DNA from: Pelotomaculum sp. DTU098
GTDB lineage: Bacteria; Bacillota; Desulfotomaculia; Desulfotomaculales; Pelotomaculaceae
Assembly: GCA_001512635.1 (NCBI GenBank)
Contig: LFSA01000061.1
Span: forward strand, 747-64,746
Length of the DNA: 64,000 bases
Direction: 5' to 3'
In this document: piece after piece, positions 1 to 64,000 of the stretch
Numbering within the stretch: position 1 is the stretch's first letter
Layout: every line of letters begins with the position of its first letter
Made by a program: the position numbers and the translations under genes
The notes under the pieces: generated by a model
What the model was told of the DNA's origin: nothing
The model's database searches: none
What the model saw: only the letters and a program-made list of their open reading frames with translations

Positions 1-111
1 CGCCTTTTGGACCTGGGAATGATGTAATTGTGATTGAGATATTACCCGCTCTTCTATGCCGTATCAAGACACCAACTGCAAGTTGATAAGATAGACCAGA
101 CTATAAACTTA

Positions 112-140
112 CCCCCTGTTAAAAGGATTGGGGGTTTTTT
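112..140 (+). terminator. Rho-independent terminator-like hairpin, probably ending a gene upstream of the window
   Basis: CCCCC (112-116) pairs with GGGGG (130-134) around a 13-nt loop, followed by T-run 135-140. Confidence 0.4.
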
Positions 141-178
141 CGTAGAAATAAGCCCTGTTGGAGGAGGGAGTGCAGGGA

Positions 179-667
179 TTGTTAATTATGGGTGTAGACC
201 CGGGTATTGCTATTACCGGGTATGGTCTAATTAATTATTCAGACAACCGTTATTCAATTGTTGATTACGGTTGTATTCGCACAGCACCCGGTATACCGGT
301 TCCCGAGAGGCTGAATACGCTTTATAAAGAACTTGTCAGGATTGTTTTCAAGTATGGTCCGGAGCACTATGCCGTTGAAGAGCTGTTTTTCAATAAAAAC
401 ACCAGAACCGCGCTGGGGGTTGCCCAGGCCAGGGGTGTGACGATCCTGGCAGCCGCGTGTTCCGGTATACCTGTCTATGAATATACCCCCCTCCAGGTCA
501 AACAGGCCGTAGCAGGCTCGGGAAGAGCCGGGAAAAGCCAGGTCCAGTTCATGGTTAAAAGTATTCTCGCGCTTCCTGAAATACCTGCCCCGGACGATGT
601 TGCCGATGCCCTGGCGGTGGCTATATGTCATGCTCATATACATTCTTGGGAAAGGAAATTTAAATGA
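179..667 (+). CDS. ruvC: Crossover junction endodeoxyribonuclease RuvC
   Basis: ORF 158..667 carries GVDPG..ITGYG, EELFF and [13 protein letters not shown] motifs. I set the start at TTG 179 after the GGAGGAGGGAG SD (160-170); ATG 188 is also possible. The stop overlaps the ruvA start (ATGA). Confidence 0.9.
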
Positions 668-1254
668 TTGCCTTTGTTAGAGGAAAACTGGCGGGTATCC
701 TGAATGGTTCCGTTTTGTTGGATGTGGGGGGCATAGGCTATAAAATCCATGTTCCCTTAAGTCTCCTCAACAGCTTGAATGATCTGGGGAGTGAGCTCAC
801 GCTGCATACCCACCTGGCAGTCCGGGAGGATAACCTGAGCCTCTATGGTTTCAGGGAAAGGGACGAGCTGGATTGTTTTTTAAAACTCATAAATGTATCG
901 GGCATCGGTCCCAGGGGCGCCCTGGCCATCTTGACTATTTTTTCACCAGGGGATTTGGCCAGGGTAATTAAAAACGAGGATATCTCCTCCTTAACCAGGG
1001 TACCGGGCATTGGCAAAAAAACAGCTAGCAGATTAATCCTTGAATTGAAAGACAAGATTTCCTGGATTGGGCCGGAACAGGCCCAAAAAGACGAGGGCAG
1101 CTGGGATTTGGGTGCTGTCGAAGCGCTGGAAGCGCTGGGTTATCCGGCAGCAGAAGCCCGCCGGGCAGTTCAGGATGCCTTACGCAGTTTTGAGCAAAAA
1201 CCCCCTGAAGCAGAGCTGGTAAAAGCCGCCCTGCGTCTACTGGTCAAACTGTAA
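664..1254 (+). CDS. ruvA: Holliday junction branch migration complex subunit RuvA
   Basis: 196 aa with an N-terminal OB fold ([15 protein letters not shown]), two helix-hairpin-helix motifs ([18 protein letters not shown]) and a C-terminal domain III. It is translationally coupled to ruvC. Confidence 0.93.
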
Positions 1255-1283
1255 GGTAAATATAAGGAACGGGGAGTATATTA

Positions 1284-2312
1284 ATGGTAGGTAAAGACAG
1301 ACTCATCTCACCCTCATACCGCCAGGAAGATGCTGAAACAGACCAAAACCTTCGTCCTCGCCGCTTAGAAGAATATATCGGCCAGGAAAAAGTTAAGGAA
1401 AACATCTCGGTTTTTATCCAGGCGGCCCTGGAACGGGGGGAGGTCCTGGATCATGTGCTGTTGTTTGGCCCTCCGGGACTTGGGAAAACTACCCTTGCTA
1501 ACATTGTTGCCAATGAAATGGGTGTGAACATCAGAACTACATCCGGGCCGGCCATCGAAAGACCGGGTGACCTGGCTGCTCTGTTAACCAATTTGTCCAC
1601 AGGGGATGTTTTATTCATCGATGAGGTCCACCGTCTGAGCAGGACAGTAGAGGAAATCCTATACCCGGCCATGGAAGATTTCGCCCTGGATATCATCATC
1701 GGTAAAGGACCGGGGGCAAGATCCTTGCGTCTGGATTTACCCCGCTTTACCCTGGTAGGCGCTACGACCCGGGCAGGTATGCTGACCTCCCCCTTAAGGG
1801 ATCGCTTCGGGATTATCTGCAGGCTTGACTATTATAAACCGGAAGAACTGGTCTTAATCCTAACCAGGGCAGCAAAAATTCTTGGAATTGAATTGACCCG
1901 GGAGGGCTCCCTGGAGATTGCCGGGCGCTCCCGGGGTACCCCCAGGGTAGCCAACCGGTTATTGAAGAGAGTACGGGATTACGCCCAGGTTCGTGCAGGC
2001 GGAGTTATCTCCCAGGATGTTGCGATTGAAGCCCTGGAGTTTCTGGAAGTCGATCCCCTGGGGCTTGACCATACCGACCGGAGGATCCTGGAGACTATTA
2101 TTAAAAAGTTCAACGGCGGGCCTGTAGGTCTGGATACCCTTGCCGCAGCCACCAGCGAAGAGCCTGAGACGCTGGAAGACGTTTACGAGCCCTACCTGAT
2201 CCAGCTCGGAATGCTGGCCCGGACCCCCCGGGGACGGGTAGCCACCCCAATGGCCCTGCGCCACCTGGGACTGGAAAGGGACATTAAACCCAGGCAGGAA
2301 AAACTCTGGTAA
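1284..2312 (+). CDS. ruvB: Holliday junction DNA helicase RuvB
   Basis: 342-aa AAA+ protein with Walker [10 protein letters not shown] and Walker B LFIDEVH, plus the RuvB winged-helix C-terminus. A GGGGAG SD lies upstream. Confidence 0.95.
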
Positions 2313-2472
2313 AGATTAATTTCTGGTCCCTTTGGGGTATGATTGTTAATAATACCTTTTTGATTTGTACTACCCATTATCCATAAGCCGTTGCGACAAG
2401 ATAGATCATTGTTTTCCATGGATACTCTTTAAACTTAAAACTTAAAATTATCCCATGATTGGAGTTAAGTTG

Positions 2473-3027
2473 ATGAAAAAGATCCTGTTGCACAGCTGCT
2501 GTGGACCATGCTCCATTTATCCGGTAGATTATCTGAGGGAACAGGGAATGGAGGTTCACAGCTATTTCTTCAACCCGAATATACATCCGTACACTGAGTT
2601 TACCAAACGCAAGGAAACCATGGAGAAGTATGCTGCTGACATTGGCCTTAAGCTGATTGTTGACGATAACTACCGCCTGGAGGAGTTCCTGCGGGGGGTG
2701 GCCTACCGGGAGTCCAACCGCTGTATGATTTGCTACTCGATGCGTCTGGAGCAGGCCGCACAGATTGCAAAACGGGGAAAATTTGACGCTTTTACCACGA
2801 CCCTACTGGTCAGTCCCTACCAGAAACATGAACTAATCCGGGATGCCGGACAGTCCGCCGGGCAAAAGTACGGGGTTCCCTTTTATTATGTAGATTTCAG
2901 ACCGGGCTACAGGGATGCAACTGCCCGTTCAAGGGAACTGGGTATGTACAGGCAGGCTTACTGCGGGTGCATTTACAGTGAAAAGGAGCGTTACTGCAGG
3001 CAGCCAAAAAAGGAGGGGAAAGGTTAA
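2473..3027 (+). CDS. queH: Epoxyqueuosine reductase QueH (DUF208)
   Basis: Cys motifs CCGPCS, NRCMICY and YCGCIYS are typical of DUF208/QueH. I prefer ATG 2473 (MKKILLH) to the ORF-track start 2455. It sits beside queA and tgt. Confidence 0.85.
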   Translation: MKKILLHSCCGPCSIYPVDYLREQGMEVHSYFFNPNIHPYTEFTKRKETMEKYAADIGLKLIVDDNYRLEEFLRGVAYRESNRCMICYSMRLEQAAQIAKRGKFDAFTTTLLVSPYQKHELIRDAGQSAGQKYGVPFYYVDFRPGYRDATARSRELGMYRQAYCGCIYSEKERYCRQPKKEGKG

Positions 3028-3243
3028 ATGTGGGAATCACTTGGCAAAATGATCCTTTTTCTCGGGATCTTTATGGTCCTGACGGGCGGCTTGCTGTTGC
3101 TGGGAGGCAGATTGTTCGGACTGGGCCGCCTGCCCGGTGATATTTTTCTGCAAAAGGGCAACTTCAGTTTTTACTTTCCTGTTGTCACCTGTATTGTTCT
3201 CAGCATCCTGCTGACTATTATTCTTAACCTGATTCGACGGTAA
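3028..3243 (+). CDS. DUF2905 small membrane protein
   Basis: 71 aa with two hydrophobic helices flanking the GRLPGDI..G.FSFYFP motif typical of DUF2905. It starts directly after the queH stop. Confidence 0.75.
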   Translation: MWESLGKMILFLGIFMVLTGGLLLLGGRLFGLGRLPGDIFLQKGNFSFYFPVVTCIVLSILLTIILNLIRR

Positions 3244-3354
3244 GCTAGGGCTTGCCATTTTTTATTTTTTACAGGAGGATTCTGGAATTATTTGTCGAAC
3301 ACCTACCTTCTAGTGATCAAAGGTATCCATTTTTTTGCCGGGGGTTCGATTAAA

Positions 3355-4746
3355 ATGTCCACTTTTTTTTCCAGAGTGATCCTCTGTTTTGCCTCCCTTT
3401 TTATGCTCTGGCTGACAGCGGCAGGCGCTGCTTATGCAGCTGTTGGGCCCGGAAATGTCAAAGTAGGCCTGGCTATTCAGGCCGACACGATTGGGTTTAA
3501 AACCAGCGGAGCTTACCACCTGGTCGAGCAATCAACGGGGAAAGAAATAACCAGGCTGGAGCAGGGTGAGCAGTGGCAGGTCCGGGTAGAGAACGGCCAG
3601 ATCATGCTTGAGGGACGCAAGGAAAGACTGGGTCCCTTTGCCGGACCTGTCACTGTAAGTGAACTGGATTTGAGCTTCAACGTCCTGAGCGGTACAGGTC
3701 AAGCGGTGGAAAGCAGTTCCAGCGGCCATTTTTTTGTGCTTAACGGGGAAGGGGAACTCAGCCCCTTTAATTCTATTGACAATCCGTATGCCGCAAGTTC
3801 CCAAAAGAAAACTGCCCTTACTGCTGCGGGCGACGGTTTAAACCTTGTATCCCTGATTAGCGGGGCGGCCTCTGCAAGATACAGGGGGAGTTTGGAATTC
3901 AGGGTGGAAAACGGGAAACTTGCTGTAGTAAACGAGTTAAATATAGAAGATTACCTGCGCGGCGTGGTGCCCGCGGAGATCCCTCCCTCCTGGCCGAAGG
4001 AGGCCCTGAAAGCACAGGCTGTTGCAGCGCGCAACTACGCTCTGCAGCAGGTTGAGGTCAGCAGGGGCAGCAAATATAACCTGCTGGATGACCAGCTCAG
4101 CCAGGTTTACCGCGGCTACGATGCTGAGACCCCAGCAACCAATGAGGCCGTTGAAGAAACCCGGGGAATGGTTATGACCAGCCAGGGCAGACTGATTACT
4201 GCTTTTTTTCATGCCTGCAGCGGGGGTTTTACCGAAAACAGTGAAGATGTCTGGCTGGAACAACTCCCTTATATTAAAGGGAAAGCCGACCCCTACGACA
4301 AAAATGATAAGCACTATGACTGGCAGGTTGACTATACTGTTGAACAACTGGTTGCAAAGCTCCAGGGCTCGGGTTATAACCTGGCCGTTCTGGAAGATAT
4401 TGAAGAACTGGCCAGAACTTCCTCAGGCGCCAGAATTAAAAGCATAGCTGTATCCGGCCAGGGGACTTCAGGGGAACCTGTCCGCATTGTCATATCCAAT
4501 GCAGATAAGGTAAGAAATGCCCTGGGCTTAAAGAGTTCCCTCTTTACTCTGGAAAAGGTCTATGACCAGGAAGGCATTCTCCAGGGGATAAAAATCTGCG
4601 GGTCCGGAAACGGGCACGGCCTTGGGATGTCCCAGTGGGGTGCCCGCGGCATGGCCGCACAAGGTTATAATTACCAGGAAATATTGAAATACTACTATAC
4701 AGGAGTCGAGATTACAGGTGATTATGGCAGGTCAGCGTCAAGGTAA
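3355..4746 (+). CDS. spoIID: SpoIID/LytB-domain protein (stage II sporulation protein D-like)
   Basis: Motifs EDYLRGVVPAEIP..WPKEALKAQAVAARNYAL, FHACSGGFTENSEDVW and GHGLGMSQWGA, with an N-terminal signal/TM segment. Start ATG 3355 follows a GGGGG SD; the ORF-track start 3292 is TTG. Confidence 0.85.
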   Translation: MSTFFSRVILCFASLFMLWLTAAGAAYAAVGPGNVKVGLAIQADTIGFKTSGAYHLVEQSTGKEITRLEQGEQWQVRVENGQIMLEGRKERLGPFAGPVTVSELDLSFNVLSGTGQAVESSSSGHFFVLNGEGELSPFNSIDNPYAASSQKKTALTAAGDGLNLVSLISGAASARYRGSLEFRVENGKLAVVNELNIEDYLRGVVPAEIPPSWPKEALKAQAVAARNYALQQVEVSRGSKYNLLDDQLSQVYRGYDAETPATNEAVEETRGMVMTSQGRLITAFFHACSGGFTENSEDVWLEQLPYIKGKADPYDKNDKHYDWQVDYTVEQLVAKLQGSGYNLAVLEDIEELARTSSGARIKSIAVSGQGTSGEPVRIVISNADKVRNALGLKSSLFTLEKVYDQEGILQGIKICGSGNGHGLGMSQWGARGMAAQGYNYQEILKYYYTGVEITGDYGRSASR

Positions 4747-4833
4747 AGTTAGATGATGCGTCCGGCAGAGTAGCCCTATGTAAGATCCAGTATATAATGA
4801 CAAAATTAAACAAGGAGTGGACAAAAAACACCG

Positions 4834-5859
4834 GTGCATCTTTCTGAATTTGACTATTACCTTCCGGATTCGCTGATCGCCCAGGAACCTCCGAGACAAA
4901 GGGGCGACTCAAGGTTGCTGGTTGTCCGGCTTGACTCCGATAAACTGGAACACCGTCGTTTCAGTGACCTTATAGACTATCTAAACCCGTGTGATATCCT
5001 GGTTATTAACGATACAAAAGTCCTACCGGCCCGCCTGCTGGGAAAAAAGAAAGACACCGGAGCCCAGGCCGAAGTGCTGCTTCTGAAAAGGCTTTCCGGA
5101 GACAGGTGGGAGGCTCTGGTGCGCCCTGGGAAAAGATTAAAAGCCGGCTCAATGGTGAGTTTCAACGACGGCCTGTTGGAATGCCGTATTTTAGAAAACA
5201 CGGATTACGGCGGCAGGATTGTGGAATTCTTCTATGAGGGCTACTTTGAAGAAATTCTGGACAGGATTGGGGTCATGCCTCTCCCTCCCTACATAAAAAA
5301 ACCGCTCCTGGAACAGGAACGTTACCAGACTGTTTACGCAAGGCAGGCCGGATCCGCTGCCGCCCCGACCGCCGGGCTTCATTTTTCACATGAAATGCTG
5401 GAACGAATTAAAGGAATGGGCGTGGACATCGCACCCGTGCTCCTGCATGTTGGCCTGGGAACATTCCGTCCAGTGGAAGTGGAAGATATTACCCATCACC
5501 ATATGCATGCCGAGTACTACGAAATATCTGAAGCAACCTCCCAGGCCATAGCAAAAGCCAGATCCAGGGGCGGCAGGGTGATTGCTGTGGGCACCACCAC
5601 CACCCGCTGTTTGGAAAGTGGAGCAGATGCAGACGGAGGCGTCAGGCCAGGAGCAGGCTGGACAGACATCTTTATCTACCCGGGCTACAGGTTTAAGGTC
5701 ATCGACGGCTTAATCACCAATTTTCATCTTCCGAAATCTACTTTACTGATGATGGTTTCCGCCCTGGCCGGAAGGGAAAAGATCCTGAGAGCATACGAAG
5801 AGGCCGTTCGTGAAAAATACAGGTTTTACAGTTTCGGGGACGCGATGCTGATCATCTAA
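4834..5859 (+). CDS. queA: S-adenosylmethionine:tRNA ribosyltransferase-isomerase QueA
   Basis: 341 aa. N-terminus (M)HLSEFDYYLPDSLIAQEP and the motifs LPPYI and AAPTAGLHF are typical of QueA. GTG start. Confidence 0.93.
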   Translation: MHLSEFDYYLPDSLIAQEPPRQRGDSRLLVVRLDSDKLEHRRFSDLIDYLNPCDILVINDTKVLPARLLGKKKDTGAQAEVLLLKRLSGDRWEALVRPGKRLKAGSMVSFNDGLLECRILENTDYGGRIVEFFYEGYFEEILDRIGVMPLPPYIKKPLLEQERYQTVYARQAGSAAAPTAGLHFSHEMLERIKGMGVDIAPVLLHVGLGTFRPVEVEDITHHHMHAEYYEISEATSQAIAKARSRGGRVIAVGTTTTRCLESGADADGGVRPGAGWTDIFIYPGYRFKVIDGLITNFHLPKSTLLMMVSALAGREKILRAYEEAVREKYRFYSFGDAMLII

Positions 5860-7041
<1,182 letters not shown>

Positions 7042-7127
7042 AGCACATTTTTTAAATATCTTCTTCAATAAAGGAATTTTAGCCTGGAGGAAGAAATAAA
7101 AAATTAACGGGAAAGGAGGCTTCACGA

Positions 7128-7433
7128 GTGGACCCACAAACTTTATCCATACTATACATCGTCGCCCTGTTTGCAATTCTTTATTTTTTAATAATCCGTC
7201 CCCAACAGCAGCGCCAGAAAAAACACCAGGAGATGATTAAAAGCCTTAAACCGAACGACAGAGTTACGACGATCGGCGGAATCTTCGGTACAATTGTAAA
7301 ATTGAAAGAGGATTCGATTATTTTAAGAATAGCCGATAATGTCCGGATTGAGGTCTTGAAAAACTCCATCTCCCAGGTTGTCAGCAAGGAAGAAGATGAT
7401 GAAGAAGAAGGTAAGGTGAAGACAAAGGAGTAG
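7128..7433 (+). CDS. yajC: Preprotein translocase subunit YajC
   Basis: 101 aa with a single N-terminal TM and the motifs IIRPQQ.RQKKH..M...L...D.V.T.GG..G typical of YajC. It lies downstream of tgt as in many bacteria. Confidence 0.9.
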   Translation: MDPQTLSILYIVALFAILYFLIIRPQQQRQKKHQEMIKSLKPNDRVTTIGGIFGTIVKLKEDSIILRIADNVRIEVLKNSISQVVSKEEDDEEEGKVKTKE

Positions 7434-7453
7434 ACCGGCCGTCTACTCTTTTT
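7428..7453 (+). terminator. Rho-independent terminator after yajC
   Basis: GAGTAGAC (7428-7435) pairs with GTCTACTC (7441-7448), loop CGGCC, then TTTTT. The stop codon lies inside the stem. Confidence 0.75.
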
Positions 7454-7582
7454 CTGAGTTCAGGTAAAAGACCTGGGGCTGGTTAAATAAAAATCCTTCC
7501 CGTTTTTGCCAATTTAGTTTTATTGGATAGCTGTTCCCGGTACAACTACCTTTCCTTATTGTTCCGAGGGGGTTACCCGCTT

Positions 7583-8242
7583 ATGATCACACTGGAAGAT
7601 ATCAAAAAAGACCCTGTGATCGATGCTTTTATCCGGAAAGGAAACAAGTATTTGGGGGTTTTAGGTTTTACCGAGCACAGTTACCGCCACGTCAACCTGG
7701 TCTCCAGTATAGCCAGGAACATCCTGGAAAGGTTGGGCTATCCCGAGAGGCAGGTTGAACTGGCCGCCATTGCCGGATACATGCATGATATCGGAAACGT
7801 AGTCAGCCGCAACGAGCACGGAATTTCGGGAGCGGTGATAGCCTACCCGATCCTGATGCAGATGGGGATGCACCCGGAGGAAATTGCCACCGTTATCTCG
7901 GCTATCGCCAACCACGAAGAGCAGTATGGTCACGCCATTAACAGCGTGGCAGCAGCCCTAATTGTAGCTGACAAGTCCGACGTGCACCGCTCCAGGGTGC
8001 GGAACGCGGACTTTGCTACCTTTGACATTCATGACCGGGTCAACTATGCCGTTGAGCACTCCTTTCTCTGGGTTTCCGATGATAAGCAAACCATCACCAT
8101 GGAATTGACCATCGATATCGATATCTGTCCTGTCATGGAATACTTTGAAATCTTCCTGAGCAGGATGATTATGTGCAGGAGAGCCGCAAACTTCCTGAAG
8201 TGTAAATTCGAACTGGTGGTTAACGGGGCTAAGCTGTTGTAG
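7583..8242 (+). CDS. HD-domain phosphohydrolase
   Basis: H..HD signature (SYRHVNLV ... GYMHDIGN ... ANHEE). Start ATG 7583 follows a GAGGGGG SD; the ORF-track start 7523 is further upstream. Confidence 0.75.
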   Translation: MITLEDIKKDPVIDAFIRKGNKYLGVLGFTEHSYRHVNLVSSIARNILERLGYPERQVELAAIAGYMHDIGNVVSRNEHGISGAVIAYPILMQMGMHPEEIATVISAIANHEEQYGHAINSVAAALIVADKSDVHRSRVRNADFATFDIHDRVNYAVEHSFLWVSDDKQTITMELTIDIDICPVMEYFEIFLSRMIMCRRAANFLKCKFELVVNGAKLL

Positions 8243-8279
8243 AATGTTATTAACGACGCACAAGGGGGAGTAGAACCAA

Positions 8280-9515
8280 ATGAAGTGGGACAAAATCCTG
8301 ATCTTGCTTGGTATCATTCTGGTTACTGCAGTTGTTGCTGTAGCTGCTGCAAAACCGCTGATCCCGGGTGTACAATGGCTTCCATTTACAAATTTAATTA
8401 AACAGGGGCTTGATTTAAAGGGAGGCGTCCACGTGGTCCTGGAGGCCGTGGAGACGCCGGATGCGCCGGTAACAGCGGACCGGGTCAAGCAGGCCATGGC
8501 CATCATTGAAAACAGGGTTAATGCCTTCGGCGTAGCGGAGCCCATCGTGCAATTGGAAGGCTCCCGCCGGATTATTGTGGAACTGGCCGGCATCGATAAC
8601 CCCGATGAAGCTGTAAGCAATATGATTAAAACGGCCTACCTGGAATTTAAAACAGAGGACGGCAAAACCGTCCTGACCGGCCGCCAGTTGAAAAACGCCG
8701 TGGCAGGGATAAATCCCCAGACCAACCAGGCCGAAGTCAACCTGGAATTTGAGCCGGACGGGGCGAAAATTTTCGCGGACGTAACGGCTCAGAACGTGGG
8801 CAGGCAGTTAGCCATTGTTCTGGACGGAAATGTGATCCAGGCCCCGGCCATAAGGGAACCCATTCCCAACGGCAGGGCCCAGATATCTCCCTATGAATCC
8901 CTGGATGAGGCTGAAAACATCGCCATCCTGCTCCGTTCCGGCTCACTGCCGGTCAAGCTGGAAGTGATGGAGAAAAGGACCGTGGGGCCCACCCTTGGCT
9001 CCGATTCCCTGGATAAATCCATAAAAGCCGGAATTGCCGGCCTCATCGCCATTCTTGCCTTCATGATCATTTACTACAGGGTACCGGGGCTGGTGGCCAA
9101 CCTGGCTCTGGTGATTTATACCCTGCTCGTATTGTTGATTTTTGCCGCGCTGCACGTAACCATGACCCTGCCAGGCATTGCAGGTTTCCTGCTCTCCCTG
9201 GGGATGGCGGTGGACGCAAACATTATCATTTACGAGCGCCTGAAAGAAGAAATAAAGAGCGGCAAGACCCTGCGCTCGGCTATTGACGCAGGATTTAAGC
9301 GGGCCTTTGTGGCTATTCTGGATTCAAATGTAACCACCCTGATTGCTGCAGCCGTTCTCTACTACTTTGGGACGGGACCCATTAAGGGCTTTGCCGTTAC
9401 ACTCTCAATCGGTATTCTGTCCAGCATGTTTACGGCCATAACCATGACCAGATGGATCCTGCACCTGGTGGCTGCAAGTAACCTGGCACGCAATCCTAAA
9501 TTGTACGGAGCATAG
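8280..9515 (+). CDS. secD: Protein translocase subunit SecD
   Basis: 411 aa with an N-terminal TM, a periplasmic-type domain (LDLKGGVHVVLE) and six C-terminal TM helices (GPTLG..S...GI.A). It is followed by secF. Confidence 0.93.
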   Translation: MKWDKILILLGIILVTAVVAVAAAKPLIPGVQWLPFTNLIKQGLDLKGGVHVVLEAVETPDAPVTADRVKQAMAIIENRVNAFGVAEPIVQLEGSRRIIVELAGIDNPDEAVSNMIKTAYLEFKTEDGKTVLTGRQLKNAVAGINPQTNQAEVNLEFEPDGAKIFADVTAQNVGRQLAIVLDGNVIQAPAIREPIPNGRAQISPYESLDEAENIAILLRSGSLPVKLEVMEKRTVGPTLGSDSLDKSIKAGIAGLIAILAFMIIYYRVPGLVANLALVIYTLLVLLIFAALHVTMTLPGIAGFLLSLGMAVDANIIIYERLKEEIKSGKTLRSAIDAGFKRAFVAILDSNVTTLIAAAVLYYFGTGPIKGFAVTLSIGILSSMFTAITMTRWILHLVAASNLARNPKLYGA

Positions 9516-9526
9516 GGGGGATTAAT

Positions 9527-10429
9527 TTGTTAAGCTTGCGTGAAAGGATGCCTTTTCACTATGTTAAACTCAGGAAATTCTGGTACCTCATCTCTTTGTT
9601 ATTTATTATACCAGGGCTTATTTCTCTCTGTATCCAGGGACTTCACCTGGGTATTGACTTCACCGGTGGGAACCTCCTAGAGCTCCGGTTCAACCAGGCT
9701 ACTTCCGTGGAGCAGGTCCGGGAGGTACTGGGCAGTTTCGGCCTGGAGGGCGCCTCTATCCAGCAAAGCGAGGAGACCGATTTTCTAATCCGGACCAGGG
9801 AACTAAATGAAGAGGAAAACTCAAGGATCGTCCAGGCTCTTGAGGACAAATACGGTGAGGTAACTTTGCTGCGTTCCGAGCGGGTAGGGCCGGTTATGGG
9901 CCGGGAACTGATATTCAAAGCGCTGGGGGCGCTGGCTGTAGCCTCAGTTTTAATGATTATCTACATCGCCTGGCGTTTTGAGTTCAAACAGGGGCTTGCT
10001 GCCGTAATCGCACTGTTACACGATGTCTTTATCGTCCTGGGCGCATTCTCCGTTTTCCGCTTCGAAGTGGACAGCGCCTTTGTTGCCGCCATCCTGACCA
10101 TTATCGGCTACTCCATTAATGACACCATTGTAATTTTTGACAGGATCCGGGAGAACCTGCTCTATAAAAAGAAAGGGGAAACCCTGGAGGATACCATCAA
10201 CGTAAGCCTCTGGCAGACCCTGGCCCGTTCCATCAATACTGTATTGACCGTGGTCATGATCCTGGCTGCCCTGCTGCTGCTCGGTGGGACAACTATTCAT
10301 AACATGGTTCTGGCTCTTCTAATCGGCGTTGTTGCTGGTGCTTACTCTTCAATCTTTATAGCAAGCCCGCTGTGGTTTGATATGAAAAGGCTGGAGAAAC
10401 AGCCCAAGGCCAGGGCGGCCCGGGCTTAA
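9527..10429 (+). CDS. secF: Protein translocase subunit SecF
   Basis: 300 aa with the GIDFTGG motif and C-terminal TM bundle (INDTIVIFDRIRE) typical of SecF. Confidence 0.93.
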   Translation: MLSLRERMPFHYVKLRKFWYLISLLFIIPGLISLCIQGLHLGIDFTGGNLLELRFNQATSVEQVREVLGSFGLEGASIQQSEETDFLIRTRELNEEENSRIVQALEDKYGEVTLLRSERVGPVMGRELIFKALGALAVASVLMIIYIAWRFEFKQGLAAVIALLHDVFIVLGAFSVFRFEVDSAFVAAILTIIGYSINDTIVIFDRIRENLLYKKKGETLEDTINVSLWQTLARSINTVLTVVMILAALLLLGGTTIHNMVLALLIGVVAGAYSSIFIASPLWFDMKRLEKQPKARAARA

Positions 10430-10448
10430 GACAGAATTAAGTCAAAAA

Positions 10449-10475
10449 GGCGTGTGGAAAACCACCGCCTTTTTT
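10449..10475 (+). terminator. Rho-independent terminator after secF
   Basis: GGCGTGTGG (10449-10457) pairs with CCACCGCC (10462-10469), followed by TTTTTT. Confidence 0.75.
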
Positions 10476-10563
10476 GTTTATTTGGGGGTATTCGGGACAC
10501 ATTAATGAATAGCCGCCTACCAACTGCATTGGCAGGCAAGACACTGGATGAGGAAGGTTATCA

Positions 10564-10860
10564 GTGGAAAGTCAAAATCAAATGCTCAGAATACTACAGG
10601 ATAAAATAGAGGAACTGGCCCTGGCGATGGAAAAAATGAAGCTGGCCGAATACGTGCGCCTCCTTGAAAACCCCTGGCGCTTGATGCATATAAACTTTAT
10701 CGCCGGTGTGGCCAGGGGGGTGGGCATCGCCGTCGGTTTTACCATTCTTGGAGCTATTGTCCTCTACTTTTTAAGAAAACTGGTCATGTTGAACCTTCCC
10801 CTGATTGGAGACTTTATTGCTGAAATTGTCAGGATGGTCCAGTCGAATATTGGGCCCTAA
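10564..10860 (+). CDS. DUF5665-like small membrane protein
   Basis: 98 aa with an N-terminal coiled segment, then LENPWRL..INF.AG.ARG.G.A.GFT.LGA and LP.IGDFIAEIV. As I recall, this matches DUF5665 proteins of Firmicutes. Confidence 0.6.
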   Translation: MESQNQMLRILQDKIEELALAMEKMKLAEYVRLLENPWRLMHINFIAGVARGVGIAVGFTILGAIVLYFLRKLVMLNLPLIGDFIAEIVRMVQSNIGP

Positions 10861-10885
10861 TCTACAAGCATGGAGGTATAGTCTG

Positions 10886-11569
10886 GTGAAGAATGAGTTG
10901 CTTGCAAGACAGAAGGAGCGTCTTTTGTCAGAGAAGGCTGATTTGCTGAAACAGATTGATTTCGTAAACGAACAGGGACAGGGGGGACTGGGAGTTCCCC
11001 TGGGAGATTCTATTGGAGAACTCTCAACCTACGACAACCATCCTGCAGATGTCGGCTCGGAAGTGTTTGAACGGAGCAAGGATTTTGCCCTGCGGGAAAA
11101 CGCCATGCTTGCTGTTGCCGCAATTGATCATGCCCTGGAAAGGATTAATAACGGAACCTACGGTTTTTGTGAAGTGTGCGGCCAGGAAATCCCCCTGGAA
11201 AGGCTCCAGGCAATGCCGTACACAACCCTGTGCCGTAACTGCAAGGAAGGGGAAGAAAAGATACCCCGGGGAAATGAGCGACCGGTTGAAGAGGATGTCA
11301 TAGCCAAGACCCTGACCAGAGCTTTCAGCGATGGTCCCGGAGCGGGCTATGACGGGGGAGACGCCTGGCAGGAAGTTGCCCGCTACAGTGAAACCACTGA
11401 GGAATGGTCAAGGGGAGGCTCCTATTATGGTGATTCCAGGTTTGACACGATGGAGGACAGGGGCGCAGTGGAAGAAGTAGACAATATACCTTACGAAGTG
11501 GATGAAGACGGGGTTTTCTATAAAAATTTCCGTGGGTTTGACGATGAGAGTCCCTTCCATGGGAAATAA
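10886..11569 (+). CDS. YteA-family (DksA/TraR C4 zinc-finger) sporulation protein
   Basis: Zinc finger CEVCGQEIPLERLQAMPYTTLCRNC, motif LSTYDNHPADVGSE and an N-terminal coiled coil. Start GTG 10886 lies 9 nt after GGAGG; the ORF-track start 10805 overlaps the preceding gene. Confidence 0.75.
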   Translation: MKNELLARQKERLLSEKADLLKQIDFVNEQGQGGLGVPLGDSIGELSTYDNHPADVGSEVFERSKDFALRENAMLAVAAIDHALERINNGTYGFCEVCGQEIPLERLQAMPYTTLCRNCKEGEEKIPRGNERPVEEDVIAKTLTRAFSDGPGAGYDGGDAWQEVARYSETTEEWSRGGSYYGDSRFDTMEDRGAVEEVDNIPYEVDEDGVFYKNFRGFDDESPFHGK

Positions 11570-11857
11570 TGGACGGGTTATTGAACTACAGATAATAACT
11601 GGTAACTGCAGGAATTAAACCAAAGATCAACTGGGGGGAGATGTTTTCAACGGTCTCTGTTCGGACGCCCTTAATTAAACCGGTGAAAACACACCGCTGT
11701 CCGGTTTAATATAATATAGATATTATGATGGAAATATTTCTGGAGCTGCTTTAAGGCCGGGTAATAATTTTTTGTTCAAATTTCTGCCGTCTTGGAACGC
11801 TAATGCGGGTTGGCTGCCCGGCAGGTCGTCCTTGGATTGAGTTAGATAATCTAATTA

Positions 11858-12337
11858 TTAGTGGAGTGATTTTTTAAAATCGTTGAGACGTCCCGACTCC
11901 AGCAATTCTCTCAATTCCTGCTGTTGTTCTTCACTTAGTAGTTCCTTTATATTCAGGGTATGCTGGGCGACTTTTTCCGACATATAAATAGGAGTTTCCG
12001 TGCGAAGGGCCAGCGCAATGGCATCACTGGGGCGGGAATCTATTACCAGCTCCTGACCGTTGTGCCACATGTGGATTTCAGCGAAATAAGTTCCATCCCT
12101 CACATCATTGATAATAACCATGCTCAGTTTAGCCCCCAGGCGGTCACAGATGTTTTTTAAGAGGTCATGGGTCAGCGGCCGTTCCAGGCAGATACCCTGC
12201 AGGGCAAAGGCAATGGCGTGCGCTTCAAAGGGTCCTACCCAAATGGGAAGCGCCTTTACCTCTGCTTCATCAACCAGCAGGACTACCGGGTTCATCATAA
12301 CATCGTAGGCGATTTCCTTTACCTTAACCGGGATCAT
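11858..12337 (-). CDS. Bifunctional nuclease family protein (DUF151/BFN)
   Basis: 159 aa with the motifs LPIWVG..EA.AI, RP.THDL and ID.RPSDAIALALR typical of BFN-domain proteins. Confidence 0.8.
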   Translation of the reverse strand: MIPVKVKEIAYDVMMNPVVLLVDEAEVKALPIWVGPFEAHAIAFALQGICLERPLTHDLLKNICDRLGAKLSMVIINDVRDGTYFAEIHMWHNGQELVIDSRPSDAIALALRTETPIYMSEKVAQHTLNIKELLSEEQQQELRELLESGRLNDFKKSLH

Positions 12338-12922
12338 TTTTTCACCTTCTTTTCAACTCAATCAATTAGAAAAAGAAAGCGTTAGAGGGTTTCTCTACCT
12401 GTATTCTAAAAGCAAATATTGAGGAATGTCAAACTGGTTCTATTATGAAAACAGACTTTTTCAACCTCTGCCGCTAACGCCTCAGCAGCATGGTTTCTTA
12501 ACCACTTAATGTTTATTTTGACCACAGGAGTGGGTTATCCTGTCCTGGCCTTTGTAAACAACCCCAAAAAGACCTGCCTCTTGTTCCGCCAGCTAAGAAA
12601 GCCAAATAATAGGTAATTATTGCTCCGGTGGTCAAATTAATATCTCATTTAGCATGTATGATTAAAGCCTTTCTTTAATATCTTATTTTAATATTTTATT
12701 GATTATATCATAATTTGCATTTTTTAAAAGCTTATAGATACCATTATCAAACGCGGGCAGATAGATTATGCTTACAATTGAGCATAGCCACCGTTGTCGC
12801 GCTGTTAAACCTGTGCTATACTTTTTTAGACCGGCGTGCCAGTGGGAGCGGTATCGCCCGTGGGAATTCACCTGCTTTAAGAGCAGTGAATTTCGCGGGC
12901 TATTTACATTCATAGAATAAGG

Positions 12923-13894
12923 ATGATCCAAATGAATGAAAAAATCAGGGCGGCACGTCTCTCCATTGCCTCAAGTACGGTCCTGACCCTGGCAAAACTG
13001 GCAACAGGAATTTTTATGAACTCCATAAGCGTATTATCCGAAGCAATTCACTCCGGCCTGGACCTGGTTGCTGCTATGATCGCGTTTCTTTCAGTCAGGG
13101 AATCCTCTAAACCGGCCGATGAACGCCATCCTTTCGGTCATGGCAAATTTGAAAATGTTGCAAGTATTATCGAAGCTGTTTTAATCCTGGCAGCCGCAGC
13201 TATGATCATTGCCAGCGCCTACCCCAAGCTCCGCGGTGAGGTGGAAATCCACTCCCTTGGTTTGGGAGCTGCAATCATGGGTATATCAGCCCTGGTTAAT
13301 TTTTTGGTATCCCGGGAACTAATGAGTGTAGCCAGAAAAACGGAATCCCCAGCCCTGGAAGCGGATGCCTGGCATTTGCGAACAGATGTATATACCTCGC
13401 TAGGCGTTTTTGCGGGTATTCTCGCTATTAAAATAACCGGCCTGACTATTCTGGACCCGCTCATTGCTATGGGTGTGGCTTTGTTAATTGTGCGGGCGGC
13501 TGTGCGGCTTATTATCGATTCCATGCGCGGCATCCTGGACGTTCAGCTTCCGGAAAAAGAGCAGCAGGTTATCAGGGAAATTCTTGCCAAATACTCGCCC
13601 CACTACCTGGAATACCACGAATTGAAAACCAGGAAGGCGGGTCCCCAGCGTTTTATTGAGCTTCACCTGGTTGTCCCGGGGGGCAGGGCCGTTAATAAAG
13701 TCCATGATCTTTGCGACCAGATCGAAGAGGAAGTCCGCCACCATTTTAAGGATGTAAATGTCTTGATTCACATAGAGCCCTGTTACCAGCAGTGCGCCAG
13801 CTGCAATCAGGCTGGATGGCAACAGACGGATACGGCCCCAGATAAATCGTTTTGTGGGCAGCAAGCACGGAAAAACTATTTGCCGGAAAAATAA
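12923..13894 (+). CDS. Cation diffusion facilitator family metal exporter
   Basis: Six TM helices with H-x3-D metal-site motifs (AIHSGLDLVAA, AWHLRTDVYTS) and a cytoplasmic C-terminal domain, plus an extra Cys-rich tail (CYQQCASCN). Confidence 0.88.
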   Translation: MIQMNEKIRAARLSIASSTVLTLAKLATGIFMNSISVLSEAIHSGLDLVAAMIAFLSVRESSKPADERHPFGHGKFENVASIIEAVLILAAAAMIIASAYPKLRGEVEIHSLGLGAAIMGISALVNFLVSRELMSVARKTESPALEADAWHLRTDVYTSLGVFAGILAIKITGLTILDPLIAMGVALLIVRAAVRLIIDSMRGILDVQLPEKEQQVIREILAKYSPHYLEYHELKTRKAGPQRFIELHLVVPGGRAVNKVHDLCDQIEEEVRHHFKDVNVLIHIEPCYQQCASCNQAGWQQTDTAPDKSFCGQQARKNYLPEK

Positions 13895-13908
13895 TTCCGG
13901 CTTTTTTT
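13882..13908 (+). terminator. Rho-independent terminator after the CDF gene
   Basis: GCCGGAA (13882-13888) pairs with TTCCGGC (13895-13901), followed by TTTTTTT. Confidence 0.8.
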
Positions 13909-13974
13909 CTTTATTTACTTATATTTAACTAGATGAGTGACCATACTATTTTAAAAAGGAGGTAAGAAGCTCTC

Positions 13975-14244
13975 ATGACTTCAACTCTGGCGGAATACTT
14001 TGTTGGTGTTCAGCACCGCCTGCCCGAAGAGGCCGAAAGGGTGATGAAAGCCCTTGCATCTCACGGGCCTATGAACAAAGAAGAACTATCACTTACTGCA
14101 AAAGTTAAAAGGGCTGTGCTCGATCATGTCATCATGCAGCTTTATGCCCTCGGGCTGGTGGATGTTACAACAGAGGGTAAGAGTAAAATGTGCAGTGTCA
14201 CGACACTGGGATGGGATTTTATCAGCCTCAGTAATGCCGGTTAA
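13975..14244 (+). CDS. Hypothetical small protein, possible winged-helix DNA-binding fold
   Basis: 89-aa ORF with an AGGAGG SD upstream and its own terminator. The pattern (MNKEELSLTAKVKRAVLDHVIMQLYALGLVDV) resembles a wHTH recognition helix plus wing. I recognised no family. Confidence 0.45.
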   Translation: MTSTLAEYFVGVQHRLPEEAERVMKALASHGPMNKEELSLTAKVKRAVLDHVIMQLYALGLVDVTTEGKSKMCSVTTLGWDFISLSNAG

Positions 14245-14266
14245 AAATCAACCGGCTCTTTTCTTT
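14236..14266 (+). terminator. Rho-independent terminator
   Basis: GCCGGTT (14236-14242) pairs with AACCGGC (14250-14256), followed by a T-rich tract TCTTTTCTTT. Confidence 0.65.
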
Positions 14267-14417
14267 GTAGCAATATATAATATTGCGGTACCCAGCCCGG
14301 CGTGTTCTGGATTATTAATGCCTGGAATTGGGTTATGATCAATTATATTGGGGACAGGTTTACAGCAGGTTCTCCTCGTTGCCAAACAGACCCGCTTTGA
14401 TTATAATTTTATTATCT

Positions 14418-17114
14418 ATGAAAAATATTCCCAAACACAAAGCAAAAATATGGCGAGTTAAAGCATCTGATCCGGTACTAAGCCAGATCTTTGCGCATAA
14501 GCTGAAAATTTCGCCTATAACAGCCCAATTATTGATTAACCGTGGCATCTATACGGTGGAACAGGGACTGGCCTTTCTGGGCAGCGAACTGGAAAGTCTG
14601 CACAATCCCTACCTCATGAAAGATCTTAAAAAAGCTGTTGACCGGATCTTGAAAGCAGCCAGGTCAGGGGAAAGGATCCTTCTTTATGGGGATTATGATG
14701 TTGACGGTATTACCTCAACGGCTCTCCTGACAAGGGTTCTTCAAGGTATAGGTGCAGATGTCCACAGCTATCTACCGCACAGGCTTACAGAGGGCTACGG
14801 CCTTCACCTGGCTCCCCTGCAACGGGCCAGAGAGGAAGGGACCAGCCTGGTAGTTACCCTGGACTGCGGTATTAACGCTCTGGAAGAAGCCCTGTGGGCT
14901 AAAAATAACGGCCTCGATTTGATTATCACCGACCACCACGAACCGCCGCCGGAACTGCCCCAGGCTGTTGCCGTTGTCAATCCCAAAAGGCAGGACTGTC
15001 TGTACCCATTTAAAGAATTAGCCGGTGTTGGTGTCGCCCTGAAAGTTGCCCAGGCCATCATCAAGGAATCCGGTAAAAAGAACGCGGCCTGGCAGGACTA
15101 TTTAGACCTGGTCTGTCTGGGGACCATAGCTGATGTTGTCCCTCTGCACGGGGAAAACCGGATTTTGGTCAAACACGGCCTCCCCAGGCTGGCCCACACT
15201 GATAAGTGCGGGCTACGGGCTTTAATAAAAGTAAGCGGTATTGAGAAAAATACCCTTTGCGCCAGGGATGTGGGTTTCGGCCTTGCCCCCAGGCTGAATG
15301 CAGCCGGCAGGCTGGATAGTCCCGGGAAAGCGCTAAGACTCTTACTGACGGATAACCCTGCCGAGGCCTGGGAAATAGCATGTGAATTGAACCGGAGCAA
15401 CCAGGAGCGTCAAAAAATTGAGACTGATGTACTGAATGAAGCGTTCCATCTCCTGCAGGCAAAACCCCATCTCCAGGAAGCAAAGGTGCTGGTCCTGGCC
15501 TCGGAGGGATGGCATCCAGGTGTTATTGGTATCGTTGCTTCCCGTTTAACAGAGATGTTCAACCGCCCGGTGCTGTTAGTAGCCCTTGAGGGCGAAGAAG
15601 GAAAAGGTTCAGCCAGAAGCATACCGGGTTTCAACATGTATCAGGCCCTGGATCACTGCCGCGAGCATCTCTTGAATTACGGGGGGCATGCCCTGGCTGC
15701 CGGTTTTACCATCGACAGAGTTAAAATCGAAGGCCTGGCAAAGGAGATTAACCATTACGCTGCGGAAGTATTTGCCCATGTAGAAACGGTTCCGCTCCTG
15801 GAGCTGGACGCAATAATTGACGCTGCTCAAATTGATGAGGAACTGGTAGGAGAAATTGAAAGTTTAAGCCCCTTTGGTAATACTAACCCACAACCCCTGC
15901 TTTGCTTCCGAAAAGCAAAAATCCTGGAAAGCCGGGTTGTGGGTAAGAACGCCAACCACTTAAAATTTAAACTTAAAGTGGAGAATAAAGCCCTGGAGGG
16001 AATTGGTTTTAATCTAGGTGCCTATGCCGAAACCGTGGCTGCAGCCAGCGAGGTAGATCTTGCCTTTGTTCCGGCGCTGAACAGTTTTAACGGGAGATGC
16101 TCAATTGTATTGGAAGTCAAAGAACTGGGCACTCCTGCTTCCCTGGATGTTTTGAACCAGGACGAAAGTCTTAATTTTGATTCCAGTTTTACAGACATCC
16201 TGAAAGAAAACTCAGAGCTACAGGTTGATTTGTTTGTACCGGAATTCGTTCTGGAAACTCTTGACAATAATATTCCATTCTCTGACCATGACACTATTTT
16301 CTCCGGCCTTGATACTGATAAAGTAAAGGAATTGTTTCATAATGTGGTCTTAACAGACTGGCGCGGGATTTTAGACCGGCCGGCGCAACTGGCAAAACTG
16401 GCTGAGTGCGGCGAGCCTACCCTGGTAATCACCTCCTGCGCTTATCAAACCATTGAACTTGCTCGCTTTCTTCAACTAACAAACCCGGCCCTGCGCGGTC
16501 AAACAGGTTGCCTGAATAAAGCTGTCTCAGCGGAGCAAAGGGACCGGACAGCAAGTATGTTTCAGTCAGGACAGATTAAGATCGTCATTGCAACTCCCAA
16601 TACAGCCGTCCCTTTAATTAGCTATGCCCAGGAAGTTTTGTTCTACCATCTTCCCTATGATGATCTGGCCTGCTCATCTATAATTCGGGCGATGCAGCCG
16701 GGCGGACGCCTCTATCTCCTTTTTGGACCTGAAGACTTTGAAGAGAATAAAACCTGGCTGGAGGTAATGGCGCCTGACAGGAACTGCCTGGCAATAATTT
16801 ATAGTTACTTGCGTAAGGCAAACAACAATGGTTTTCTCGAGCTCACAGACGGGGCAGATCTTGTAAGAGCCATGTCCCTGGCTGGATTTCCTAAATTCCA
16901 TGCCTGTACAACAAAGACAGCTCTTAAAATATTTCAGGAACTGAGCCTTATTATCAAGCAGGATCTTGCTCAAACCAAAAGGTTCAAACTGTTGCCGGCC
17001 CCTTCAAAAAAGAAGGATCTGGGCGAATCTATTACCTTTCGAAGTCTTCAATCAATTAAAAATAAATCTCTCAGCTGGATGAAGTTTATTCTAAACGATC
17101 CCCTTCATCCTTAA
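14418..17114 (+). CDS. recJ: Single-stranded-DNA-specific exonuclease RecJ (long form)
   Basis: DHH motifs (LLYGDYDVDGITS, LDCG, IITDHH) and DHHA1 (GGHALAAGF), plus a C-terminal extension of about 330 aa. Start ATG 14418 (MKNIPKH); the ORF-track start 14328 looks like an upstream read-through. Confidence 0.92.
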   Translation: MKNIPKHKAKIWRVKASDPVLSQIFAHKLKISPITAQLLINRGIYTVEQGLAFLGSELESLHNPYLMKDLKKAVDRILKAARSGERILLYGDYDVDGITSTALLTRVLQGIGADVHSYLPHRLTEGYGLHLAPLQRAREEGTSLVVTLDCGINALEEALWAKNNGLDLIITDHHEPPPELPQAVAVVNPKRQDCLYPFKELAGVGVALKVAQAIIKESGKKNAAWQDYLDLVCLGTIADVVPLHGENRILVKHGLPRLAHTDKCGLRALIKVSGIEKNTLCARDVGFGLAPRLNAAGRLDSPGKALRLLLTDNPAEAWEIACELNRSNQERQKIETDVLNEAFHLLQAKPHLQEAKVLVLASEGWHPGVIGIVASRLTEMFNRPVLLVALEGEEGKGSARSIPGFNMYQALDHCREHLLNYGGHALAAGFTIDRVKIEGLAKEINHYAAEVFAHVETVPLLELDAIIDAAQIDEELVGEIESLSPFGNTNPQPLLCFRKAKILESRVVGKNANHLKFKLKVENKALEGIGFNLGAYAETVAAASEVDLAFVPALNSFNGRCSIVLEVKELGTPASLDVLNQDESLNFDSSFTDILKENSELQVDLFVPEFVLETLDNNIPFSDHDTIFSGLDTDKVKELFHNVVLTDWRGILDRPAQLAKLAECGEPTLVITSCAYQTIELARFLQLTNPALRGQTGCLNKAVSAEQRDRTASMFQSGQIKIVIATPNTAVPLISYAQEVLFYHLPYDDLACSSIIRAMQPGGRLYLLFGPEDFEENKTWLEVMAPDRNCLAIIYSYLRKANNNGFLELTDGADLVRAMSLAGFPKFHACTTKTALKIFQELSLIIKQDLAQTKRFKLLPAPSKKKDLGESITFRSLQSIKNKSLSWMKFILNDPLHP

Positions 17115-17168
17115 AATAGAATAATCACTCCATAAGGAATAGATAATCAACACAGAGGAGGGTAAATC

Positions 17169-17690
17169 ATGGATTTTAAGAGTAAAATCAGGGAAATAAG
17201 GGATTTTCCCCGGGAGGGGATTAATTATAAAGACATATCTACCCTCCTTCTCGACAGTGAGGCCTACCACGCGGCCATAAATGAACTGGCAAAACAGTGT
17301 AAACACAAACAGGCGGATTTGATTGTCTGCCCCAAAGCCAGGGCTTTGACAATCGGTGCCCCTCTGGCTTATGTCCTTGGCGTAGGCCTGATTGTTTTAG
17401 GGAACGCCGGCAGGATACCGGAAGACGATATCTCGGCCTGGCATAATACCCAGGATTTCGCAGGTGAATCAATGGAGATCAACCTGGAGGCCATTAAACC
17501 AAATTCGAAAGTCCTTGTTGTCGATGAATTGCTTGCCACAGGCAGAACTGCCGCCAGCACAATAAAACTTATTGAGAAGCTGGGCGGCGATGTGGTGGGA
17601 ACAGTTTTTCTGATTGAACTTACCGGATTAGGTGGTAGAGTAAATCTAACAGATTATGATACAATATCATTGATTCAGTACAACTATTAG
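17169..17690 (+). CDS. apt: Adenine phosphoribosyltransferase homolog (divergent)
   Basis: 173 aa at the conserved recJ-apt-relA position. The N-terminal IR.I.DFP..GI...DI..LL and the PRPP loop VVDELLATGRT are recognisable, but several invariant motifs are substituted (see findings). Confidence 0.7.
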   Translation: MDFKSKIREIRDFPREGINYKDISTLLLDSEAYHAAINELAKQCKHKQADLIVCPKARALTIGAPLAYVLGVGLIVLGNAGRIPEDDISAWHNTQDFAGESMEINLEAIKPNSKVLVVDELLATGRTAASTIKLIEKLGGDVVGTVFLIELTGLGGRVNLTDYDTISLIQYNY

Positions 17691-17705
17691 AGGGAAATGA
17701 TTGAT

Positions 17706-20015
17706 ATGGAAAACCTCGCCTGTCTTTCTACCGGGGAATTTATCGAGCACCCGGAGGAAAACGTTAAACCGGGAGCTAAAGGCATGCCTGCAAAACCACA
17801 AGACCTGGATCACAAGGCAGCCCTAGAAGAACTTTTCCGGCTAATCAAGGCTTATAATGCCAATGTGGATATAGCCGCTATTCAGGCTGCCTATGAATAT
17901 GCAGAAAAAGCACACCGGAATCAAAAACGGTTTTCGGGTGAGCCTTATATTGTTCATCCCCTGGAAGTAGCAAAAATACTGGCACAATTAGAACTTGACC
18001 CGGAGACAATCATGGCGGGTTTGCTCCATGATGTGGTTGAGGATACTGGAATAACCCTGGAGGATATCCAGGTAAAATTTGGTAAAGAAGTAGCGCTCCT
18101 GGTGGACGGGGTGACCAAACTCAGCCGGTTCGAATTTAAATCAAAAGAAGAACAACAGGCGGAAAATTTGCGCAAGATGTTTCTGGCCATGGCCAAGGAC
18201 ATCCGGGTTATTCTAATTAAGCTGGCTGACCGCCTGCACAACCTGCGCACCCTTAAATACCACCCTGTGCCCAAGCAGCAGGAGATTGCCCAGGAAACAC
18301 TTGAAATATTTGCCCCCCTGGCACACCGCCTGGGAATCTATAGAATCAAATGGGAGCTGGAAGACTTATCCTTCCGTTTCAAGGAACCGGACCGCTATTT
18401 CGAACTGGTCAAAAAAATAGCTGAGACCCGCAAGAAACGGGAAGAAAAGATCAATTACGTAATCTCAATCTTGCAAGATAAACTTAAAACCATGGGCATA
18501 TCGGCTGTAATCGAGGGCCGGCCCAAACACCTTTACAGCATTAACGAAAAAATGATCAAGCAAAATGTTGACCTGAACGAAATTTATGATGTTATGGCCG
18601 TGCGTTGCCTGGTTGATACCGTGAAGGACTGCTACGCCACCCTGGGCATTGTTCATACGATGTGGACCCCTATACCCGGGCGGTTCAAAGACTTCATTGC
18701 CATGCCCAAGTCCAATATGTACCAATCCCTGCACACAACTGTGGTGGGTCCCCTGGGAGAACCCCTGGAGATTCAAATCCGCACCATGGAAATGCACAAA
18801 ACCGCCGAATACGGAATTGCTGCCCACTGGCGCTATAAGGAAGGCACCAAGGGGGACAGCGAGTTTGATAAAAAGCTAGCCTGGCTGCGCCAGCTTTTAG
18901 AGTGGCAACATGAATTACGGGATGCCAGGGAGTTCATGGAAAACCTCAAAATCGACTTGTTTGACGATGCGGTATTTGTTTTTTCACCCAAGGGAGATGT
19001 CTTGGAACTGCCGGCAGGTTCAGTGCCCCTTGACTTTGCATACCGTATTCACACGGATGTGGGTCACCGTTGTATAGGGGCCAAAGTAAACGGCCGGATC
19101 GTACCCCTGGATTATGTTTTAAAGAACGGCGACATTGTGGAAATTCTGACCTCGAAGAACAGCGCGCCCAAACGGGATTGGCTTAATATAGTCAAAACTT
19201 CCCAATCCAGGACCAAAATAAAACAGTGGTTCAAGAAAGAAAACCGTGAAGAGAATATTCTTAAGGGAAGAGAACTACTCGAGCGGGAAGCCAGGAAACA
19301 GGGACTGGAAGCGGAATCTTTAAAGCCGGAGAAGCTTCTGGAAATAGGTAAAAAGCTGTCCTTTTTCACACTTGAGGAACTTTTCGCCGCAATTGGAGAC
19401 GGCGTTATTACCGCAAACAGCATCCTTAACAAAATAAAGCTGGAGGAAGCTAGATCAGAGAAAAGGGGATTGCTGTCAGAAGAAGTCCAGACTCTTAAAA
19501 ACGAAATTAAACTACCGGCCGGATGGCGTGGTAAACCTACCCAGGGAATACGGGTCAAGGGAATAGACAATCTACTGGTTAGACTATCTCACTGCTGCAA
19601 CCCTGTACCAGGCGATCCAATCCTGGGTTATATTACCCGGGGCCGGGGCATATCCATCCATCGCATCGATTGCAGAAACATCACCACCTATATGCAGTGC
19701 GAAAGGGAACGCCTGGTGGATGTGGCCTGGGACGAGGAATTCAAAGACCCCTTCCAGGTCAAGCTGGAAGTAAACGGGATGGACCGGTCGGGTTTTCTGA
19801 GCGATATCATGGCTGTACTCGTTGATATGAAAATAAGCGCCAACTGGGTAACAGCCAGAGGCAAAAAAGACGGCGGGGCTGTGGTAGATCTGGTGCTGGA
19901 AATAAAAGACCTGGTACAACTTGAACATATCATGAACAGAATAAAAAGGATTAAAGACGTCTATGACGTGAAGCGGGTCAGCTTCAACGGGCAGCCCCAG
20001 AATCCGCTCAATTAA
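17706..20015 (+). CDS. relA: Bifunctional (p)ppGpp synthetase/hydrolase RelA/SpoT
   Basis: HD hydrolase (HPLEVA..LLHDVVEDT), synthetase (YRSLHT-like QSLHTTV, EIQIRT), TGS and C-terminal ACT domains. ATG 17706 has better SD spacing than ATG 17697; ATG 17784 is also possible. Confidence 0.93.
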   Translation: MENLACLSTGEFIEHPEENVKPGAKGMPAKPQDLDHKAALEELFRLIKAYNANVDIAAIQAAYEYAEKAHRNQKRFSGEPYIVHPLEVAKILAQLELDPETIMAGLLHDVVEDTGITLEDIQVKFGKEVALLVDGVTKLSRFEFKSKEEQQAENLRKMFLAMAKDIRVILIKLADRLHNLRTLKYHPVPKQQEIAQETLEIFAPLAHRLGIYRIKWELEDLSFRFKEPDRYFELVKKIAETRKKREEKINYVISILQDKLKTMGISAVIEGRPKHLYSINEKMIKQNVDLNEIYDVMAVRCLVDTVKDCYATLGIVHTMWTPIPGRFKDFIAMPKSNMYQSLHTTVVGPLGEPLEIQIRTMEMHKTAEYGIAAHWRYKEGTKGDSEFDKKLAWLRQLLEWQHELRDAREFMENLKIDLFDDAVFVFSPKGDVLELPAGSVPLDFAYRIHTDVGHRCIGAKVNGRIVPLDYVLKNGDIVEILTSKNSAPKRDWLNIVKTSQSRTKIKQWFKKENREENILKGRELLEREARKQGLEAESLKPEKLLEIGKKLSFFTLEELFAAIGDGVITANSILNKIKLEEARSEKRGLLSEEVQTLKNEIKLPAGWRGKPTQGIRVKGIDNLLVRLSHCCNPVPGDPILGYITRGRGISIHRIDCRNITTYMQCERERLVDVAWDEEFKDPFQVKLEVNGMDRSGFLSDIMAVLVDMKISANWVTARGKKDGGAVVDLVLEIKDLVQLEHIMNRIKRIKDVYDVKRVSFNGQPQNPLN

Positions 20016-20032
20016 GGTAAGGGGGAAATTGT

Positions 20033-20482
20033 TTGCGTGCAGTTGTCCAGAGGGTTACCCGGGGCTCAGTAACAGTGGAAGGCAATAAGGTCTGCGAAAT
20101 TGGACCTGGCCTGGTGGTGCTCCTGGGTGTGGGGCGCAGCGATACAGCGGAAGACGCCGGGTACCTTGCTGAGAAGATCGCTAATTTACGAATTTTTGAA
20201 GATAACCAGGGAAAAATGAACCTTTCGGTTCTTGATACAGGTGGGTCGCTGCTTGTGGTATCCCAGTTTACCCTTTACGGGGACTGCCGGAAAGGGAGAA
20301 GGCCGGGCTTTACCGAAGCAGCCTTACCGGAGGACGCTCTGAACCTGTACAACAAATTTGTGCAGGACCTGAAGGATATGGGGCTGAGCGTGACAACCGG
20401 ACACTTTAGAGAGCATATGCTGGTGGAAATTCTTAACGACGGCCCTGTAACAATGCTCCTGGATAGTAAAAAAGGTTTTTAA
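20033..20482 (+). CDS. dtd: D-aminoacyl-tRNA deacylase
   Basis: 149 aa with MRAVVQRV at the N-terminus and the motifs SQFTLYGD and GPVT. TTG start. Confidence 0.93.
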
Positions 20483-20504
20483 ACCCGGAGGTGTGTTATA
20501 ACTC

Positions 20505-21128
20505 ATGATCTTTACTGGATTACCTGTTGGCCCTTTTGAAACAAACTGCTACATTATCGGCTGCGAGGAAACAAAGGAAGGGGCAGTTGTGGACCCCGGT
20601 TTCGAGGCCGAAAAAATTTTGAAAAGGATCGAAAAACTGGGATTAAATATCCGCTATATTATCCTCACCCATGGTCACGTCGATCACATCGGAGCCCTGG
20701 CAGAGGTGCAGCAGGCCACCGGGGCGAAGGTTTTAATTCATGCTGAAGACGCCGGAATGCTCACAGACTCAAGAAAGAATCTTTCCACCTTTACCGGCCG
20801 TGGGTTAAAATTCAAAGAAGCTGACCGCCTTTTGCAGGAAGGAGACAAGATTAAGGTAGGTAACTTGGAGTTCGAAGTTATTCACACCCCGGGTCATACT
20901 CAGGGAGGCATCAGCCTCAAATGTGGTCCTGATACCCTGCTCACGGGAGATGCCCTTTTTGCCGGTTCCGTTGGCCGCTCGGATTTTCCAGGAGGAAGCC
21001 ACACACAGTTAATAAACTCCATTAAAAACAAGCTCCTTGTTTTTCCTCCCGAAACTAAAGTTTTCCCCGGTCACGGCCCGTCTTCCACCATTGGGGAAGA
21101 AAAACTCTACAATCCCTTTCTCAGATAA
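20505..21128 (+). CDS. MBL-fold metallo-hydrolase (glyoxalase II-like)
   Basis: 207 aa with the motifs THGHVDHIG, HTPGHT..G and GD.LF.GS.GR.DF typical of the beta-lactamase fold. Confidence 0.85.
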   Translation: MIFTGLPVGPFETNCYIIGCEETKEGAVVDPGFEAEKILKRIEKLGLNIRYIILTHGHVDHIGALAEVQQATGAKVLIHAEDAGMLTDSRKNLSTFTGRGLKFKEADRLLQEGDKIKVGNLEFEVIHTPGHTQGGISLKCGPDTLLTGDALFAGSVGRSDFPGGSHTQLINSIKNKLLVFPPETKVFPGHGPSSTIGEEKLYNPFLR

Positions 21129-21160
21129 GCAAAATTATGCCTGGAAAACAGCCATTGAAC

Positions 21161-21203
21161 ATAAGCTTCCAAAAACCTTAAATTTCAGGAAGCTTATTTT
21201 TTC
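21161..21203 (+). terminator. Rho-independent terminator between convergent genes
   Basis: ATAAGCTTCC (21161-21170) pairs with GGAAGCTTAT (21188-21197), followed by TTTTTT. Confidence 0.75.
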
Positions 21204-21252
21204 TTCTTTACTGCATAGATTTACTTAATTACCCGCCCTAAGGGCTGGTAGT

Positions 21253-21531
21253 TTAATGAATTACATCCCCACTGCCCCGGCTGATATCCCCAGCGGAGCA
21301 GGGGACTCCTTGCTTTTCAGCCCGGGGAGCGCAATGCCCGCAACTGCAGGTTTCCTCCTTTTTTCCCTTTGGCTTAAACCCCGCCGACTCCAGGGCGTCG
21401 ACTAACTGGTTACGGATGTATTTCAGGTACCTGGCCCGGAGTTCCCTTTGCTCCTTTTCTTCCTGTGGGGTAAGCCCTTGTTCCCTTTTTTTACGGGCAA
21501 GCCAGTTAATTCGTGCAACCAAATCATTCAT
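21253..21531 (-). CDS. DUF896 (UPF0291) family protein with Cys-containing C-terminal tail
   Basis: The N-terminal 55 aa (RINWLARKKREQGLTPQEEKEQRELRARYLKYIRNQL) match the DUF896 pattern. An extra tail carries CSCGHC...PC. Confidence 0.7.
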   Translation of the reverse strand: MNDLVARINWLARKKREQGLTPQEEKEQRELRARYLKYIRNQLVDALESAGFKPKGKKEETCSCGHCAPRAEKQGVPCSAGDISRGSGDVIH

Positions 21532-21612
21532 ATTAGAATTATCACCTCGGCTCTATTATAATCCCATCAGAGTTATATTTCCAGGAATACAGGAATGCCG
21601 GCAATACCTTCA

Positions 21613-21641
21613 TTGACAAATTGACTTCTTTTGCATAAAAT
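21613..21641 (+). promoter_or_regulatory. SigA-type promoter of the hisS-aspS leader
   Basis: TTGACA (21613-21618), 17-nt spacer, TAAAAT (21636-21641). Confidence 0.6.
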
Positions 21642-21647
21642 GTTTTT

Positions 21648-21953
21648 CAGGCAACAATGAATCCAAAAAGACTTTAGATTTTTACACAGGTCTAAAGCAA
21701 TGACCGGGAAAAGTAGGCGCCCTGGTTTATGTCAGGGAGGGAGAGCCATCGACTGAAAGCTCTCCTCAATAAACAGGCGTTGAAGAACACCCGGGAGCGG
21801 TTCCCGAACGCGCCCTGGGCGCCAGTAGGCGGGCCCGGTAACCCCCGTTAAAGGGTCGAAAGGGAATACCAGAGGTTTTCCGAACAAGGGTGGCACCACG
21901 GATAAAACATCCGTCCCTGGCCATGCTGTCACATGGTCCGGGTCGGATTTTTG
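21648..21953 (+). promoter_or_regulatory. T-box riboswitch leader of hisS-aspS
   Basis: T-box sequence AAGGGTGGCACCACGG at 21887-21902. A long terminator stem at 21910-21949 is followed by TTTT. The Stem I specifier loop has AGUA on its 5' side and GAAGAACAC on its 3' side, with His codon CAC at 21788-21790. Confidence 0.85.
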
Positions 21954-21988
21954 TTGTTAACTGTTTATTTTAAAGGAGGCTTAGACCG

Positions 21989-23257
21989 ATGCTGACAACC
22001 CGTCCCCGCGGTACCAATGACATTCTGCCCGGAGAAGTAGAAAAATGGCATTTTATCGAGCACCAAATCCGCGCTATCTGCCGCGAATACGGGTACTCAG
22101 AAATCAGGACACCAATTTTTGAGCATACCGAGCTATTCCTGCGTGGTGTGGGTGATACAACTGACATCGTTGAAAAAGAGATGTACACCTTTATAGACAG
22201 GGGTAACCGGAGCATCACCCTGAGGCCTGAAAATACTGCGTCTGTTGTCAGGGCTTATCTGGAGGAAAACCTTTACGCCGGCCCCCAGCCGGTTAAGCTT
22301 TACTACTGCGGTCCCATGTTCCGTTATGACCGCCCCCAGGCCGGACGCTTCAGGCAGTTTCACCAGTTTGGGATTGAAGTTTTCGGATCCCACGATCCGG
22401 CGCTTGACGCCGAGGTCATGGCTATGGCTATGGATTTTTACGGCAGGCTGGGTTTGCGAAACCTGAAGCTGCTCGTAAATAGTATCGGCTGCCCTGAATG
22501 TCGCCCGGTTCTGCGTCAAAAGCTGCAGGATTATTTCCGGCCCAAACTGGACAACCTCTGCCACAACTGCCGGGAGCGTTTTAAAAAGAACCCTTTGAGA
22601 ATTCTGGACTGTAAAGAGAAAAAATGCTCAGCTGCCGGGGAAGGCGCCCCCGCGATCCTGGACTGCCTTTGTCAGGATTGCCGGGAACATTTCGAGGAGG
22701 TCAAGCGCCACCTGAAATTGCTGGATATTTCCTTTATCGTTGACCGGCGTCTGGTGCGCGGGCTGGACTACTATACCCATACAACCTTCGAAATCACTGC
22801 GGAGGACATTGGAGCCCAGAGCTCCATCGGCGGTGGAGGCCGTTATAACGGTCTGGTGGAAATCTGCGGTGGTCCCCCCACCCCTGGTATCGGCTTCGCC
22901 CTGGGCATCGAGCGAATTCTTTTGGCCTTGGAACGCCAGGGAATTAAGCTACCGGGTTTGACGCGGCCCGAAGTCTTTGTGGTTACAGCCGGTGACCAGG
23001 CTGCCGACGCAGCTTTCCGCCTGCTCTTCAAACTCCGCTCCGGCGGTATCCCCGCCGACAAGGACTACATGGGCAGAAGTTTGAAAGCCCAGATGAAGTA
23101 TGCCGGGAAAACCGGTGTAAGGTATGCCGTCATTATCGGCGAGGAGGAAGTGAAAAAAGGTTTAGTACTGGTCCGGGACATGAGAACGGGAACACAGGAG
23201 GCCGTAGCAGCAGACCAGGCGGTACAATACATTCAAAACCAAAAACAGCAGGGATAA
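21989..23257 (+). CDS. hisS: Histidine--tRNA ligase
   Basis: 422-aa class II aaRS with the motifs RGTNDILP, MFRYDRPQAGR.RQFHQ and GGGRY, plus an anticodon-binding C-terminus. Confidence 0.95.
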   Translation: MLTTRPRGTNDILPGEVEKWHFIEHQIRAICREYGYSEIRTPIFEHTELFLRGVGDTTDIVEKEMYTFIDRGNRSITLRPENTASVVRAYLEENLYAGPQPVKLYYCGPMFRYDRPQAGRFRQFHQFGIEVFGSHDPALDAEVMAMAMDFYGRLGLRNLKLLVNSIGCPECRPVLRQKLQDYFRPKLDNLCHNCRERFKKNPLRILDCKEKKCSAAGEGAPAILDCLCQDCREHFEEVKRHLKLLDISFIVDRRLVRGLDYYTHTTFEITAEDIGAQSSIGGGGRYNGLVEICGGPPTPGIGFALGIERILLALERQGIKLPGLTRPEVFVVTAGDQAADAAFRLLFKLRSGGIPADKDYMGRSLKAQMKYAGKTGVRYAVIIGEEEVKKGLVLVRDMRTGTQEAVAADQAVQYIQNQKQQG

Positions 23258-23334
23258 TAAATAACATGGCAGGAAAAGGCAAGCCTGTTTTCCAGTTACA
23301 TCATAGTTAAACTGTGCGGGAGGGCTCTTGAAAG

Positions 23335-25158
23335 ATGATTGAAGAACAGCAAATTGAATGGTTTAAACAAAGCCAGATCGATTCTATGGAAGGATTAAAG
23401 CGCAGCCACTACTGCGGTGATTTAAATACCAGCCACAACGGGGAAACAGTGGTCTTAATGGGCTGGGTCCAGAGCCGGCGCGACCACGGGGGCTTGATCT
23501 TTGTCGATCTCAGGGACATTAAAGGTATAGTCCAGGTGGTCTTCAGTCCTGATTTACACCAGGAGGCTTTTCATAAAGCCGAGGGGGTACGCAGCGAGTA
23601 CGTCCTGGCTGTGCGGGGAACTGTCAGAATAAGGCCGGAAGGAACAGCAAACCCAAACCTGGCCACAGGTGAAGTTGAAGTACTGGCCCATGAACTGCGG
23701 GTTTTAAACAAGGCCAAGACGCCGCCCTTTTACATTGAGGACGGGGTGGATGTTGATGAAAACGTGCGGCTCCGCTACCGCTACCTGGACCTGCGCCGCC
23801 CGGAGATGCAGAAAGCTCTTATTCTGCGCCACCGGGCAGCCAAGTCGGTCCGTGATTACCTAAACGAGCAAGGGTTTTTTGAGATCGAAACCCCGATGCT
23901 GACCAGAAGTACTCCGGAAGGCGCCCGGGATTACCTTGTTCCCAGCCGTGTTAATCCAGGCAAGTTTTACGCTCTTCCCCAATCTCCCCAGCTCCTTAAA
24001 CAAATTCTAATGGTAGCTGGGATGGACCGGTACTATCAAATTGTGCGCTGTTTCCGCGACGAAGACCTGCGGGCTGATCGCCAGCCTGAATTCACCCAGA
24101 TTGATATCGAAATGTCCTTTGTCAACGAAGATGAGGTTATGAGCTACATGGAGGGGCTGGTGGTCAGGCTTTGCCGTGACACCATAGGGTTAGATGTCCC
24201 CCGCCCCTTTTTGAGGCTTTCTTACCAGGAAGCTATGGACCGTTTTGGTACGGACAAGCCGGATACCCGCTTCGGCCTGGAGCTTGTAGACATTACCAGC
24301 ATTGCTGCCGGTTGCGGTTTCAAGGTCTTTGCCTCAGCTGTCGCCGGAGGGGGCCAGGTCAAGGGGATTAACGCCAAGGGTTGCGCTTCCTTCAGCCGCA
24401 AGGATATCGATGATCTCACAGCCTACGCTGCAATCTACAAAGCCAAGGGACTGGCTTACTTTATCGTCACAGAAGACGGAATAAAGTCTACCATCGCCAA
24501 GTTTTTTACAGAAGGCGAGCTACAGGCCATCCTGGCTAAAATGGAGGCCCGTCCCGGCGACCTTTTGCTCTTCGTTGCCGACAAGCCTCAGGTGGTGGCC
24601 GACTCTTTGGGAGCCTTGCGCCTGCACCTGGCAGAACGCCTGGATCTAATTCCACGCCATACCTTCAATTTTTTATGGGTGGTAGACTTCCCCCTGTTGG
24701 AATACGATCCCGGGGAGAAGCGTTATGTTGCTATGCACCATCCCTTTACTTCTCCAAAGGACAGCGACCTGCCGCTGCTTGAAAAAGACCCCGGCAAGGT
24801 CAAGGCCAAGGCCTACGATATGGTCCTGAACGGCGTGGAAGTAGGCGGTGGCAGCATCAGGATCCACCGCAGGGATGTCCAGGAAAAACTGTTTTCTCTC
24901 ATCGGGATCAGCCCCGAGGAAGCAAAGGATAAGTTCGGCTACATGCTGGAAGCTTTCGAATACGGCACCCCGCCCCACGGTGGATTCGCCTTCGGATTCG
25001 ACCGCCTTGTCATGCTGCTGGCTGGAAAGAAATCAATACGCGATGTAATCGCTTTTCCCAAAACCCAGAGCGCAAGCGACCTGATGACCCAGGCGCCCGG
25101 CCCGGTAACGGAGGCGCAGCTTAAGGAATTACATTTAAAGACGGTCCTCAGGAAATAG
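23335..25158 (+). CDS. aspS: Aspartate--tRNA ligase
   Basis: 607 aa with an OB anticodon domain ([17 protein letters not shown]), the motifs [16 protein letters not shown] and GGGSIRIH, and a GAD insertion domain. Confidence 0.95.
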
Positions 25159-25221
25159 GCTTTAAAATGTATAGGGATGAAAATTTTGCAAACACTAACA
25201 ACAAGTTAAAGCTATTACCAC

Positions 25222-25250
25222 TTGAAAAGGGCAATATGTTATGTTAACAT
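25222..25250 (+). promoter_or_regulatory. Candidate promoter for the 6S RNA
   Basis: TTGAAA (25222-25227), 17-nt spacer, TAACAT (25245-25250). Confidence 0.4.
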
Positions 25251-25257
25251 TAAGGTG

Positions 25258-25447
25258 AAATAAAAAGCCCTACGATGTACGTGATAAACCTTGAAGTTTT
25301 TGCCAACACAATTACAATGGAGCCTGAGCTCTGAATGTGGCTTGCATGCCTCCACGATGTTGAGGAAGCAAAAAGCATTCAGGAGGGCATCCACCTTGGA
25401 GGAAGCAGGTTCAAACTTTTGGGAATTCACGGCATCAGTGGGGTTTG
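25258..25447 (+). ncRNA. ssrS: 6S RNA candidate (6S-1/bsrA-like)
   Basis: The non-coding aspS-tcdA gap is where I recall B. subtilis bsrA lying. The 5' arm AAGCCCTACGATGTACGTGA pairs with the 3' arm TCACGGCATCAGTGGGGTTT. Interior pairing includes CTGAATG/CATTCAG and the apical hairpin CCTC/GAGG, leaving a central unpaired region. The ends are approximate. Confidence 0.6.
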
Positions 25448-25468
25448 AGATGAGAGTTCTAAGCTGAC

Positions 25469-25517
25469 GGGTTTTCAGTTCCGGCTTGAACAGGCTGCAA
25501 CTGAAAACCCTTTGTTT
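25469..25517 (+). terminator. Rho-independent terminator after the 6S RNA candidate
   Basis: GGGTTTTCAGTT (25469-25480) pairs with AACTGAAAACCC (25499-25510), followed by TTTGTTT. Confidence 0.8.
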
Positions 25518-25558
25518 ATGATTGATGATTATTTGATGTCTTATTGAGGTGGAATAAG

Positions 25559-26302
25559 GTGTCTGTTCGTTTTTCCCGCACCTCTATGCTTATCGGCGAA
25601 GAAGGTCTTGACCGGTTGATGAGCTCCAAAGTTGCCATATTCGGGCTGGGCGGTGTAGGATCTTATGCTGTTGAAGGACTTGCCAGGGCCGGTATCGGTA
25701 ATTTTCACCTGGTGGACTTCGACCTTGTGGAGGAGACAAATATAAACCGTCAAATCCACGCCTTAACGAATACCCTGGGCAGGTTCAAGACAGAATTAAT
25801 GGCAGAACGGATTCTGCAAATAAATCCCGAAGCCACTGTCAGCACCCATTCTGCCAGATACCTGCCCGGCAGTGGAGAAAGCCTGATTCCTCCGGGTTTA
25901 GACTATCTTGTGGACGCCATTGATGATTTAGCCGCAAAGGTGGACCTGATTGCCTACTCAGTGAATAAAGGCATACCAGTTATTTCGGCCATGGGTGCAG
26001 GTAATAAACTGGACCCAAAATTATTTGAAGTTGCGGATATAGCTCAAACATCCGTCTGTCCTCTGGCCAGAAATGTCCGCAAAAGGCTGCGGGAGATGGG
26101 TATTAACCGGGGCGTGAAAGTTGTCTACTCAAAAGAGTTGCCCTTGCATCCCCTTTTACCTGACGGGAGTGAAGCGGGTAAGCCCAGCCCGGGCGTGATT
26201 GCCAAACGCGTTTGCGGCAGCATTTCCTTTGTTCCATCTGTTGCAGGTTTAATCATTGCCGGCGAAGTGGTTAGGGATTTATTGGAAATGAATACTGGCT
26301 AA
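25559..26302 (+). CDS. tcdA: tRNA threonylcarbamoyladenosine dehydratase TcdA (ThiF/HesA family)
   Basis: Motifs FSRT..LIGEEGL..L and the Rossmann GLGGVGSYAVEGLARAGIG...LVDFD.V.ETNINRQ. Start GTG 25559 follows a GAGGTGG SD; the ORF-track start is TTG 25544. Confidence 0.88.
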   Translation: MSVRFSRTSMLIGEEGLDRLMSSKVAIFGLGGVGSYAVEGLARAGIGNFHLVDFDLVEETNINRQIHALTNTLGRFKTELMAERILQINPEATVSTHSARYLPGSGESLIPPGLDYLVDAIDDLAAKVDLIAYSVNKGIPVISAMGAGNKLDPKLFEVADIAQTSVCPLARNVRKRLREMGINRGVKVVYSKELPLHPLLPDGSEAGKPSPGVIAKRVCGSISFVPSVAGLIIAGEVVRDLLEMNTG

Positions 26303-26471
26303 AAGTAGCTAGTGAAAAGAGGAACATTTCACATTATAATGAAGTAAAATTCAAAAACATCATTATATTCTGCTAATTTTTCTTCACATAATCCATAAAA
26401 AGCGTACCCTACTTATTAGTTTTAATAAATCTAGCTAAGTGCTGTAAATGTAAGGGCAAATTTATGTTTAA

Positions 26472-26501
26472 TTGACAAAGAGTTTTCAGAGGTATTATAA
26501 T
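26472..26501 (+). promoter_or_regulatory. SigA-type promoter upstream of thioredoxin
   Basis: TTGACA (26472-26477), 18-nt spacer, TATAAT (26496-26501). Confidence 0.55.
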
Positions 26502-26623
26502 TGAATGGGTAGATCCTCTAATAGGTAACTATTGCTTGATTATTCAAACTATTTAATGTGATTGTATTTTTGTGTGTATGGGAGAGTAGGATTACAGTAT
26601 TAAAGAGAGGGGAGAGGAAACCT

Positions 26624-26953
26624 TTGGCTAGCGAAAAAGTCATGATATTGAACGACTCTAACTTTAGCCAAGTGATCAGTGAAACCACATTGCCAATTCT
26701 GGTTGATTTCTGGGCAGAATGGTGCGGTCCGTGTAAAATGATTGGTCCGGTTGTTGAAAAAATAGCAGAGGAATTTGAGGGAAAAGTTCAGGTGGCCAAA
26801 CTGGATGTTGACGAAAATCACAGCATTGCCTCGAACTATAAGGTAGTAAGTATACCGACCCTGATTCTCTTTAAAGAAGGCAAAGAAATTGAGCGCTCCA
26901 TCGGTTACAAGAACGAGGAGGAATTACGGAGCTTACTGAACAAGCACGTATAA
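26624..26953 (+). CDS. trxA: Thioredoxin
   Basis: WCGPC active site (FWAEWCGPCKM) and a VSIPTL cis-Pro loop. Start TTG 26624 follows a GAGGGGAGAGG SD; ATG 26642 is the alternative. The ORF-track start 26558 looks too long. Confidence 0.9.
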   Translation: MASEKVMILNDSNFSQVISETTLPILVDFWAEWCGPCKMIGPVVEKIAEEFEGKVQVAKLDVDENHSIASNYKVVSIPTLILFKEGKEIERSIGYKNEEELRSLLNKHV

Positions 26954-27032
26954 TTTTTATTCCAGCAGCTAAGTAAGACTGATAATTACCACGGTTAGGA
27001 TTTTGACATATAAAAATATTCTTTTAGAGTTA

Positions 27033-27056
27033 AGCACGTGTAACGTGCTTTTTTTA
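27033..27056 (+). terminator. Rho-independent terminator after trxA
   Basis: AGCACG (27033-27038) pairs with CGTGCT (27044-27049), followed by TTTTTTT. Confidence 0.75.
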
Positions 27057-27142
27057 TTTAGCAAATGACGGTATGATTTAATCAAATCACAGGCCAAAAT
27101 AATAATCCTGATCTCAGGAAAAAGCAACGGGAGTGATTGAGG

Positions 27143-28453
27143 GTGAACCTGTTTGAACAGGCCATGGAAAAAAATCTTTCCACTACAGCCCCCTTAGCTG
27201 AAAGGATGAGACCCAGAACTCTGGAGGAGTTTGAAGAGCAGACTGAAATTGTAGGCAAGGGTACTCCTTTGAGACGTTCCATTGAAGCTGACAATTTGAT
27301 GTCCGTCATTTTTTATGGTCCCCCGGGAACCGGAAAAACGACTTTGGCCAGGATAATTGCCGGTATGACCAGAGCTCATTTTGAAATCATTAACGCCGTA
27401 ACGGCAGGGCTGGCAGACATCAGGCGAGTTGTGGAAGAAGCGAAGGAGCGCCGCTCCCTTTACAATAAAAAGACCATCCTGTTCATAGATGAAATCCACC
27501 GTTTTAATAAATTGCAGCAGGATGCGCTGCTTCCCTTTGTAGAAAATGGCCTGATTACCTTGATTGGTTCCACCACCGAAAATCCCATGTTCGCAGTTAA
27601 CCGGCCGCTCCTGTCGCGCTCCCAGTTGTACCGCTTCAATCTTCTCTCCAAAGGGGCTGTATTGCGGCTCTTAACCAGGGCCCTCGCTGACGAGGAAAGG
27701 GGACTGGGCCGCTACCGCACGGAAGTCCAACCACAGGCTTTAGAACACCTGGCCGGGGTAGCCAACGGAGATGCCAGGGTTGCTTTAAATGCACTGGAAC
27801 TGGCGGTTATGACCACTCCGCCCGATTCCGAGGGAATCCGCAGGATAACCCTTGCAGAGGCGGAGGAGGCCATTCAAAAACGTGTCCTGAGGTACGACCG
27901 GGAAGATGAGCATTACGACGTGATCTCTGCCTTTATCAAAAGCATGAGGGGCTCCGATCCCCAGGCCACTCTTTACTGGCTGGCCAGAATGCTCTATGCC
28001 GGAGAAGATCCCGCTTTCATTTGTCGCCGGATTATGATCCACGCCGCTGAAGACGTGGGGCTGGCCGATCCCCGGGCACTTCTTATCGCCTCTGCTGCAG
28101 CGCAGGCTGTGGAAAGGATCGGGATGCCCGAGGCCCGGATTGTGCTGGCCGAGGCAGCGCTTTACATTGCCGTCGCCCCCAAAAGCAATTCAGTGGTTAT
28201 GGGAATTGACAGGGCCTTTTCAGCTGTGGAGAAAGAACGTGCCGAACCGGTGCCGCCCCACTTAAGGAGTACGGGATATCAAGGGGCGGCTCTCCTGGGA
28301 CACGGGGTAGGCTATAAGTACCCCCATGATTATCCCGGCGGGTATGTAAAACAGGATTATTTACCTGATAATATGAAAGGGCGGGTTTTTTACGAACCCT
28401 CGGAATATGGATTTGAACGTATAATAAAGGAAAAATTGAACAAAATGAAATGA
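27143..28453 (+). CDS. rarA: Replication-associated recombination protein A (RarA/MgsA)
   Basis: AAA+ Walker [10 protein letters not shown] and Walker [12 protein letters not shown], with the MgsA C-terminal domain (HYD.ISAF.KS.RGSD..A.LYWLARM). Start GTG 27143, or TTG 27137. Confidence 0.93.
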
Positions 28454-28602
28454 CACCACAATTATCCTGATTCTGGATTCTATTGATCCTGCGCTACTGG
28501 TTGCGGGAAATTCAAAGAAACAGGCCAGCGGCATAAACTTTTGGCAATTAAGGGGATTTTGCTGGACTCTGCAAAATTCGCTTAGACAGAGTCATAATTA
28601 AA

Positions 28603-28631
28603 TTGACAATATCCTAGTACCGTGCTATGAT
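28603..28631 (+). promoter_or_regulatory. SigA-type promoter upstream of the Rrf2 regulator
   Basis: TTGACA (28603-28608), exact 17-nt spacer, TATGAT (28626-28631). It leaves a leader of about 140 nt before the start codon. Confidence 0.6.
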
Positions 28632-28773
28632 ATCCCTTGAAAATATGGAAGGGGATTAGAGCTACCCTGCCAGCAGCCCTGAAGTAATTGTGCCGGGGAG
28701 ATACCCCACAGGGCTCAATTACATAAATGAGACCATCTCTAAACTGGTTTGCTGGTTATAAGGGGGTATATTT

Positions 28774-29199
28774 TTGCGGCTTTCAAGCAGAGGACACTAT
28801 GGTCTCAAAGCAATGCTTGACCTGGCGCAGAATTACGGGGAAAAACCAGTATCTTTAAAAAGTATTGCCCTGAGGCAAAACCTATCCGAACACTATTTGG
28901 AACAACTGATTGCCAAGTTAAAAAAAGCAGACCTTGTAAAAAGCGTACGTGGCTCAAAGGGGGGCTACATCCTGGCCAGGGAACCTTCCCAGCTTACGGT
29001 GGGAGATGTTTTTCGCGCCATGGAAGGTCCAGTCGCGCCCCTGCTCTGCGTTAGTGAGGAGAACCCGGTTGGCTGTGACGAAGCGGATTATTGCATTACC
29101 CGTTCCGTTTGGGCAAAGGTTCGTGATGGTATAGTCTCTGTAATAGATTCCATTACGCTGGAAGATTTATGCCAGGAGGCAAAAAAATTTAAAAAATAA
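28774..29199 (+). CDS. Rrf2 family transcriptional regulator (IscR/CymR-like)
   Basis: 141 aa with the N-terminal wHTH MRLSSRGHYGLKAMLDLA ... SL..IA..Q.LSE.YLEQL...L.KA.LV.S.RG..GGY.LAR, and Cys residues (CVSEE..VGCDE..YC) that could ligate an Fe-S cluster. TTG start. Confidence 0.88.
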   Translation: MRLSSRGHYGLKAMLDLAQNYGEKPVSLKSIALRQNLSEHYLEQLIAKLKKADLVKSVRGSKGGYILAREPSQLTVGDVFRAMEGPVAPLLCVSEENPVGCDEADYCITRSVWAKVRDGIVSVIDSITLEDLCQEAKKFKK

Positions 29200-29341
29200 A
29201 GTAGAGAGAAGGAGATTGCTCGAACTATAAAAGTATCTGGGAGCCTGGGAAAAAGCAATATTAAGAGTTGTGATTTTCCTCAAATTCCAGCATGTTTCTC
29301 CTTTCTCCTTAATTCAAATGTAAAAGAGGAGGCCTGAATTA

Positions 29342-29719
29342 ATGTATAGTGAGAAAGTAATGGATCATTTTCAGAACCCCAGAAATGTCGGTGAGATCCC
29401 TGACGCTGACGGTGTTGGGGATGTGGGAAACCCTGTTTGTGGGGATACTACGAAGATTTATATTAAAGTTGAGGGGAATATTATTAAAGATATCAAATTT
29501 AAAACATTCGGCTGCGGCGCAGCCATTGCTTCCAGTAGTATGTTGACAGAAATGGCCAAGGGCAAGACGCTTGAAGAAGCTCTTCAAATTACGGATGAAG
29601 CGGTTGCGGATATGCTGGACGGGCTTCCTCCTCAAAAGATGCACTGCTCCAACATGGCGGCAGATGCTTTGCATAAAGCCATTGAAGATTACAGAATGAA
29701 AAAAGAAAAAGGTGCATAA
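29342..29719 (+). CDS. iscU: Fe-S cluster assembly scaffold IscU/NifU (N-terminal domain type)
   Basis: 125 aa with the motifs HF.NPRN.G, NP.CGD, FKTFGCGAAIASSS and MHCS..A..AL. Confidence 0.92.
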   Translation: MYSEKVMDHFQNPRNVGEIPDADGVGDVGNPVCGDTTKIYIKVEGNIIKDIKFKTFGCGAAIASSSMLTEMAKGKTLEEALQITDEAVADMLDGLPPQKMHCSNMAADALHKAIEDYRMKKEKGA

Positions 29720-29770
29720 ATAAAAACTTTAAATAAAATAAACAAATTATATTAATAAAACAAGTATAAG

Positions 29771-30883
29771 GTGAGTCCGGTGGGAGGCAAAAAAAAGGTA
29801 GTTGTGGCTATGAGCGGCGGAGTGGATAGTTCTGTTACCGCCGCCCTTTTATTAGAACAGGGTTATGAAGTGATCGGGGTTACGATGCAATTCCGGAAAC
29901 CGGAGGCAGCCCCGACAGAGGGGGGAAACGGTGGATGCCCAGACCCAAACCCGGTTGAAGATGCCCGGCGGGTTGCCGAACAACTGGGTATCCCCCATTA
30001 TGTCCTGGACTTCCAGGATATCTTCGAGGAAAAGGTAGTCAACTATTTTACCTCGGAATACCAGGGCGGGCGTACACCCAACCCCTGCATTGCCTGTAAC
30101 CGGCATATCAAGTTCGGAGCACTTTTGAAAAAAGCCTTTGAACTGGGAGCTGATTACCTGGCTACCGGTCATTATGCCCGGGTGGGTTTCAGCGACCACT
30201 TCGGCCGTTATACAATCCGCCGCCCGGTTGACCGCAAAAAAGACCAAACCTATGTGCTGTACGGCCTGACCCAGGAGCAGATTGCCCATGCTTTGATGCC
30301 CCTGGGTGAATACACTAAGGAACAGGTAAGGGAAATGGCGGCTGGCTTCGGCCTGCCGGTTGCAAATAAAGCTGAAAGCCAGGACCTGTGTTTTATCATG
30401 CAGGGCAGCTACCAGGATTACCTGCGGGAAAAAGCAATCAATTACAAGCCGGGGCCGTTTTTAAACTTGCAGGGTGAAGTAATTGGAACCCACAAAGGAA
30501 TACCATTTTACACAATAGGCCAGCGCAGGGGTTTAAACCTGGCGGCAGGAGAGCGTCTCTACGTGGTCCGGATCGATGCCGAAAACAATACCATTACCCT
30601 GGGGCCGGAAAAAGCTATTTGGGGAAAGTGTTTAAGAGCAGAAAATGCCAATCTAATCCTCTTTGAAGAACTGCCGGGACCAATTGAGGTGGAAGCCCAG
30701 GTACGCTACAACGGCCGCCCGGCCAAAGCTATTGTACAAGCTATGGACGGGAATGCTTTACAAGTCTGTTTTTTAACCCCCCAGCGTTCCATCACCCCGG
30801 GGCAGTCTGTTGTCTTTTACCTGGGTGATTACCTGGGTGGCGGTGGAATAATTGAGGAAACCATAGACAACGTTGAGCTCTAA
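29771..30883 (+). CDS. mnmA: tRNA 2-thiouridine(34) synthase MnmA
   Basis: PP-loop VVVAMSGGVDSSV, catalytic Cys motifs NPCIACN and DLCF, and KDQTYVL. GTG start. Confidence 0.93.
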   Translation: MSPVGGKKKVVVAMSGGVDSSVTAALLLEQGYEVIGVTMQFRKPEAAPTEGGNGGCPDPNPVEDARRVAEQLGIPHYVLDFQDIFEEKVVNYFTSEYQGGRTPNPCIACNRHIKFGALLKKAFELGADYLATGHYARVGFSDHFGRYTIRRPVDRKKDQTYVLYGLTQEQIAHALMPLGEYTKEQVREMAAGFGLPVANKAESQDLCFIMQGSYQDYLREKAINYKPGPFLNLQGEVIGTHKGIPFYTIGQRRGLNLAAGERLYVVRIDAENNTITLGPEKAIWGKCLRAENANLILFEELPGPIEVEAQVRYNGRPAKAIVQAMDGNALQVCFLTPQRSITPGQSVVFYLGDYLGGGGIIEETIDNVEL

Positions 30884-31051
30884 TCTTCCAATGCTGCCCC
30901 ACCAGGCAGAAAACTGCCCGCTTTTAACAGGAAGGGCAACTTTTTCAAGAAATTTTTATTAATTTTATTCAAATGCTCAGGTAAAACTGAAATGGGAGTT
31001 CTTAACTCTTTCTTTTAAATTTTATTCATTCATATCTTACTTTTCTGTTTT

Positions 31052-31110
31052 CAATCTGAAATGACCACCATTTAAGAACAGGTTTCATTTCTGATTGAAT
31101 TTTTTTTTTT
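31052..31110 (+). terminator. Strong Rho-independent terminator about 170 nt downstream of mnmA
   Basis: Imperfect stem CAATCTGAAATGACC (31052-31066) pairs with GGTTTCATTTCTGATTG (31081-31097), followed by 11 consecutive T (31100-31110). Confidence 0.75.
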
Positions 31111-31169
31111 GAGAGTGGGCATAATAGCTTTTAAAGGCCGAATAATCAGCCAGTTATTGGGATTTATCA

Positions 31170-31367
31170 ATGATTTACTGGGGGGCGAAATATTTGAGAT
31201 GCCCGATCTGTGGCGGTAAAGCTACCGGGAAGGTAGGTGTTGACCAGTATTACTGCTGGGACTGCTGCATAGAATACAGGATTAACAAAGAAGGGGTTCA
31301 GATTTACGAGGTTGCCGAAGATGGAAGTCTTGTAGCTTTTGACCCGCAAAACGAGTTCTTACTTTGA
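31170..31367 (+). CDS. Hypothetical small zinc-ribbon protein
   Basis: 65-aa ORF with CPICGG ... CWDCC, four Cys spaced like a zinc ribbon. The SD is weak and I recognised no family. Confidence 0.4.
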   Translation: MIYWGAKYLRCPICGGKATGKVGVDQYYCWDCCIEYRINKEGVQIYEVAEDGSLVAFDPQNEFLL

Positions 31368-31390
31368 GACGGACGGGGGTGACCTTCAGC

Positions 31391-31579
31391 ATGCGCAAGA
31401 CATTTTTGAGAGGCATAATAGCCGGTAGTATTTTAGGGGCTGCTGTGAGCATGATGGCAGTAGGTGGTATACACAGGCAAGGGAAAAAAAGCATCCTGGG
31501 ATACACCGCCAGGAGCAGAAACCGGGCCGACAGGATGATGCGGAGAGTCTCGAAAACAGTCAACAACCTGATTAAATAG
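31391..31579 (+). CDS. Hypothetical small membrane protein (YtxH-like N-terminus)
   Basis: 62 aa from ATG 31391 after a GGGGGTGA SD. One glycine-rich TM (GIIAGSILGAAVSMMAVGG) is followed by a basic tail. Confidence 0.45.
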   Translation: MRKTFLRGIIAGSILGAAVSMMAVGGIHRQGKKSILGYTARSRNRADRMMRRVSKTVNNLIK

Positions 31580-31618
31580 GAAAACTAAAGTGGGGAGAAC
31601 AAACTCCTCACTTTTTCC

Positions 31619-32677
31619 TTGGTGGTGGGTAAAATAGCCTGGTGGAATGATCAGAAAACGGGGCGGCTGCTGTTTTTAATAACCCTTTTGACAATTGGCC
31701 TGTATATTTTATACCTGCTGCGGGGGTTGTTAATCTCCTTTATTCTGGCGGTTTTGATCGTATACCTGATCTATCCCCTGGTTTTTGCCATTGAAAAAAG
31801 AGGCACACCAAGGGTATGGGCCATCCTGATAGCCTACCTCGCACTTTTCATTGTAGTTGCCGGTATCTTTATGTATGGAGTACCCCGGATAGTCAAACAG
31901 CTACACGGCCTGGAGGAAACAATTCCCCTCTATACTGAACAATTCTATGAAATGATCAATTCCTTCCAGTTGCGCTTAACTAACCTCGGGGTCGGCGAAA
32001 GCGTCAGGCAGGTGATTGACGAAAGGGTTTCCTGGTTTGAAGAATACATGCTCCAATTAGTCAGAGGGGCCGTTGATGCTTTGCTCGGAATTGTTGGTTA
32101 TATCTTTAAAATTATCCTGGCCCCGGTCCTGGCCTTTTACTTTTTAAAAGATATCGAAAACATCCATCGCAAAGTTGTCTCAATCATACCAGCAGAAAGA
32201 AGGGAAGACATTGTTGAACTATTTCAAGAGATAAACCAAATATTAACCAGTTACACCAGGGGCTACCTACTGGTAGCTGCAATCATTGGAGGTTTGACTA
32301 CCCTGGCCATGGCTTTGCTGGGTGTAGATTTTGCGCTTATGCTCGGCATTTTTGCAGGTCTGACCGAATTAATCCCCTATTTCGGTCCTGTCATCGGGGC
32401 AATTCCCGCGGTTAGCCTGGCCGTCCTGGAGTCAAAATGGCTGGCCTTAAAAGTAGTCCTTGCTTTTATTATTATCCACCAGTTGGAAGGGAGCATTATT
32501 TCCCCAAAGATCCTGGGAGATAAAGTAGGCCTGCATCCATTAGTCGTTATTGTGAGCCTTTTAATCGGAGGAGAATTGTATGGACTGGTGGGAATGCTCC
32601 TGGCAGTTCCAGTTTCAGCAATACTAAAAGTAATATTTAAGTATTTCATTTATAGATTTAAGGCTGCTGATAATTAA
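31619..32677 (+). CDS. AI-2E family transporter (PerM/YrrI-like permease)
   Basis: 352 aa with about 8 TM helices and the conserved motif L.E.IPY.GP.IGAIP. Confidence 0.85.
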   Translation: MVVGKIAWWNDQKTGRLLFLITLLTIGLYILYLLRGLLISFILAVLIVYLIYPLVFAIEKRGTPRVWAILIAYLALFIVVAGIFMYGVPRIVKQLHGLEETIPLYTEQFYEMINSFQLRLTNLGVGESVRQVIDERVSWFEEYMLQLVRGAVDALLGIVGYIFKIILAPVLAFYFLKDIENIHRKVVSIIPAERREDIVELFQEINQILTSYTRGYLLVAAIIGGLTTLAMALLGVDFALMLGIFAGLTELIPYFGPVIGAIPAVSLAVLESKWLALKVVLAFIIIHQLEGSIISPKILGDKVGLHPLVVIVSLLIGGELYGLVGMLLAVPVSAILKVIFKYFIYRFKAADN

Positions 32678-32689
32678 AACAGGGTATTC

Positions 32690-32719
32690 TTGACACATTA
32701 GAGTGGTATTTTGTATAAT
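32690..32719 (+). promoter_or_regulatory. SigA-type promoter of the alaS leader
   Basis: TTGACA (32690-32695), 18-nt spacer, TATAAT (32714-32719). Confidence 0.55.
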
Positions 32720-32841
32720 TATAGCGCAAAAATAACAAAAATTTATAATCCAGGTTACCTAAAACGCGTATTAGACCAATAATGCAGCAAATAATGATAA
32801 TTAATCGCTTTGACCTTTACCGGGGTGGCGCCTTGGAGGAG

Positions 32842-32886
32842 CCTTTCCGTCCCGTAAAGAATTTCTTTAAGGAGGAAAGGTTTTTT
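32842..32886 (+). terminator. Leader (attenuator) terminator upstream of alaS
   Basis: CCTTTCCGTCC (32842-32852) pairs with GGAGGAAAGG (32871-32880) with one bulge, followed by TTTTTT (32881-32886). It lies 138 nt before the alaS start. Confidence 0.65.
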
Positions 32887-33023
32887 GATTGCACTTCAAA
32901 AGGTCAATACTGCTTTGCAGAGTTCTGCTAACGGGAAGCGCAAGTTATTTTGACAAGCTGTTTTAACCGGTGTTGATAAAATGCGCGTTTCCCCAGTTAT
33001 TTCTACAGGAGGTTATTAATCTG

Positions 33024-35663
33024 ATGACCGGTAATGAAATAAGAGAGAGTTTTTTAAGGTTTTTTGAAAGCAAGGGACATAAAAGATTGCCAAGCGCTTC
33101 CCTGATACCCGTAAACGACCCCAGTATTCTCTGGACAGCAGCTGGTATGGTACCCTTCAAGCCTTTTTTTACCGGAGCAGCCAAGCCTGAGTTCAAGAGG
33201 GTTACAACCTGTCAGAAATGCATCCGCACACCGGATATTGAATCTGTGGGCAGAACTGCCAGGCACCATACCTTTTTCGAAATGCTTGGCAATTTTTCCT
33301 TCGGCGATTATTTTAAAGAGTCCGCCATACCCTGGGCCTGGGAGTACGTCACTGAGCACCTTAAACTGCCGCCGGACAAGCTCTGGGTAACAATCTACCT
33401 GGATGACGACGAGGCTTTCGATATCTGGCACAATGTCGTCAAGGTTCCGGCCGGACGCATTGTCAGGATGGGTAAGGATACAAACTTCTGGGAGATTGGC
33501 GTAGGTCCCTGCGGCCCCTGTTCGGAAATATACGTGGATCTTGGTGAGGAAAGAGGGTGCGTCTCGCCCGACTGCAAGGTTGGTTGTGATTGTGACCGCT
33601 ATCTTGAAATCTGGAACCTTGTGTTTATCCAGTTTTTCAAAGATGAACAGGGCAACTATACGCCCCTGGAGCAAAAGGGTATTGATACAGGTTTTGGCCT
33701 GGAGCGGGTGGCGTCAGTAATGCAAGGCGTCTCCTCCAACTTCGACACCGACCTCTTGAGGGAAATTATGGATTATACAGCGGGTCTTTTCGGTCTGGTC
33801 TATGGAAGGGAGGAAAAGGTTGATGTCGCTTTAAAGGTGATTGCCGACCACTCCCGGGCAATTACCTTTGCCATTACAGACGGAGCCCTTCCATCCAACG
33901 AAGGCAGGGGCTACGTTATCCGTCGCCTGCTCAGGCGGGCAGTCCGTTTCGGCAGGCTCCTGGGCATTCAGGAACCATTTTTAGACAGGGTTGCCGGAGC
34001 TGTAGTCAGGCAGATGGGACATACCTACCCAGAACTTGTTGAACGCCGGGACCACGTAATCAGGGTTATCAGGAGCGAGGAAGAACGCTTTGGCGAAACC
34101 TTAAACCAGGGTACGGATATGTTAAACCGGATTATAATGGAGACAAAAAAAGCCGGCAGTTCAACTATCCCTGGAGTGGATGCTTTCAAGCTCTATGACA
34201 CCTATGGTTTTCCCCTGGAACTGACCCAGGAAATGGCATCCGAGCAAGGGCTGACTGTTGATGTGGACGCTTTTAAAGAGGCCATGGAAGACCAAAGGAA
34301 AAGGGCCAGGAGCGCCCGGCAGGAGGTTGAATACATCTCCGAGCGGGATGCCCTTTTCAAAGAAGTCCGTGAAGAAAAGGGAGAAACCACCTTTGTCGGC
34401 TACAACTCCCTGGAAACCAATTCTATTGTCCTTGCTTTATTCCAGGACGGCAAGAAAGTTGAATCTGCTGCAGCCGGGACAGAAGTGGAACTGATTCTGG
34501 ACGTTACCCCCTTTTACGCTGAAGCGGGAGGCCAGGTAAGCGACCGCGGTCAAATTACAGGGCCTGGTTTAATTGTAGAAATCGAGGAAGTTTCCAAACC
34601 TGTTGAGAACCTCTTCGTGCACCGGGGTAAAGTAGTAAAAGGTGTATTAAAAGAGTATGAGCCGGTAACGGCCCAGGTTGACCGCCGCAGAAGACTGGCG
34701 ATCTGCCGGAACCACTCGGCCACTCACCTGCTGCACAAGGCCCTGAAGGTAGTTTTGGGTAATCATGTTAACCAGGCCGGCTCCCTGGTGGAACCTGAAC
34801 GGCTGCGCTTTGACTTTACCCATTATGCCGCAGTTTCCCAGGCTGAATTAAAGGAAATTGAAAACACCGTCAACCGTGCCGTGATGGCCAACCTGCCGGT
34901 GGAAGTTCTCGAAACTTCCCTGGAAGAAGCCCGTACCATGGGCGCCGAAGCCCTTTTCGGTGAAAAGTACGGAGAGCGGGTCAGGGTTGTAAAAATGGGA
35001 GATTTCAGCATGGAGTTGTGCGGGGGGACGCATTTGCGCTCCACTGCAGAGATTGGCTTGTTTAAGTTGACCGGAGAGAGCAGTATAGGGGCCGGACTTC
35101 GCCGGGTTGAGGCAGTAACCGGAGAGGGTGCCCTGAGCTACATCGAGGCCAAAGAGGAGCAACTGGCCGGAATTGCCCGCCTGGTAAAAGCAGCCCCGCA
35201 GGAAGTTATGCACCGCGTGGAAAGCCTGTTGAAGAGCATTAAAGACCTGGAGGCCGAGAATGAAGCGCTTCAAGCCCGGCTGGCCAGGTACCAGGTCAAC
35301 GACCTGCTTGACCGTGTAAAAACTGTAAAGGGAGTTAAGGTTCTTGCGGGACGGGCTGAGGCGCCCGATATGGACAGCCTGCGGGGGATGGTCGATCTTT
35401 TAAGAGACAAAATCGGATCAGGAGTAATCGTGCTTGGCAGCGGCAACGCTGCAGGTGGAAAAGTCAATCTGGTTGCGGCAGTAACCAAGGATTTATTGAA
35501 TAAGGGGCTTCATGCCGGTAAACTGGTCAAGGAGCTGTCTGCTACAATAGGTGGTGGCGGTGGAGGCCGGCCTGATCTGGCCCAGGCAGGGGGTAAAGAC
35601 CCGTCCCGCCTGGATGAGGCCCTCGAACAGGCCCTCGAGGTTGTTGAAAACCAGCTGAAATAG
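33024..35663 (+). CDS. alaS: Alanine--tRNA ligase
   Basis: N-terminus MTGNEIRESFLRFFESKGH, the motifs FTNAGM-like WTAAGMVPFK and FEMLGNFSFGDYFK, the editing-domain HxxxH/CGGTH site (HSATHLLH, CGGTHL) and a C-Ala domain. Start ATG 33024 follows an AGGAGG SD. Confidence 0.96.
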   Translation: MTGNEIRESFLRFFESKGHKRLPSASLIPVNDPSILWTAAGMVPFKPFFTGAAKPEFKRVTTCQKCIRTPDIESVGRTARHHTFFEMLGNFSFGDYFKESAIPWAWEYVTEHLKLPPDKLWVTIYLDDDEAFDIWHNVVKVPAGRIVRMGKDTNFWEIGVGPCGPCSEIYVDLGEERGCVSPDCKVGCDCDRYLEIWNLVFIQFFKDEQGNYTPLEQKGIDTGFGLERVASVMQGVSSNFDTDLLREIMDYTAGLFGLVYGREEKVDVALKVIADHSRAITFAITDGALPSNEGRGYVIRRLLRRAVRFGRLLGIQEPFLDRVAGAVVRQMGHTYPELVERRDHVIRVIRSEEERFGETLNQGTDMLNRIIMETKKAGSSTIPGVDAFKLYDTYGFPLELTQEMASEQGLTVDVDAFKEAMEDQRKRARSARQEVEYISERDALFKEVREEKGETTFVGYNSLETNSIVLALFQDGKKVESAAAGTEVELILDVTPFYAEAGGQVSDRGQITGPGLIVEIEEVSKPVENLFVHRGKVVKGVLKEYEPVTAQVDRRRRLAICRNHSATHLLHKALKVVLGNHVNQAGSLVEPERLRFDFTHYAAVSQAELKEIENTVNRAVMANLPVEVLETSLEEARTMGAEALFGEKYGERVRVVKMGDFSMELCGGTHLRSTAEIGLFKLTGESSIGAGLRRVEAVTGEGALSYIEAKEEQLAGIARLVKAAPQEVMHRVESLLKSIKDLEAENEALQARLARYQVNDLLDRVKTVKGVKVLAGRAEAPDMDSLRGMVDLLRDKIGSGVIVLGSGNAAGGKVNLVAAVTKDLLNKGLHAGKLVKELSATIGGGGGGRPDLAQAGGKDPSRLDEALEQALEVVENQLK

Positions 35664-35676
35664 AGCTAAATAGCCT

Positions 35677-35702
35677 AAAAACCCGGATAAACCGGGTTTT
35701 TT
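35677..35702 (+). terminator. Rho-independent terminator after alaS
   Basis: AAAAACCCGG and CCGGGTTTTT pair around loop ATAA, followed by a T-run to 35702. Confidence 0.85.
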
Positions 35703-35708
35703 AGTTTT

Positions 35709-35769
35709 GGTGCCTTAGGTGCCTGGTGCCTGGGTGCCTGAGGTGCCTTTGCCTGTGCATGAGGTGCCT
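35709..35769 (+). repeat. Array of six GGTGCCT heptamers (spacing 7-9 nt for the first five, then 21 nt) plus one partial copy
   Basis: Copies at 35709, 35718, 35725, 35733, 35742 and 35763, with a partial GCCT at 35751. The array lies immediately downstream of the alaS terminator, in a non-coding gap between convergent genes. Confidence 0.8.
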
Positions 35770-35790
35770 GACACCAACTTATCAACTTAT
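35767..35790 (+). repeat. 24-nt dispersed motif, copy A (CCTGACACCAACTTATCAACTTAT)
   Basis: 23/24 identical to the reverse complement of 44679-44702. It contains a tandem octamer AACTTAT(C/T). Confidence 0.8.
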
Positions 35791-35846
35791 TGATGATTCA
35801 TTCAAACTATTTGAAACTGCCAAGTAGGGTTTCTCTTCTTATAATA

Positions 35847-35867
35847 CCCGGGTAACCGGGGCTTTTT
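35847..35867 (+). terminator. Hairpin with GNRA loop and T-runs (terminator-like, possibly bidirectional)
   Basis: CCCGG-GTAA-CCGGG (35847-35860) is followed by GCTTTTTCGCTTTTT on the plus strand. It sits between the alaS 3' region and the 3' end of the minus-strand GNAT gene. Confidence 0.5.
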
Positions 35868-35985
35868 CGCTTTTTATTGGCTTTCGGGTTAGGGTATCCC
35901 GTTTTAAGGAAATACTAAGCAAAAAGTACCTAAAATAACATTATTATGTCACTTAAATACAGCACACACTAAAAACCATCCTGGT

Positions 35986-36453
35986 TTATCCCGTAGCTGC
36001 CAGGGGATCATAGATCATGGCAATTTCTTCGCAATTGGGGAATTTGGGGCAATTGACGCATTCCTTCCATACTTTTTGGGGCAGTGATTCCTTACTTATA
36101 ACTTTAAAGCCGCACTTTTCGAAAAACTTTTGCTGGTAAGTGAGTACGAAGACCTGGGGTATGGCCAGTTCCCGCGCTTCTTCTAGAAACATCTTGACCA
36201 GCTGCTGGCCCACTCCCTGCCCGGTATACTCCGGTGCTACAGCCAGCGCCCTGATTTCGGCGAGGTCTTCCCAGATAATGTGCAGCGAACCGGCTGCGAT
36301 AACTTTATCCCCGTCACAGGCAATGGTAAACTCCCGCAGGCTTTCATAAAGCAAGGTCCGGGGACGGGCCAGCATCAAACCCTTTTCCGCATAGTAAGTA
36401 ATCAAAGCGTGAATTGCTTCTACATCGGTAATTTTAGCTTTTCTGAATTCCAT
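35986..36453 (-). CDS. GNAT family N-acetyltransferase (amino-acid N-acetyltransferase-like)
   Basis: 155 aa with the acetyl-CoA motif Q/RxxGxG/A (YTGQGVGQQLV) and the GNAT beta-alpha pattern (LAEIRALAV.PEY). Confidence 0.85.
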   Translation of the reverse strand: MEFRKAKITDVEAIHALITYYAEKGLMLARPRTLLYESLREFTIACDGDKVIAAGSLHIIWEDLAEIRALAVAPEYTGQGVGQQLVKMFLEEARELAIPQVFVLTYQQKFFEKCGFKVISKESLPQKVWKECVNCPKFPNCEEIAMIYDPLAATG

Positions 36454-36739
36454 TTATAGTTCACCTTTCTATAGAATTAGTAATTATTATATATTACTTG
36501 CAGGAAGCGTCAATATCTTTAATTACCGCTCAATGTCTCTCAATCAGGTTTGGGACAGTAACCGGGCAGGAAAAGAAATTCCACTGGAGAATATATAAAG
36601 ATTTAGCAAAAACCAAAAACTAATGATAGAATGAAATTATAACAGGGTAAGATCTTCAAGCCGGCTTTGTTTAACCTTAAAAAAGTTGCTAATAATAATC
36701 CACTCTGCATTGTAATTTGACAGGAAGGAGGTTGCCTAA

Positions 36740-37000
36740 ATGTCCTGGGAGGATAAGGAAAAAACCATGATGTTTAAAGTTCAGGCCGAAGAAGCAAACC
36801 AGGCCCGCGACATCTTACATCAGGTATATAAAGCCCTAAAGGAAAAAGGTTACAACCCGATTAATCAGCTTGTAGGGTACCTTTTATCGGGTGACCCTGC
36901 TTATATAACCAGTCACGGAAATGCCCGCAGCCTGATCCGTCGCCTGGAAAGGGACGATTTACTGGAGGAACTGGTCAAAAGCTATTTAAATAAAAAATAA
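36740..37000 (+). CDS. ireB: IreB family regulatory phosphoprotein (DUF965/UPF0297)
   Basis: 86 aa with the highly conserved [47 protein letters not shown]. It sits downstream of alaS as in B. subtilis (yrzL). Confidence 0.9.
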
Positions 37001-37015
37001 AATCAAGCGGAAATA

Positions 37016-37984
37016 ATGGGCAAGGAGTTGGAATTTTTGCTTTACCGGCTTCTTGGAGAAACCAAAATGGAAGTATCACGCCTTTGTTTTGGTGCGCTGA
37101 CCATTGGTTCACTCCAGGCTAATTTGCCCTTGGCTGAAGGAGCAGGGGTTATCCGGAGCGCCCTGGAGTCAGGGGTTAATTTTATTGATACAGCAGAGCT
37201 TTACGACACTTACAAATATATCAGACAGGCCATCCAGGGCTTTGAGCGGGACGTTATAATTGCTTCCAAATGCTATGCCTACACCTATGAAGGTATGCGC
37301 ACCAGCGTGGAAAAGGCGCTCAAGGAATTGGGCAGGGATTATATAGATATCTTTATGCTTCACGAACAGGAATCAATATTAACCATCAAAGGACACTGGG
37401 AAGCCATCGAATACCTGATCGAGGCCAAAGAGAAAGGCATTGTTCGGGCTATCGGTATTTCAACCCACCATGTTGAAGGTGTCATGGGCGCCGCCTCAGT
37501 TCCTGAAATAGATGTGATCCACCCCCTGGTCAATATAGCTGGTATTGGCATTAGAGGGGGAACACGGGAGGACATGTTAAAGGCAATCAAAACAGCTGCA
37601 AAGGCCGGCAAGGGGATTTACGCCATGAAGGCCCTGGGTGGCGGGAACCTCCTCGACCGGACGGAGGAAGCTTTTGATTTTATCCTTGGTATTCCCGAAA
37701 TTGCCTCGGTAGCTGTGGGTATGAGGACCAGGGAAGAAGTGGAGTACAATACACGCCTTTTCAGTGGTCAGCGGGTACCGGAACATATTAAATCTGCGGT
37801 GAGGCGCCTTCCAAGGCGTCTGCACCTGGAAAACTGGTGCACCGGCTGCGGGAAATGTATCCAGCGATGCCGCTCCGGCGCCTTAAGCCTTTCCGGAGGC
37901 AGGGCCGTGGTGGATAGACAGCTTTGCACCCTCTGCGGCTATTGCGGTTCTGTTTGCCCGAATTTCTGCATAAAGGTGATTTGA
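37016..37984 (+). CDS. Aldo/keto reductase fused to a C-terminal 2x[4Fe-4S] ferredoxin domain
   Basis: AKR barrel motifs (LCFGALTIG, IDTAELY, MLHEQES, GIST) with a C-terminal CTGCGKCIQRC ... CTLCGYCGSVCP. An alternative start is TTG 37037 (MLYRLLGETKMEVS) after an AAGGAG SD. Confidence 0.8.
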   Translation: MGKELEFLLYRLLGETKMEVSRLCFGALTIGSLQANLPLAEGAGVIRSALESGVNFIDTAELYDTYKYIRQAIQGFERDVIIASKCYAYTYEGMRTSVEKALKELGRDYIDIFMLHEQESILTIKGHWEAIEYLIEAKEKGIVRAIGISTHHVEGVMGAASVPEIDVIHPLVNIAGIGIRGGTREDMLKAIKTAAKAGKGIYAMKALGGGNLLDRTEEAFDFILGIPEIASVAVGMRTREEVEYNTRLFSGQRVPEHIKSAVRRLPRRLHLENWCTGCGKCIQRCRSGALSLSGGRAVVDRQLCTLCGYCGSVCPNFCIKVI

Positions 37985-37985
37985 A

Positions 37986-38432
37986 ATGCGCTTTATGGGT
38001 CTGGACCTGGGAGAAAAAAGAATCGGTGTAGCCCTGAGCGATCCTCTGGGCTGGACCGCCCAGGGGTTAGAGGTGATTCCAGTCAGTGGTTCCCTGGAAA
38101 ACAGCATCACTCCTATTCAAAACATTGTGCGCCAGTATGAAGTGGAGAAGATAATCATAGGTATGCCCAGAAACATGGACGGAAGTTTAAGTCCATCAGC
38201 CATAAGGGCAAAGGAATTCGCTGGCTTGCTATCAAAAAAACTGGGCCTTCCTGTGGAAATGTATGATGAACGGCTGACCACCCTGGCTGCGGAGAGAGTA
38301 TTACTAGAGGCCGATCTGAGCAGAAGCAGGCGTCGAAAAGTTATAGATAAAATGGCTGCGGTTTTGATCCTGCAGGGTTATCTCGACAATCTAGCCTTTA
38401 AGGATAAAAATAAAGGGCGCCTTGAAGAGTAG
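37986..38432 (+). CDS. ruvX: Holliday junction resolvase-like / pre-16S rRNA nuclease RuvX (YqgF)
   Basis: 148 aa with the motifs MGLDLGEKRIGVALSD, GMP.NMDGS and DER.TT..A. Confidence 0.92.
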   Translation: MRFMGLDLGEKRIGVALSDPLGWTAQGLEVIPVSGSLENSITPIQNIVRQYEVEKIIIGMPRNMDGSLSPSAIRAKEFAGLLSKKLGLPVEMYDERLTTLAAERVLLEADLSRSRRRKVIDKMAAVLILQGYLDNLAFKDKNKGRLEE

Positions 38433-38508
38433 TAAAAGCTCACATTTTCTTGACATGTGGAAAAATTTAATATAAAATGAGCTATAAACTTTGGAAGAGG
38501 TGAAAGTA

Positions 38509-38772
38509 TTGACCGAACAGGATGAAGTAATCACTCTGGTAGATGAGGAAGGAACAGAGCACGACTTTACAGTCATTGATATAATAAGTGTCGATCAATC
38601 GGAATATGCTATCCTGCTGCCGGTGGAGGAAGAAAGCGACGAGGCTATTATTCTCAAATTCAGCCAGGATGAAGACGGAAATGAGCTCCTCATTGATATA
38701 GAAGACGATGAAGAGTGGGAAAAGGTTGCCGACGCCTGGGAAAAAATGCTTGCCGAGGAAGAAGTAGAGTGA
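38509..38772 (+). CDS. DUF1292 domain protein
   Basis: Acidic small protein with ITLVDEEGTEHDF.V.D and EYAIL motifs. Start TTG 38509 lies 7 nt after GAGGTG; the ORF-track start 38491 is also TTG. Confidence 0.8.
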   Translation: MTEQDEVITLVDEEGTEHDFTVIDIISVDQSEYAILLPVEEESDEAIILKFSQDEDGNELLIDIEDDEEWEKVADAWEKMLAEEEVE

Positions 38773-38787
38773 CTATAGAAAAAAATA

Positions 38788-38824
38788 AGCTGGTTGCGGG
38801 GTTGCCCCAATCCGGCTTTTTTTT
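38788..38824 (+). terminator. Rho-independent terminator after the DUF1292 gene
   Basis: AAGCTGGTTGCGGGG and CCCCAATCCGGCTT form an imperfect stem, followed by TTTTTTTT (38817-38824). Confidence 0.65.
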
Positions 38825-38842
38825 GATCGAGGTGTGTCGGGC

Positions 38843-40372
38843 ATGTCTGGGAAAGCCGCACGGGTAATAACCAGCATCATCTTAGCTGCAGCTGTTATTG
38901 CGCTTATGTTCTTTTTAACTTCTGGCTTCTTTTCTTCTGCATCGGAAAAGGTCCTGCCCGGTGTTGAAGTACTGGGTGTCAAACTGGGCGGGCTGAACAG
39001 GGAGGAAGGTACTGAAAAACTCCTGGAGTTGGAAAAGAATCTCCGGGGAACAAGGGTCACTCTACGTTATGAAGACAAGAGCTGGCAACTCCTCTTAGAT
39101 GAAACGGGTTTTGATCTGAAAGAAAATGTTATGATGGATGCCGCCTTGATTGCAGGCAGGCAAGGTTCCTTGTATCAGCGCTGGCAGGAAAGGAGAATGC
39201 TTAACAGGGCTGGGCTCTCCCTGCTGCCCGCAATAGAATTTGACAGGGACAAACTGGCGCAGCGGGTAAGAGAGCTGTGCGCAGATATACTCGTTGAGCC
39301 CAGGGACGCTGCCTTTTCCATCAACCGGGACGATACAGTTACGATTATTTCCGGTAAGGATGGAGTGGATGTGGATTTTGACCTGCTGGAGAAGGATCTG
39401 GTGGCAACACTTAGCAGCGGCAAAAACCCGGAGGTGACTCTGTTTACAGTAACCCGGGCCCCTGCCAGGACCGCTGCTTTCCTGGAATCTATGAACGTTA
39501 AAGGATTACTTGGCAGTTATACAACAAGATTTGATCCCAGCATGACCAGCAGGACATACAACGTCAGCGTAGCAGCGAAGGCCTTCGATGAAATGCTGGT
39601 TTTGCCCGGACACGAGGTTTCTTTCAATAAAGTGGTGGGTCCCCGCAGCTCCGAGGCAGGCTATAAAAACGCACCCGTGATTGTAAACAACGAGTTTGTT
39701 GACGGCCTGGGGGGAGGCGTCTGCCAGGTCTCCACAACCCTGTATAATGCAGTTCTTCTGGCAAACCTGGATATTGTGAAAAGGACTTGCCATTCCTTAC
39801 CCGTCAGCTATGTTCCCATCGGACGTGACGCCACAGTGGTTTACGACACAGTTGACCTGGTCTTCCGCAACAATACGGACAGTTACCTGTACCTGAAAAC
39901 CTACATAGGCAGTGGGCAGTTGACGGTAAAAATTTACGGCAACACAGATTATAAAAGGGATGTCACCATCAATACCAGGATCACGCAAGAAATAGAACCT
40001 CAGATTATTTATGAAACTGACCCGAATCTTCCCCTCGGTGAAGAGGTGGTTAAACAGGAGGGTTCGAAGGGATTCAGGGTAGCCGCAGAGAGGATTGTCA
40101 AGAAGAACGGCGTGGTGGAAAAGAAGGAAGCCCTTCCATCCAGTTACTACAGTCCGGTGAATAAAATAATTGCCGTGGGTTCCATGGAGCAGGAACTGCC
40201 CCAAATTGCGCCTTCCACGCCTGCTTCGGAAACATTTGAGCCGGTTACTCATTCCCCGGGAAATCAGGGCGAGCCCCCCGGTCCTGAACAAGACGAACTA
40301 CCTGCCGGTTCCGTTACGGACAATGGCAGCGGGTTTTCAACGCGCGGCATTTACAGGCAGCAGCGTCAATAA
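38843..40372 (+). CDS. VanW family protein with G5 domain
   Basis: N-terminal TM. The VanW core shows R.TN...A...I...V..PG..FSFN...G and GGG.CQ.STTLYNA, then a G5 domain (Y..DP.LP.GEE.V.QEG..G). Start ATG 38843, or GTG 38834. Confidence 0.85.
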   Translation: MSGKAARVITSIILAAAVIALMFFLTSGFFSSASEKVLPGVEVLGVKLGGLNREEGTEKLLELEKNLRGTRVTLRYEDKSWQLLLDETGFDLKENVMMDAALIAGRQGSLYQRWQERRMLNRAGLSLLPAIEFDRDKLAQRVRELCADILVEPRDAAFSINRDDTVTIISGKDGVDVDFDLLEKDLVATLSSGKNPEVTLFTVTRAPARTAAFLESMNVKGLLGSYTTRFDPSMTSRTYNVSVAAKAFDEMLVLPGHEVSFNKVVGPRSSEAGYKNAPVIVNNEFVDGLGGGVCQVSTTLYNAVLLANLDIVKRTCHSLPVSYVPIGRDATVVYDTVDLVFRNNTDSYLYLKTYIGSGQLTVKIYGNTDYKRDVTINTRITQEIEPQIIYETDPNLPLGEEVVKQEGSKGFRVAAERIVKKNGVVEKKEALPSSYYSPVNKIIAVGSMEQELPQIAPSTPASETFEPVTHSPGNQGEPPGPEQDELPAGSVTDNGSGFSTRGIYRQQRQ

Positions 40373-40553
40373 TAACACAGGTTTACATCTTTCCGGCAGC
40401 AATTATTACGTGTATTACGTGCCGGACAGCAACTAAGCTACGGGAGAGATAGGCTTTGATTGGAGGAAACTACAGGGCGGGGAGAGGGTTGCCGGCCTCT
40501 AGAATTCCAGCAGGTGCGCAGCACACCCCTCCTGGCCCTTATTCAAATGTGCC

Positions 40554-41609
40554 ATGAGTTTTTCTTTTAATCAAAAAAACCGGGGGTGGCGGGCTGTAAA
40601 ACAACCTGCACGGCACCTTTATGTTATATTAACTATACTGGGACTTGCTTGCCTGGGGGCGCTCTCTGTTCTTACAGCTCTTTCCCCGGTTTCACCAAAA
40701 AACAAGGCCAGAGACATCGTGGTGGTTGTTCCCCAAGAGTCCACCGCCACCCAGGTAGGCCAAATCCTAAAGGACCATGAATTGATCCGCAGTCCCTTTA
40801 TATTTGTCCTTTATGCCAGGTGGAAAAACCTTGACGGCAGCCTTAAGGCAGGTGAATACCTGCTCAACAACGGGCTGTCCACCCCTGAAATAGTGAGTGA
40901 ACTGGTGGACGGGCGGCTTGCCTCTGAAACAATCACCATTCCGGAAGGCTATACCCTTGCCCAGGTTGCAGAGTTGCTGGAAACAAAGGGTTTGGCGAGC
41001 AAGGAAGAATTCTACGCTGTGGCCGCCCAGGAAGATTTCCCCTACAAGTTTTTAGAGGAAAGTCCCAAGGGAGAGAGGCGCCTGGAAGGCTATCTCTTCC
41101 CGGACACCTACCGGGTTACCAGGGGCAACAGTGTTCGCTCCCTTATTGATGAAATGCTGAAGCGCTTTGACCAGGAGATGGAAGACTTAGATTACCCTGC
41201 CAGGGCGCAAAAAGTAGGGCTAACCCTGCACGAAGCCGTTACCCTCGCCTCCCTGGTGGAACGGGAAGCCAAGATAGATGAAGAGAGGCCCCTCATCGCG
41301 GGAGTCATCCACAACCGCATGGAAAAATCCATGCTGCTTCAGATTGACGCCACCGTCCAGTACGCCCTGGGCACCAATAAGCCGCAAATATATTATAAGG
41401 ATCTGGAAGTGGATTCTCCCTACAACACATACAAAAACAGCGGGTTGCCGCCGGGACCCATTGCCATGCCGGGGCGTGCTTCCCTCCTGGCTGCTGTGGA
41501 ACCGGCTGAAACAGCTTACCTTTATTACGTGGCCAAGCCCGACGGTTCCCACGCCTTTGCCACGAACTATGCCGAGCATGAGGCCAACAAAGAGAGGTAT
41601 CAACAGTGA
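40554..41609 (+). CDS. mltG: Endolytic murein transglycosylase MltG (YceG)
   Basis: N-terminal TM and the motifs IPEG.T..Q.A..L, LEGYLFPDTY and ASLVE.EA, with a C-terminal YNTY...GLPPGPI..PG catalytic region. Confidence 0.92.
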   Translation: MSFSFNQKNRGWRAVKQPARHLYVILTILGLACLGALSVLTALSPVSPKNKARDIVVVVPQESTATQVGQILKDHELIRSPFIFVLYARWKNLDGSLKAGEYLLNNGLSTPEIVSELVDGRLASETITIPEGYTLAQVAELLETKGLASKEEFYAVAAQEDFPYKFLEESPKGERRLEGYLFPDTYRVTRGNSVRSLIDEMLKRFDQEMEDLDYPARAQKVGLTLHEAVTLASLVEREAKIDEERPLIAGVIHNRMEKSMLLQIDATVQYALGTNKPQIYYKDLEVDSPYNTYKNSGLPPGPIAMPGRASLLAAVEPAETAYLYYVAKPDGSHAFATNYAEHEANKERYQQ

Positions 41610-42820
41610 TTCCTGAACTACTGGCACCGGCGGGAAATCTGGAAAAATTAAAGGTTGCCGTGACCTACGGCGCCGATGCCGTCTACCTCGGTGGGCGGCA
41701 TTTCAGCCTGAGGGCCGGGGCCGGTAACTTTGACGAGCAAGAAATGGCCGAAGGGATCCGGTTTGCTCATCAAAAGGGCGCCCGGGTCTATGTGACAGTC
41801 AATATTTTTGCCCATAACAGGGACCTTGCGACCCTCCCGGAATACTTACACCGGATTTATTCATTAGGGGCGGACGGGGTTATCCTTTCCGACCCGGGGA
41901 TTATCGATCTGGTCAGGCAAATGTATCCGGAACTGCCCATCCACCTCAGCACCCAGGCCAATACCACAAACTGGGCCGCGGCGCGCTTCTGGAAGAAGTT
42001 TGGTGTCTCCAGGATTGTGCTGGCCCGGGAGCTCTCCCTGGAAGAAATCAGGGAAATAAAAGAGCGGGTGGAGCTGGATCTGGAGGTTTTCGTTCACGGC
42101 GCCATGTGTATTGCTTATTCCGGGCGCTGCCTCCTGAGCTCCTATCTTACCGGCCGGGACGCCAACCAGGGTGACTGCGCCCAGGCCTGCCGCTGGCGCT
42201 ACAGACTGGTTGAAGAAAAAAGACCCGGCCAGTACCTGCCCCTCGAGGAAGATGACCGGGGTTCGTATATTCTGGGCTCCCGGGATCTCTGCCTGATTGA
42301 GCATATTCCGGAACTGGTCCGGGCGGGCGTCAACAGTTTTAAGATCGAGGGAAGAATGAAAAGCGCCCATTATGTGGCTACAGTGGTCAAAGCCTACAGG
42401 GAAGCCCTGAACGCCTACCAGAAGGACCCGGACAATTACCGCCCCGACCCTGCCTGGCTTGAAGAGATCAGTAAGGTGAGCCACCGTGAATACACCAAAG
42501 GATTTCTTTTCGGCAACCCGGGCCCTTCCGGGCAGCACTACGCTGGTGAGATCTACAAGCGAAGTCACAGCTTTGCAGCAATCATCAGGGATTATGATGA
42601 GGTCTCCGGGATGGCCCTGGTGGAGCAGCGCAATAATTTTGCCCTGGGTGATGAGGTGGAAATACTGTTTCCAGCCGGCAAGAACTTCACCCAGAAGATT
42701 GAACATCTTTATGATGAGTGGGGCTGCCCCGTGGAGTCCGCACCGCATCCCCAGCAAATGCTCCGGCTACCCCTGGCAAAGCCTGCCCCTCCCTATTCCA
42801 TCCTCCGCAAAAAAGTATAA
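41606..42820 (+). CDS. Peptidase U32 family protein
   Basis: 404 aa with the motifs ELLAPAG, GADAVY.G, E.FVHGA.C..YSGRC.LS and FKIEGR. The start overlaps the mltG stop by 4 nt. Confidence 0.9.
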   Translation: MIPELLAPAGNLEKLKVAVTYGADAVYLGGRHFSLRAGAGNFDEQEMAEGIRFAHQKGARVYVTVNIFAHNRDLATLPEYLHRIYSLGADGVILSDPGIIDLVRQMYPELPIHLSTQANTTNWAAARFWKKFGVSRIVLARELSLEEIREIKERVELDLEVFVHGAMCIAYSGRCLLSSYLTGRDANQGDCAQACRWRYRLVEEKRPGQYLPLEEDDRGSYILGSRDLCLIEHIPELVRAGVNSFKIEGRMKSAHYVATVVKAYREALNAYQKDPDNYRPDPAWLEEISKVSHREYTKGFLFGNPGPSGQHYAGEIYKRSHSFAAIIRDYDEVSGMALVEQRNNFALGDEVEILFPAGKNFTQKIEHLYDEWGCPVESAPHPQQMLRLPLAKPAPPYSILRKKV

Positions 42821-42876
42821 AACTTTAGTTTTAAGGCCATCCTAAAAATATATGTCTTAATTCCGGGTTGATCCTA

Positions 42877-44580
42877 ATGGACTATTTAAGACAAAAAAGG
42901 TTGGTCTATCTTTTTTTTATTTTTTTTGCCTGCTTTCTGGGACTGGTATACCAGCTTTTTCTCATTCAGTACAGGGACGGGGATCTTTACGCCTGCCTGG
43001 CCCTGGAACAGAACAGCCGCTGGGTTTCCCTGGAGAATACACCCCGGGGCCGGATCCTGGACCGCAACAGGGTGCCCCTTACCGGTGAACGGACTGAGAT
43101 GAGGGTCGTATTGTTTCCGGCAGCTGTCGGGAATAGTGACGAGGTCAGCCGGGAACTGGCCGGGATCCTGGGGGTGGAAGAGGACAGGCTGAACAGCTTT
43201 TTTGACGGGGAACCCTGCCTGCTGCCCTATAAGCTCACTTCTGAAAAGGCCGCAGCCATTCAGAACAGAGGCTGGACCGGCGTAATGGCGCTCCCGGTGC
43301 AGTTACGCTACGGCGAACAGCAACTGGCAGCCCAGGTCATCGGACACCTGGGTAAAATCTCTTCCCCTGAGGAGTTCGCGGATTTATCCGGAAGGAATAA
43401 TAAAGTTTACCATTATGATGATCTGGTGGGCAAAACAGGGCTGGAAATGTACTATGAAGATGTCCTCAAAGGGTCCCTGCCCCGAAGGGCAGTGCGGGTG
43501 TACACTGATGCGGCAGGCAGGCTGCTGGGGGGGCCGGGGTTTATTGTCGAAGAGCATACAGAGGATCACGCCAGGTGTGATCTGGTCCTTACCATCGACG
43601 CCCGGATCCAGAAGATTGTCGAAGAAATAATGGACCAGCACGTACCCAGGGGGGCTGTGGTGGTCATGGAGGCCGGCTCGGGGGATATCCTGGCCATGGC
43701 CAGCCGGCCCAGTTACCATCCAGCTCGTCCGGAAGACTACCTGGACGCCGCAGGTGGGGAAAACTGTTTTCTCGACCACTGTACAGCCCTCTACCAGCCC
43801 GGCTCGGTATTTAAAGTTGTCATTGCCGCCGCCGCCCTGGAAGAGGGTGTAGCAGACCTTGCCAGCCAGTTTACCTGCCGTGGCGCAGGGGAAACGCTGC
43901 TGCGCTGCTGGAAGCCGGAAGGACACGGCACAATAAATTTTGCCCAGGCTTTTGCGGAATCCTGCAACCCCGTTTTCGCCAGGCTGGGTTTGCAACTGGG
44001 GGCACAGAAGGTAATTGACTACGCCGGGCTGTTTGGCCTGGACAACCAGTCCGTGGTGGGTTACCCGGTGCCAGGGGATCGCCGGCAGGATTTGAGACAG
44101 ATTGAGGCGCCCTATAACCTTGTAAACAGCTGCATCGGCCAGGGACCCGTGCTGGTTACACCGGTACAAGTTGCTTCGATGATCAACACGGTTGTTTCAG
44201 GCGGGTTCTACCGGCAGCCCCGCCTGGTGCAGGAAATATGTAAGAGCAGCGGGGATACCGTGCATATGCTGCCTTACGACCCGGGTCAAAGGGTTATTTC
44301 TTCAGAAACCGCCGCAAAGCTGTGCAAGCTGCTGGAAATGGCCGTGGAGGAGGGTACAGGGCAAGAGGCCCTGGTGCCTGTTTTCGGCAGTGCAGGAAAG
44401 ACCGGGACCGCCCAGGTCGGCGACAGCAGCCTATCTGTAAACGCCTGGTTTGCCGGGTACGCCCCCCGGGTCAATCCCCGCTATGTGGCGGTAGTCTTAA
44501 GCGAAGGGGAAGCCGGCGGCAGTACGGCAGCAGCGCCTGTTTTCAGGGAAGTCATGGAGGCTATCCTGGAGCTGGACTAA
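42877..44580 (+). CDS. Penicillin-binding protein 2-type transpeptidase (PbpI/SpoVD-like, no PASTA domain)
   Basis: N-terminal TM and PBP dimerisation domain. The transpeptidase motifs are SxxK (GSVFK), SxN (SCN) and KTG (GKTGTA). Start ATG 42877, or TTG 42868. Confidence 0.9.
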   Translation: MDYLRQKRLVYLFFIFFACFLGLVYQLFLIQYRDGDLYACLALEQNSRWVSLENTPRGRILDRNRVPLTGERTEMRVVLFPAAVGNSDEVSRELAGILGVEEDRLNSFFDGEPCLLPYKLTSEKAAAIQNRGWTGVMALPVQLRYGEQQLAAQVIGHLGKISSPEEFADLSGRNNKVYHYDDLVGKTGLEMYYEDVLKGSLPRRAVRVYTDAAGRLLGGPGFIVEEHTEDHARCDLVLTIDARIQKIVEEIMDQHVPRGAVVVMEAGSGDILAMASRPSYHPARPEDYLDAAGGENCFLDHCTALYQPGSVFKVVIAAAALEEGVADLASQFTCRGAGETLLRCWKPEGHGTINFAQAFAESCNPVFARLGLQLGAQKVIDYAGLFGLDNQSVVGYPVPGDRRQDLRQIEAPYNLVNSCIGQGPVLVTPVQVASMINTVVSGGFYRQPRLVQEICKSSGDTVHMLPYDPGQRVISSETAAKLCKLLEMAVEEGTGQEALVPVFGSAGKTGTAQVGDSSLSVNAWFAGYAPRVNPRYVAVVLSEGEAGGSTAAAPVFREVMEAILELD

Positions 44581-44678
44581 GCAAACATAACTTTGGAAGT
44601 TTATCCTGAAAAGACATTTACAACCTTCTGCTGGAGCCGCCTCAGAGACCATGGGCCAGGCTACCAGGTTACCGTAAG

Positions 44679-44702
44679 ATAAGTTGATAATTTGGTGTCA
44701 GG
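44679..44702 (-). repeat. 24-nt dispersed motif, copy B (inverted relative to copy A)
   Basis: The plus strand reads ATAAGTTGATAATTTGGTGTCAGG. Its reverse complement differs from 35767-35790 at one position. Confidence 0.8.
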
Positions 44703-44731
44703 AACCCGAAAATACGGCGGGCATGCCGGGT

Positions 44732-44764
44732 AAAAAAAAGATCCACCTGGTTTCAGGTGGATCT
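44732..44764 (-). terminator. Rho-independent terminator of the TRAP operon
   Basis: GATCCACCTG (44740-44749) pairs with CAGGTGGATC (44755-44764). The A8 run at 44732-44739 is a U-run on the minus strand. Confidence 0.85.
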
Positions 44765-44776
44765 GCCGTTCTTTGC

Positions 44777-46069
44777 TTAATCCATGAGAACCCTCGGAAT
44801 GTAGAGGGAGAGATCCGGAACGTAGACCAGTAACAATAAAACAAGAATCATAATCAGGATAAAGGGGAGAACCCCCTTGATTACTTCCTCCAGCCTGGAC
44901 TTGGCCATGGCGGTCACCACAAAGAGGTTCAGGCCCACGGGCGGCGTAATCATGGCCAGTTCCATGTTTACCGTCATAACAACGGCGAAGTGGATCAGGT
45001 CGATGCCGAGGACCTGGATCATGGGCAGCAGGATCGGCATGGTGATCAGGGTAATGGCGACAGCTTCCAGGAATGTGCCCATGATGAAGAACATCAGGTT
45101 GGTGGCCAGGAAAAACGCGTACTTGTTCAGGTTGCTTTCCCCGATCCAGCGGGCGGCCTCCATGGGCACCTGGTTCACCGTAAGGTACATGGAGAAAACC
45201 ATGGCTGCAGCAATGATCAGGAAGATCATGGAGGAGATGTCGATGGAATGGCGAAACACATCTCTCATGTCCCGCAACTTCAATTCCTTGTAAACAAACA
45301 TCGAAACTATAATAGTATAGAAAACGGAGAGCACGGCGGCCTCGGTGGGGGTGACGATACCCATGTAAATGCTGCCCAGGATGAAGACGGGCAGGAAGGC
45401 CCCCGGCAGGGCTTTCACGGTTTTGCGCAAACGCTCATCCCAGGATTCCTTGGGCAGGCGGCCGTAATTTTTCCTTTTGGCAATGATTACGGCGCTGGTA
45501 ATTAAAATAGAAGCCAGTAAAATGCCGGGGATAACACCGCCCATGAACAGCTTGCCGATATTTTCCTCGGTTACGACACCGTAGATAACCATGGTCACAC
45601 TGGGCGGGATGAGAATTCCCAGCGTACCGGCTGCGGCCACAAGTCCCATGGCGTAGCGCTTGGGGTAGCCCCCCTCGATCATGGCAGGCAGCATGATAGC
45701 GCCGATGGCGGCGGCTGTGGCCGGGCTGGAGCCGGAAATGGCCGCAAAAATCGCACAGGCCATAATGGTCACAACGGCCAGGCCGCCGGGCAGGTGCCCG
45801 AACCAGGCCCGCAGGGCTTCAATCAGGTACTTGGCAATGCCGCCCCGGGACATGGCCACACCTGCAAAGACAAAGGCAGGAATGGCTAGAAGGGGAGGCG
45901 ACAGCAGGGAGGCGAACATTCTCTGGACAATCATCAAGAGGCTGAAGTCACTGGTCGTGGCCAGAATAATAATGGCAGCTATAGCCAGAGAGATGGCGAT
46001 GGGGACGTTTAAAAGAAACAGAGCGATGAAAATACTAAAAAGCAGTACTGTCTCCACCGGTATGTCCAC
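44777..46069 (-). CDS. dctM: TRAP transporter large permease subunit (DctM family)
   Basis: 430 aa with about 12 TM helices and a DctM-type pattern (GG.AKYL, AISGSS.AT.AA.G). Confidence 0.9.
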   Translation of the reverse strand: MDIPVETVLLFSIFIALFLLNVPIAISLAIAAIIILATTSDFSLLMIVQRMFASLLSPPLLAIPAFVFAGVAMSRGGIAKYLIEALRAWFGHLPGGLAVVTIMACAIFAAISGSSPATAAAIGAIMLPAMIEGGYPKRYAMGLVAAAGTLGILIPPSVTMVIYGVVTEENIGKLFMGGVIPGILLASILITSAVIIAKRKNYGRLPKESWDERLRKTVKALPGAFLPVFILGSIYMGIVTPTEAAVLSVFYTIIVSMFVYKELKLRDMRDVFRHSIDISSMIFLIIAAAMVFSMYLTVNQVPMEAARWIGESNLNKYAFFLATNLMFFIMGTFLEAVAITLITMPILLPMIQVLGIDLIHFAVVMTVNMELAMITPPVGLNLFVVTAMAKSRLEEVIKGVLPFILIMILVLLLLVYVPDLSLYIPRVLMD

Positions 46070-46571
46070 CTCCTTTTTCCATTTCTTCCATCCAATCGCG
46101 ACCGCCGTTCTTCAGAATTTGATAGAGTTTCTCAATAAACCTGATGGCGAACATCAAGCCGCTGACAGGTAAGAACACGTTCACGATCCAGAGGGGAAAC
46201 TGGCTGTCAGCGGAGCGCTGACCCGAGTTCAGATAGAATTCAACCAATTGATAGCCGAAGTAAGTATAAAAAAAGCAGAAGGCAAGCCCCAGGGTGTTGG
46301 AGAAGATACTGACCGCCCACTTGACCCGCAGGGGCAGTATATTGTAAAGCATATCCACCCTGATGTGGTGATTGTCCCGCAGGGCCACGGCAAATCCCAG
46401 GAGAAGCCCCCAGATGATAAAATAAAGGGAAAATTCATCAAGCAAAGACTGGGGGCGGCCAAAGAAATAGCGCAAGACAACGTTCACCATAATCATAGTA
46501 AGTCCGATGAAGAGCAAGCTACCCGCCAGGTAATCTTCAAATGCCGCGTAGGCCCGCTTCAGACGTTCCAT
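46035..46571 (-). CDS. dctQ: TRAP transporter small permease subunit (DctQ family)
   Basis: 178 aa with 4 TM helices. It lies directly between dctP and dctM and overlaps the dctM start. Confidence 0.8.
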   Translation of the reverse strand: MERLKRAYAAFEDYLAGSLLFIGLTMIMVNVVLRYFFGRPQSLLDEFSLYFIIWGLLLGFAVALRDNHHIRVDMLYNILPLRVKWAVSIFSNTLGLAFCFFYTYFGYQLVEFYLNSGQRSADSQFPLWIVNVFLPVSGLMFAIRFIEKLYQILKNGGRDWMEEMEKGGGHTGGDSTAF

Positions 46572-46682
46572 ATGTTTTCCACCTTCCTAATCCATTGACA
46601 AATGTGGGCCCAATAAAGAAAAAGGGGACGTTCCGGCACACCCGGGAAAGACGCCCCCTGAAGTGTGTGCTTGTATGCTATT

Positions 46683-47705
46683 TTATTTATTGCAGCTTTT
46701 AGCTGCTTCGATATATTCTCTTCCAATTTTGTCGGTGTACTCGTCATAAACAGGCTGCATGGCTGCTACAAATTTCGCCCTGTCCTCTTCCGTCAGGGTA
46801 TAAATCTCCATTTTGCCGCTGGCCTTTAATTTTTCAAAGCTCTTCTGGTTTTCTTCTTCCGCCAGCTGGCGCTCATAGAGAGTGGCTTCCCTCATGGCTT
46901 CCTCGATAATTTGCTTGTTTTCCGGACTCAGGGAATTCCAGAAGGTAGTATTGGTGAGAACTACGTAATCCAGGCGCCCGTGGTTGGAAACCGTCATGTA
47001 TTTCTGAACGTCCTGGTAGTTCTGGGTATCGATATTATTAAAGGTATTTTCCTGCCCGTCTACGGTTTTGTTATTGAGGGCGGTGAAAACTTCCGCAAAG
47101 GCCAGGGTCTGGGAACCTGCTCCCAGGGCCCTGAACTGGGCGTCTAGAAGGCCGCCGCTCTGGGTCCGGAACTTTAAGCCGCGAAAATCTTCCGGGCTTC
47201 TCAGGGGCCGCTTGGAATTAGTGAATTGTTTGGCGCCGTTGGGCCACCATGCCAGGCCGAGCATGCCCTGGGGCTCAAGGGAACGCATCAGCTTTTGGCC
47301 AGCGGGACCATCGTAAAAATCATAGGCAGCCTGGTCGTCATTAAACAAGAAGGGCATGTCCACAATCTGGAAAGCCGGTTCAAAACCCACCAGTTTGGTA
47401 ACAGAAGGAGCGATAAACTGAACATTGTTGGCCATTAACTGTTCCAGTTCCTCTTTATCACCGTATAGCTGGGATGCCGGGAAAACAAGAACTTCAATTT
47501 TACCGTTGGACTTCTCTTCAACCAGTTCCTTAAACTTTAAGACAGCTTTCCCCTTTGGGGTGGATTCGGCCACAACATGCGTAAACCTAACTTTCAACAC
47601 ACCATCCCCGCCTGCGGACGATTCTTTTCCGCAGCCTGTCAGGGACATGATCATTAATCCGGCTAAAACAGCGCATAAAAACATTACCCAGTTTTTCTTT
47701 TTCAT
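46683..47705 (-). CDS. dctP: TRAP transporter substrate-binding lipoprotein (DctP family)
   Basis: 340 aa with a lipobox (LTGC) after the signal peptide and DctP motifs (KFKELVEEKSNGKI.V.VFP..QLYGD.E). Confidence 0.88.
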   Translation of the reverse strand: MKKKNWVMFLCAVLAGLMIMSLTGCGKESSAGGDGVLKVRFTHVVAESTPKGKAVLKFKELVEEKSNGKIEVLVFPASQLYGDKEELEQLMANNVQFIAPSVTKLVGFEPAFQIVDMPFLFNDDQAAYDFYDGPAGQKLMRSLEPQGMLGLAWWPNGAKQFTNSKRPLRSPEDFRGLKFRTQSGGLLDAQFRALGAGSQTLAFAEVFTALNNKTVDGQENTFNNIDTQNYQDVQKYMTVSNHGRLDYVVLTNTTFWNSLSPENKQIIEEAMREATLYERQLAEEENQKSFEKLKASGKMEIYTLTEEDRAKFVAAMQPVYDEYTDKIGREYIEAAKSCNK

Positions 47706-48194
47706 TTCCTGCCTCCTAGATAACTTACTGATTGGGGAAATAGGGGAAATAAAGAACGGTGTAGTATTTATCTAAATAAAAACAGGGTTTTTCAACTCAC
47801 CTCCCGGTCAATTCTTAATTTTCAGTAGAAACGATAAATATTTAATCATTACGGACTTTGCCTTTAAATTATAAATTACAAACACCATTTAAAATACCGT
47901 GGAAGGCAATTATTGATCATATATATCTTCAACATTACAAGACTAAATTAATAAGTATCTAAACTGTCTTAATTTTCATAATAATCAACATAAGCTATTA
48001 GGTGATTATTTTCTGTAAAGATTGTCTAATCTTGCTAAATAATACTATTATTCTATATTAGATTAGCAGTTACTTAGATATACACACTAATTATAATAAT
48101 ATTACTAACATAAAAAAACATTTTGTTCATAAAAATACAAAGCTTTTATAATTTTGTGTCAATTCTTTTAAAATTTTAAAGATTTAATAAAATA

Positions 48195-48219
48195 GCAACC
48201 CTATGTAAGGGTTGCTTTT
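48195..48219. terminator. Hairpin terminator inside the A+T-rich island (usable in either direction)
   Basis: GCAACCCT (48195-48202) pairs with AGGGTTGC (48208-48215). It is flanked by AAAATA on the 5' side and TTTT on the 3' side. Confidence 0.6.
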
Positions 48220-48274
48220 AAGAGTTACCATTTATTTATCAATTTTTCATTTATTTTGTGCTTTTTGTGCTTTA

Positions 48275-48463
48275 TTATAGTCTTGAAGTTTTGGCAGGAG
48301 GCAGTAAGAATGTGGGCGAGCAGTATGCCGTATAATAATGTACTGGGCGGGAATTGTTACTGGCGCTCTCATTCTTGGGTTTAAAATAAACATGGTAACA
48401 GGCAATAACGTACACACACAGGTAGGCAAGCATTGTACCTAAAAAGATTTCAAACCACACCAT
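48275..48463 (-). CDS. Hypothetical small membrane protein
   Basis: 62-aa ORF. A G7 SD-like run ends 7 nt before the ATG. One strongly hydrophobic N-terminal helix (VWFEIFLGTMLAYLCVYVIACY) precedes a polar tail. I recognised no family. Confidence 0.35.
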   Translation of the reverse strand: MVWFEIFLGTMLAYLCVYVIACYHVYFKPKNESASNNSRPVHYYTAYCSPTFLLPPAKTSRL

Positions 48464-48696
48464 TCATTTTCCCCCCCAAAATTAATTTGTATCCCCTAAT
48501 TACATTGTATACAATATGCAAAAAAATGCAAGCCCTTCAACAGATATTCGCAATTATTATTTAATTCAAAAAAAGATGCGAGATAGAATTAATCAATTAT
48601 GGTAGAAAACGGGCAGGTTAAAAAACTTCCCTGTTAATTTAATATATGCATTAAGCAGGCCGGGCGAACTAGCCACAGGCTTTAAGTTAATTAAAG

Positions 48697-48719
48697 GGGT
48701 CCACAATTCCAGTGGACCC
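48697..48719 (-). terminator. Hairpin directly downstream of the glutaredoxin-like gene
   Basis: GGGTCCAC (48697-48704) pairs with GTGGACCC (48712-48719). On the minus strand it is followed by CUUUAAUUAA. Confidence 0.55.
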
Positions 48720-48721
48720 TT

Positions 48722-48955
48722 TCAGTTAAGTAGTCTTTCCAGCTGGTTCCGGTCAAATCCTACGACGACCTGTTCTCCCACCTTAATTGTGGGAACAGCC
48801 ATCCGGCCGGTTTTCCTGATCATTTCACTGCGCGCGGCTTCATTTTCAGCAACATTGAGTTCCCTGTATTTTACCCCTTTCTGTGAAAGAAACTCCTTCA
48901 CGTGGGTACAATGGGGTCAGGATGGTGTGGTATATACTGTTACGTTTTCTGGCAT
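48722..48955 (-). CDS. Glutaredoxin-like protein (YruB/NrdH type) with in-frame TGA at the first active-site Cys: candidate selenoprotein, alternatively a pseudogene
   Basis: Absent from the ORF track. On the minus strand a GGAGGA SD lies 6 nt before ATG 48955. The translation is MPENVTVYTTPS-U-PHCTHVKEFLSQKGVKYRELNVAENEAARSEMIRKTGRMAVPTIKVGEQVVVGFDRNQLERLLN, with TGA at 48917-48919. The frame stays open for 64 further codons and keeps Grx-fold motifs (VP cis-Pro, VVGFD). Confidence 0.6.
48883..48901 (-). promoter_or_regulatory. SECIS-like stem-loop downstream of the in-frame UGA
   Basis: On the minus strand, GUGAAGG-AGUUU-CUUUCAC forms 7 bp including one G-U, with a G in the apical loop. 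It starts 15 nt after the UGA. An outer CCCC/GGGG pairing is possible. Confidence 0.45.
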
Positions 48956-49037
48956 AACTCATCCTCCGGATTTTTTTATTATTGTTGGCTTTCCGTTCAA
49001 AAAATATACTGGAACAACATGAACAAGGGTTTATTGA

Positions 49038-50411
49038 CTATTTATCAGGTCTGCCGATGCCTTTATAAATAAAACCCTCTTTCCTTATCGCCCGGGGAGC
49101 AAAGATATTTCTACCGTCAACAATTACAGCTTGCTTCATAACGCCTTTAAGCTGCTTAAGATCGAGATTCCTGAATTCTTCCCATTCCGTGACAATAACT
49201 AGAGCGTCAGCATTGCTTGCTGCTTTTATGGCACTGTACTCATAAGTAACAGTCAGCTCGGGATGCTGCCTTTTGCATTCATCCATCGCTACCGGGTCAT
49301 ATACCTTAACCACGGCTCCTTTTTCAAGCAGGCCGGAGATAATGTCCAGACTCGGGGCATCCCTTAAATCATTTGTATTGGGTTTAAAAGAAAGGCCCAG
49401 GATCCCGATGGTCCGCCCTCCCAGATCCCCAAGCAAATCCTCCAGGTCTAGAACTATTTTTTGCCGCTGCCGGGTGTTCACCTGAACCGCTGCGTCAATT
49501 ATTTGCGGGAAATAACCATATTTTCCTGCTGTGTGGAGTATAGATGCAAGATCCTTACCGAAACAACTCCCGCCCCAACCGATGCCTGCCTTTAAAAACT
49601 CCGGGCCAATCCTGTGGTCCAGGCCGACTCCCCTGGAAACAACGGTTACATCCGCGCCTACCCGCTCGCAGATATTGGCAATTTCGTTGATTAAGCTGAT
49701 TTTTGTAGCCAGGAAAACATTGGCTGCATACTTGATCATTTCTGCGTTTACGGGTGTTGTGACGATTAATTCGACCCTTTTCAAGTGACCAGGCCTGGGA
49801 GGGATACCGGGCAGGTTTCCAAAGCTTTGTTCAATGATGGGCCTGTAAAGGTCCCTGATAACTTTAACAGAACGCTGACAGCAGGCCCCGATGACAATCC
49901 TGTCAGGGTAGACAGTGTCCCAAAGGGCGTTTCCTTCCCGCAAAAACTCAGGGTTGCTGACTACACCAAAGTGGCTGTGCCCGCCCCTTTGGCTGCCGAG
50001 GATGGAGGCTAGCTTACTCCAGGTTCCGACGGGTACTGTGGACTTGGTGACAACAACCGTGAATCTTTCTGGATCAAGGGATTCTCCGATTTGCCGGGTC
50101 GCTGAAAAAAAACTGCTGAGGTCCGGTTCCCCGGTTTTCAGGGCAGGGGTGCCAACAGCAATAATAATCACATCAGAAATTCGAAAAGCCGGATTGGGAG
50201 AGCTGGTAAAGAGGAGTTGACCGCTGTCAACATTAGCCTCAACGAGCTCTTTCATTCCTTTTTCATAAACCGGCACAATCTTTTTTTTAAGGCTTTCAAT
50301 TTTTGCCGGGTCCCGGTCATAACAAAAAACCTTGTGTCCAAAGGATGCCAGGCAGGCGCCTGTAACGAGTCCCACATAACCCATTCCGACAACTGAGATA
50401 ATCATACCCAC
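49038..50411 (-). CDS. ugd: UDP-glucose 6-dehydrogenase family protein
   Basis: 457 aa with the N-terminal Rossmann GMGYVGLVTGA, the catalytic-Cys motif GWGGSCFGKD and a C-terminal UDP-binding domain. Confidence 0.88.
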   Translation of the reverse strand: MGMIISVVGMGYVGLVTGACLASFGHKVFCYDRDPAKIESLKKKIVPVYEKGMKELVEANVDSGQLLFTSSPNPAFRISDVIIIAVGTPALKTGEPDLSSFFSATRQIGESLDPERFTVVVTKSTVPVGTWSKLASILGSQRGGHSHFGVVSNPEFLREGNALWDTVYPDRIVIGACCQRSVKVIRDLYRPIIEQSFGNLPGIPPRPGHLKRVELIVTTPVNAEMIKYAANVFLATKISLINEIANICERVGADVTVVSRGVGLDHRIGPEFLKAGIGWGGSCFGKDLASILHTAGKYGYFPQIIDAAVQVNTRQRQKIVLDLEDLLGDLGGRTIGILGLSFKPNTNDLRDAPSLDIISGLLEKGAVVKVYDPVAMDECKRQHPELTVTYEYSAIKAASNADALVIVTEWEEFRNLDLKQLKGVMKQAVIVDGRNIFAPRAIRKEGFIYKGIGRPDK

Positions 50412-50842
50412 AACCTCCGTAGACTAACTAATTAATTGTCTTTACCAATTATGATAGTTTATGTCAGGAATTGTATTTTTGCCATGCCTTGCTTCAAGGG
50501 TATTGAATGAAGATTGCGGATAAATTATCCATTTTCCACCGTCACCGAAAGGGGCCGAGGTGAATAGTCTAACACGAGAGTTAAATTATACTCTTTTTGG
50601 TTTTACAAGAATTGTTTGCATAATAAGGCCGGGACCATTTTGGGGCAGCGGGCTAAAGAGCTGCTCCGGCAGATTTAAGGATGAAAAAAGTTGAACATGG
50701 CCGGCCGGGACGGTTTTAACGAAACCAGGAACTATTTATCGGAGGAGAACGCTTAGTTTTATGGCCCATTCCAAGTATCGAGGGAAAAATGGGATGTCTT
50801 TGATCTTTATAATAAATATGACCCTGAAAGTGACAGGTAGAA

Positions 50843-52690
50843 ATGACCCGGCAGATTAGAATGCTGTTGCTGATGGCCCTGGACGTGCTGCTGGTCAATG
50901 CGGCAACAGTGTCCGCCGTCCTGCTCGTCTCCAAAGCCAGCCTCCTGAGCGATCAGGCCAGGATTGGGGCTTTTGCCCTGGTTACAGCGGCAACGTCTTT
51001 GTCTTCATTTTATTTTTTCGGCCTCTATAACAGGATCTGGGAATATGCCGGAGCAAAGGAGCTTTATGCCATTATCAAGGCTGTAACTCTGACAGGTTTT
51101 CTCCAGTTCTGTCTCAACCTGATTCTTTTTAAAGCTTATTTGCCCGGCAGCGTGTTCTTAATCAGCTGGCTTTTGATGTTGTTTTTTGTAGGTGGTTCAA
51201 GATTCTGCTGGCGGCTTATGCGCGATCTGGACAATTTCAGGCTTCTCCGGCAGCGCAAAAAACCTGTTTTGATTGTGGGCGCCGGAGGGGCGGGAGCTCT
51301 GGTAGCCAGAGCCATTCAGGAAAATGAAACAGATCTTGCCCCGGTTGGTTTTGTTGATGACAGCGACCTCAAACAAAATATGAAAATGTACGGCCTGCCT
51401 GTTTTGGGAAAACGGGAGGATATACCAGCCCTTGTGGAAAGGCACGCTATCGAAGAAATTATTATTGCCATCCCTTCGGCATCCAGCAGGGAGCTCCGGG
51501 AGCTGGTAAATATCAGCAGCAATACGCCGGCCAGGCTCAAGATTACCCCCAGCGTGTTCAGTTACATCAGGGGAAACATAAATCTGAAGCAGATCCGGGA
51601 TGTAGAGGTAGAAGACCTGCTGAGGCGTGAGCCGGTCAGGGTCAATTTGCAGGATATAGCCGGCTATTTAAACGGGAGGGTGGTTCTGGTAACCGGCGCC
51701 GGAGGCTCGGTGGGGTCAGAACTCTGTATCCAGGCAGCTTCTTTCAGGCCACGCCTGTTGGTACTTCTGGGCCGCGGCGAGAACAGCCTGTATGAGGCCA
51801 GCCTTGCTCTGGAAAGCCGTTACCCCGGCGTCAACCGGGAAATTGCCATAGCGGATGTCAGGGACCGGTACCGGATTGAGCAAATCTTTTCCCAGTACCG
51901 CCCGGACGTGGTATTCCATGCGGCTGCCCATAAACACGTGCCGCTCATGGAAAAAAACCCCTATGAAGCTTTCGTCAATAATGTTATCGGTACACTGAAT
52001 GTAGCCCGGGCGGCTAAAGCAGTTCAAACCGGCGTTTTTATCCTGATTTCCACTGACAAGGCTGTTAAGCCGAAGAGCGTCATGGGCGCCACAAAGAGAG
52101 CGGCGGAAATGATAATCCAGGAATTTAACCGGAATTCTGACACAAGGTACTCAGCAGTACGATTCGGCAACGTGCTCGGCAGCAGAGGCAGTGTTGTGCC
52201 CCTTTTTAAAAAACAGATAGCCCGCGGAGGACCTGTCACGGTAACAGACCCGGATATGGTAAGGTACTTCATGACCGTATCCGAAGCAGCCCAACTGGTC
52301 ATTCAGGCCGGTGCCCTGGCCAAAGGAGGGGAGATCTTCCTCCTGGATATGGGTGAACCTGTAAGGATCGTCGACCTGGCCAGGGATCTGATTAAGCTGT
52401 CGGGTTTTCGTCCTGACCTCGACATTCCTATTGTATATACCGGAGTCAGGCCCGGGGAGAAACTCTTCGAGGAACTGTTTACGGAAAACGAGCGGGTAGA
52501 CAAAACCGCCCACGAGAGGATCCTGGTAAGCCGGTCAGAGGAGACCTCTTCCCCGGCAGTAAAAGAGCTCATTGAATACGTGGATTCACCCGGTTTCAGT
52601 TTGAACGACTTTGAAGCACTGGAACTGCTTCGAAATCTTATACCTGAATTCGGCCATGCCGATAGCCTGACCTTGGTGGAGGGAAAATAA
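50843..52690 (+). CDS. Membrane-anchored polysaccharide biosynthesis protein, CapD/PglF/WbpM-like (UDP-HexNAc 4,6-dehydratase family)
   Basis: 615 aa with four N-terminal TM helices and two Rossmann motifs (VGAGGAG; VTGAGGSVGSEL). It also has an SDR catalytic region (STDKAV.P..VMGATKR). Confidence 0.88.
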   Translation: MTRQIRMLLLMALDVLLVNAATVSAVLLVSKASLLSDQARIGAFALVTAATSLSSFYFFGLYNRIWEYAGAKELYAIIKAVTLTGFLQFCLNLILFKAYLPGSVFLISWLLMLFFVGGSRFCWRLMRDLDNFRLLRQRKKPVLIVGAGGAGALVARAIQENETDLAPVGFVDDSDLKQNMKMYGLPVLGKREDIPALVERHAIEEIIIAIPSASSRELRELVNISSNTPARLKITPSVFSYIRGNINLKQIRDVEVEDLLRREPVRVNLQDIAGYLNGRVVLVTGAGGSVGSELCIQAASFRPRLLVLLGRGENSLYEASLALESRYPGVNREIAIADVRDRYRIEQIFSQYRPDVVFHAAAHKHVPLMEKNPYEAFVNNVIGTLNVARAAKAVQTGVFILISTDKAVKPKSVMGATKRAAEMIIQEFNRNSDTRYSAVRFGNVLGSRGSVVPLFKKQIARGGPVTVTDPDMVRYFMTVSEAAQLVIQAGALAKGGEIFLLDMGEPVRIVDLARDLIKLSGFRPDLDIPIVYTGVRPGEKLFEELFTENERVDKTAHERILVSRSEETSSPAVKELIEYVDSPGFSLNDFEALELLRNLIPEFGHADSLTLVEGK

Positions 52691-52694
52691 GAGT

Positions 52695-54020
52695 ATGCAA
52701 GCTGGCAGTCCTATGGAAGAATTGAAGAGAAAAATCGAAACCCGCCAGGCAAATGTTGTTGTAGTGGGTCTGGGTTATGTGGGCCTGCCCCTGGCTGTAG
52801 AGAAAGGAAACGTGGGTTTTCATGTTACAGGCATAGAAAAATGTGAGGAACGCGTCAAACTTGTCAATGAAGGTAAAAGCTACATCCCCGATGTTGAGGA
52901 GGAAGAATTACGGAAACTGGTTGAACAGGGCAGGCTTATAGCAACTTCCAGTTATGATTGCCTGGATAATGCCGACATCATGATCATTTGCGTACCCACT
53001 CCGCTTACCCCCAACCGCGACCCCGATATTTCCCAGATCGTCGCCGCTACCAAGCAAATTGCCGGCCACCTCCACAAAGGCCAGTTATTAACCCTGGAAA
53101 GTACCACTTATCCCGGGACCACCCAGGAGGTTATCCTGCCTCTCCTGGAATCAAAGGGGCTTAAGGTTGGAGAGGATTTTTTCCTGGCTTATTCACCGGA
53201 AAGGGTCGACCCGGGGAACAAGCGGTTCAAGACCAGGAATATTTCCAAAATCGTAGGCGGCGTAACGCCCTCCTGCCTTGAGGTAGCCTGTCATTTTTAC
53301 TCCCAGACCATATGCGAGGTAGTCCCGGTTTCCTCACCGGCAGCTGCGGAAATGATCAAAGTTTTCGAGAATACTTACCGGGCTGTGAATATTGCTCTGG
53401 TTAACGAATTAATGTTCATCTGCGACCGCATGGGGCTGGACGTTTGGGAAATCGTAGAGGCTGCAAGCACCAAGCCCTTTGGCTTTCAAACCTTTTATCC
53501 CGGTCCCGGGGTGGGAGGCCACTGCATCCCGGTGGATCCCTATTATTTAACCTGGAAGGCCAGGGAATATGATTTTTATTCCAATTTGATTGATATCGCC
53601 GTTCAGGTAAATATCAAGGCTTCCTACTTTTTCGCCGAAAAAGTGCGACAGGCTTTAAACCAGAATAAAAAAAGCATCCGTGACGCCCGGGTACTTGTTT
53701 TGGGGGCTGCTTATAAAAAGGACATTAATGACAGCCGTGAATCACCTGCCGTCAAAATCATGTCGCTCCTGGCCAATGAAGGAGTGGAAGTATCCTACCA
53801 TGATCCCTATATCCCCACAGTTACCCTGTCTCCAACCCGGGTTTTAAAAAGTGTCCAGCTGACGGAAGAGGAAATTGCCCGGTATGATTGTGTGGTGATT
53901 GCAACTGACCACAGTTGCTTTGATTACGAGATGATCCTCAATCATGCCCAGGTGCTGGTGGACGCGCGCAACGCCACCGGGAGGTTCCTGGGTAAGAAAG
54001 CAAAGGTTATTAAAATTTAG
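52695..54020 (+). CDS. Nucleotide-sugar dehydrogenase (UDP-N-acetyl-hexosamine 6-dehydrogenase type, WbpA/WecC/TviB-like)
   Basis: 441 aa with the Rossmann VVGLGYVGLPLA, the catalytic-Cys motif GVGGHCIPVDP and a C-terminal domain (LGAAYKKDINDSRESPA). Confidence 0.85.
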   Translation: MQAGSPMEELKRKIETRQANVVVVGLGYVGLPLAVEKGNVGFHVTGIEKCEERVKLVNEGKSYIPDVEEEELRKLVEQGRLIATSSYDCLDNADIMIICVPTPLTPNRDPDISQIVAATKQIAGHLHKGQLLTLESTTYPGTTQEVILPLLESKGLKVGEDFFLAYSPERVDPGNKRFKTRNISKIVGGVTPSCLEVACHFYSQTICEVVPVSSPAAAEMIKVFENTYRAVNIALVNELMFICDRMGLDVWEIVEAASTKPFGFQTFYPGPGVGGHCIPVDPYYLTWKAREYDFYSNLIDIAVQVNIKASYFFAEKVRQALNQNKKSIRDARVLVLGAAYKKDINDSRESPAVKIMSLLANEGVEVSYHDPYIPTVTLSPTRVLKSVQLTEEEIARYDCVVIATDHSCFDYEMILNHAQVLVDARNATGRFLGKKAKVIKI

Positions 54021-54035
54021 GCAGGGGGTACCAGG

Positions 54036-55130
54036 GTGTCTATACCGTTAATAGATCTGAAGACACAATATAAATCAATTAAAGATGAGGTCCTGGCAGC
54101 AATAAACTCTGTGCTGGAAAGCGGGGAATATATTCTAGGCCGGAACGTAGCGGCCCTGGAATCTGCCGTGGCTGAATTATGCGGAGTCAGGCACGGAATT
54201 GGGGTGGCCAGCGGGACGGACGCGCTTTTGCTGTCCTTAAATGCCCTGGGCATTGGGCCCGGTGATGAGGTCATTACAACTCCCTACACCTTTTTTTCTA
54301 CAGCCGAGGTTATCTCAAAGGTTGGGGCTACCCCGGTATTTGCAGATATTGATCCGTTGACCTATAACCTGGATCCAAACCAGGTTGCCAGGAGGATTAC
54401 ACCCCGCACCAGGGCCATTATCCCGGTGCACCTTTTCGGCCAGATGGCGGATATGGAACCCCTTCAGGACCTCGCCCGGGAACACCGGCTGGTAATAATC
54501 GAGGATGCCTGCCAGGCCATCGGAGCCCGTTACAAAGGCCACAGGGCCGGCTCCCTGGGACATACCGCATGCTTCAGCTTCTATCCCACCAAAAACCTGG
54601 GCGGTTACGGCGACGGGGGAATGGTGGTTACAGACGACAGTGAAATCGCAGACAGGCTCAGGGTGCTAAGGGTGCATGGGAGCCGTACCCGGTATTATCA
54701 TTCTATCCACGGTTACAACAGCAGGCTGGACGAAATCCAGGCCGCCGTCCTGAGGGTTAAACTAAAACACCTGGACCGGTGGAACGAGCAGCGGCGGGCC
54801 AGGGCGGCACTTTACGACCGCCTCCTGAGCGGCAGCGGCATTATCACACCCCATGTAGAACCATGGAATGAAAGTGTTTACCACCTTTACGTGGTGCGCT
54901 CCCCGCAAAGGGATCAATTGAAAGCGCGCCTTTCCGAGGCGGGCATCGGCAGCGGTGTTTACTATCCTCTGCCCCTTCACCTGCAGGAGGTCTACAAAGG
55001 GCTTGGCTACCGGCCCGGCGATCTGCCGGAGGCGGAAAGGGCATCCCGGGAGACCCTGGCCCTACCCCTGGATCCGGATCTTTCCGAAGAGACTATCCGG
55101 CTGGTCGTGAAAAAGCTCCTGGGCAATTGA
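54036..55130 (+). CDS. DegT/DnrJ/EryC1/StrS family sugar aminotransferase
   Basis: 364 aa with the motifs GDEVITTPYTF..TA and DAC(E)QA.GA. The PLP-lysine motif is SFYPTKNLG. Confidence 0.9.
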   Translation: MSIPLIDLKTQYKSIKDEVLAAINSVLESGEYILGRNVAALESAVAELCGVRHGIGVASGTDALLLSLNALGIGPGDEVITTPYTFFSTAEVISKVGATPVFADIDPLTYNLDPNQVARRITPRTRAIIPVHLFGQMADMEPLQDLAREHRLVIIEDACQAIGARYKGHRAGSLGHTACFSFYPTKNLGGYGDGGMVVTDDSEIADRLRVLRVHGSRTRYYHSIHGYNSRLDEIQAAVLRVKLKHLDRWNEQRRARAALYDRLLSGSGIITPHVEPWNESVYHLYVVRSPQRDQLKARLSEAGIGSGVYYPLPLHLQEVYKGLGYRPGDLPEAERASRETLALPLDPDLSEETIRLVVKKLLGN

Positions 55131-56627
55131 GTGCCTATGAAGAACAGTCTCAGTTACCAGGCCTTTTTATTAACAGCTGCCAAGGCGGCAGACGCCTTTA
55201 CCCTCCTGGTCCTGGGGATGATCCTGGCCCGCCTGCTCACCCTGGAGGATTACGGGACCTACAGGCAGGTATGGCTTTTATACAACACCCTGATCCCTTT
55301 GTTCACCCTGGGGATAGCCACCAGCGTCAACTATTTTGTACCGAGATTTGAGCCCGGACAACAAAAAACCTTTATTTTCCAGACCTATACCGGGCTCTTC
55401 ATCCTTGGTTTTTTGTTCGCGGTGTTTTTGTACGCGGGGGCTGATTTTTTCGGCTCCAGGTTCAATAACCCGGACCTGGCTCAGGTAATCAAAATATTTT
55501 CCCTGGTCCCGCTTTTAACCATGCCGACCTCTTACTACCACAACCTGTACATTTGCCTGAAAAAAGCCGTCGTCGCGGCAGGCATCCTGACTTCGGCAAC
55601 CCTGGTCAGGTTCAGCGTAGTTACTATTTCCGTATTTATCCACCCTTCCTTAAAAAATATTTTTACGGCCCTGTTAATCTATTACGTCCTGGAATTCATC
55701 TTCCTTTCGCTGTTGATTTACCGCCCCTTTAGGACCGTGCCGCTGGATTTGAAAAAGCAGAATATCCTGGAACAGCTCAAGTTCACCGTACCCATCGGCC
55801 TGTCCTCAGTGGTAGGAGCCTTCAGCCGCCAAATTGATAAGTTGATCATCTCCGGGTATTTCACTTCCCGGGAATATGCAATTTACGCCAACGGAGCGAT
55901 GGAACTGCCCCTGGCCAGGATTCTGAACGCGGCCGTAATGTCGGTCCTGATGCCGGAGCTGGTTGTGCTGTACAACCGGGGAGAGTATCAGGAAATGCTG
56001 GCGCTCTGGCACCGCTCCATCCGCAAAGTCTCCCTGATTATTTTACCGGTGATGGTTTTCCTGTTTATTTTCGCCAGGGAGTTCCTGGTCCTTTTGTATT
56101 CCGAAAAATACCTGGAAAGCGCGGGTATTTTTCAAATCTACCTGCTGACCCTGCCGATCCGGGTTACCACCTTCGGCTCCCTGTTGCTGGCGGCGGGACT
56201 TTCCAGGGTAATTATGTACTACTCTGTATATACCGTAATCATCTCCGTAGTCTTAAACATAACCATGATCCGGCTGTGGGGAGTCTGGGGAGCAGCCCTG
56301 GCCACAGTCACCGCAATTTATTTCATGACCTTTCTCCAGCTTAGCAAAATTTGCTCTGTCATAAACTGTTCCTTTAAAGATGTGTATCCCTGGAAAGTCA
56401 CAATGCACATCCTGGGGGTATCCCTGGCTGCCGGGCTCGTACCCCTGGTGGGCAGGGTAATAATTGAGAACTGGTTCATTTCCCTGGTGGTAAACGGTTT
56501 CCTCTACCTTTTGATTTTCGCGGGGCTTGCTGCCGGGACAAAGCTGCTTTCAGCCGGTGAGATTGAACAGATTAAAAAGAAGGTGAGGTCGAGTCTGGGT
56601 TGTGTGCGAAAGCCAGGACAAAAATAG
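55131..56627 (+). CDS. Polysaccharide flippase (Wzx, MOP superfamily)
   Basis: 498 aa with about 12-14 TM helices and a polysaccharide-biosynthesis-protein pattern. An alternative start is ATG 55137. Confidence 0.8.
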   Translation: MPMKNSLSYQAFLLTAAKAADAFTLLVLGMILARLLTLEDYGTYRQVWLLYNTLIPLFTLGIATSVNYFVPRFEPGQQKTFIFQTYTGLFILGFLFAVFLYAGADFFGSRFNNPDLAQVIKIFSLVPLLTMPTSYYHNLYICLKKAVVAAGILTSATLVRFSVVTISVFIHPSLKNIFTALLIYYVLEFIFLSLLIYRPFRTVPLDLKKQNILEQLKFTVPIGLSSVVGAFSRQIDKLIISGYFTSREYAIYANGAMELPLARILNAAVMSVLMPELVVLYNRGEYQEMLALWHRSIRKVSLIILPVMVFLFIFAREFLVLLYSEKYLESAGIFQIYLLTLPIRVTTFGSLLLAAGLSRVIMYYSVYTVIISVVLNITMIRLWGVWGAALATVTAIYFMTFLQLSKICSVINCSFKDVYPWKVTMHILGVSLAAGLVPLVGRVIIENWFISLVVNGFLYLLIFAGLAAGTKLLSAGEIEQIKKKVRSSLGCVRKPGQK

Positions 56628-56650
56628 ATGAAATGAGCCGGGAGAAAATT

Positions 56651-57994
56651 ATGATCTTCATGAAATGGCTCTGGCTGGCAACTCTGGTGACGGCCTTCTT
56701 CGGCCCGCTGCTGGCCCTGGATGCCTACCCGGGAATATTTGCTTATAAAATACTCTTTTGCCTGCACCTGGCGCTGTTTTGCTTTTTCCTCGCTTTCCGG
56801 AAAATAACCCTTGAAATAAACCATAAAATAAGGCCCTTTTTCGTATTTTTCCTGGTCTGGCTGGCCTGGGCCGTGTTCTCCCTGCTCTGGGCCGATAACA
56901 TCCCCGATGGACTCAGGAACCTCTGGTACCTCTTTTCCGGGCTGAGCCTGGTAGGGTTTACTGTCTTTTACATGCGCAAGGAAGAAGACCTGAAAGCACC
57001 CCTTTTCATCCTGGTGGCAATTCTTTTAATCATTATGGGTGTAGGAATCTGGGAATACAAAACAGGCCTGCACCTGAAAACAGCAGGGCTTGTCCCGGCT
57101 GCAGGCACCATCTCCAAAGCACCCCGGGGCGTCTTTAAGAATCCAAATGATATGGCCACCTACCTGGCTCTATACCTGCCCTTCCTGTTCATTGCAGCAA
57201 AGTATCTCATGGTCAGGCTGAAGACCCTGTTGCCTGCGCTTGGCTTACTGGCCTGTGCCGGTACGGGTATATTCCTGCTCATTAATTCGGGGTCCAGGGG
57301 TAATTTAGTCGCTCTGGCCTTGAGCCTGGTTGCTGCCCTAATCATTTACTTGCTCCAGGGGAAGTGGAAGGCCTTCAGGAACGTCCTGGCAATGGTAACC
57401 GCTCTGGTTGTCCTTTATTTTGTGCTGGCAAATACACAGCCCGCCCTCCACTACCAGCTTAAGCGGCAATACAGGATTGCCCGGCACCACCTTGTATCCC
57501 TTGAACATGTCGGCCGGGAGGACTCGGCCAGGATGATCCTGTCCCGTAACGCCTTTCAAGAACTGCATAAACATTCTTTGCTGGGGGTAGGCGCCGGTAA
57601 CGCTGAAGAACATATGAAGGCATACCGGACGGAGACGTTCCAGATTCTGGCCCTGCACAACTGGTGGCTGGAAATCCTGGTCAACTACGGCATCTTTATC
57701 TTTGTCCTTTATATAGTCTTTATCTTCAGGCTCCTGTTTCAATTGTACCTTGTAGCTGTACGGGCGGGACCGGGCGTGCTGAAGGTGGTGGCCGAAAGCG
57801 CCCTGGTGGGGCTGGCGGGCTTTCCAATTGCAGCGGTCAGTTCCAGCAGTCTGGTTTACAGCAGGGTAATGTGGATTTTTTTCGGCTTCGCCCTTTGCGC
57901 CGTAAACCTGTACTGGAGCAGCAACGCCATTCAGTCAACTGAAGAGGGAGAGAAACTTGAGAGTTCTGTGCCTGTCCAATCTTTACCCGAATAA
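56651..57994 (+). CDS. O-antigen polymerase/ligase family membrane protein (Wzy-like)
   Basis: About 10-12 TM helices with a Wzy_C-like segment (NSGSRGNLVALALSL) and a large loop (HYQLKRQYRIARHH...). Start ATG 56651 follows a GGGAGA SD; the ORF-track start 56600 overlaps wzx. Confidence 0.7.
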   Translation: MIFMKWLWLATLVTAFFGPLLALDAYPGIFAYKILFCLHLALFCFFLAFRKITLEINHKIRPFFVFFLVWLAWAVFSLLWADNIPDGLRNLWYLFSGLSLVGFTVFYMRKEEDLKAPLFILVAILLIIMGVGIWEYKTGLHLKTAGLVPAAGTISKAPRGVFKNPNDMATYLALYLPFLFIAAKYLMVRLKTLLPALGLLACAGTGIFLLINSGSRGNLVALALSLVAALIIYLLQGKWKAFRNVLAMVTALVVLYFVLANTQPALHYQLKRQYRIARHHLVSLEHVGREDSARMILSRNAFQELHKHSLLGVGAGNAEEHMKAYRTETFQILALHNWWLEILVNYGIFIFVLYIVFIFRLLFQLYLVAVRAGPGVLKVVAESALVGLAGFPIAAVSSSSLVYSRVMWIFFGFALCAVNLYWSSNAIQSTEEGEKLESSVPVQSLPE

Positions 57995-59165
57995 GCACAA
58001 TCCCCTGCGGGGCGTTTTTGTAAAAGACCAGGTTTTCAGCCTGGCCCGGTTGGGATGCCAGGTCAAAGTGGTTTCCCCCGTGCCTGCCGCCCCTGCCCCC
58101 ATCAGTTTTTTTGTCAAAAAATGGAAGGGCTATAAGGAAGTTCCGGGAGTGGTGGATGACGGGACAATCCAGGTCCTTCACCCCCGTTACCTGCTCTTGC
58201 CCAGAAACCTGCTTTTTGCCTACAGCGGCTGGTTTTATTACCAGGCCACAAAGAATCTGGTCAAGGAAATCAGCCGTGACTGGCCCTTTGAGCTGATCCA
58301 TGCCCATACGGCCCTGCCGGACGGGTATGCGGGATTGCTCTTAAGCCGTATTCTAAAAAAACCCCTGGTTGTTACCATTCACGGGCGGGACCTGCAGGAT
58401 ACGGTGTTCAGGAACAGCAGGTGCCGTAAGGTCGTTCTGGAGGTGCTGCAAGGAGCTGATGCAGTTGTGAACGTAAGTCATAAACTGGCAGCTTCTTGCA
58501 GGTCCTACCTGGGGGAGGACATTAAAATCAAAGTGATCGGAAACGGGATCAACCTCGGGGAAATCTTCGGGGCTTACAGCCCGCTCAGGGAAAAATATGC
58601 CGGGAGCAAAATCATCCTCTCCGTGGGAAGCTTAAAAAAGACAAAGGGGCACGACATTACCCTGCGGGCTTTTAAAACCATAAGGGAGCAGTTCAACCAG
58701 GTTATCCTTCTGATTATCGGCGGGGGGGAAGAGAGGGAAAACCTGCAGGGCCTGGCCAGGGAACTGGGAATTGACCAGGTAGTTGAGTTTATCCCGCCCC
58801 AGCCCCACAGTAAGGTTATGGAGTACATGTCCCTTTGTGATTTGTTCGTGCTGCCCAGCTGGAATGAAGGCTTCGGGATTGTCTACCTGGAAGCTATGGC
58901 CCACGGCAAACCCGTCATAGGTGTCAAGGGGCAGGGTATTTCTGATGTCATCCAAAACGGGATCAACGGTTTGCTGGTCGAACCCCATGATGAGCATGAT
59001 CTGGCCCGGGCCATCCTCGGCCTGCTGAACAACGGGAATTACGCCCTGAGCCTGGGCAAAAGGGCCAGGGACACGGTGCTGCAGGATTATACCTGGGACT
59101 GCATCGCCCGGAAGCTTCTGGATCTTTATCGCTCCCTTAGAGCCGGGGGGAACGCGGGTGTTTAA
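57957..59165 (+). CDS. Glycosyltransferase family 4 (GT-B, retaining)
   Basis: 402 aa starting (M)RVLCLSNLYP. The C-terminal Glycos_transf_1 domain carries the E-x7-E motif (EGFGIVYLEAMAHGKPVI). Confidence 0.85.
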   Translation: MRVLCLSNLYPNKHNPLRGVFVKDQVFSLARLGCQVKVVSPVPAAPAPISFFVKKWKGYKEVPGVVDDGTIQVLHPRYLLLPRNLLFAYSGWFYYQATKNLVKEISRDWPFELIHAHTALPDGYAGLLLSRILKKPLVVTIHGRDLQDTVFRNSRCRKVVLEVLQGADAVVNVSHKLAASCRSYLGEDIKIKVIGNGINLGEIFGAYSPLREKYAGSKIILSVGSLKKTKGHDITLRAFKTIREQFNQVILLIIGGGEERENLQGLARELGIDQVVEFIPPQPHSKVMEYMSLCDLFVLPSWNEGFGIVYLEAMAHGKPVIGVKGQGISDVIQNGINGLLVEPHDEHDLARAILGLLNNGNYALSLGKRARDTVLQDYTWDCIARKLLDLYRSLRAGGNAGV

Positions 59166-59787
59166 GCGGATTTTAGTGCTGGCCCCCCATACGGACGACG
59201 GCGAGCTGGGTTGCGGCGGCGCAGTGGCAAGATTCCTGGATGAGGGCAGGGAGGTTTACCAGGCCGTATTTTCATCAGCCGCCAGGTCGCTGCCGGCAGG
59301 TCTCCCCCCCGATACCCTGGTCCGGGAATGGAAAGCCGCCACTTCCACCCTGGGCATCCCCGCGGGAAGCTTGATCAGGTACGAGTTCCCGGTCCGGGAA
59401 TTTCCGGCCTGGCGCCAGGAGATCCTGGAAAAACTTATCATCCTGCGGCGGGAGCTGGAACCTGATCTGGTTTTGCTGCCGGCCCTGGAAGATCTCCACC
59501 AGGACCACCGGACAATTGCCCGGGAAGGGATCAGGGCCTTTAAACAGGTATCTGTCCTGGGCTACGAGCTGCCCTGGAATAATCTCGAGTTCAAGAACAA
59601 TTGCTTTATCGTCCTGCAGGAGTCTCACCTGCAAAAAAAAGCTGCGGCCCTGGCCTGTTACCGTTCCCAGCGGCACAGAATATACTGCCGAAAAGAGTTT
59701 GTGCTGAACCTGGCCGGGGTAAGGGGAGCCCAAATAGGAGCTGACTTTGCAGAATTGTTTAGTCTGATACGCCTGGTAATTAAGTGA
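59158..59787 (+). CDS. PIG-L/LmbE family de-N-acetylase
   Basis: 209 aa with the motifs AHTDDGELGCGG and HQDH typical of the PIG-L zinc deacetylases. The GTG start overlaps the preceding stop by 8 nt. Confidence 0.8.
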   Translation: MFKRILVLAPHTDDGELGCGGAVARFLDEGREVYQAVFSSAARSLPAGLPPDTLVREWKAATSTLGIPAGSLIRYEFPVREFPAWRQEILEKLIILRRELEPDLVLLPALEDLHQDHRTIAREGIRAFKQVSVLGYELPWNNLEFKNNCFIVLQESHLQKKAAALACYRSQRHRIYCRKEFVLNLAGVRGAQIGADFAELFSLIRLVIK

Positions 59788-60043
59788 CATACTCCCGGCA
59801 CCTGAAGAGGTGGGGCTCCCTGGGACCTACCAGCTTAAGGCCGGTAGAATTACCAGGCCACCCCTCTCTGTCCAGGGGTTCTTTGCTATCCCAGCCCCCA
59901 CATGGCTTATAAGGGGCAAACCTGCTCAGCGAAAGGGCGTGCCTGCCTGCTTGACGATAGCAATACCCGGAATTTAGAGCAGTTAAAGAACTTTGATTTA
60001 TTTTTCTGCCAGGGCAAAAATCCGGCCATAGGAGTATCCGCCA

Positions 60044-61015
60044 ATGCGCACAGCATCCATTTTAATTTCCCTTATGGGCTTTTTAATCGTTTTCCTTATC
60101 CTTACTGGTTATGCCAGAGTGAATGAAATAAAGGAAGCCGTGGAATCGTTGCAAACCCGCCCAGCAGGGGAAAAAAGCTCTTTTAGTTTCGCCGTTTTAG
60201 GGGATTCCAGCACCGTACCCGGCTGCCCTGAATGCCAGGGAAATGCGGTGCTGGCGAAACTGGTCCAGAAAATCAATCAAAATCCACCTGATTTTATTGT
60301 TTACACCGGAGACGGTCCGGAGCAGGGTGGTCCAATTCTTTACCTGCAGGCTTTCCGATACTATCTGGATGAATTAAAGGCTCCCTGGTACCCGGTTCTG
60401 GGTAACCATGAAATTATGCGGGGGGCCGCAGCGGACGGCTCTAAAGGCGACGGAGAAGAAAACTATATCAGTGTTTTTAAAGACAAACTACCGGTTAAGG
60501 ATAACAGGGGTAAACAAGTCTGTTATTACTCCTTTGATCTTTATGATTGTCATTTTATTGTTCTTAACACAGCCTGGCAGCACAGGAAGGAAAGTGGAAC
60601 GAAGGGACTCTACCCGGGAGGAGCTCAGTGGAAGTGGTTTGTTAACGATTTGCAGAAAGCAAGCCAGAAGAGCAGGCATATATTTATTTTCACCCACGAA
60701 CCCCCGCTGCTGCCCGGTATCTTCAGGTTTGACAATAAACACATCCACAGGGACCGCTGGTTGAACACCACCTGGAACAATCCCCAAACAGCTGCCGCCT
60801 TCCTTCAATTGTGCCGGGACTACGGCGTGGAAGCTGTTTTTTCGGGGCACTATCACGGCTATTTGAAGTTCAAGGATGGCGCAAGCACGCACATCATCAG
60901 CGGGGTAGCGGGGTCCGTCCTGCACGTGCCCGCATTGCTGGGCGGTTATTATCATTACATCCTGTGCTCGGTCAACGGGGACCGGGTTACCTACGAAGTC
61001 ATCCGGCTAGATTAA
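60044..61015 (+). CDS. Membrane-anchored metallophosphoesterase (calcineurin-like)
   Basis: 323 aa with an N-terminal TM and the motifs GDSS, GDGPE, GNHE, FTHEPP and GHYHGY. An AGGAG SD lies upstream. Confidence 0.75.
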   Translation: MRTASILISLMGFLIVFLILTGYARVNEIKEAVESLQTRPAGEKSSFSFAVLGDSSTVPGCPECQGNAVLAKLVQKINQNPPDFIVYTGDGPEQGGPILYLQAFRYYLDELKAPWYPVLGNHEIMRGAAADGSKGDGEENYISVFKDKLPVKDNRGKQVCYYSFDLYDCHFIVLNTAWQHRKESGTKGLYPGGAQWKWFVNDLQKASQKSRHIFIFTHEPPLLPGIFRFDNKHIHRDRWLNTTWNNPQTAAAFLQLCRDYGVEAVFSGHYHGYLKFKDGASTHIISGVAGSVLHVPALLGGYYHYILCSVNGDRVTYEVIRLD

Positions 61016-61028
61016 AGGAGGAAGTTGC

Positions 61029-63953
61029 TTGGACAAAAAACAATTGCTTGTCATATCCGGCCTGGACATCTGGTCGATGGGAAAAGGTAAGGGTGCCCAG
61101 TCACTGTATCAAACACTGGTGGGTTACGCGGGCAACGGCTGGCAGGTACATTTTCTGACCGGCAACAAAAGCAGGGATTCTGTCTACGACATCCATCCCA
61201 ATATCCGCATTTACAGGTTTGATCTGCCGGTAATAAAATCCTTCTATTCCAGACGGGTGCTCAGCCACCTGGCCAAGAACCTCTGGTGGCTAGTTTTTCA
61301 GATTGTCGCGCTGGTTTACGGAATGATCCTGGCTCACCGTGAAAAAATCGACCTCTTTTATGGCTACGATACACTGGGCGTACCCTGCGGCTGGCTGCTG
61401 GCCAAAATCTACAGAAAATCCTTTATTTCCAGGTTCCAGGGTACGACCATCGGCTATTTCAAACACCAGAGGCTGTGGCGGCTAAAGTACTGGGATCAAA
61501 TTCTGGCCCTGAAGATTCCCTCTGACCTGTTGATTATGACCAATGACGGCCAGGAAGAGGATAAACTCTTAAAATCCCTGGGGGTAGACATGTCCCGGGT
61601 CAAATTCTGGATGAACGGGATTAACAAAGATTTTTCCCTGCCGGCCGGTTTTGACCCGCAGGCCTTCAAAAGAAACCTGGGCCTGGCCAGCGATGAAAAG
61701 GTTGTTCTCACTGTGAACCGGCTGCACAAGTGGAAAAGAATCGATCGCATCATTCGGGCCATGCCAGTAATCCTCGAGCGGGAACCCCGGGCCAGGCTGG
61801 TGATTGCCGGCGCAGGGGAGGAGTACGAACGCCTCGTAGCCCTGGCAGCTGAATTGAAAATAACTGAAAAAATAGTGTTTGCCGGGTCCGTGGCCCATGA
61901 AGAAGTGCCAAAGTACCTGGCCCTGGCTGATGTTTTTGTTTCTTGCAATGATTCCGCCAATATCGGCAACCCCCTGCTGGAGGCAATGATCGCAGGTAAA
62001 TGCATTGTAACCCTAAACAACGGGTCAACTGGTGAATTAATCAAGAACAACGTCACCGGAATGCTCATTGAAATGGACCAGCTTGAAACCATGGGCCCTG
62101 TCATCGCAGACCTGCTGGGAAATGAACAAAAGCGGGCCGCCCTGGGCCACCAGGCGCAGGCTTTTGCCCAAAAGCATTTATGGACCTGGCAGGAACGTAT
62201 GGAGGCGGAACTGGCCCTGGCCAACCAGATGGTTGAACGTAAAGAGGGCCCGGGAGATAAAACCCCGGTATTTCTGATGAGCTCGGTCCACAGCTGGGAC
62301 GACCCGCGTGTTTTCTATAAGGAAGCCATGACCTTGAAGCAGTACTACAGTGTAGAGCTGCATGCCCCGGCTCCCTTCAGATACCGGGAGGTGGACGGGG
62401 TGCGGGTCTACGGCTTGAAACGCTACCGCCGGCGCATCTTCCGCTTTCTGAACTGGCTGCGCCTGGCTGTGCGCGCCTTGCGCTCCAGGGCAAGGGTTTA
62501 CCATTTCCACGACCCTGAATTAATCCCCCTGGGGATCATGCTTAAACTGTTGAAGCGGCAGAAAGTGGTCTATGACGTCCACGAACATAACAATGTGACC
62601 ATCCTGACCAGGGAATGGCTGCCCAGACCCCTGCGGGGCATCGCCGCTGCCCTGGTAGACCGGCTGGAGCGGGCTTCGGCGGGATTTTTCAGCGGCGTAA
62701 TAACGGCTGACGCAGAACTGGCCCGGATATTCTCAGGTGCCCGCCTGGTAACGGTGGTCCGCAACTTTCCCCTGGCTTCCTTCGGCCAGGACTACCTGGA
62801 TGACGGGAAGACCAGCGAAGCACCCGGCAAGGACCCGGTGGTTATCTATGTGGGAGTCATGGGGAAGGAGCGAGGTCTGGAAACGGTCCTGGAAACCATG
62901 CCCCTGGTGCGGGAAAAAATTCCCGAAGCCCGCTGCCTGCTGGTGGGGAGGGTCAGCTTCAAAGGACTTTCTTCCCTCAGCCGGAAAAAGCTGAAGGAGC
63001 TTGAGGAAGAGGGGACAATACAGATTACCGGGCAGGTGAGCTATGAGGATGTCATGGGATTCCTTGCCCGGAGCAGCGTGGGCTGGACACCCTTTCCTCC
63101 CATTTTAAAGCACCGCTGGGGGATTGGCACAAAACTGGTTGAATACATGGCCATGTCCCTGCCCGTCGTGGCTTCGGAGTACGGGGAAGGGGCCGAAGTG
63201 GTCAGGGCGGAAAACTGCGGGCTCCTGGTACCGCCTTTAGATCCCGCAGCTCACGCCGGGGCAGTGATCAGGCTTCTAACTGACCGGGAACTGGCCGGAG
63301 AGCTGGGCCGCAACGGGCGGGAGGCTTTTTTGGCAAGGTATAACTGGGAAAGCCAGGCCGTAAGGCTGCTGGAGTTTTACAGGGCACTGCTGCAAAGGGA
63401 AGAATATGAACCGCTGCGCAGTTATATCAGGGAAGACCTGTCCAGGGCCATGTCCCCGGTGGCAGATCGAAGCATCTGGGTCAAGGTGGGCAGGTTCCTT
63501 CAGAAACCCGGCATCTGGGCTGTTCTGGGCTATCGCCTGGGCCGCTACCTCTACCAGCGCCGCTGCCTGCCGGCACGCTTGCTCCTGGTGCTGTACCGGA
63601 TCCTGGCCCTGCTCCCGCTAAAACTGATCACCGGGATTGAAATCTACCCGGAAACAAAGATTGGCAGCGGTTTTTACATCGAACACTACGGGGGCATTTT
63701 TATCGCCCCCACCGCAGTCATCGGGCGCAACTGCACAATCTTCCATGGCGTCACCGTGGGCGCCAACCTGGGAGGGCAAAAGGCTGGGGTGATTGGAGAC
63801 AATGTTATTATCTGTGCCGGAGCCAAAGTCATTGGCGATATCGTGGTGGGCGACAATGTTATCATCGGCGCCAACAGCGTGGTAACAAAGGACGTTGAGG
63901 CCAACACGGTGGTGGCCGGGGTACCGGCTGTGGTTATCCGGAGGAAAGAATAA
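61029..63953 (+). CDS. Three-domain fusion: GT4 glycosyltransferase + second GT4-like glycosyltransferase + serine-acetyltransferase-family (hexapeptide) O-acetyltransferase
   Basis: 974 aa. Domain 1 (about 61029-62260) has NRLHKWKRID...GNPLLEAMIAGKCIV. Domain 2 (about 62263-63395) has VGVMGKERGL...GTKLVEYMAMSLPVV. Domain 3 (about 63400-63953) has LbH repeats IGSGFYIEHYGGIFI...IGDNVIICAGAKVIGDIVVGDNVIIGANSVV. TTG start follows an AAGGAGGA SD. Confidence 0.8.
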   Translation: MDKKQLLVISGLDIWSMGKGKGAQSLYQTLVGYAGNGWQVHFLTGNKSRDSVYDIHPNIRIYRFDLPVIKSFYSRRVLSHLAKNLWWLVFQIVALVYGMILAHREKIDLFYGYDTLGVPCGWLLAKIYRKSFISRFQGTTIGYFKHQRLWRLKYWDQILALKIPSDLLIMTNDGQEEDKLLKSLGVDMSRVKFWMNGINKDFSLPAGFDPQAFKRNLGLASDEKVVLTVNRLHKWKRIDRIIRAMPVILEREPRARLVIAGAGEEYERLVALAAELKITEKIVFAGSVAHEEVPKYLALADVFVSCNDSANIGNPLLEAMIAGKCIVTLNNGSTGELIKNNVTGMLIEMDQLETMGPVIADLLGNEQKRAALGHQAQAFAQKHLWTWQERMEAELALANQMVERKEGPGDKTPVFLMSSVHSWDDPRVFYKEAMTLKQYYSVELHAPAPFRYREVDGVRVYGLKRYRRRIFRFLNWLRLAVRALRSRARVYHFHDPELIPLGIMLKLLKRQKVVYDVHEHNNVTILTREWLPRPLRGIAAALVDRLERASAGFFSGVITADAELARIFSGARLVTVVRNFPLASFGQDYLDDGKTSEAPGKDPVVIYVGVMGKERGLETVLETMPLVREKIPEARCLLVGRVSFKGLSSLSRKKLKELEEEGTIQITGQVSYEDVMGFLARSSVGWTPFPPILKHRWGIGTKLVEYMAMSLPVVASEYGEGAEVVRAENCGLLVPPLDPAAHAGAVIRLLTDRELAGELGRNGREAFLARYNWESQAVRLLEFYRALLQREEYEPLRSYIREDLSRAMSPVADRSIWVKVGRFLQKPGIWAVLGYRLGRYLYQRRCLPARLLLVLYRILALLPLKLITGIEIYPETKIGSGFYIEHYGGIFIAPTAVIGRNCTIFHGVTVGANLGGQKAGVIGDNVIICAGAKVIGDIVVGDNVIIGANSVVTKDVEANTVVAGVPAVVIRRKE

Positions 63954-63996
63954 GCAGGAGGGCAGACCCGAAAAAACGGGTTTGCCCTCCTGCTTT
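63954..63996 (+). terminator. Terminator hairpin after the fusion gene
   Basis: GCAGGAGGGCAGACCCG (63954-63970) pairs with CGGGTTTGCCCTCCTGC (63977-63993) around an A6 loop, followed by TTT. Confidence 0.7.
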
Positions 63997-64000
63997 AGAG

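Follow-up and report, generated by a model that had tools for sequence, protein, structure and literature searches.

In the fdhF gene of E. coli, the SECIS is an intragenic hairpin that follows the UGA closely and carries G-U in a small apical loop. Glutaredoxin-1 (Grx1) of Clostridium (Alkaliphilus) oremlandii OhILAs was reportedly the subject of a study by Kim and colleagues in 2011 (Mol Microbiol 79:1194). According to the structure paper for PDB 7c10, C. oremlandii glutaredoxin-1 is natively a selenoprotein, has a U(or C)PXC motif and was crystallised with Cys in place of the catalytic Sec; a companion paper, in which the mutant 'Grx1 U13C/C16S' was used, reports that C. oremlandii Grx1 reduces the selenoprotein MsrA of the same organism, while thioredoxin cannot. 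Grx (PF00462, UxxC) is listed among the experimentally verified prokaryotic selenoprotein families in a 2026 review (PMC13188914). Sec-Grx was reported from Moorella, Geobacter and Alkaliphilus in a 2006 survey and is placed by reviews in 'a limited number of species'; Desulfotomaculum and Desulfofundulus, which are lineages related to the one studied here, are documented Sec users. According to the bSECIS model (PMC13188914), a bacterial SECIS has a loop of 3-9 nt, a stem of 4-16 bp, a spacing of 16-37 nt and an MFE of at most -7.5 kcal/mol, with a G in the first two loop positions and the loop pattern N1-G-[G/U]-N-N2.

Here, we analysed a 64-kb stretch of DNA (the window) from a Pelotomaculum-like member of Desulfotomaculia, in which an original prediction had placed a candidate selenoprotein gene of the glutaredoxin type. 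We propose that the product of 48722-48955(-) is very probably a YruB / C. oremlandii Grx1-type glutaredoxin of 77 residues, with selenocysteine inserted at the UGA that forms codon 13. The candidate is supported by a TGA in 77 of 80 orthologous loci, by intact flanks, by a SECIS-like hairpin and by Grx1 homology. It is most likely a genuine Sec-glutaredoxin, and its family has already been validated experimentally as a selenoprotein family. The original prediction had traced knowledge of Sec glutaredoxins to computational surveys; the family is indeed listed there, but not in surveys alone, as Grx1 has been studied experimentally. What is new here is only the truncation of the gene in public annotation, and there is no new mechanism.

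Structure of the glutaredoxin gene

The features of the gene on the minus strand are collected in Table 1. Translation of the frame gave 12 codons (MPENVTVYTTPS) before the internal TGA and 64 codons (PHCTHVKEFLSQKGVKYRELNVAENEAARSEMIRKTGRMAVPTIKVGEQVVVGFDRNQLERLLN) after it, followed by the terminal TGA; the predicted product, MPENVTVYTTPS-U-PHCTHVKEFLSQKGVKYRELNVAENEAARSEMIRKTGRMAVPTIKVGEQVVVGFDRNQLERLLN, begins with MPENV and ends with ERLLN. Reading of the sequence confirmed all coordinates of the original prediction as well as its GGAGGA six nucleotides before the start codon, and the 64 codons beyond the TGA were free of lesions as claimed, the coding sequence being intact and conserved on both sides. 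A hairpin at SECIS distance follows the internal TGA only, and none was present for the terminal TGA. The terminator expected 3′ of the final stop was recovered by the terminator scan, and its fold gave -22.2 kcal/mol with z = -4.35.

The whole gene was missing from the ORF track, as had been pointed out. The list held only a 59-aa fragment with a GTG start, 48722-48901(-), and a 77-aa ORF on the opposite strand, 48789-49022(+), which had been described as antisense and which showed no family match in a Pfam search. A sigma-70 promoter scan 5′ of the glutaredoxin gene identified none on the minus strand. On the same strand, a UDP-glucose 6-dehydrogenase gene precedes it by 82 nt. The two genes may be co-transcribed; the glutaredoxin gene is equipped with a terminator of its own.

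Table 1. Features of the putative Sec-glutaredoxin gene, in window coordinates
Feature	Position	Strand	Basis and remarks
Shine-Dalgarno GGAGGA	48967-48962	-	read from sequence; 6-nt spacer to ATG
Start ATG	48955-48953	-	read from sequence
Complete putative Sec-glutaredoxin CDS	48722..48955	-	translation; 77 residues + terminal TGA
In-frame TGA, read as putative Sec13, the attacking residue of the U-P-H-C redox motif	48919-48917	-	ortholog comparison
TGT, putative resolving Cys16 of UPHC	48910-48908	-	Cys codon in 80/80 orthologs; corresponds to C16 of C. oremlandii Grx1
Putative bacterial SECIS hairpin, GUGAAGGA-GUU-UCUUUCAC	48883..48901	-	fold, pairing, codon constraint, bSECIS model
Terminal stop TGA, codon 78	48724-48722	-	read from sequence, translation
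Intrinsic terminator, 8-bp GC-rich stem GGGUCCAC/GUGGACCC + T-rich tail	48687..48719 (hairpin 48719-48697)	-	terminator scan + fold

The product is a glutaredoxin of the YruB family

For profile scoring, the U of the product was replaced by C. A strong match was obtained with Pfam Glutaredoxin PF00462 (E = 7e-20, 71.4 bits against a cut-off of 22.9), and the score with the NCBIfam model of the YruB family, TIGR02196, was 100 bits over model positions 2-74 of 74, against a curated cut-off of 88.55, which bears out the YruB-type identity assigned from the sequence. The NrdH redoxin model TIGR02194 scored 50 bits, below its cut-off of 85.75, and no ribonucleotide reductase genes were found nearby. 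The model of the Uxx-star glutaredoxin-like selenoproteins, NF041212, scored just below its cut-off (65.1 versus 66 bits); by its name, that group carries Sec three residues from the C-terminal stop, whereas in the window protein the putative Sec is residue 13, with 64 residues after it.

The best PDB match was 7c10 (E = 5e-21, 54% identity over 72 residues). The UPHC, AVPT and VVGFD motifs are all present and align with 7c10 (C/U-P-x-C after strand beta-1, the cis-Pro VP and the C-terminal VVGF), and the homolog alignment shows no variation at V54, P55 and G66 and hardly any at F67. The internal TGA aligns with the first Cys of CPHC in 7c10, and the alignment with 7c10 and the homologs puts it exactly at the N-terminal redox Cys of CxxC, where it had been predicted to fall. 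Cys-containing homologs do exist: in the wider family, Cys occupies the Sec position in 132 of 149 representatives at 50% identity, among which the 'VKEFLS' region is variable.

The in-frame TGA is conserved among orthologs

Orthologs were collected in a scan of one genome per species with two peptide patterns, one of which, KEFLS[QH]K[GK][VI], corresponds to the hairpin-encoded peptide, and 80 loci from several phyla were obtained. The codon at the first active-site position was TGA in 77 of the 80 loci and TGT or TGC in the other three, a ratio that applies to the sampled clade and not to the whole family and that, like part of the hairpin conservation, is conditioned on the motif because the hairpin-encoded peptide was one of the collecting patterns. 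A Cys query was used for confirmation and ranking by tblastn, which favours Cys forms and disfavours TGA forms. The loci include Pelotomaculum, Desulfofundulus, Desulfocucumis, Desulfoscipio, Desulfotruncus, Natronincola and many Chloroflexota/Dehalococcoidia, together with MAGs labelled Nitrospinae, Methylomirabilota, Acidobacteriota and Deltaproteobacteria.

The frames on both sides of the site were intact in all 80 loci, with 8-16 in-frame codons before it (49 in one locus) and 63-72 after it, or 159-172 in fusions to a PDZ domain. In the seven codons directly 5′ of the TGA, the residues V-Y-T-T-P-T were kept and the synonymous sites were free (entropy of 1.6-1.85 bits at 4-fold sites), indicating that the 12 N-terminal codons share their translated frame with the 3′ part of the gene. 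Conservation of the TGA with intact flanks in 77 of 80 loci is more than chance, and its presence in cultured species of Pelotomaculum and Desulfofundulus, again between intact flanks, appears, from these sequences, hard to explain otherwise than by Sec. The original prediction had asked whether relatives also carry the TGA with a conserved hairpin, and most of those collected here, Pelotomaculum and Desulfofundulus among them, do so. Of the contrary signs that it had named, decay of the gene and Cys forms devoid of the hairpin were not seen among the 80 loci.

Besides the three Cys forms among the 80 loci (L015, L077 and L080), a fourth was identified at L085:201-431. All four carry TGT or TGC at the Sec position and have retained the SECIS-like hairpin and its codon choices, indicating that in some lineages the hairpin is conserved even where the TGA is not; judged from their sequences, they are probably recent Sec-to-Cys reversions. 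About 16 loci, mostly from Chloroflexota (e.g. L075:10040-10525), encode the TGA-glutaredoxin fused to a C-terminal PDZ domain, which would be a Sec-Grx-PDZ architecture.

A contig from an anaerobic digester (ENA ERZ941577, contig k127_54517; L084:1769-2002) carries the window's locus, with 100% identity in the 3′ half and the flanks and about 20 substitutions, all of them transversions, in the first ~150 nt of the gene. These substitutions change TGA to TGC, disrupt the hairpin and remove the invariant KTG motif. We rejected this sequence as a close Cys variant and regard it as a probable assembly or sequencing artefact, despite which its protein (P0003) serves as a 50%-cluster representative in the protein library.

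A conserved hairpin follows the TGA

The original prediction had described a stem-loop beginning 15 nt downstream of the TGA, with a G in its loop and with the form and position of a bacterial SECIS. This hairpin, GUGAAGG-AGUUU-CUUUCAC, folds as stated, lies within codons Val19 to Ser24 and is conserved across the orthologs. Its conserved core is a 7-bp stem with the loop A-G-U-U-Y, to which RNAfold added an A-U closing pair, giving 8 bp and a GUU loop. The hairpin alone reached -8.3 kcal/mol; the MFE fold of the 60 nt after the UGA contained it, at -17.8 kcal/mol and a modest z of -2.0 for the window sequence alone. The loop (AGUUU or GUU), the stem (7-8 bp), the spacing (22-23 nt) and the energy of the hairpin all lay within the four constraints of the bSECIS model, and the loop A-G-U-U-U fits N1-G-[G/U]-N-N2 with a pairable N1/N2 (A, U).

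We then examined pairing in 79 distinct sequences. Over the 8 pairs, 92.9% of the cells were paired, compared with 40-74% when the 3′ arm was slid by 1-3 columns. Covariation was found at pair 20-36 only, which is U-A in 40 sequences, C-G in 15 and U-G in 6, including 15 double changes from U-A to C-G; a further 15 cases with U-C mostly have a G one base upstream, which allows a bulged-U register. The remaining stem pairs are nearly invariant, and this invariance is itself informative at synonymous sites. The Val codon of the hairpin is GTG in 63 of 64 cases, the Glu codon is GAG in 79 of 79 while the other Glu codons of the gene are used about 50:50, the Leu codon is CTT or CTC in 80 of 80 out of six possible, and the Ser codon is always TCN. 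The third-position G of the frozen GAG is the apical-loop G. Just outside the hairpin, the Glu, Lys, Gln, Gly and Val codons show near-even usage, and the synonymous constraint is confined to the hairpin.

A longer lower stem, which RNAfold formed from CCCC/GGGG in the window, was rejected as unconserved (63.9% paired). No SECIS family of Rfam passed the gathering threshold over the whole window, where only a T-box and a 6S RNA elsewhere did so, and a search at E up to 10 over 47600-49100 gave no SECIS family and only weak matches at chance level.

Public annotation and alternative readings of the TGA

In the protein search, full-length relatives carried either Cys at the site (P0004 and P0008) or W, in the manner of a code-4 translation of TGA (P0001, P0002, P0005 and P0006), and about 25 further entries were shortened calls of 57-64 residues, most of them 58-59, starting with V/MKEFLSQKG. 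An NCBI MAG (GCA_035408785.1, contig DAONNU010000020.1) is 100% identical to the window at the gene, which is called there as a 59-aa fragment, in line with the expectation that gene callers mishandle Sec glutaredoxins. Among species representatives, a Bacillota MAG and Pelotomaculum sp. UBA1371 come closest, with 89.6-91.8% DNA identity over about 20 kb.

Given the four entries with W, the UGA could be thought to be read as a standard amino acid, either as Trp or Gly by a reassigned code or as Cys or Trp by near-cognate suppression, a reading with which the lack of visible Sec machinery in the window would also agree. We consider it very improbable. TGA serves as a normal stop codon in 7 of 50 window genes and also terminates the glutaredoxin gene itself, indicating that the genetic code is not reassigned, and the code-4 translation P0001 runs past its terminal TGA into 55 residues of non-coding sequence that read as nonsense. 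Moreover, Trp or Gly at the catalytic CxxC position would inactivate the enzyme, a conserved element of the SECIS-model type lies at the right distance, and the closest characterised homolog is a proven selenoprotein. Translation of the UGA as Trp is a second type of mis-annotation, besides truncation.

The shortened calls imply instead that the true product is the 59-residue protein that NCBI starts at GTG 48901 and names 'glutaredoxin domain-containing protein', with the 12 codons and the TGA as a non-coding leader; about 25 homologs are likewise called at 58-59 aa. We give this reading almost no credence, as such a protein would miss strand beta-1 and the entire redox motif. GTG 48901 has no Shine-Dalgarno sequence, whereas GGAGGA precedes ATG 48955, and the supposed leader shows the coding pattern of conserved amino acids and free synonymous sites. 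The fixation of this GTG is explained by its place in the hairpin stem, and in about 16 orthologs the codon is replaced by GCG (Ala, which is not a start), 15 of them with a compensating change. That the gene is a pseudogene, inactivated by a nonsense mutation of the active-site TGC or TGT to TGA, would take a single-base change and would fit a full gene that public pipelines leave uncalled, but it is scarcely tenable when the same TGA stands in 77 of 80 species from several phyla with intact frames and purifying selection on both sides, since a dead gene would gain further lesions and not keep the identical stop in all lineages.

Selenocysteine at codon 13 is the reading that we favour, and the annotation would be corrected from a 59-residue 'glutaredoxin domain-containing protein' to a 77-residue putative selenoprotein with a U-P-H-C active site. 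The gene illustrates the well-known truncation of selenoproteins by annotation pipelines.

Genomic neighbourhood and search for Sec machinery

We searched for selA, selB, selD and tRNA-Sec and found none within the 64-kb window or the flanks of 60 related loci. ARAGORN likewise returned no tRNA-Sec in the window or these 60 loci, a result that is uninformative because the Sec machinery is usually located elsewhere in the genome. A Pfam search of about 30 window genes, with about 20 larger ORFs outside the scan, showed no selA, selB, selD or msrA. The window showed no sign of a further selenoprotein gene: among 323 raw candidates for TGA-interrupted ORFs with redox-like motifs, all except 48722-48955 lay inside or antisense to ordinary genes, and the only unexplained coding gap seen was an AT-rich spacer at 47705-48700.

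The recurring neighbours of the gene in the 80 loci were a PBP/U32 housekeeping cluster (41 loci), an XRE-type regulator (20) and a thioredoxin (10). No dedicated functional partner emerged from the conserved-neighbour analysis of the 80 loci, and no conserved msrA neighbour was found among them. In the window, Pfam identified the housekeeping genes ruvB, queA, tgt, secD, recJ, relA, mnmA, alaS and mltG, a PBP and a polysaccharide cluster.

Several other features of the window were observed. A block at 44777-48700, comprising a TRAP transporter operon on the minus strand (dctP/Q/M) and the ~1-kb AT-rich spacer (GC 0.20 at 47900-48199), sits between grx and the PBP gene (42868-44580). The four closest relatives (L001, L002, L005 and L023) share this block. 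In the other aligned Pelotomaculum and Desulfofundulus genomes it is missing and grx directly abuts the PBP gene; the block looks like an insertion. Within the spacer, a 62-aa ORF at 48275-48463(-) has a hydrophobic N-terminus and a G-rich Shine-Dalgarno-like run, and gave no Pfam match. A T-box leader at 21691-21921(+), 5′ of a 422-aa ORF (21989-23257), and a 6S RNA gene at 25264-25448(+), after a 607-aa ORF, both passed the Rfam gathering score and are typical of a Bacillota housekeeping region of this kind. At 50843-59787(+), divergent from the UDP-glucose dehydrogenase/grx pair, lies a polysaccharide biosynthesis cluster with a Polysacc_synt_2 (PglF/CapD-like) dehydratase, a second nucleotide-sugar dehydrogenase and a DegT-type aminotransferase.

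Proposed decoding and function

We propose that ribosomes would start at ATG 48955 and would meet the UGA with the hairpin 15 nt past it, in codons 19-24. The hairpin, with its loop G-U exposed, may recruit SelB.GTP.Sec-tRNA(Sec), by which Sec would be inserted at the UGA instead of termination, and translation would end at the TGA of codon 78, which has no hairpin element. The product is predicted to be a thiol/selenol-disulfide oxidoreductase of the thioredoxin fold, in which Sec13 would attack oxidised substrates and Cys16 would resolve the mixed selenenyl-sulfide. Sec insertion, SelB binding, the reductant and the substrates are all inferred. If the protein acts as C. oremlandii Grx1 does, it may reduce methionine sulfoxide reductase A at its oxidised catalytic residue; the oxidoreductase role, possibly serving MsrA, is drawn from cGrx1 homology and not from local evidence.

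Discussion

A putative clade within the YruB/Grx1 family, defined by T-P-T-U-P-H-C...VKEFLSQKG...KTGRMAVP, is distributed over Bacillota, Chloroflexota (including the Sec-Grx-PDZ fusions), Nitrospinae, Methylomirabilota, Acidobacteriota and Deltaproteobacteria. We tentatively suggest, with somewhat less than even confidence, that Sec is the rule in this clade, that its near-identical SECIS nucleotides mark a SECIS-locked module moving horizontally among Sec-using anaerobes, and that the family is commoner than reviews state. If so, it would be under-counted because public annotation systematically truncates its members to 58-59 residues. The data are compatible with near-obligate Sec and with spread across phyla, short of establishing either.

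The finding marks a Pelotomaculum-like syntrophic anaerobe as a putative Sec user with a Se-dependent thiol redox system. The ortholog set, with its 77 TGA forms, 4 Cys forms including L085, one covarying pair and frozen synonymous sites, is a clean natural dataset that could help in training or testing predictors of bacterial SECIS elements and in mending annotation pipelines.

Compared with known elements, the window hairpin resembles the SECIS of E. coli fdhF and Moorella fdhA in being intragenic, in lying just 3′ of the UGA and in its small G-U loop. It differs from them in sequence, and a conserved lower stem is absent in the window family (63.9% paired). Its loop G is presumably ~4 nt farther from the UGA than that of fdhF. 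The bulged-U register occurs only in those window-gene orthologs with a UCC Ser codon. At the family level, the protein shares with YruB (TIGR02196) a full-model score over the cut-off. The wider YruB family is mostly Cys, whereas the window protein has a putative Sec for the first Cys; the gene also has no rubredoxin-operon context, its neighbours being UDP-glucose dehydrogenase and the TRAP transporter. With the prokaryotic 'Glutaredoxin (Grx)' selenoprotein family (Kryukov/Zhang/Gladyshev surveys; PMC13188914) it shares PF00462, UxxC, Sec/Cys pairs and a SECIS directly downstream with a G in a small apical loop; unlike in that family, TGA is the rule in the sampled clade (77/80), in a sample collected partly via the hairpin-encoded motif.

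The closest described protein is cGrx1 of C. oremlandii OhILAs (PDB 7c10, 7c12 and 7c13). It belongs to Clostridiaceae, whereas the window gene comes from Desulfotomaculia; it has KKGIMAVP where the window protein has KTGRMAVP; and its selenoprotein MsrA partner and glutathione dependence are without counterpart evidence for the window gene. In other respects the two are alike: both belong to the length class of roughly 75-85-residue Grx and carry U13-P-H-C16 at identical residue numbers, and the VKEFLS peptide lies over the hairpin in both. The Natronincola ortholog of cGrx1 (L067) carries the TGA and the same hairpin, GUGAAGGAGUUUCUUUCAC, as the window gene.
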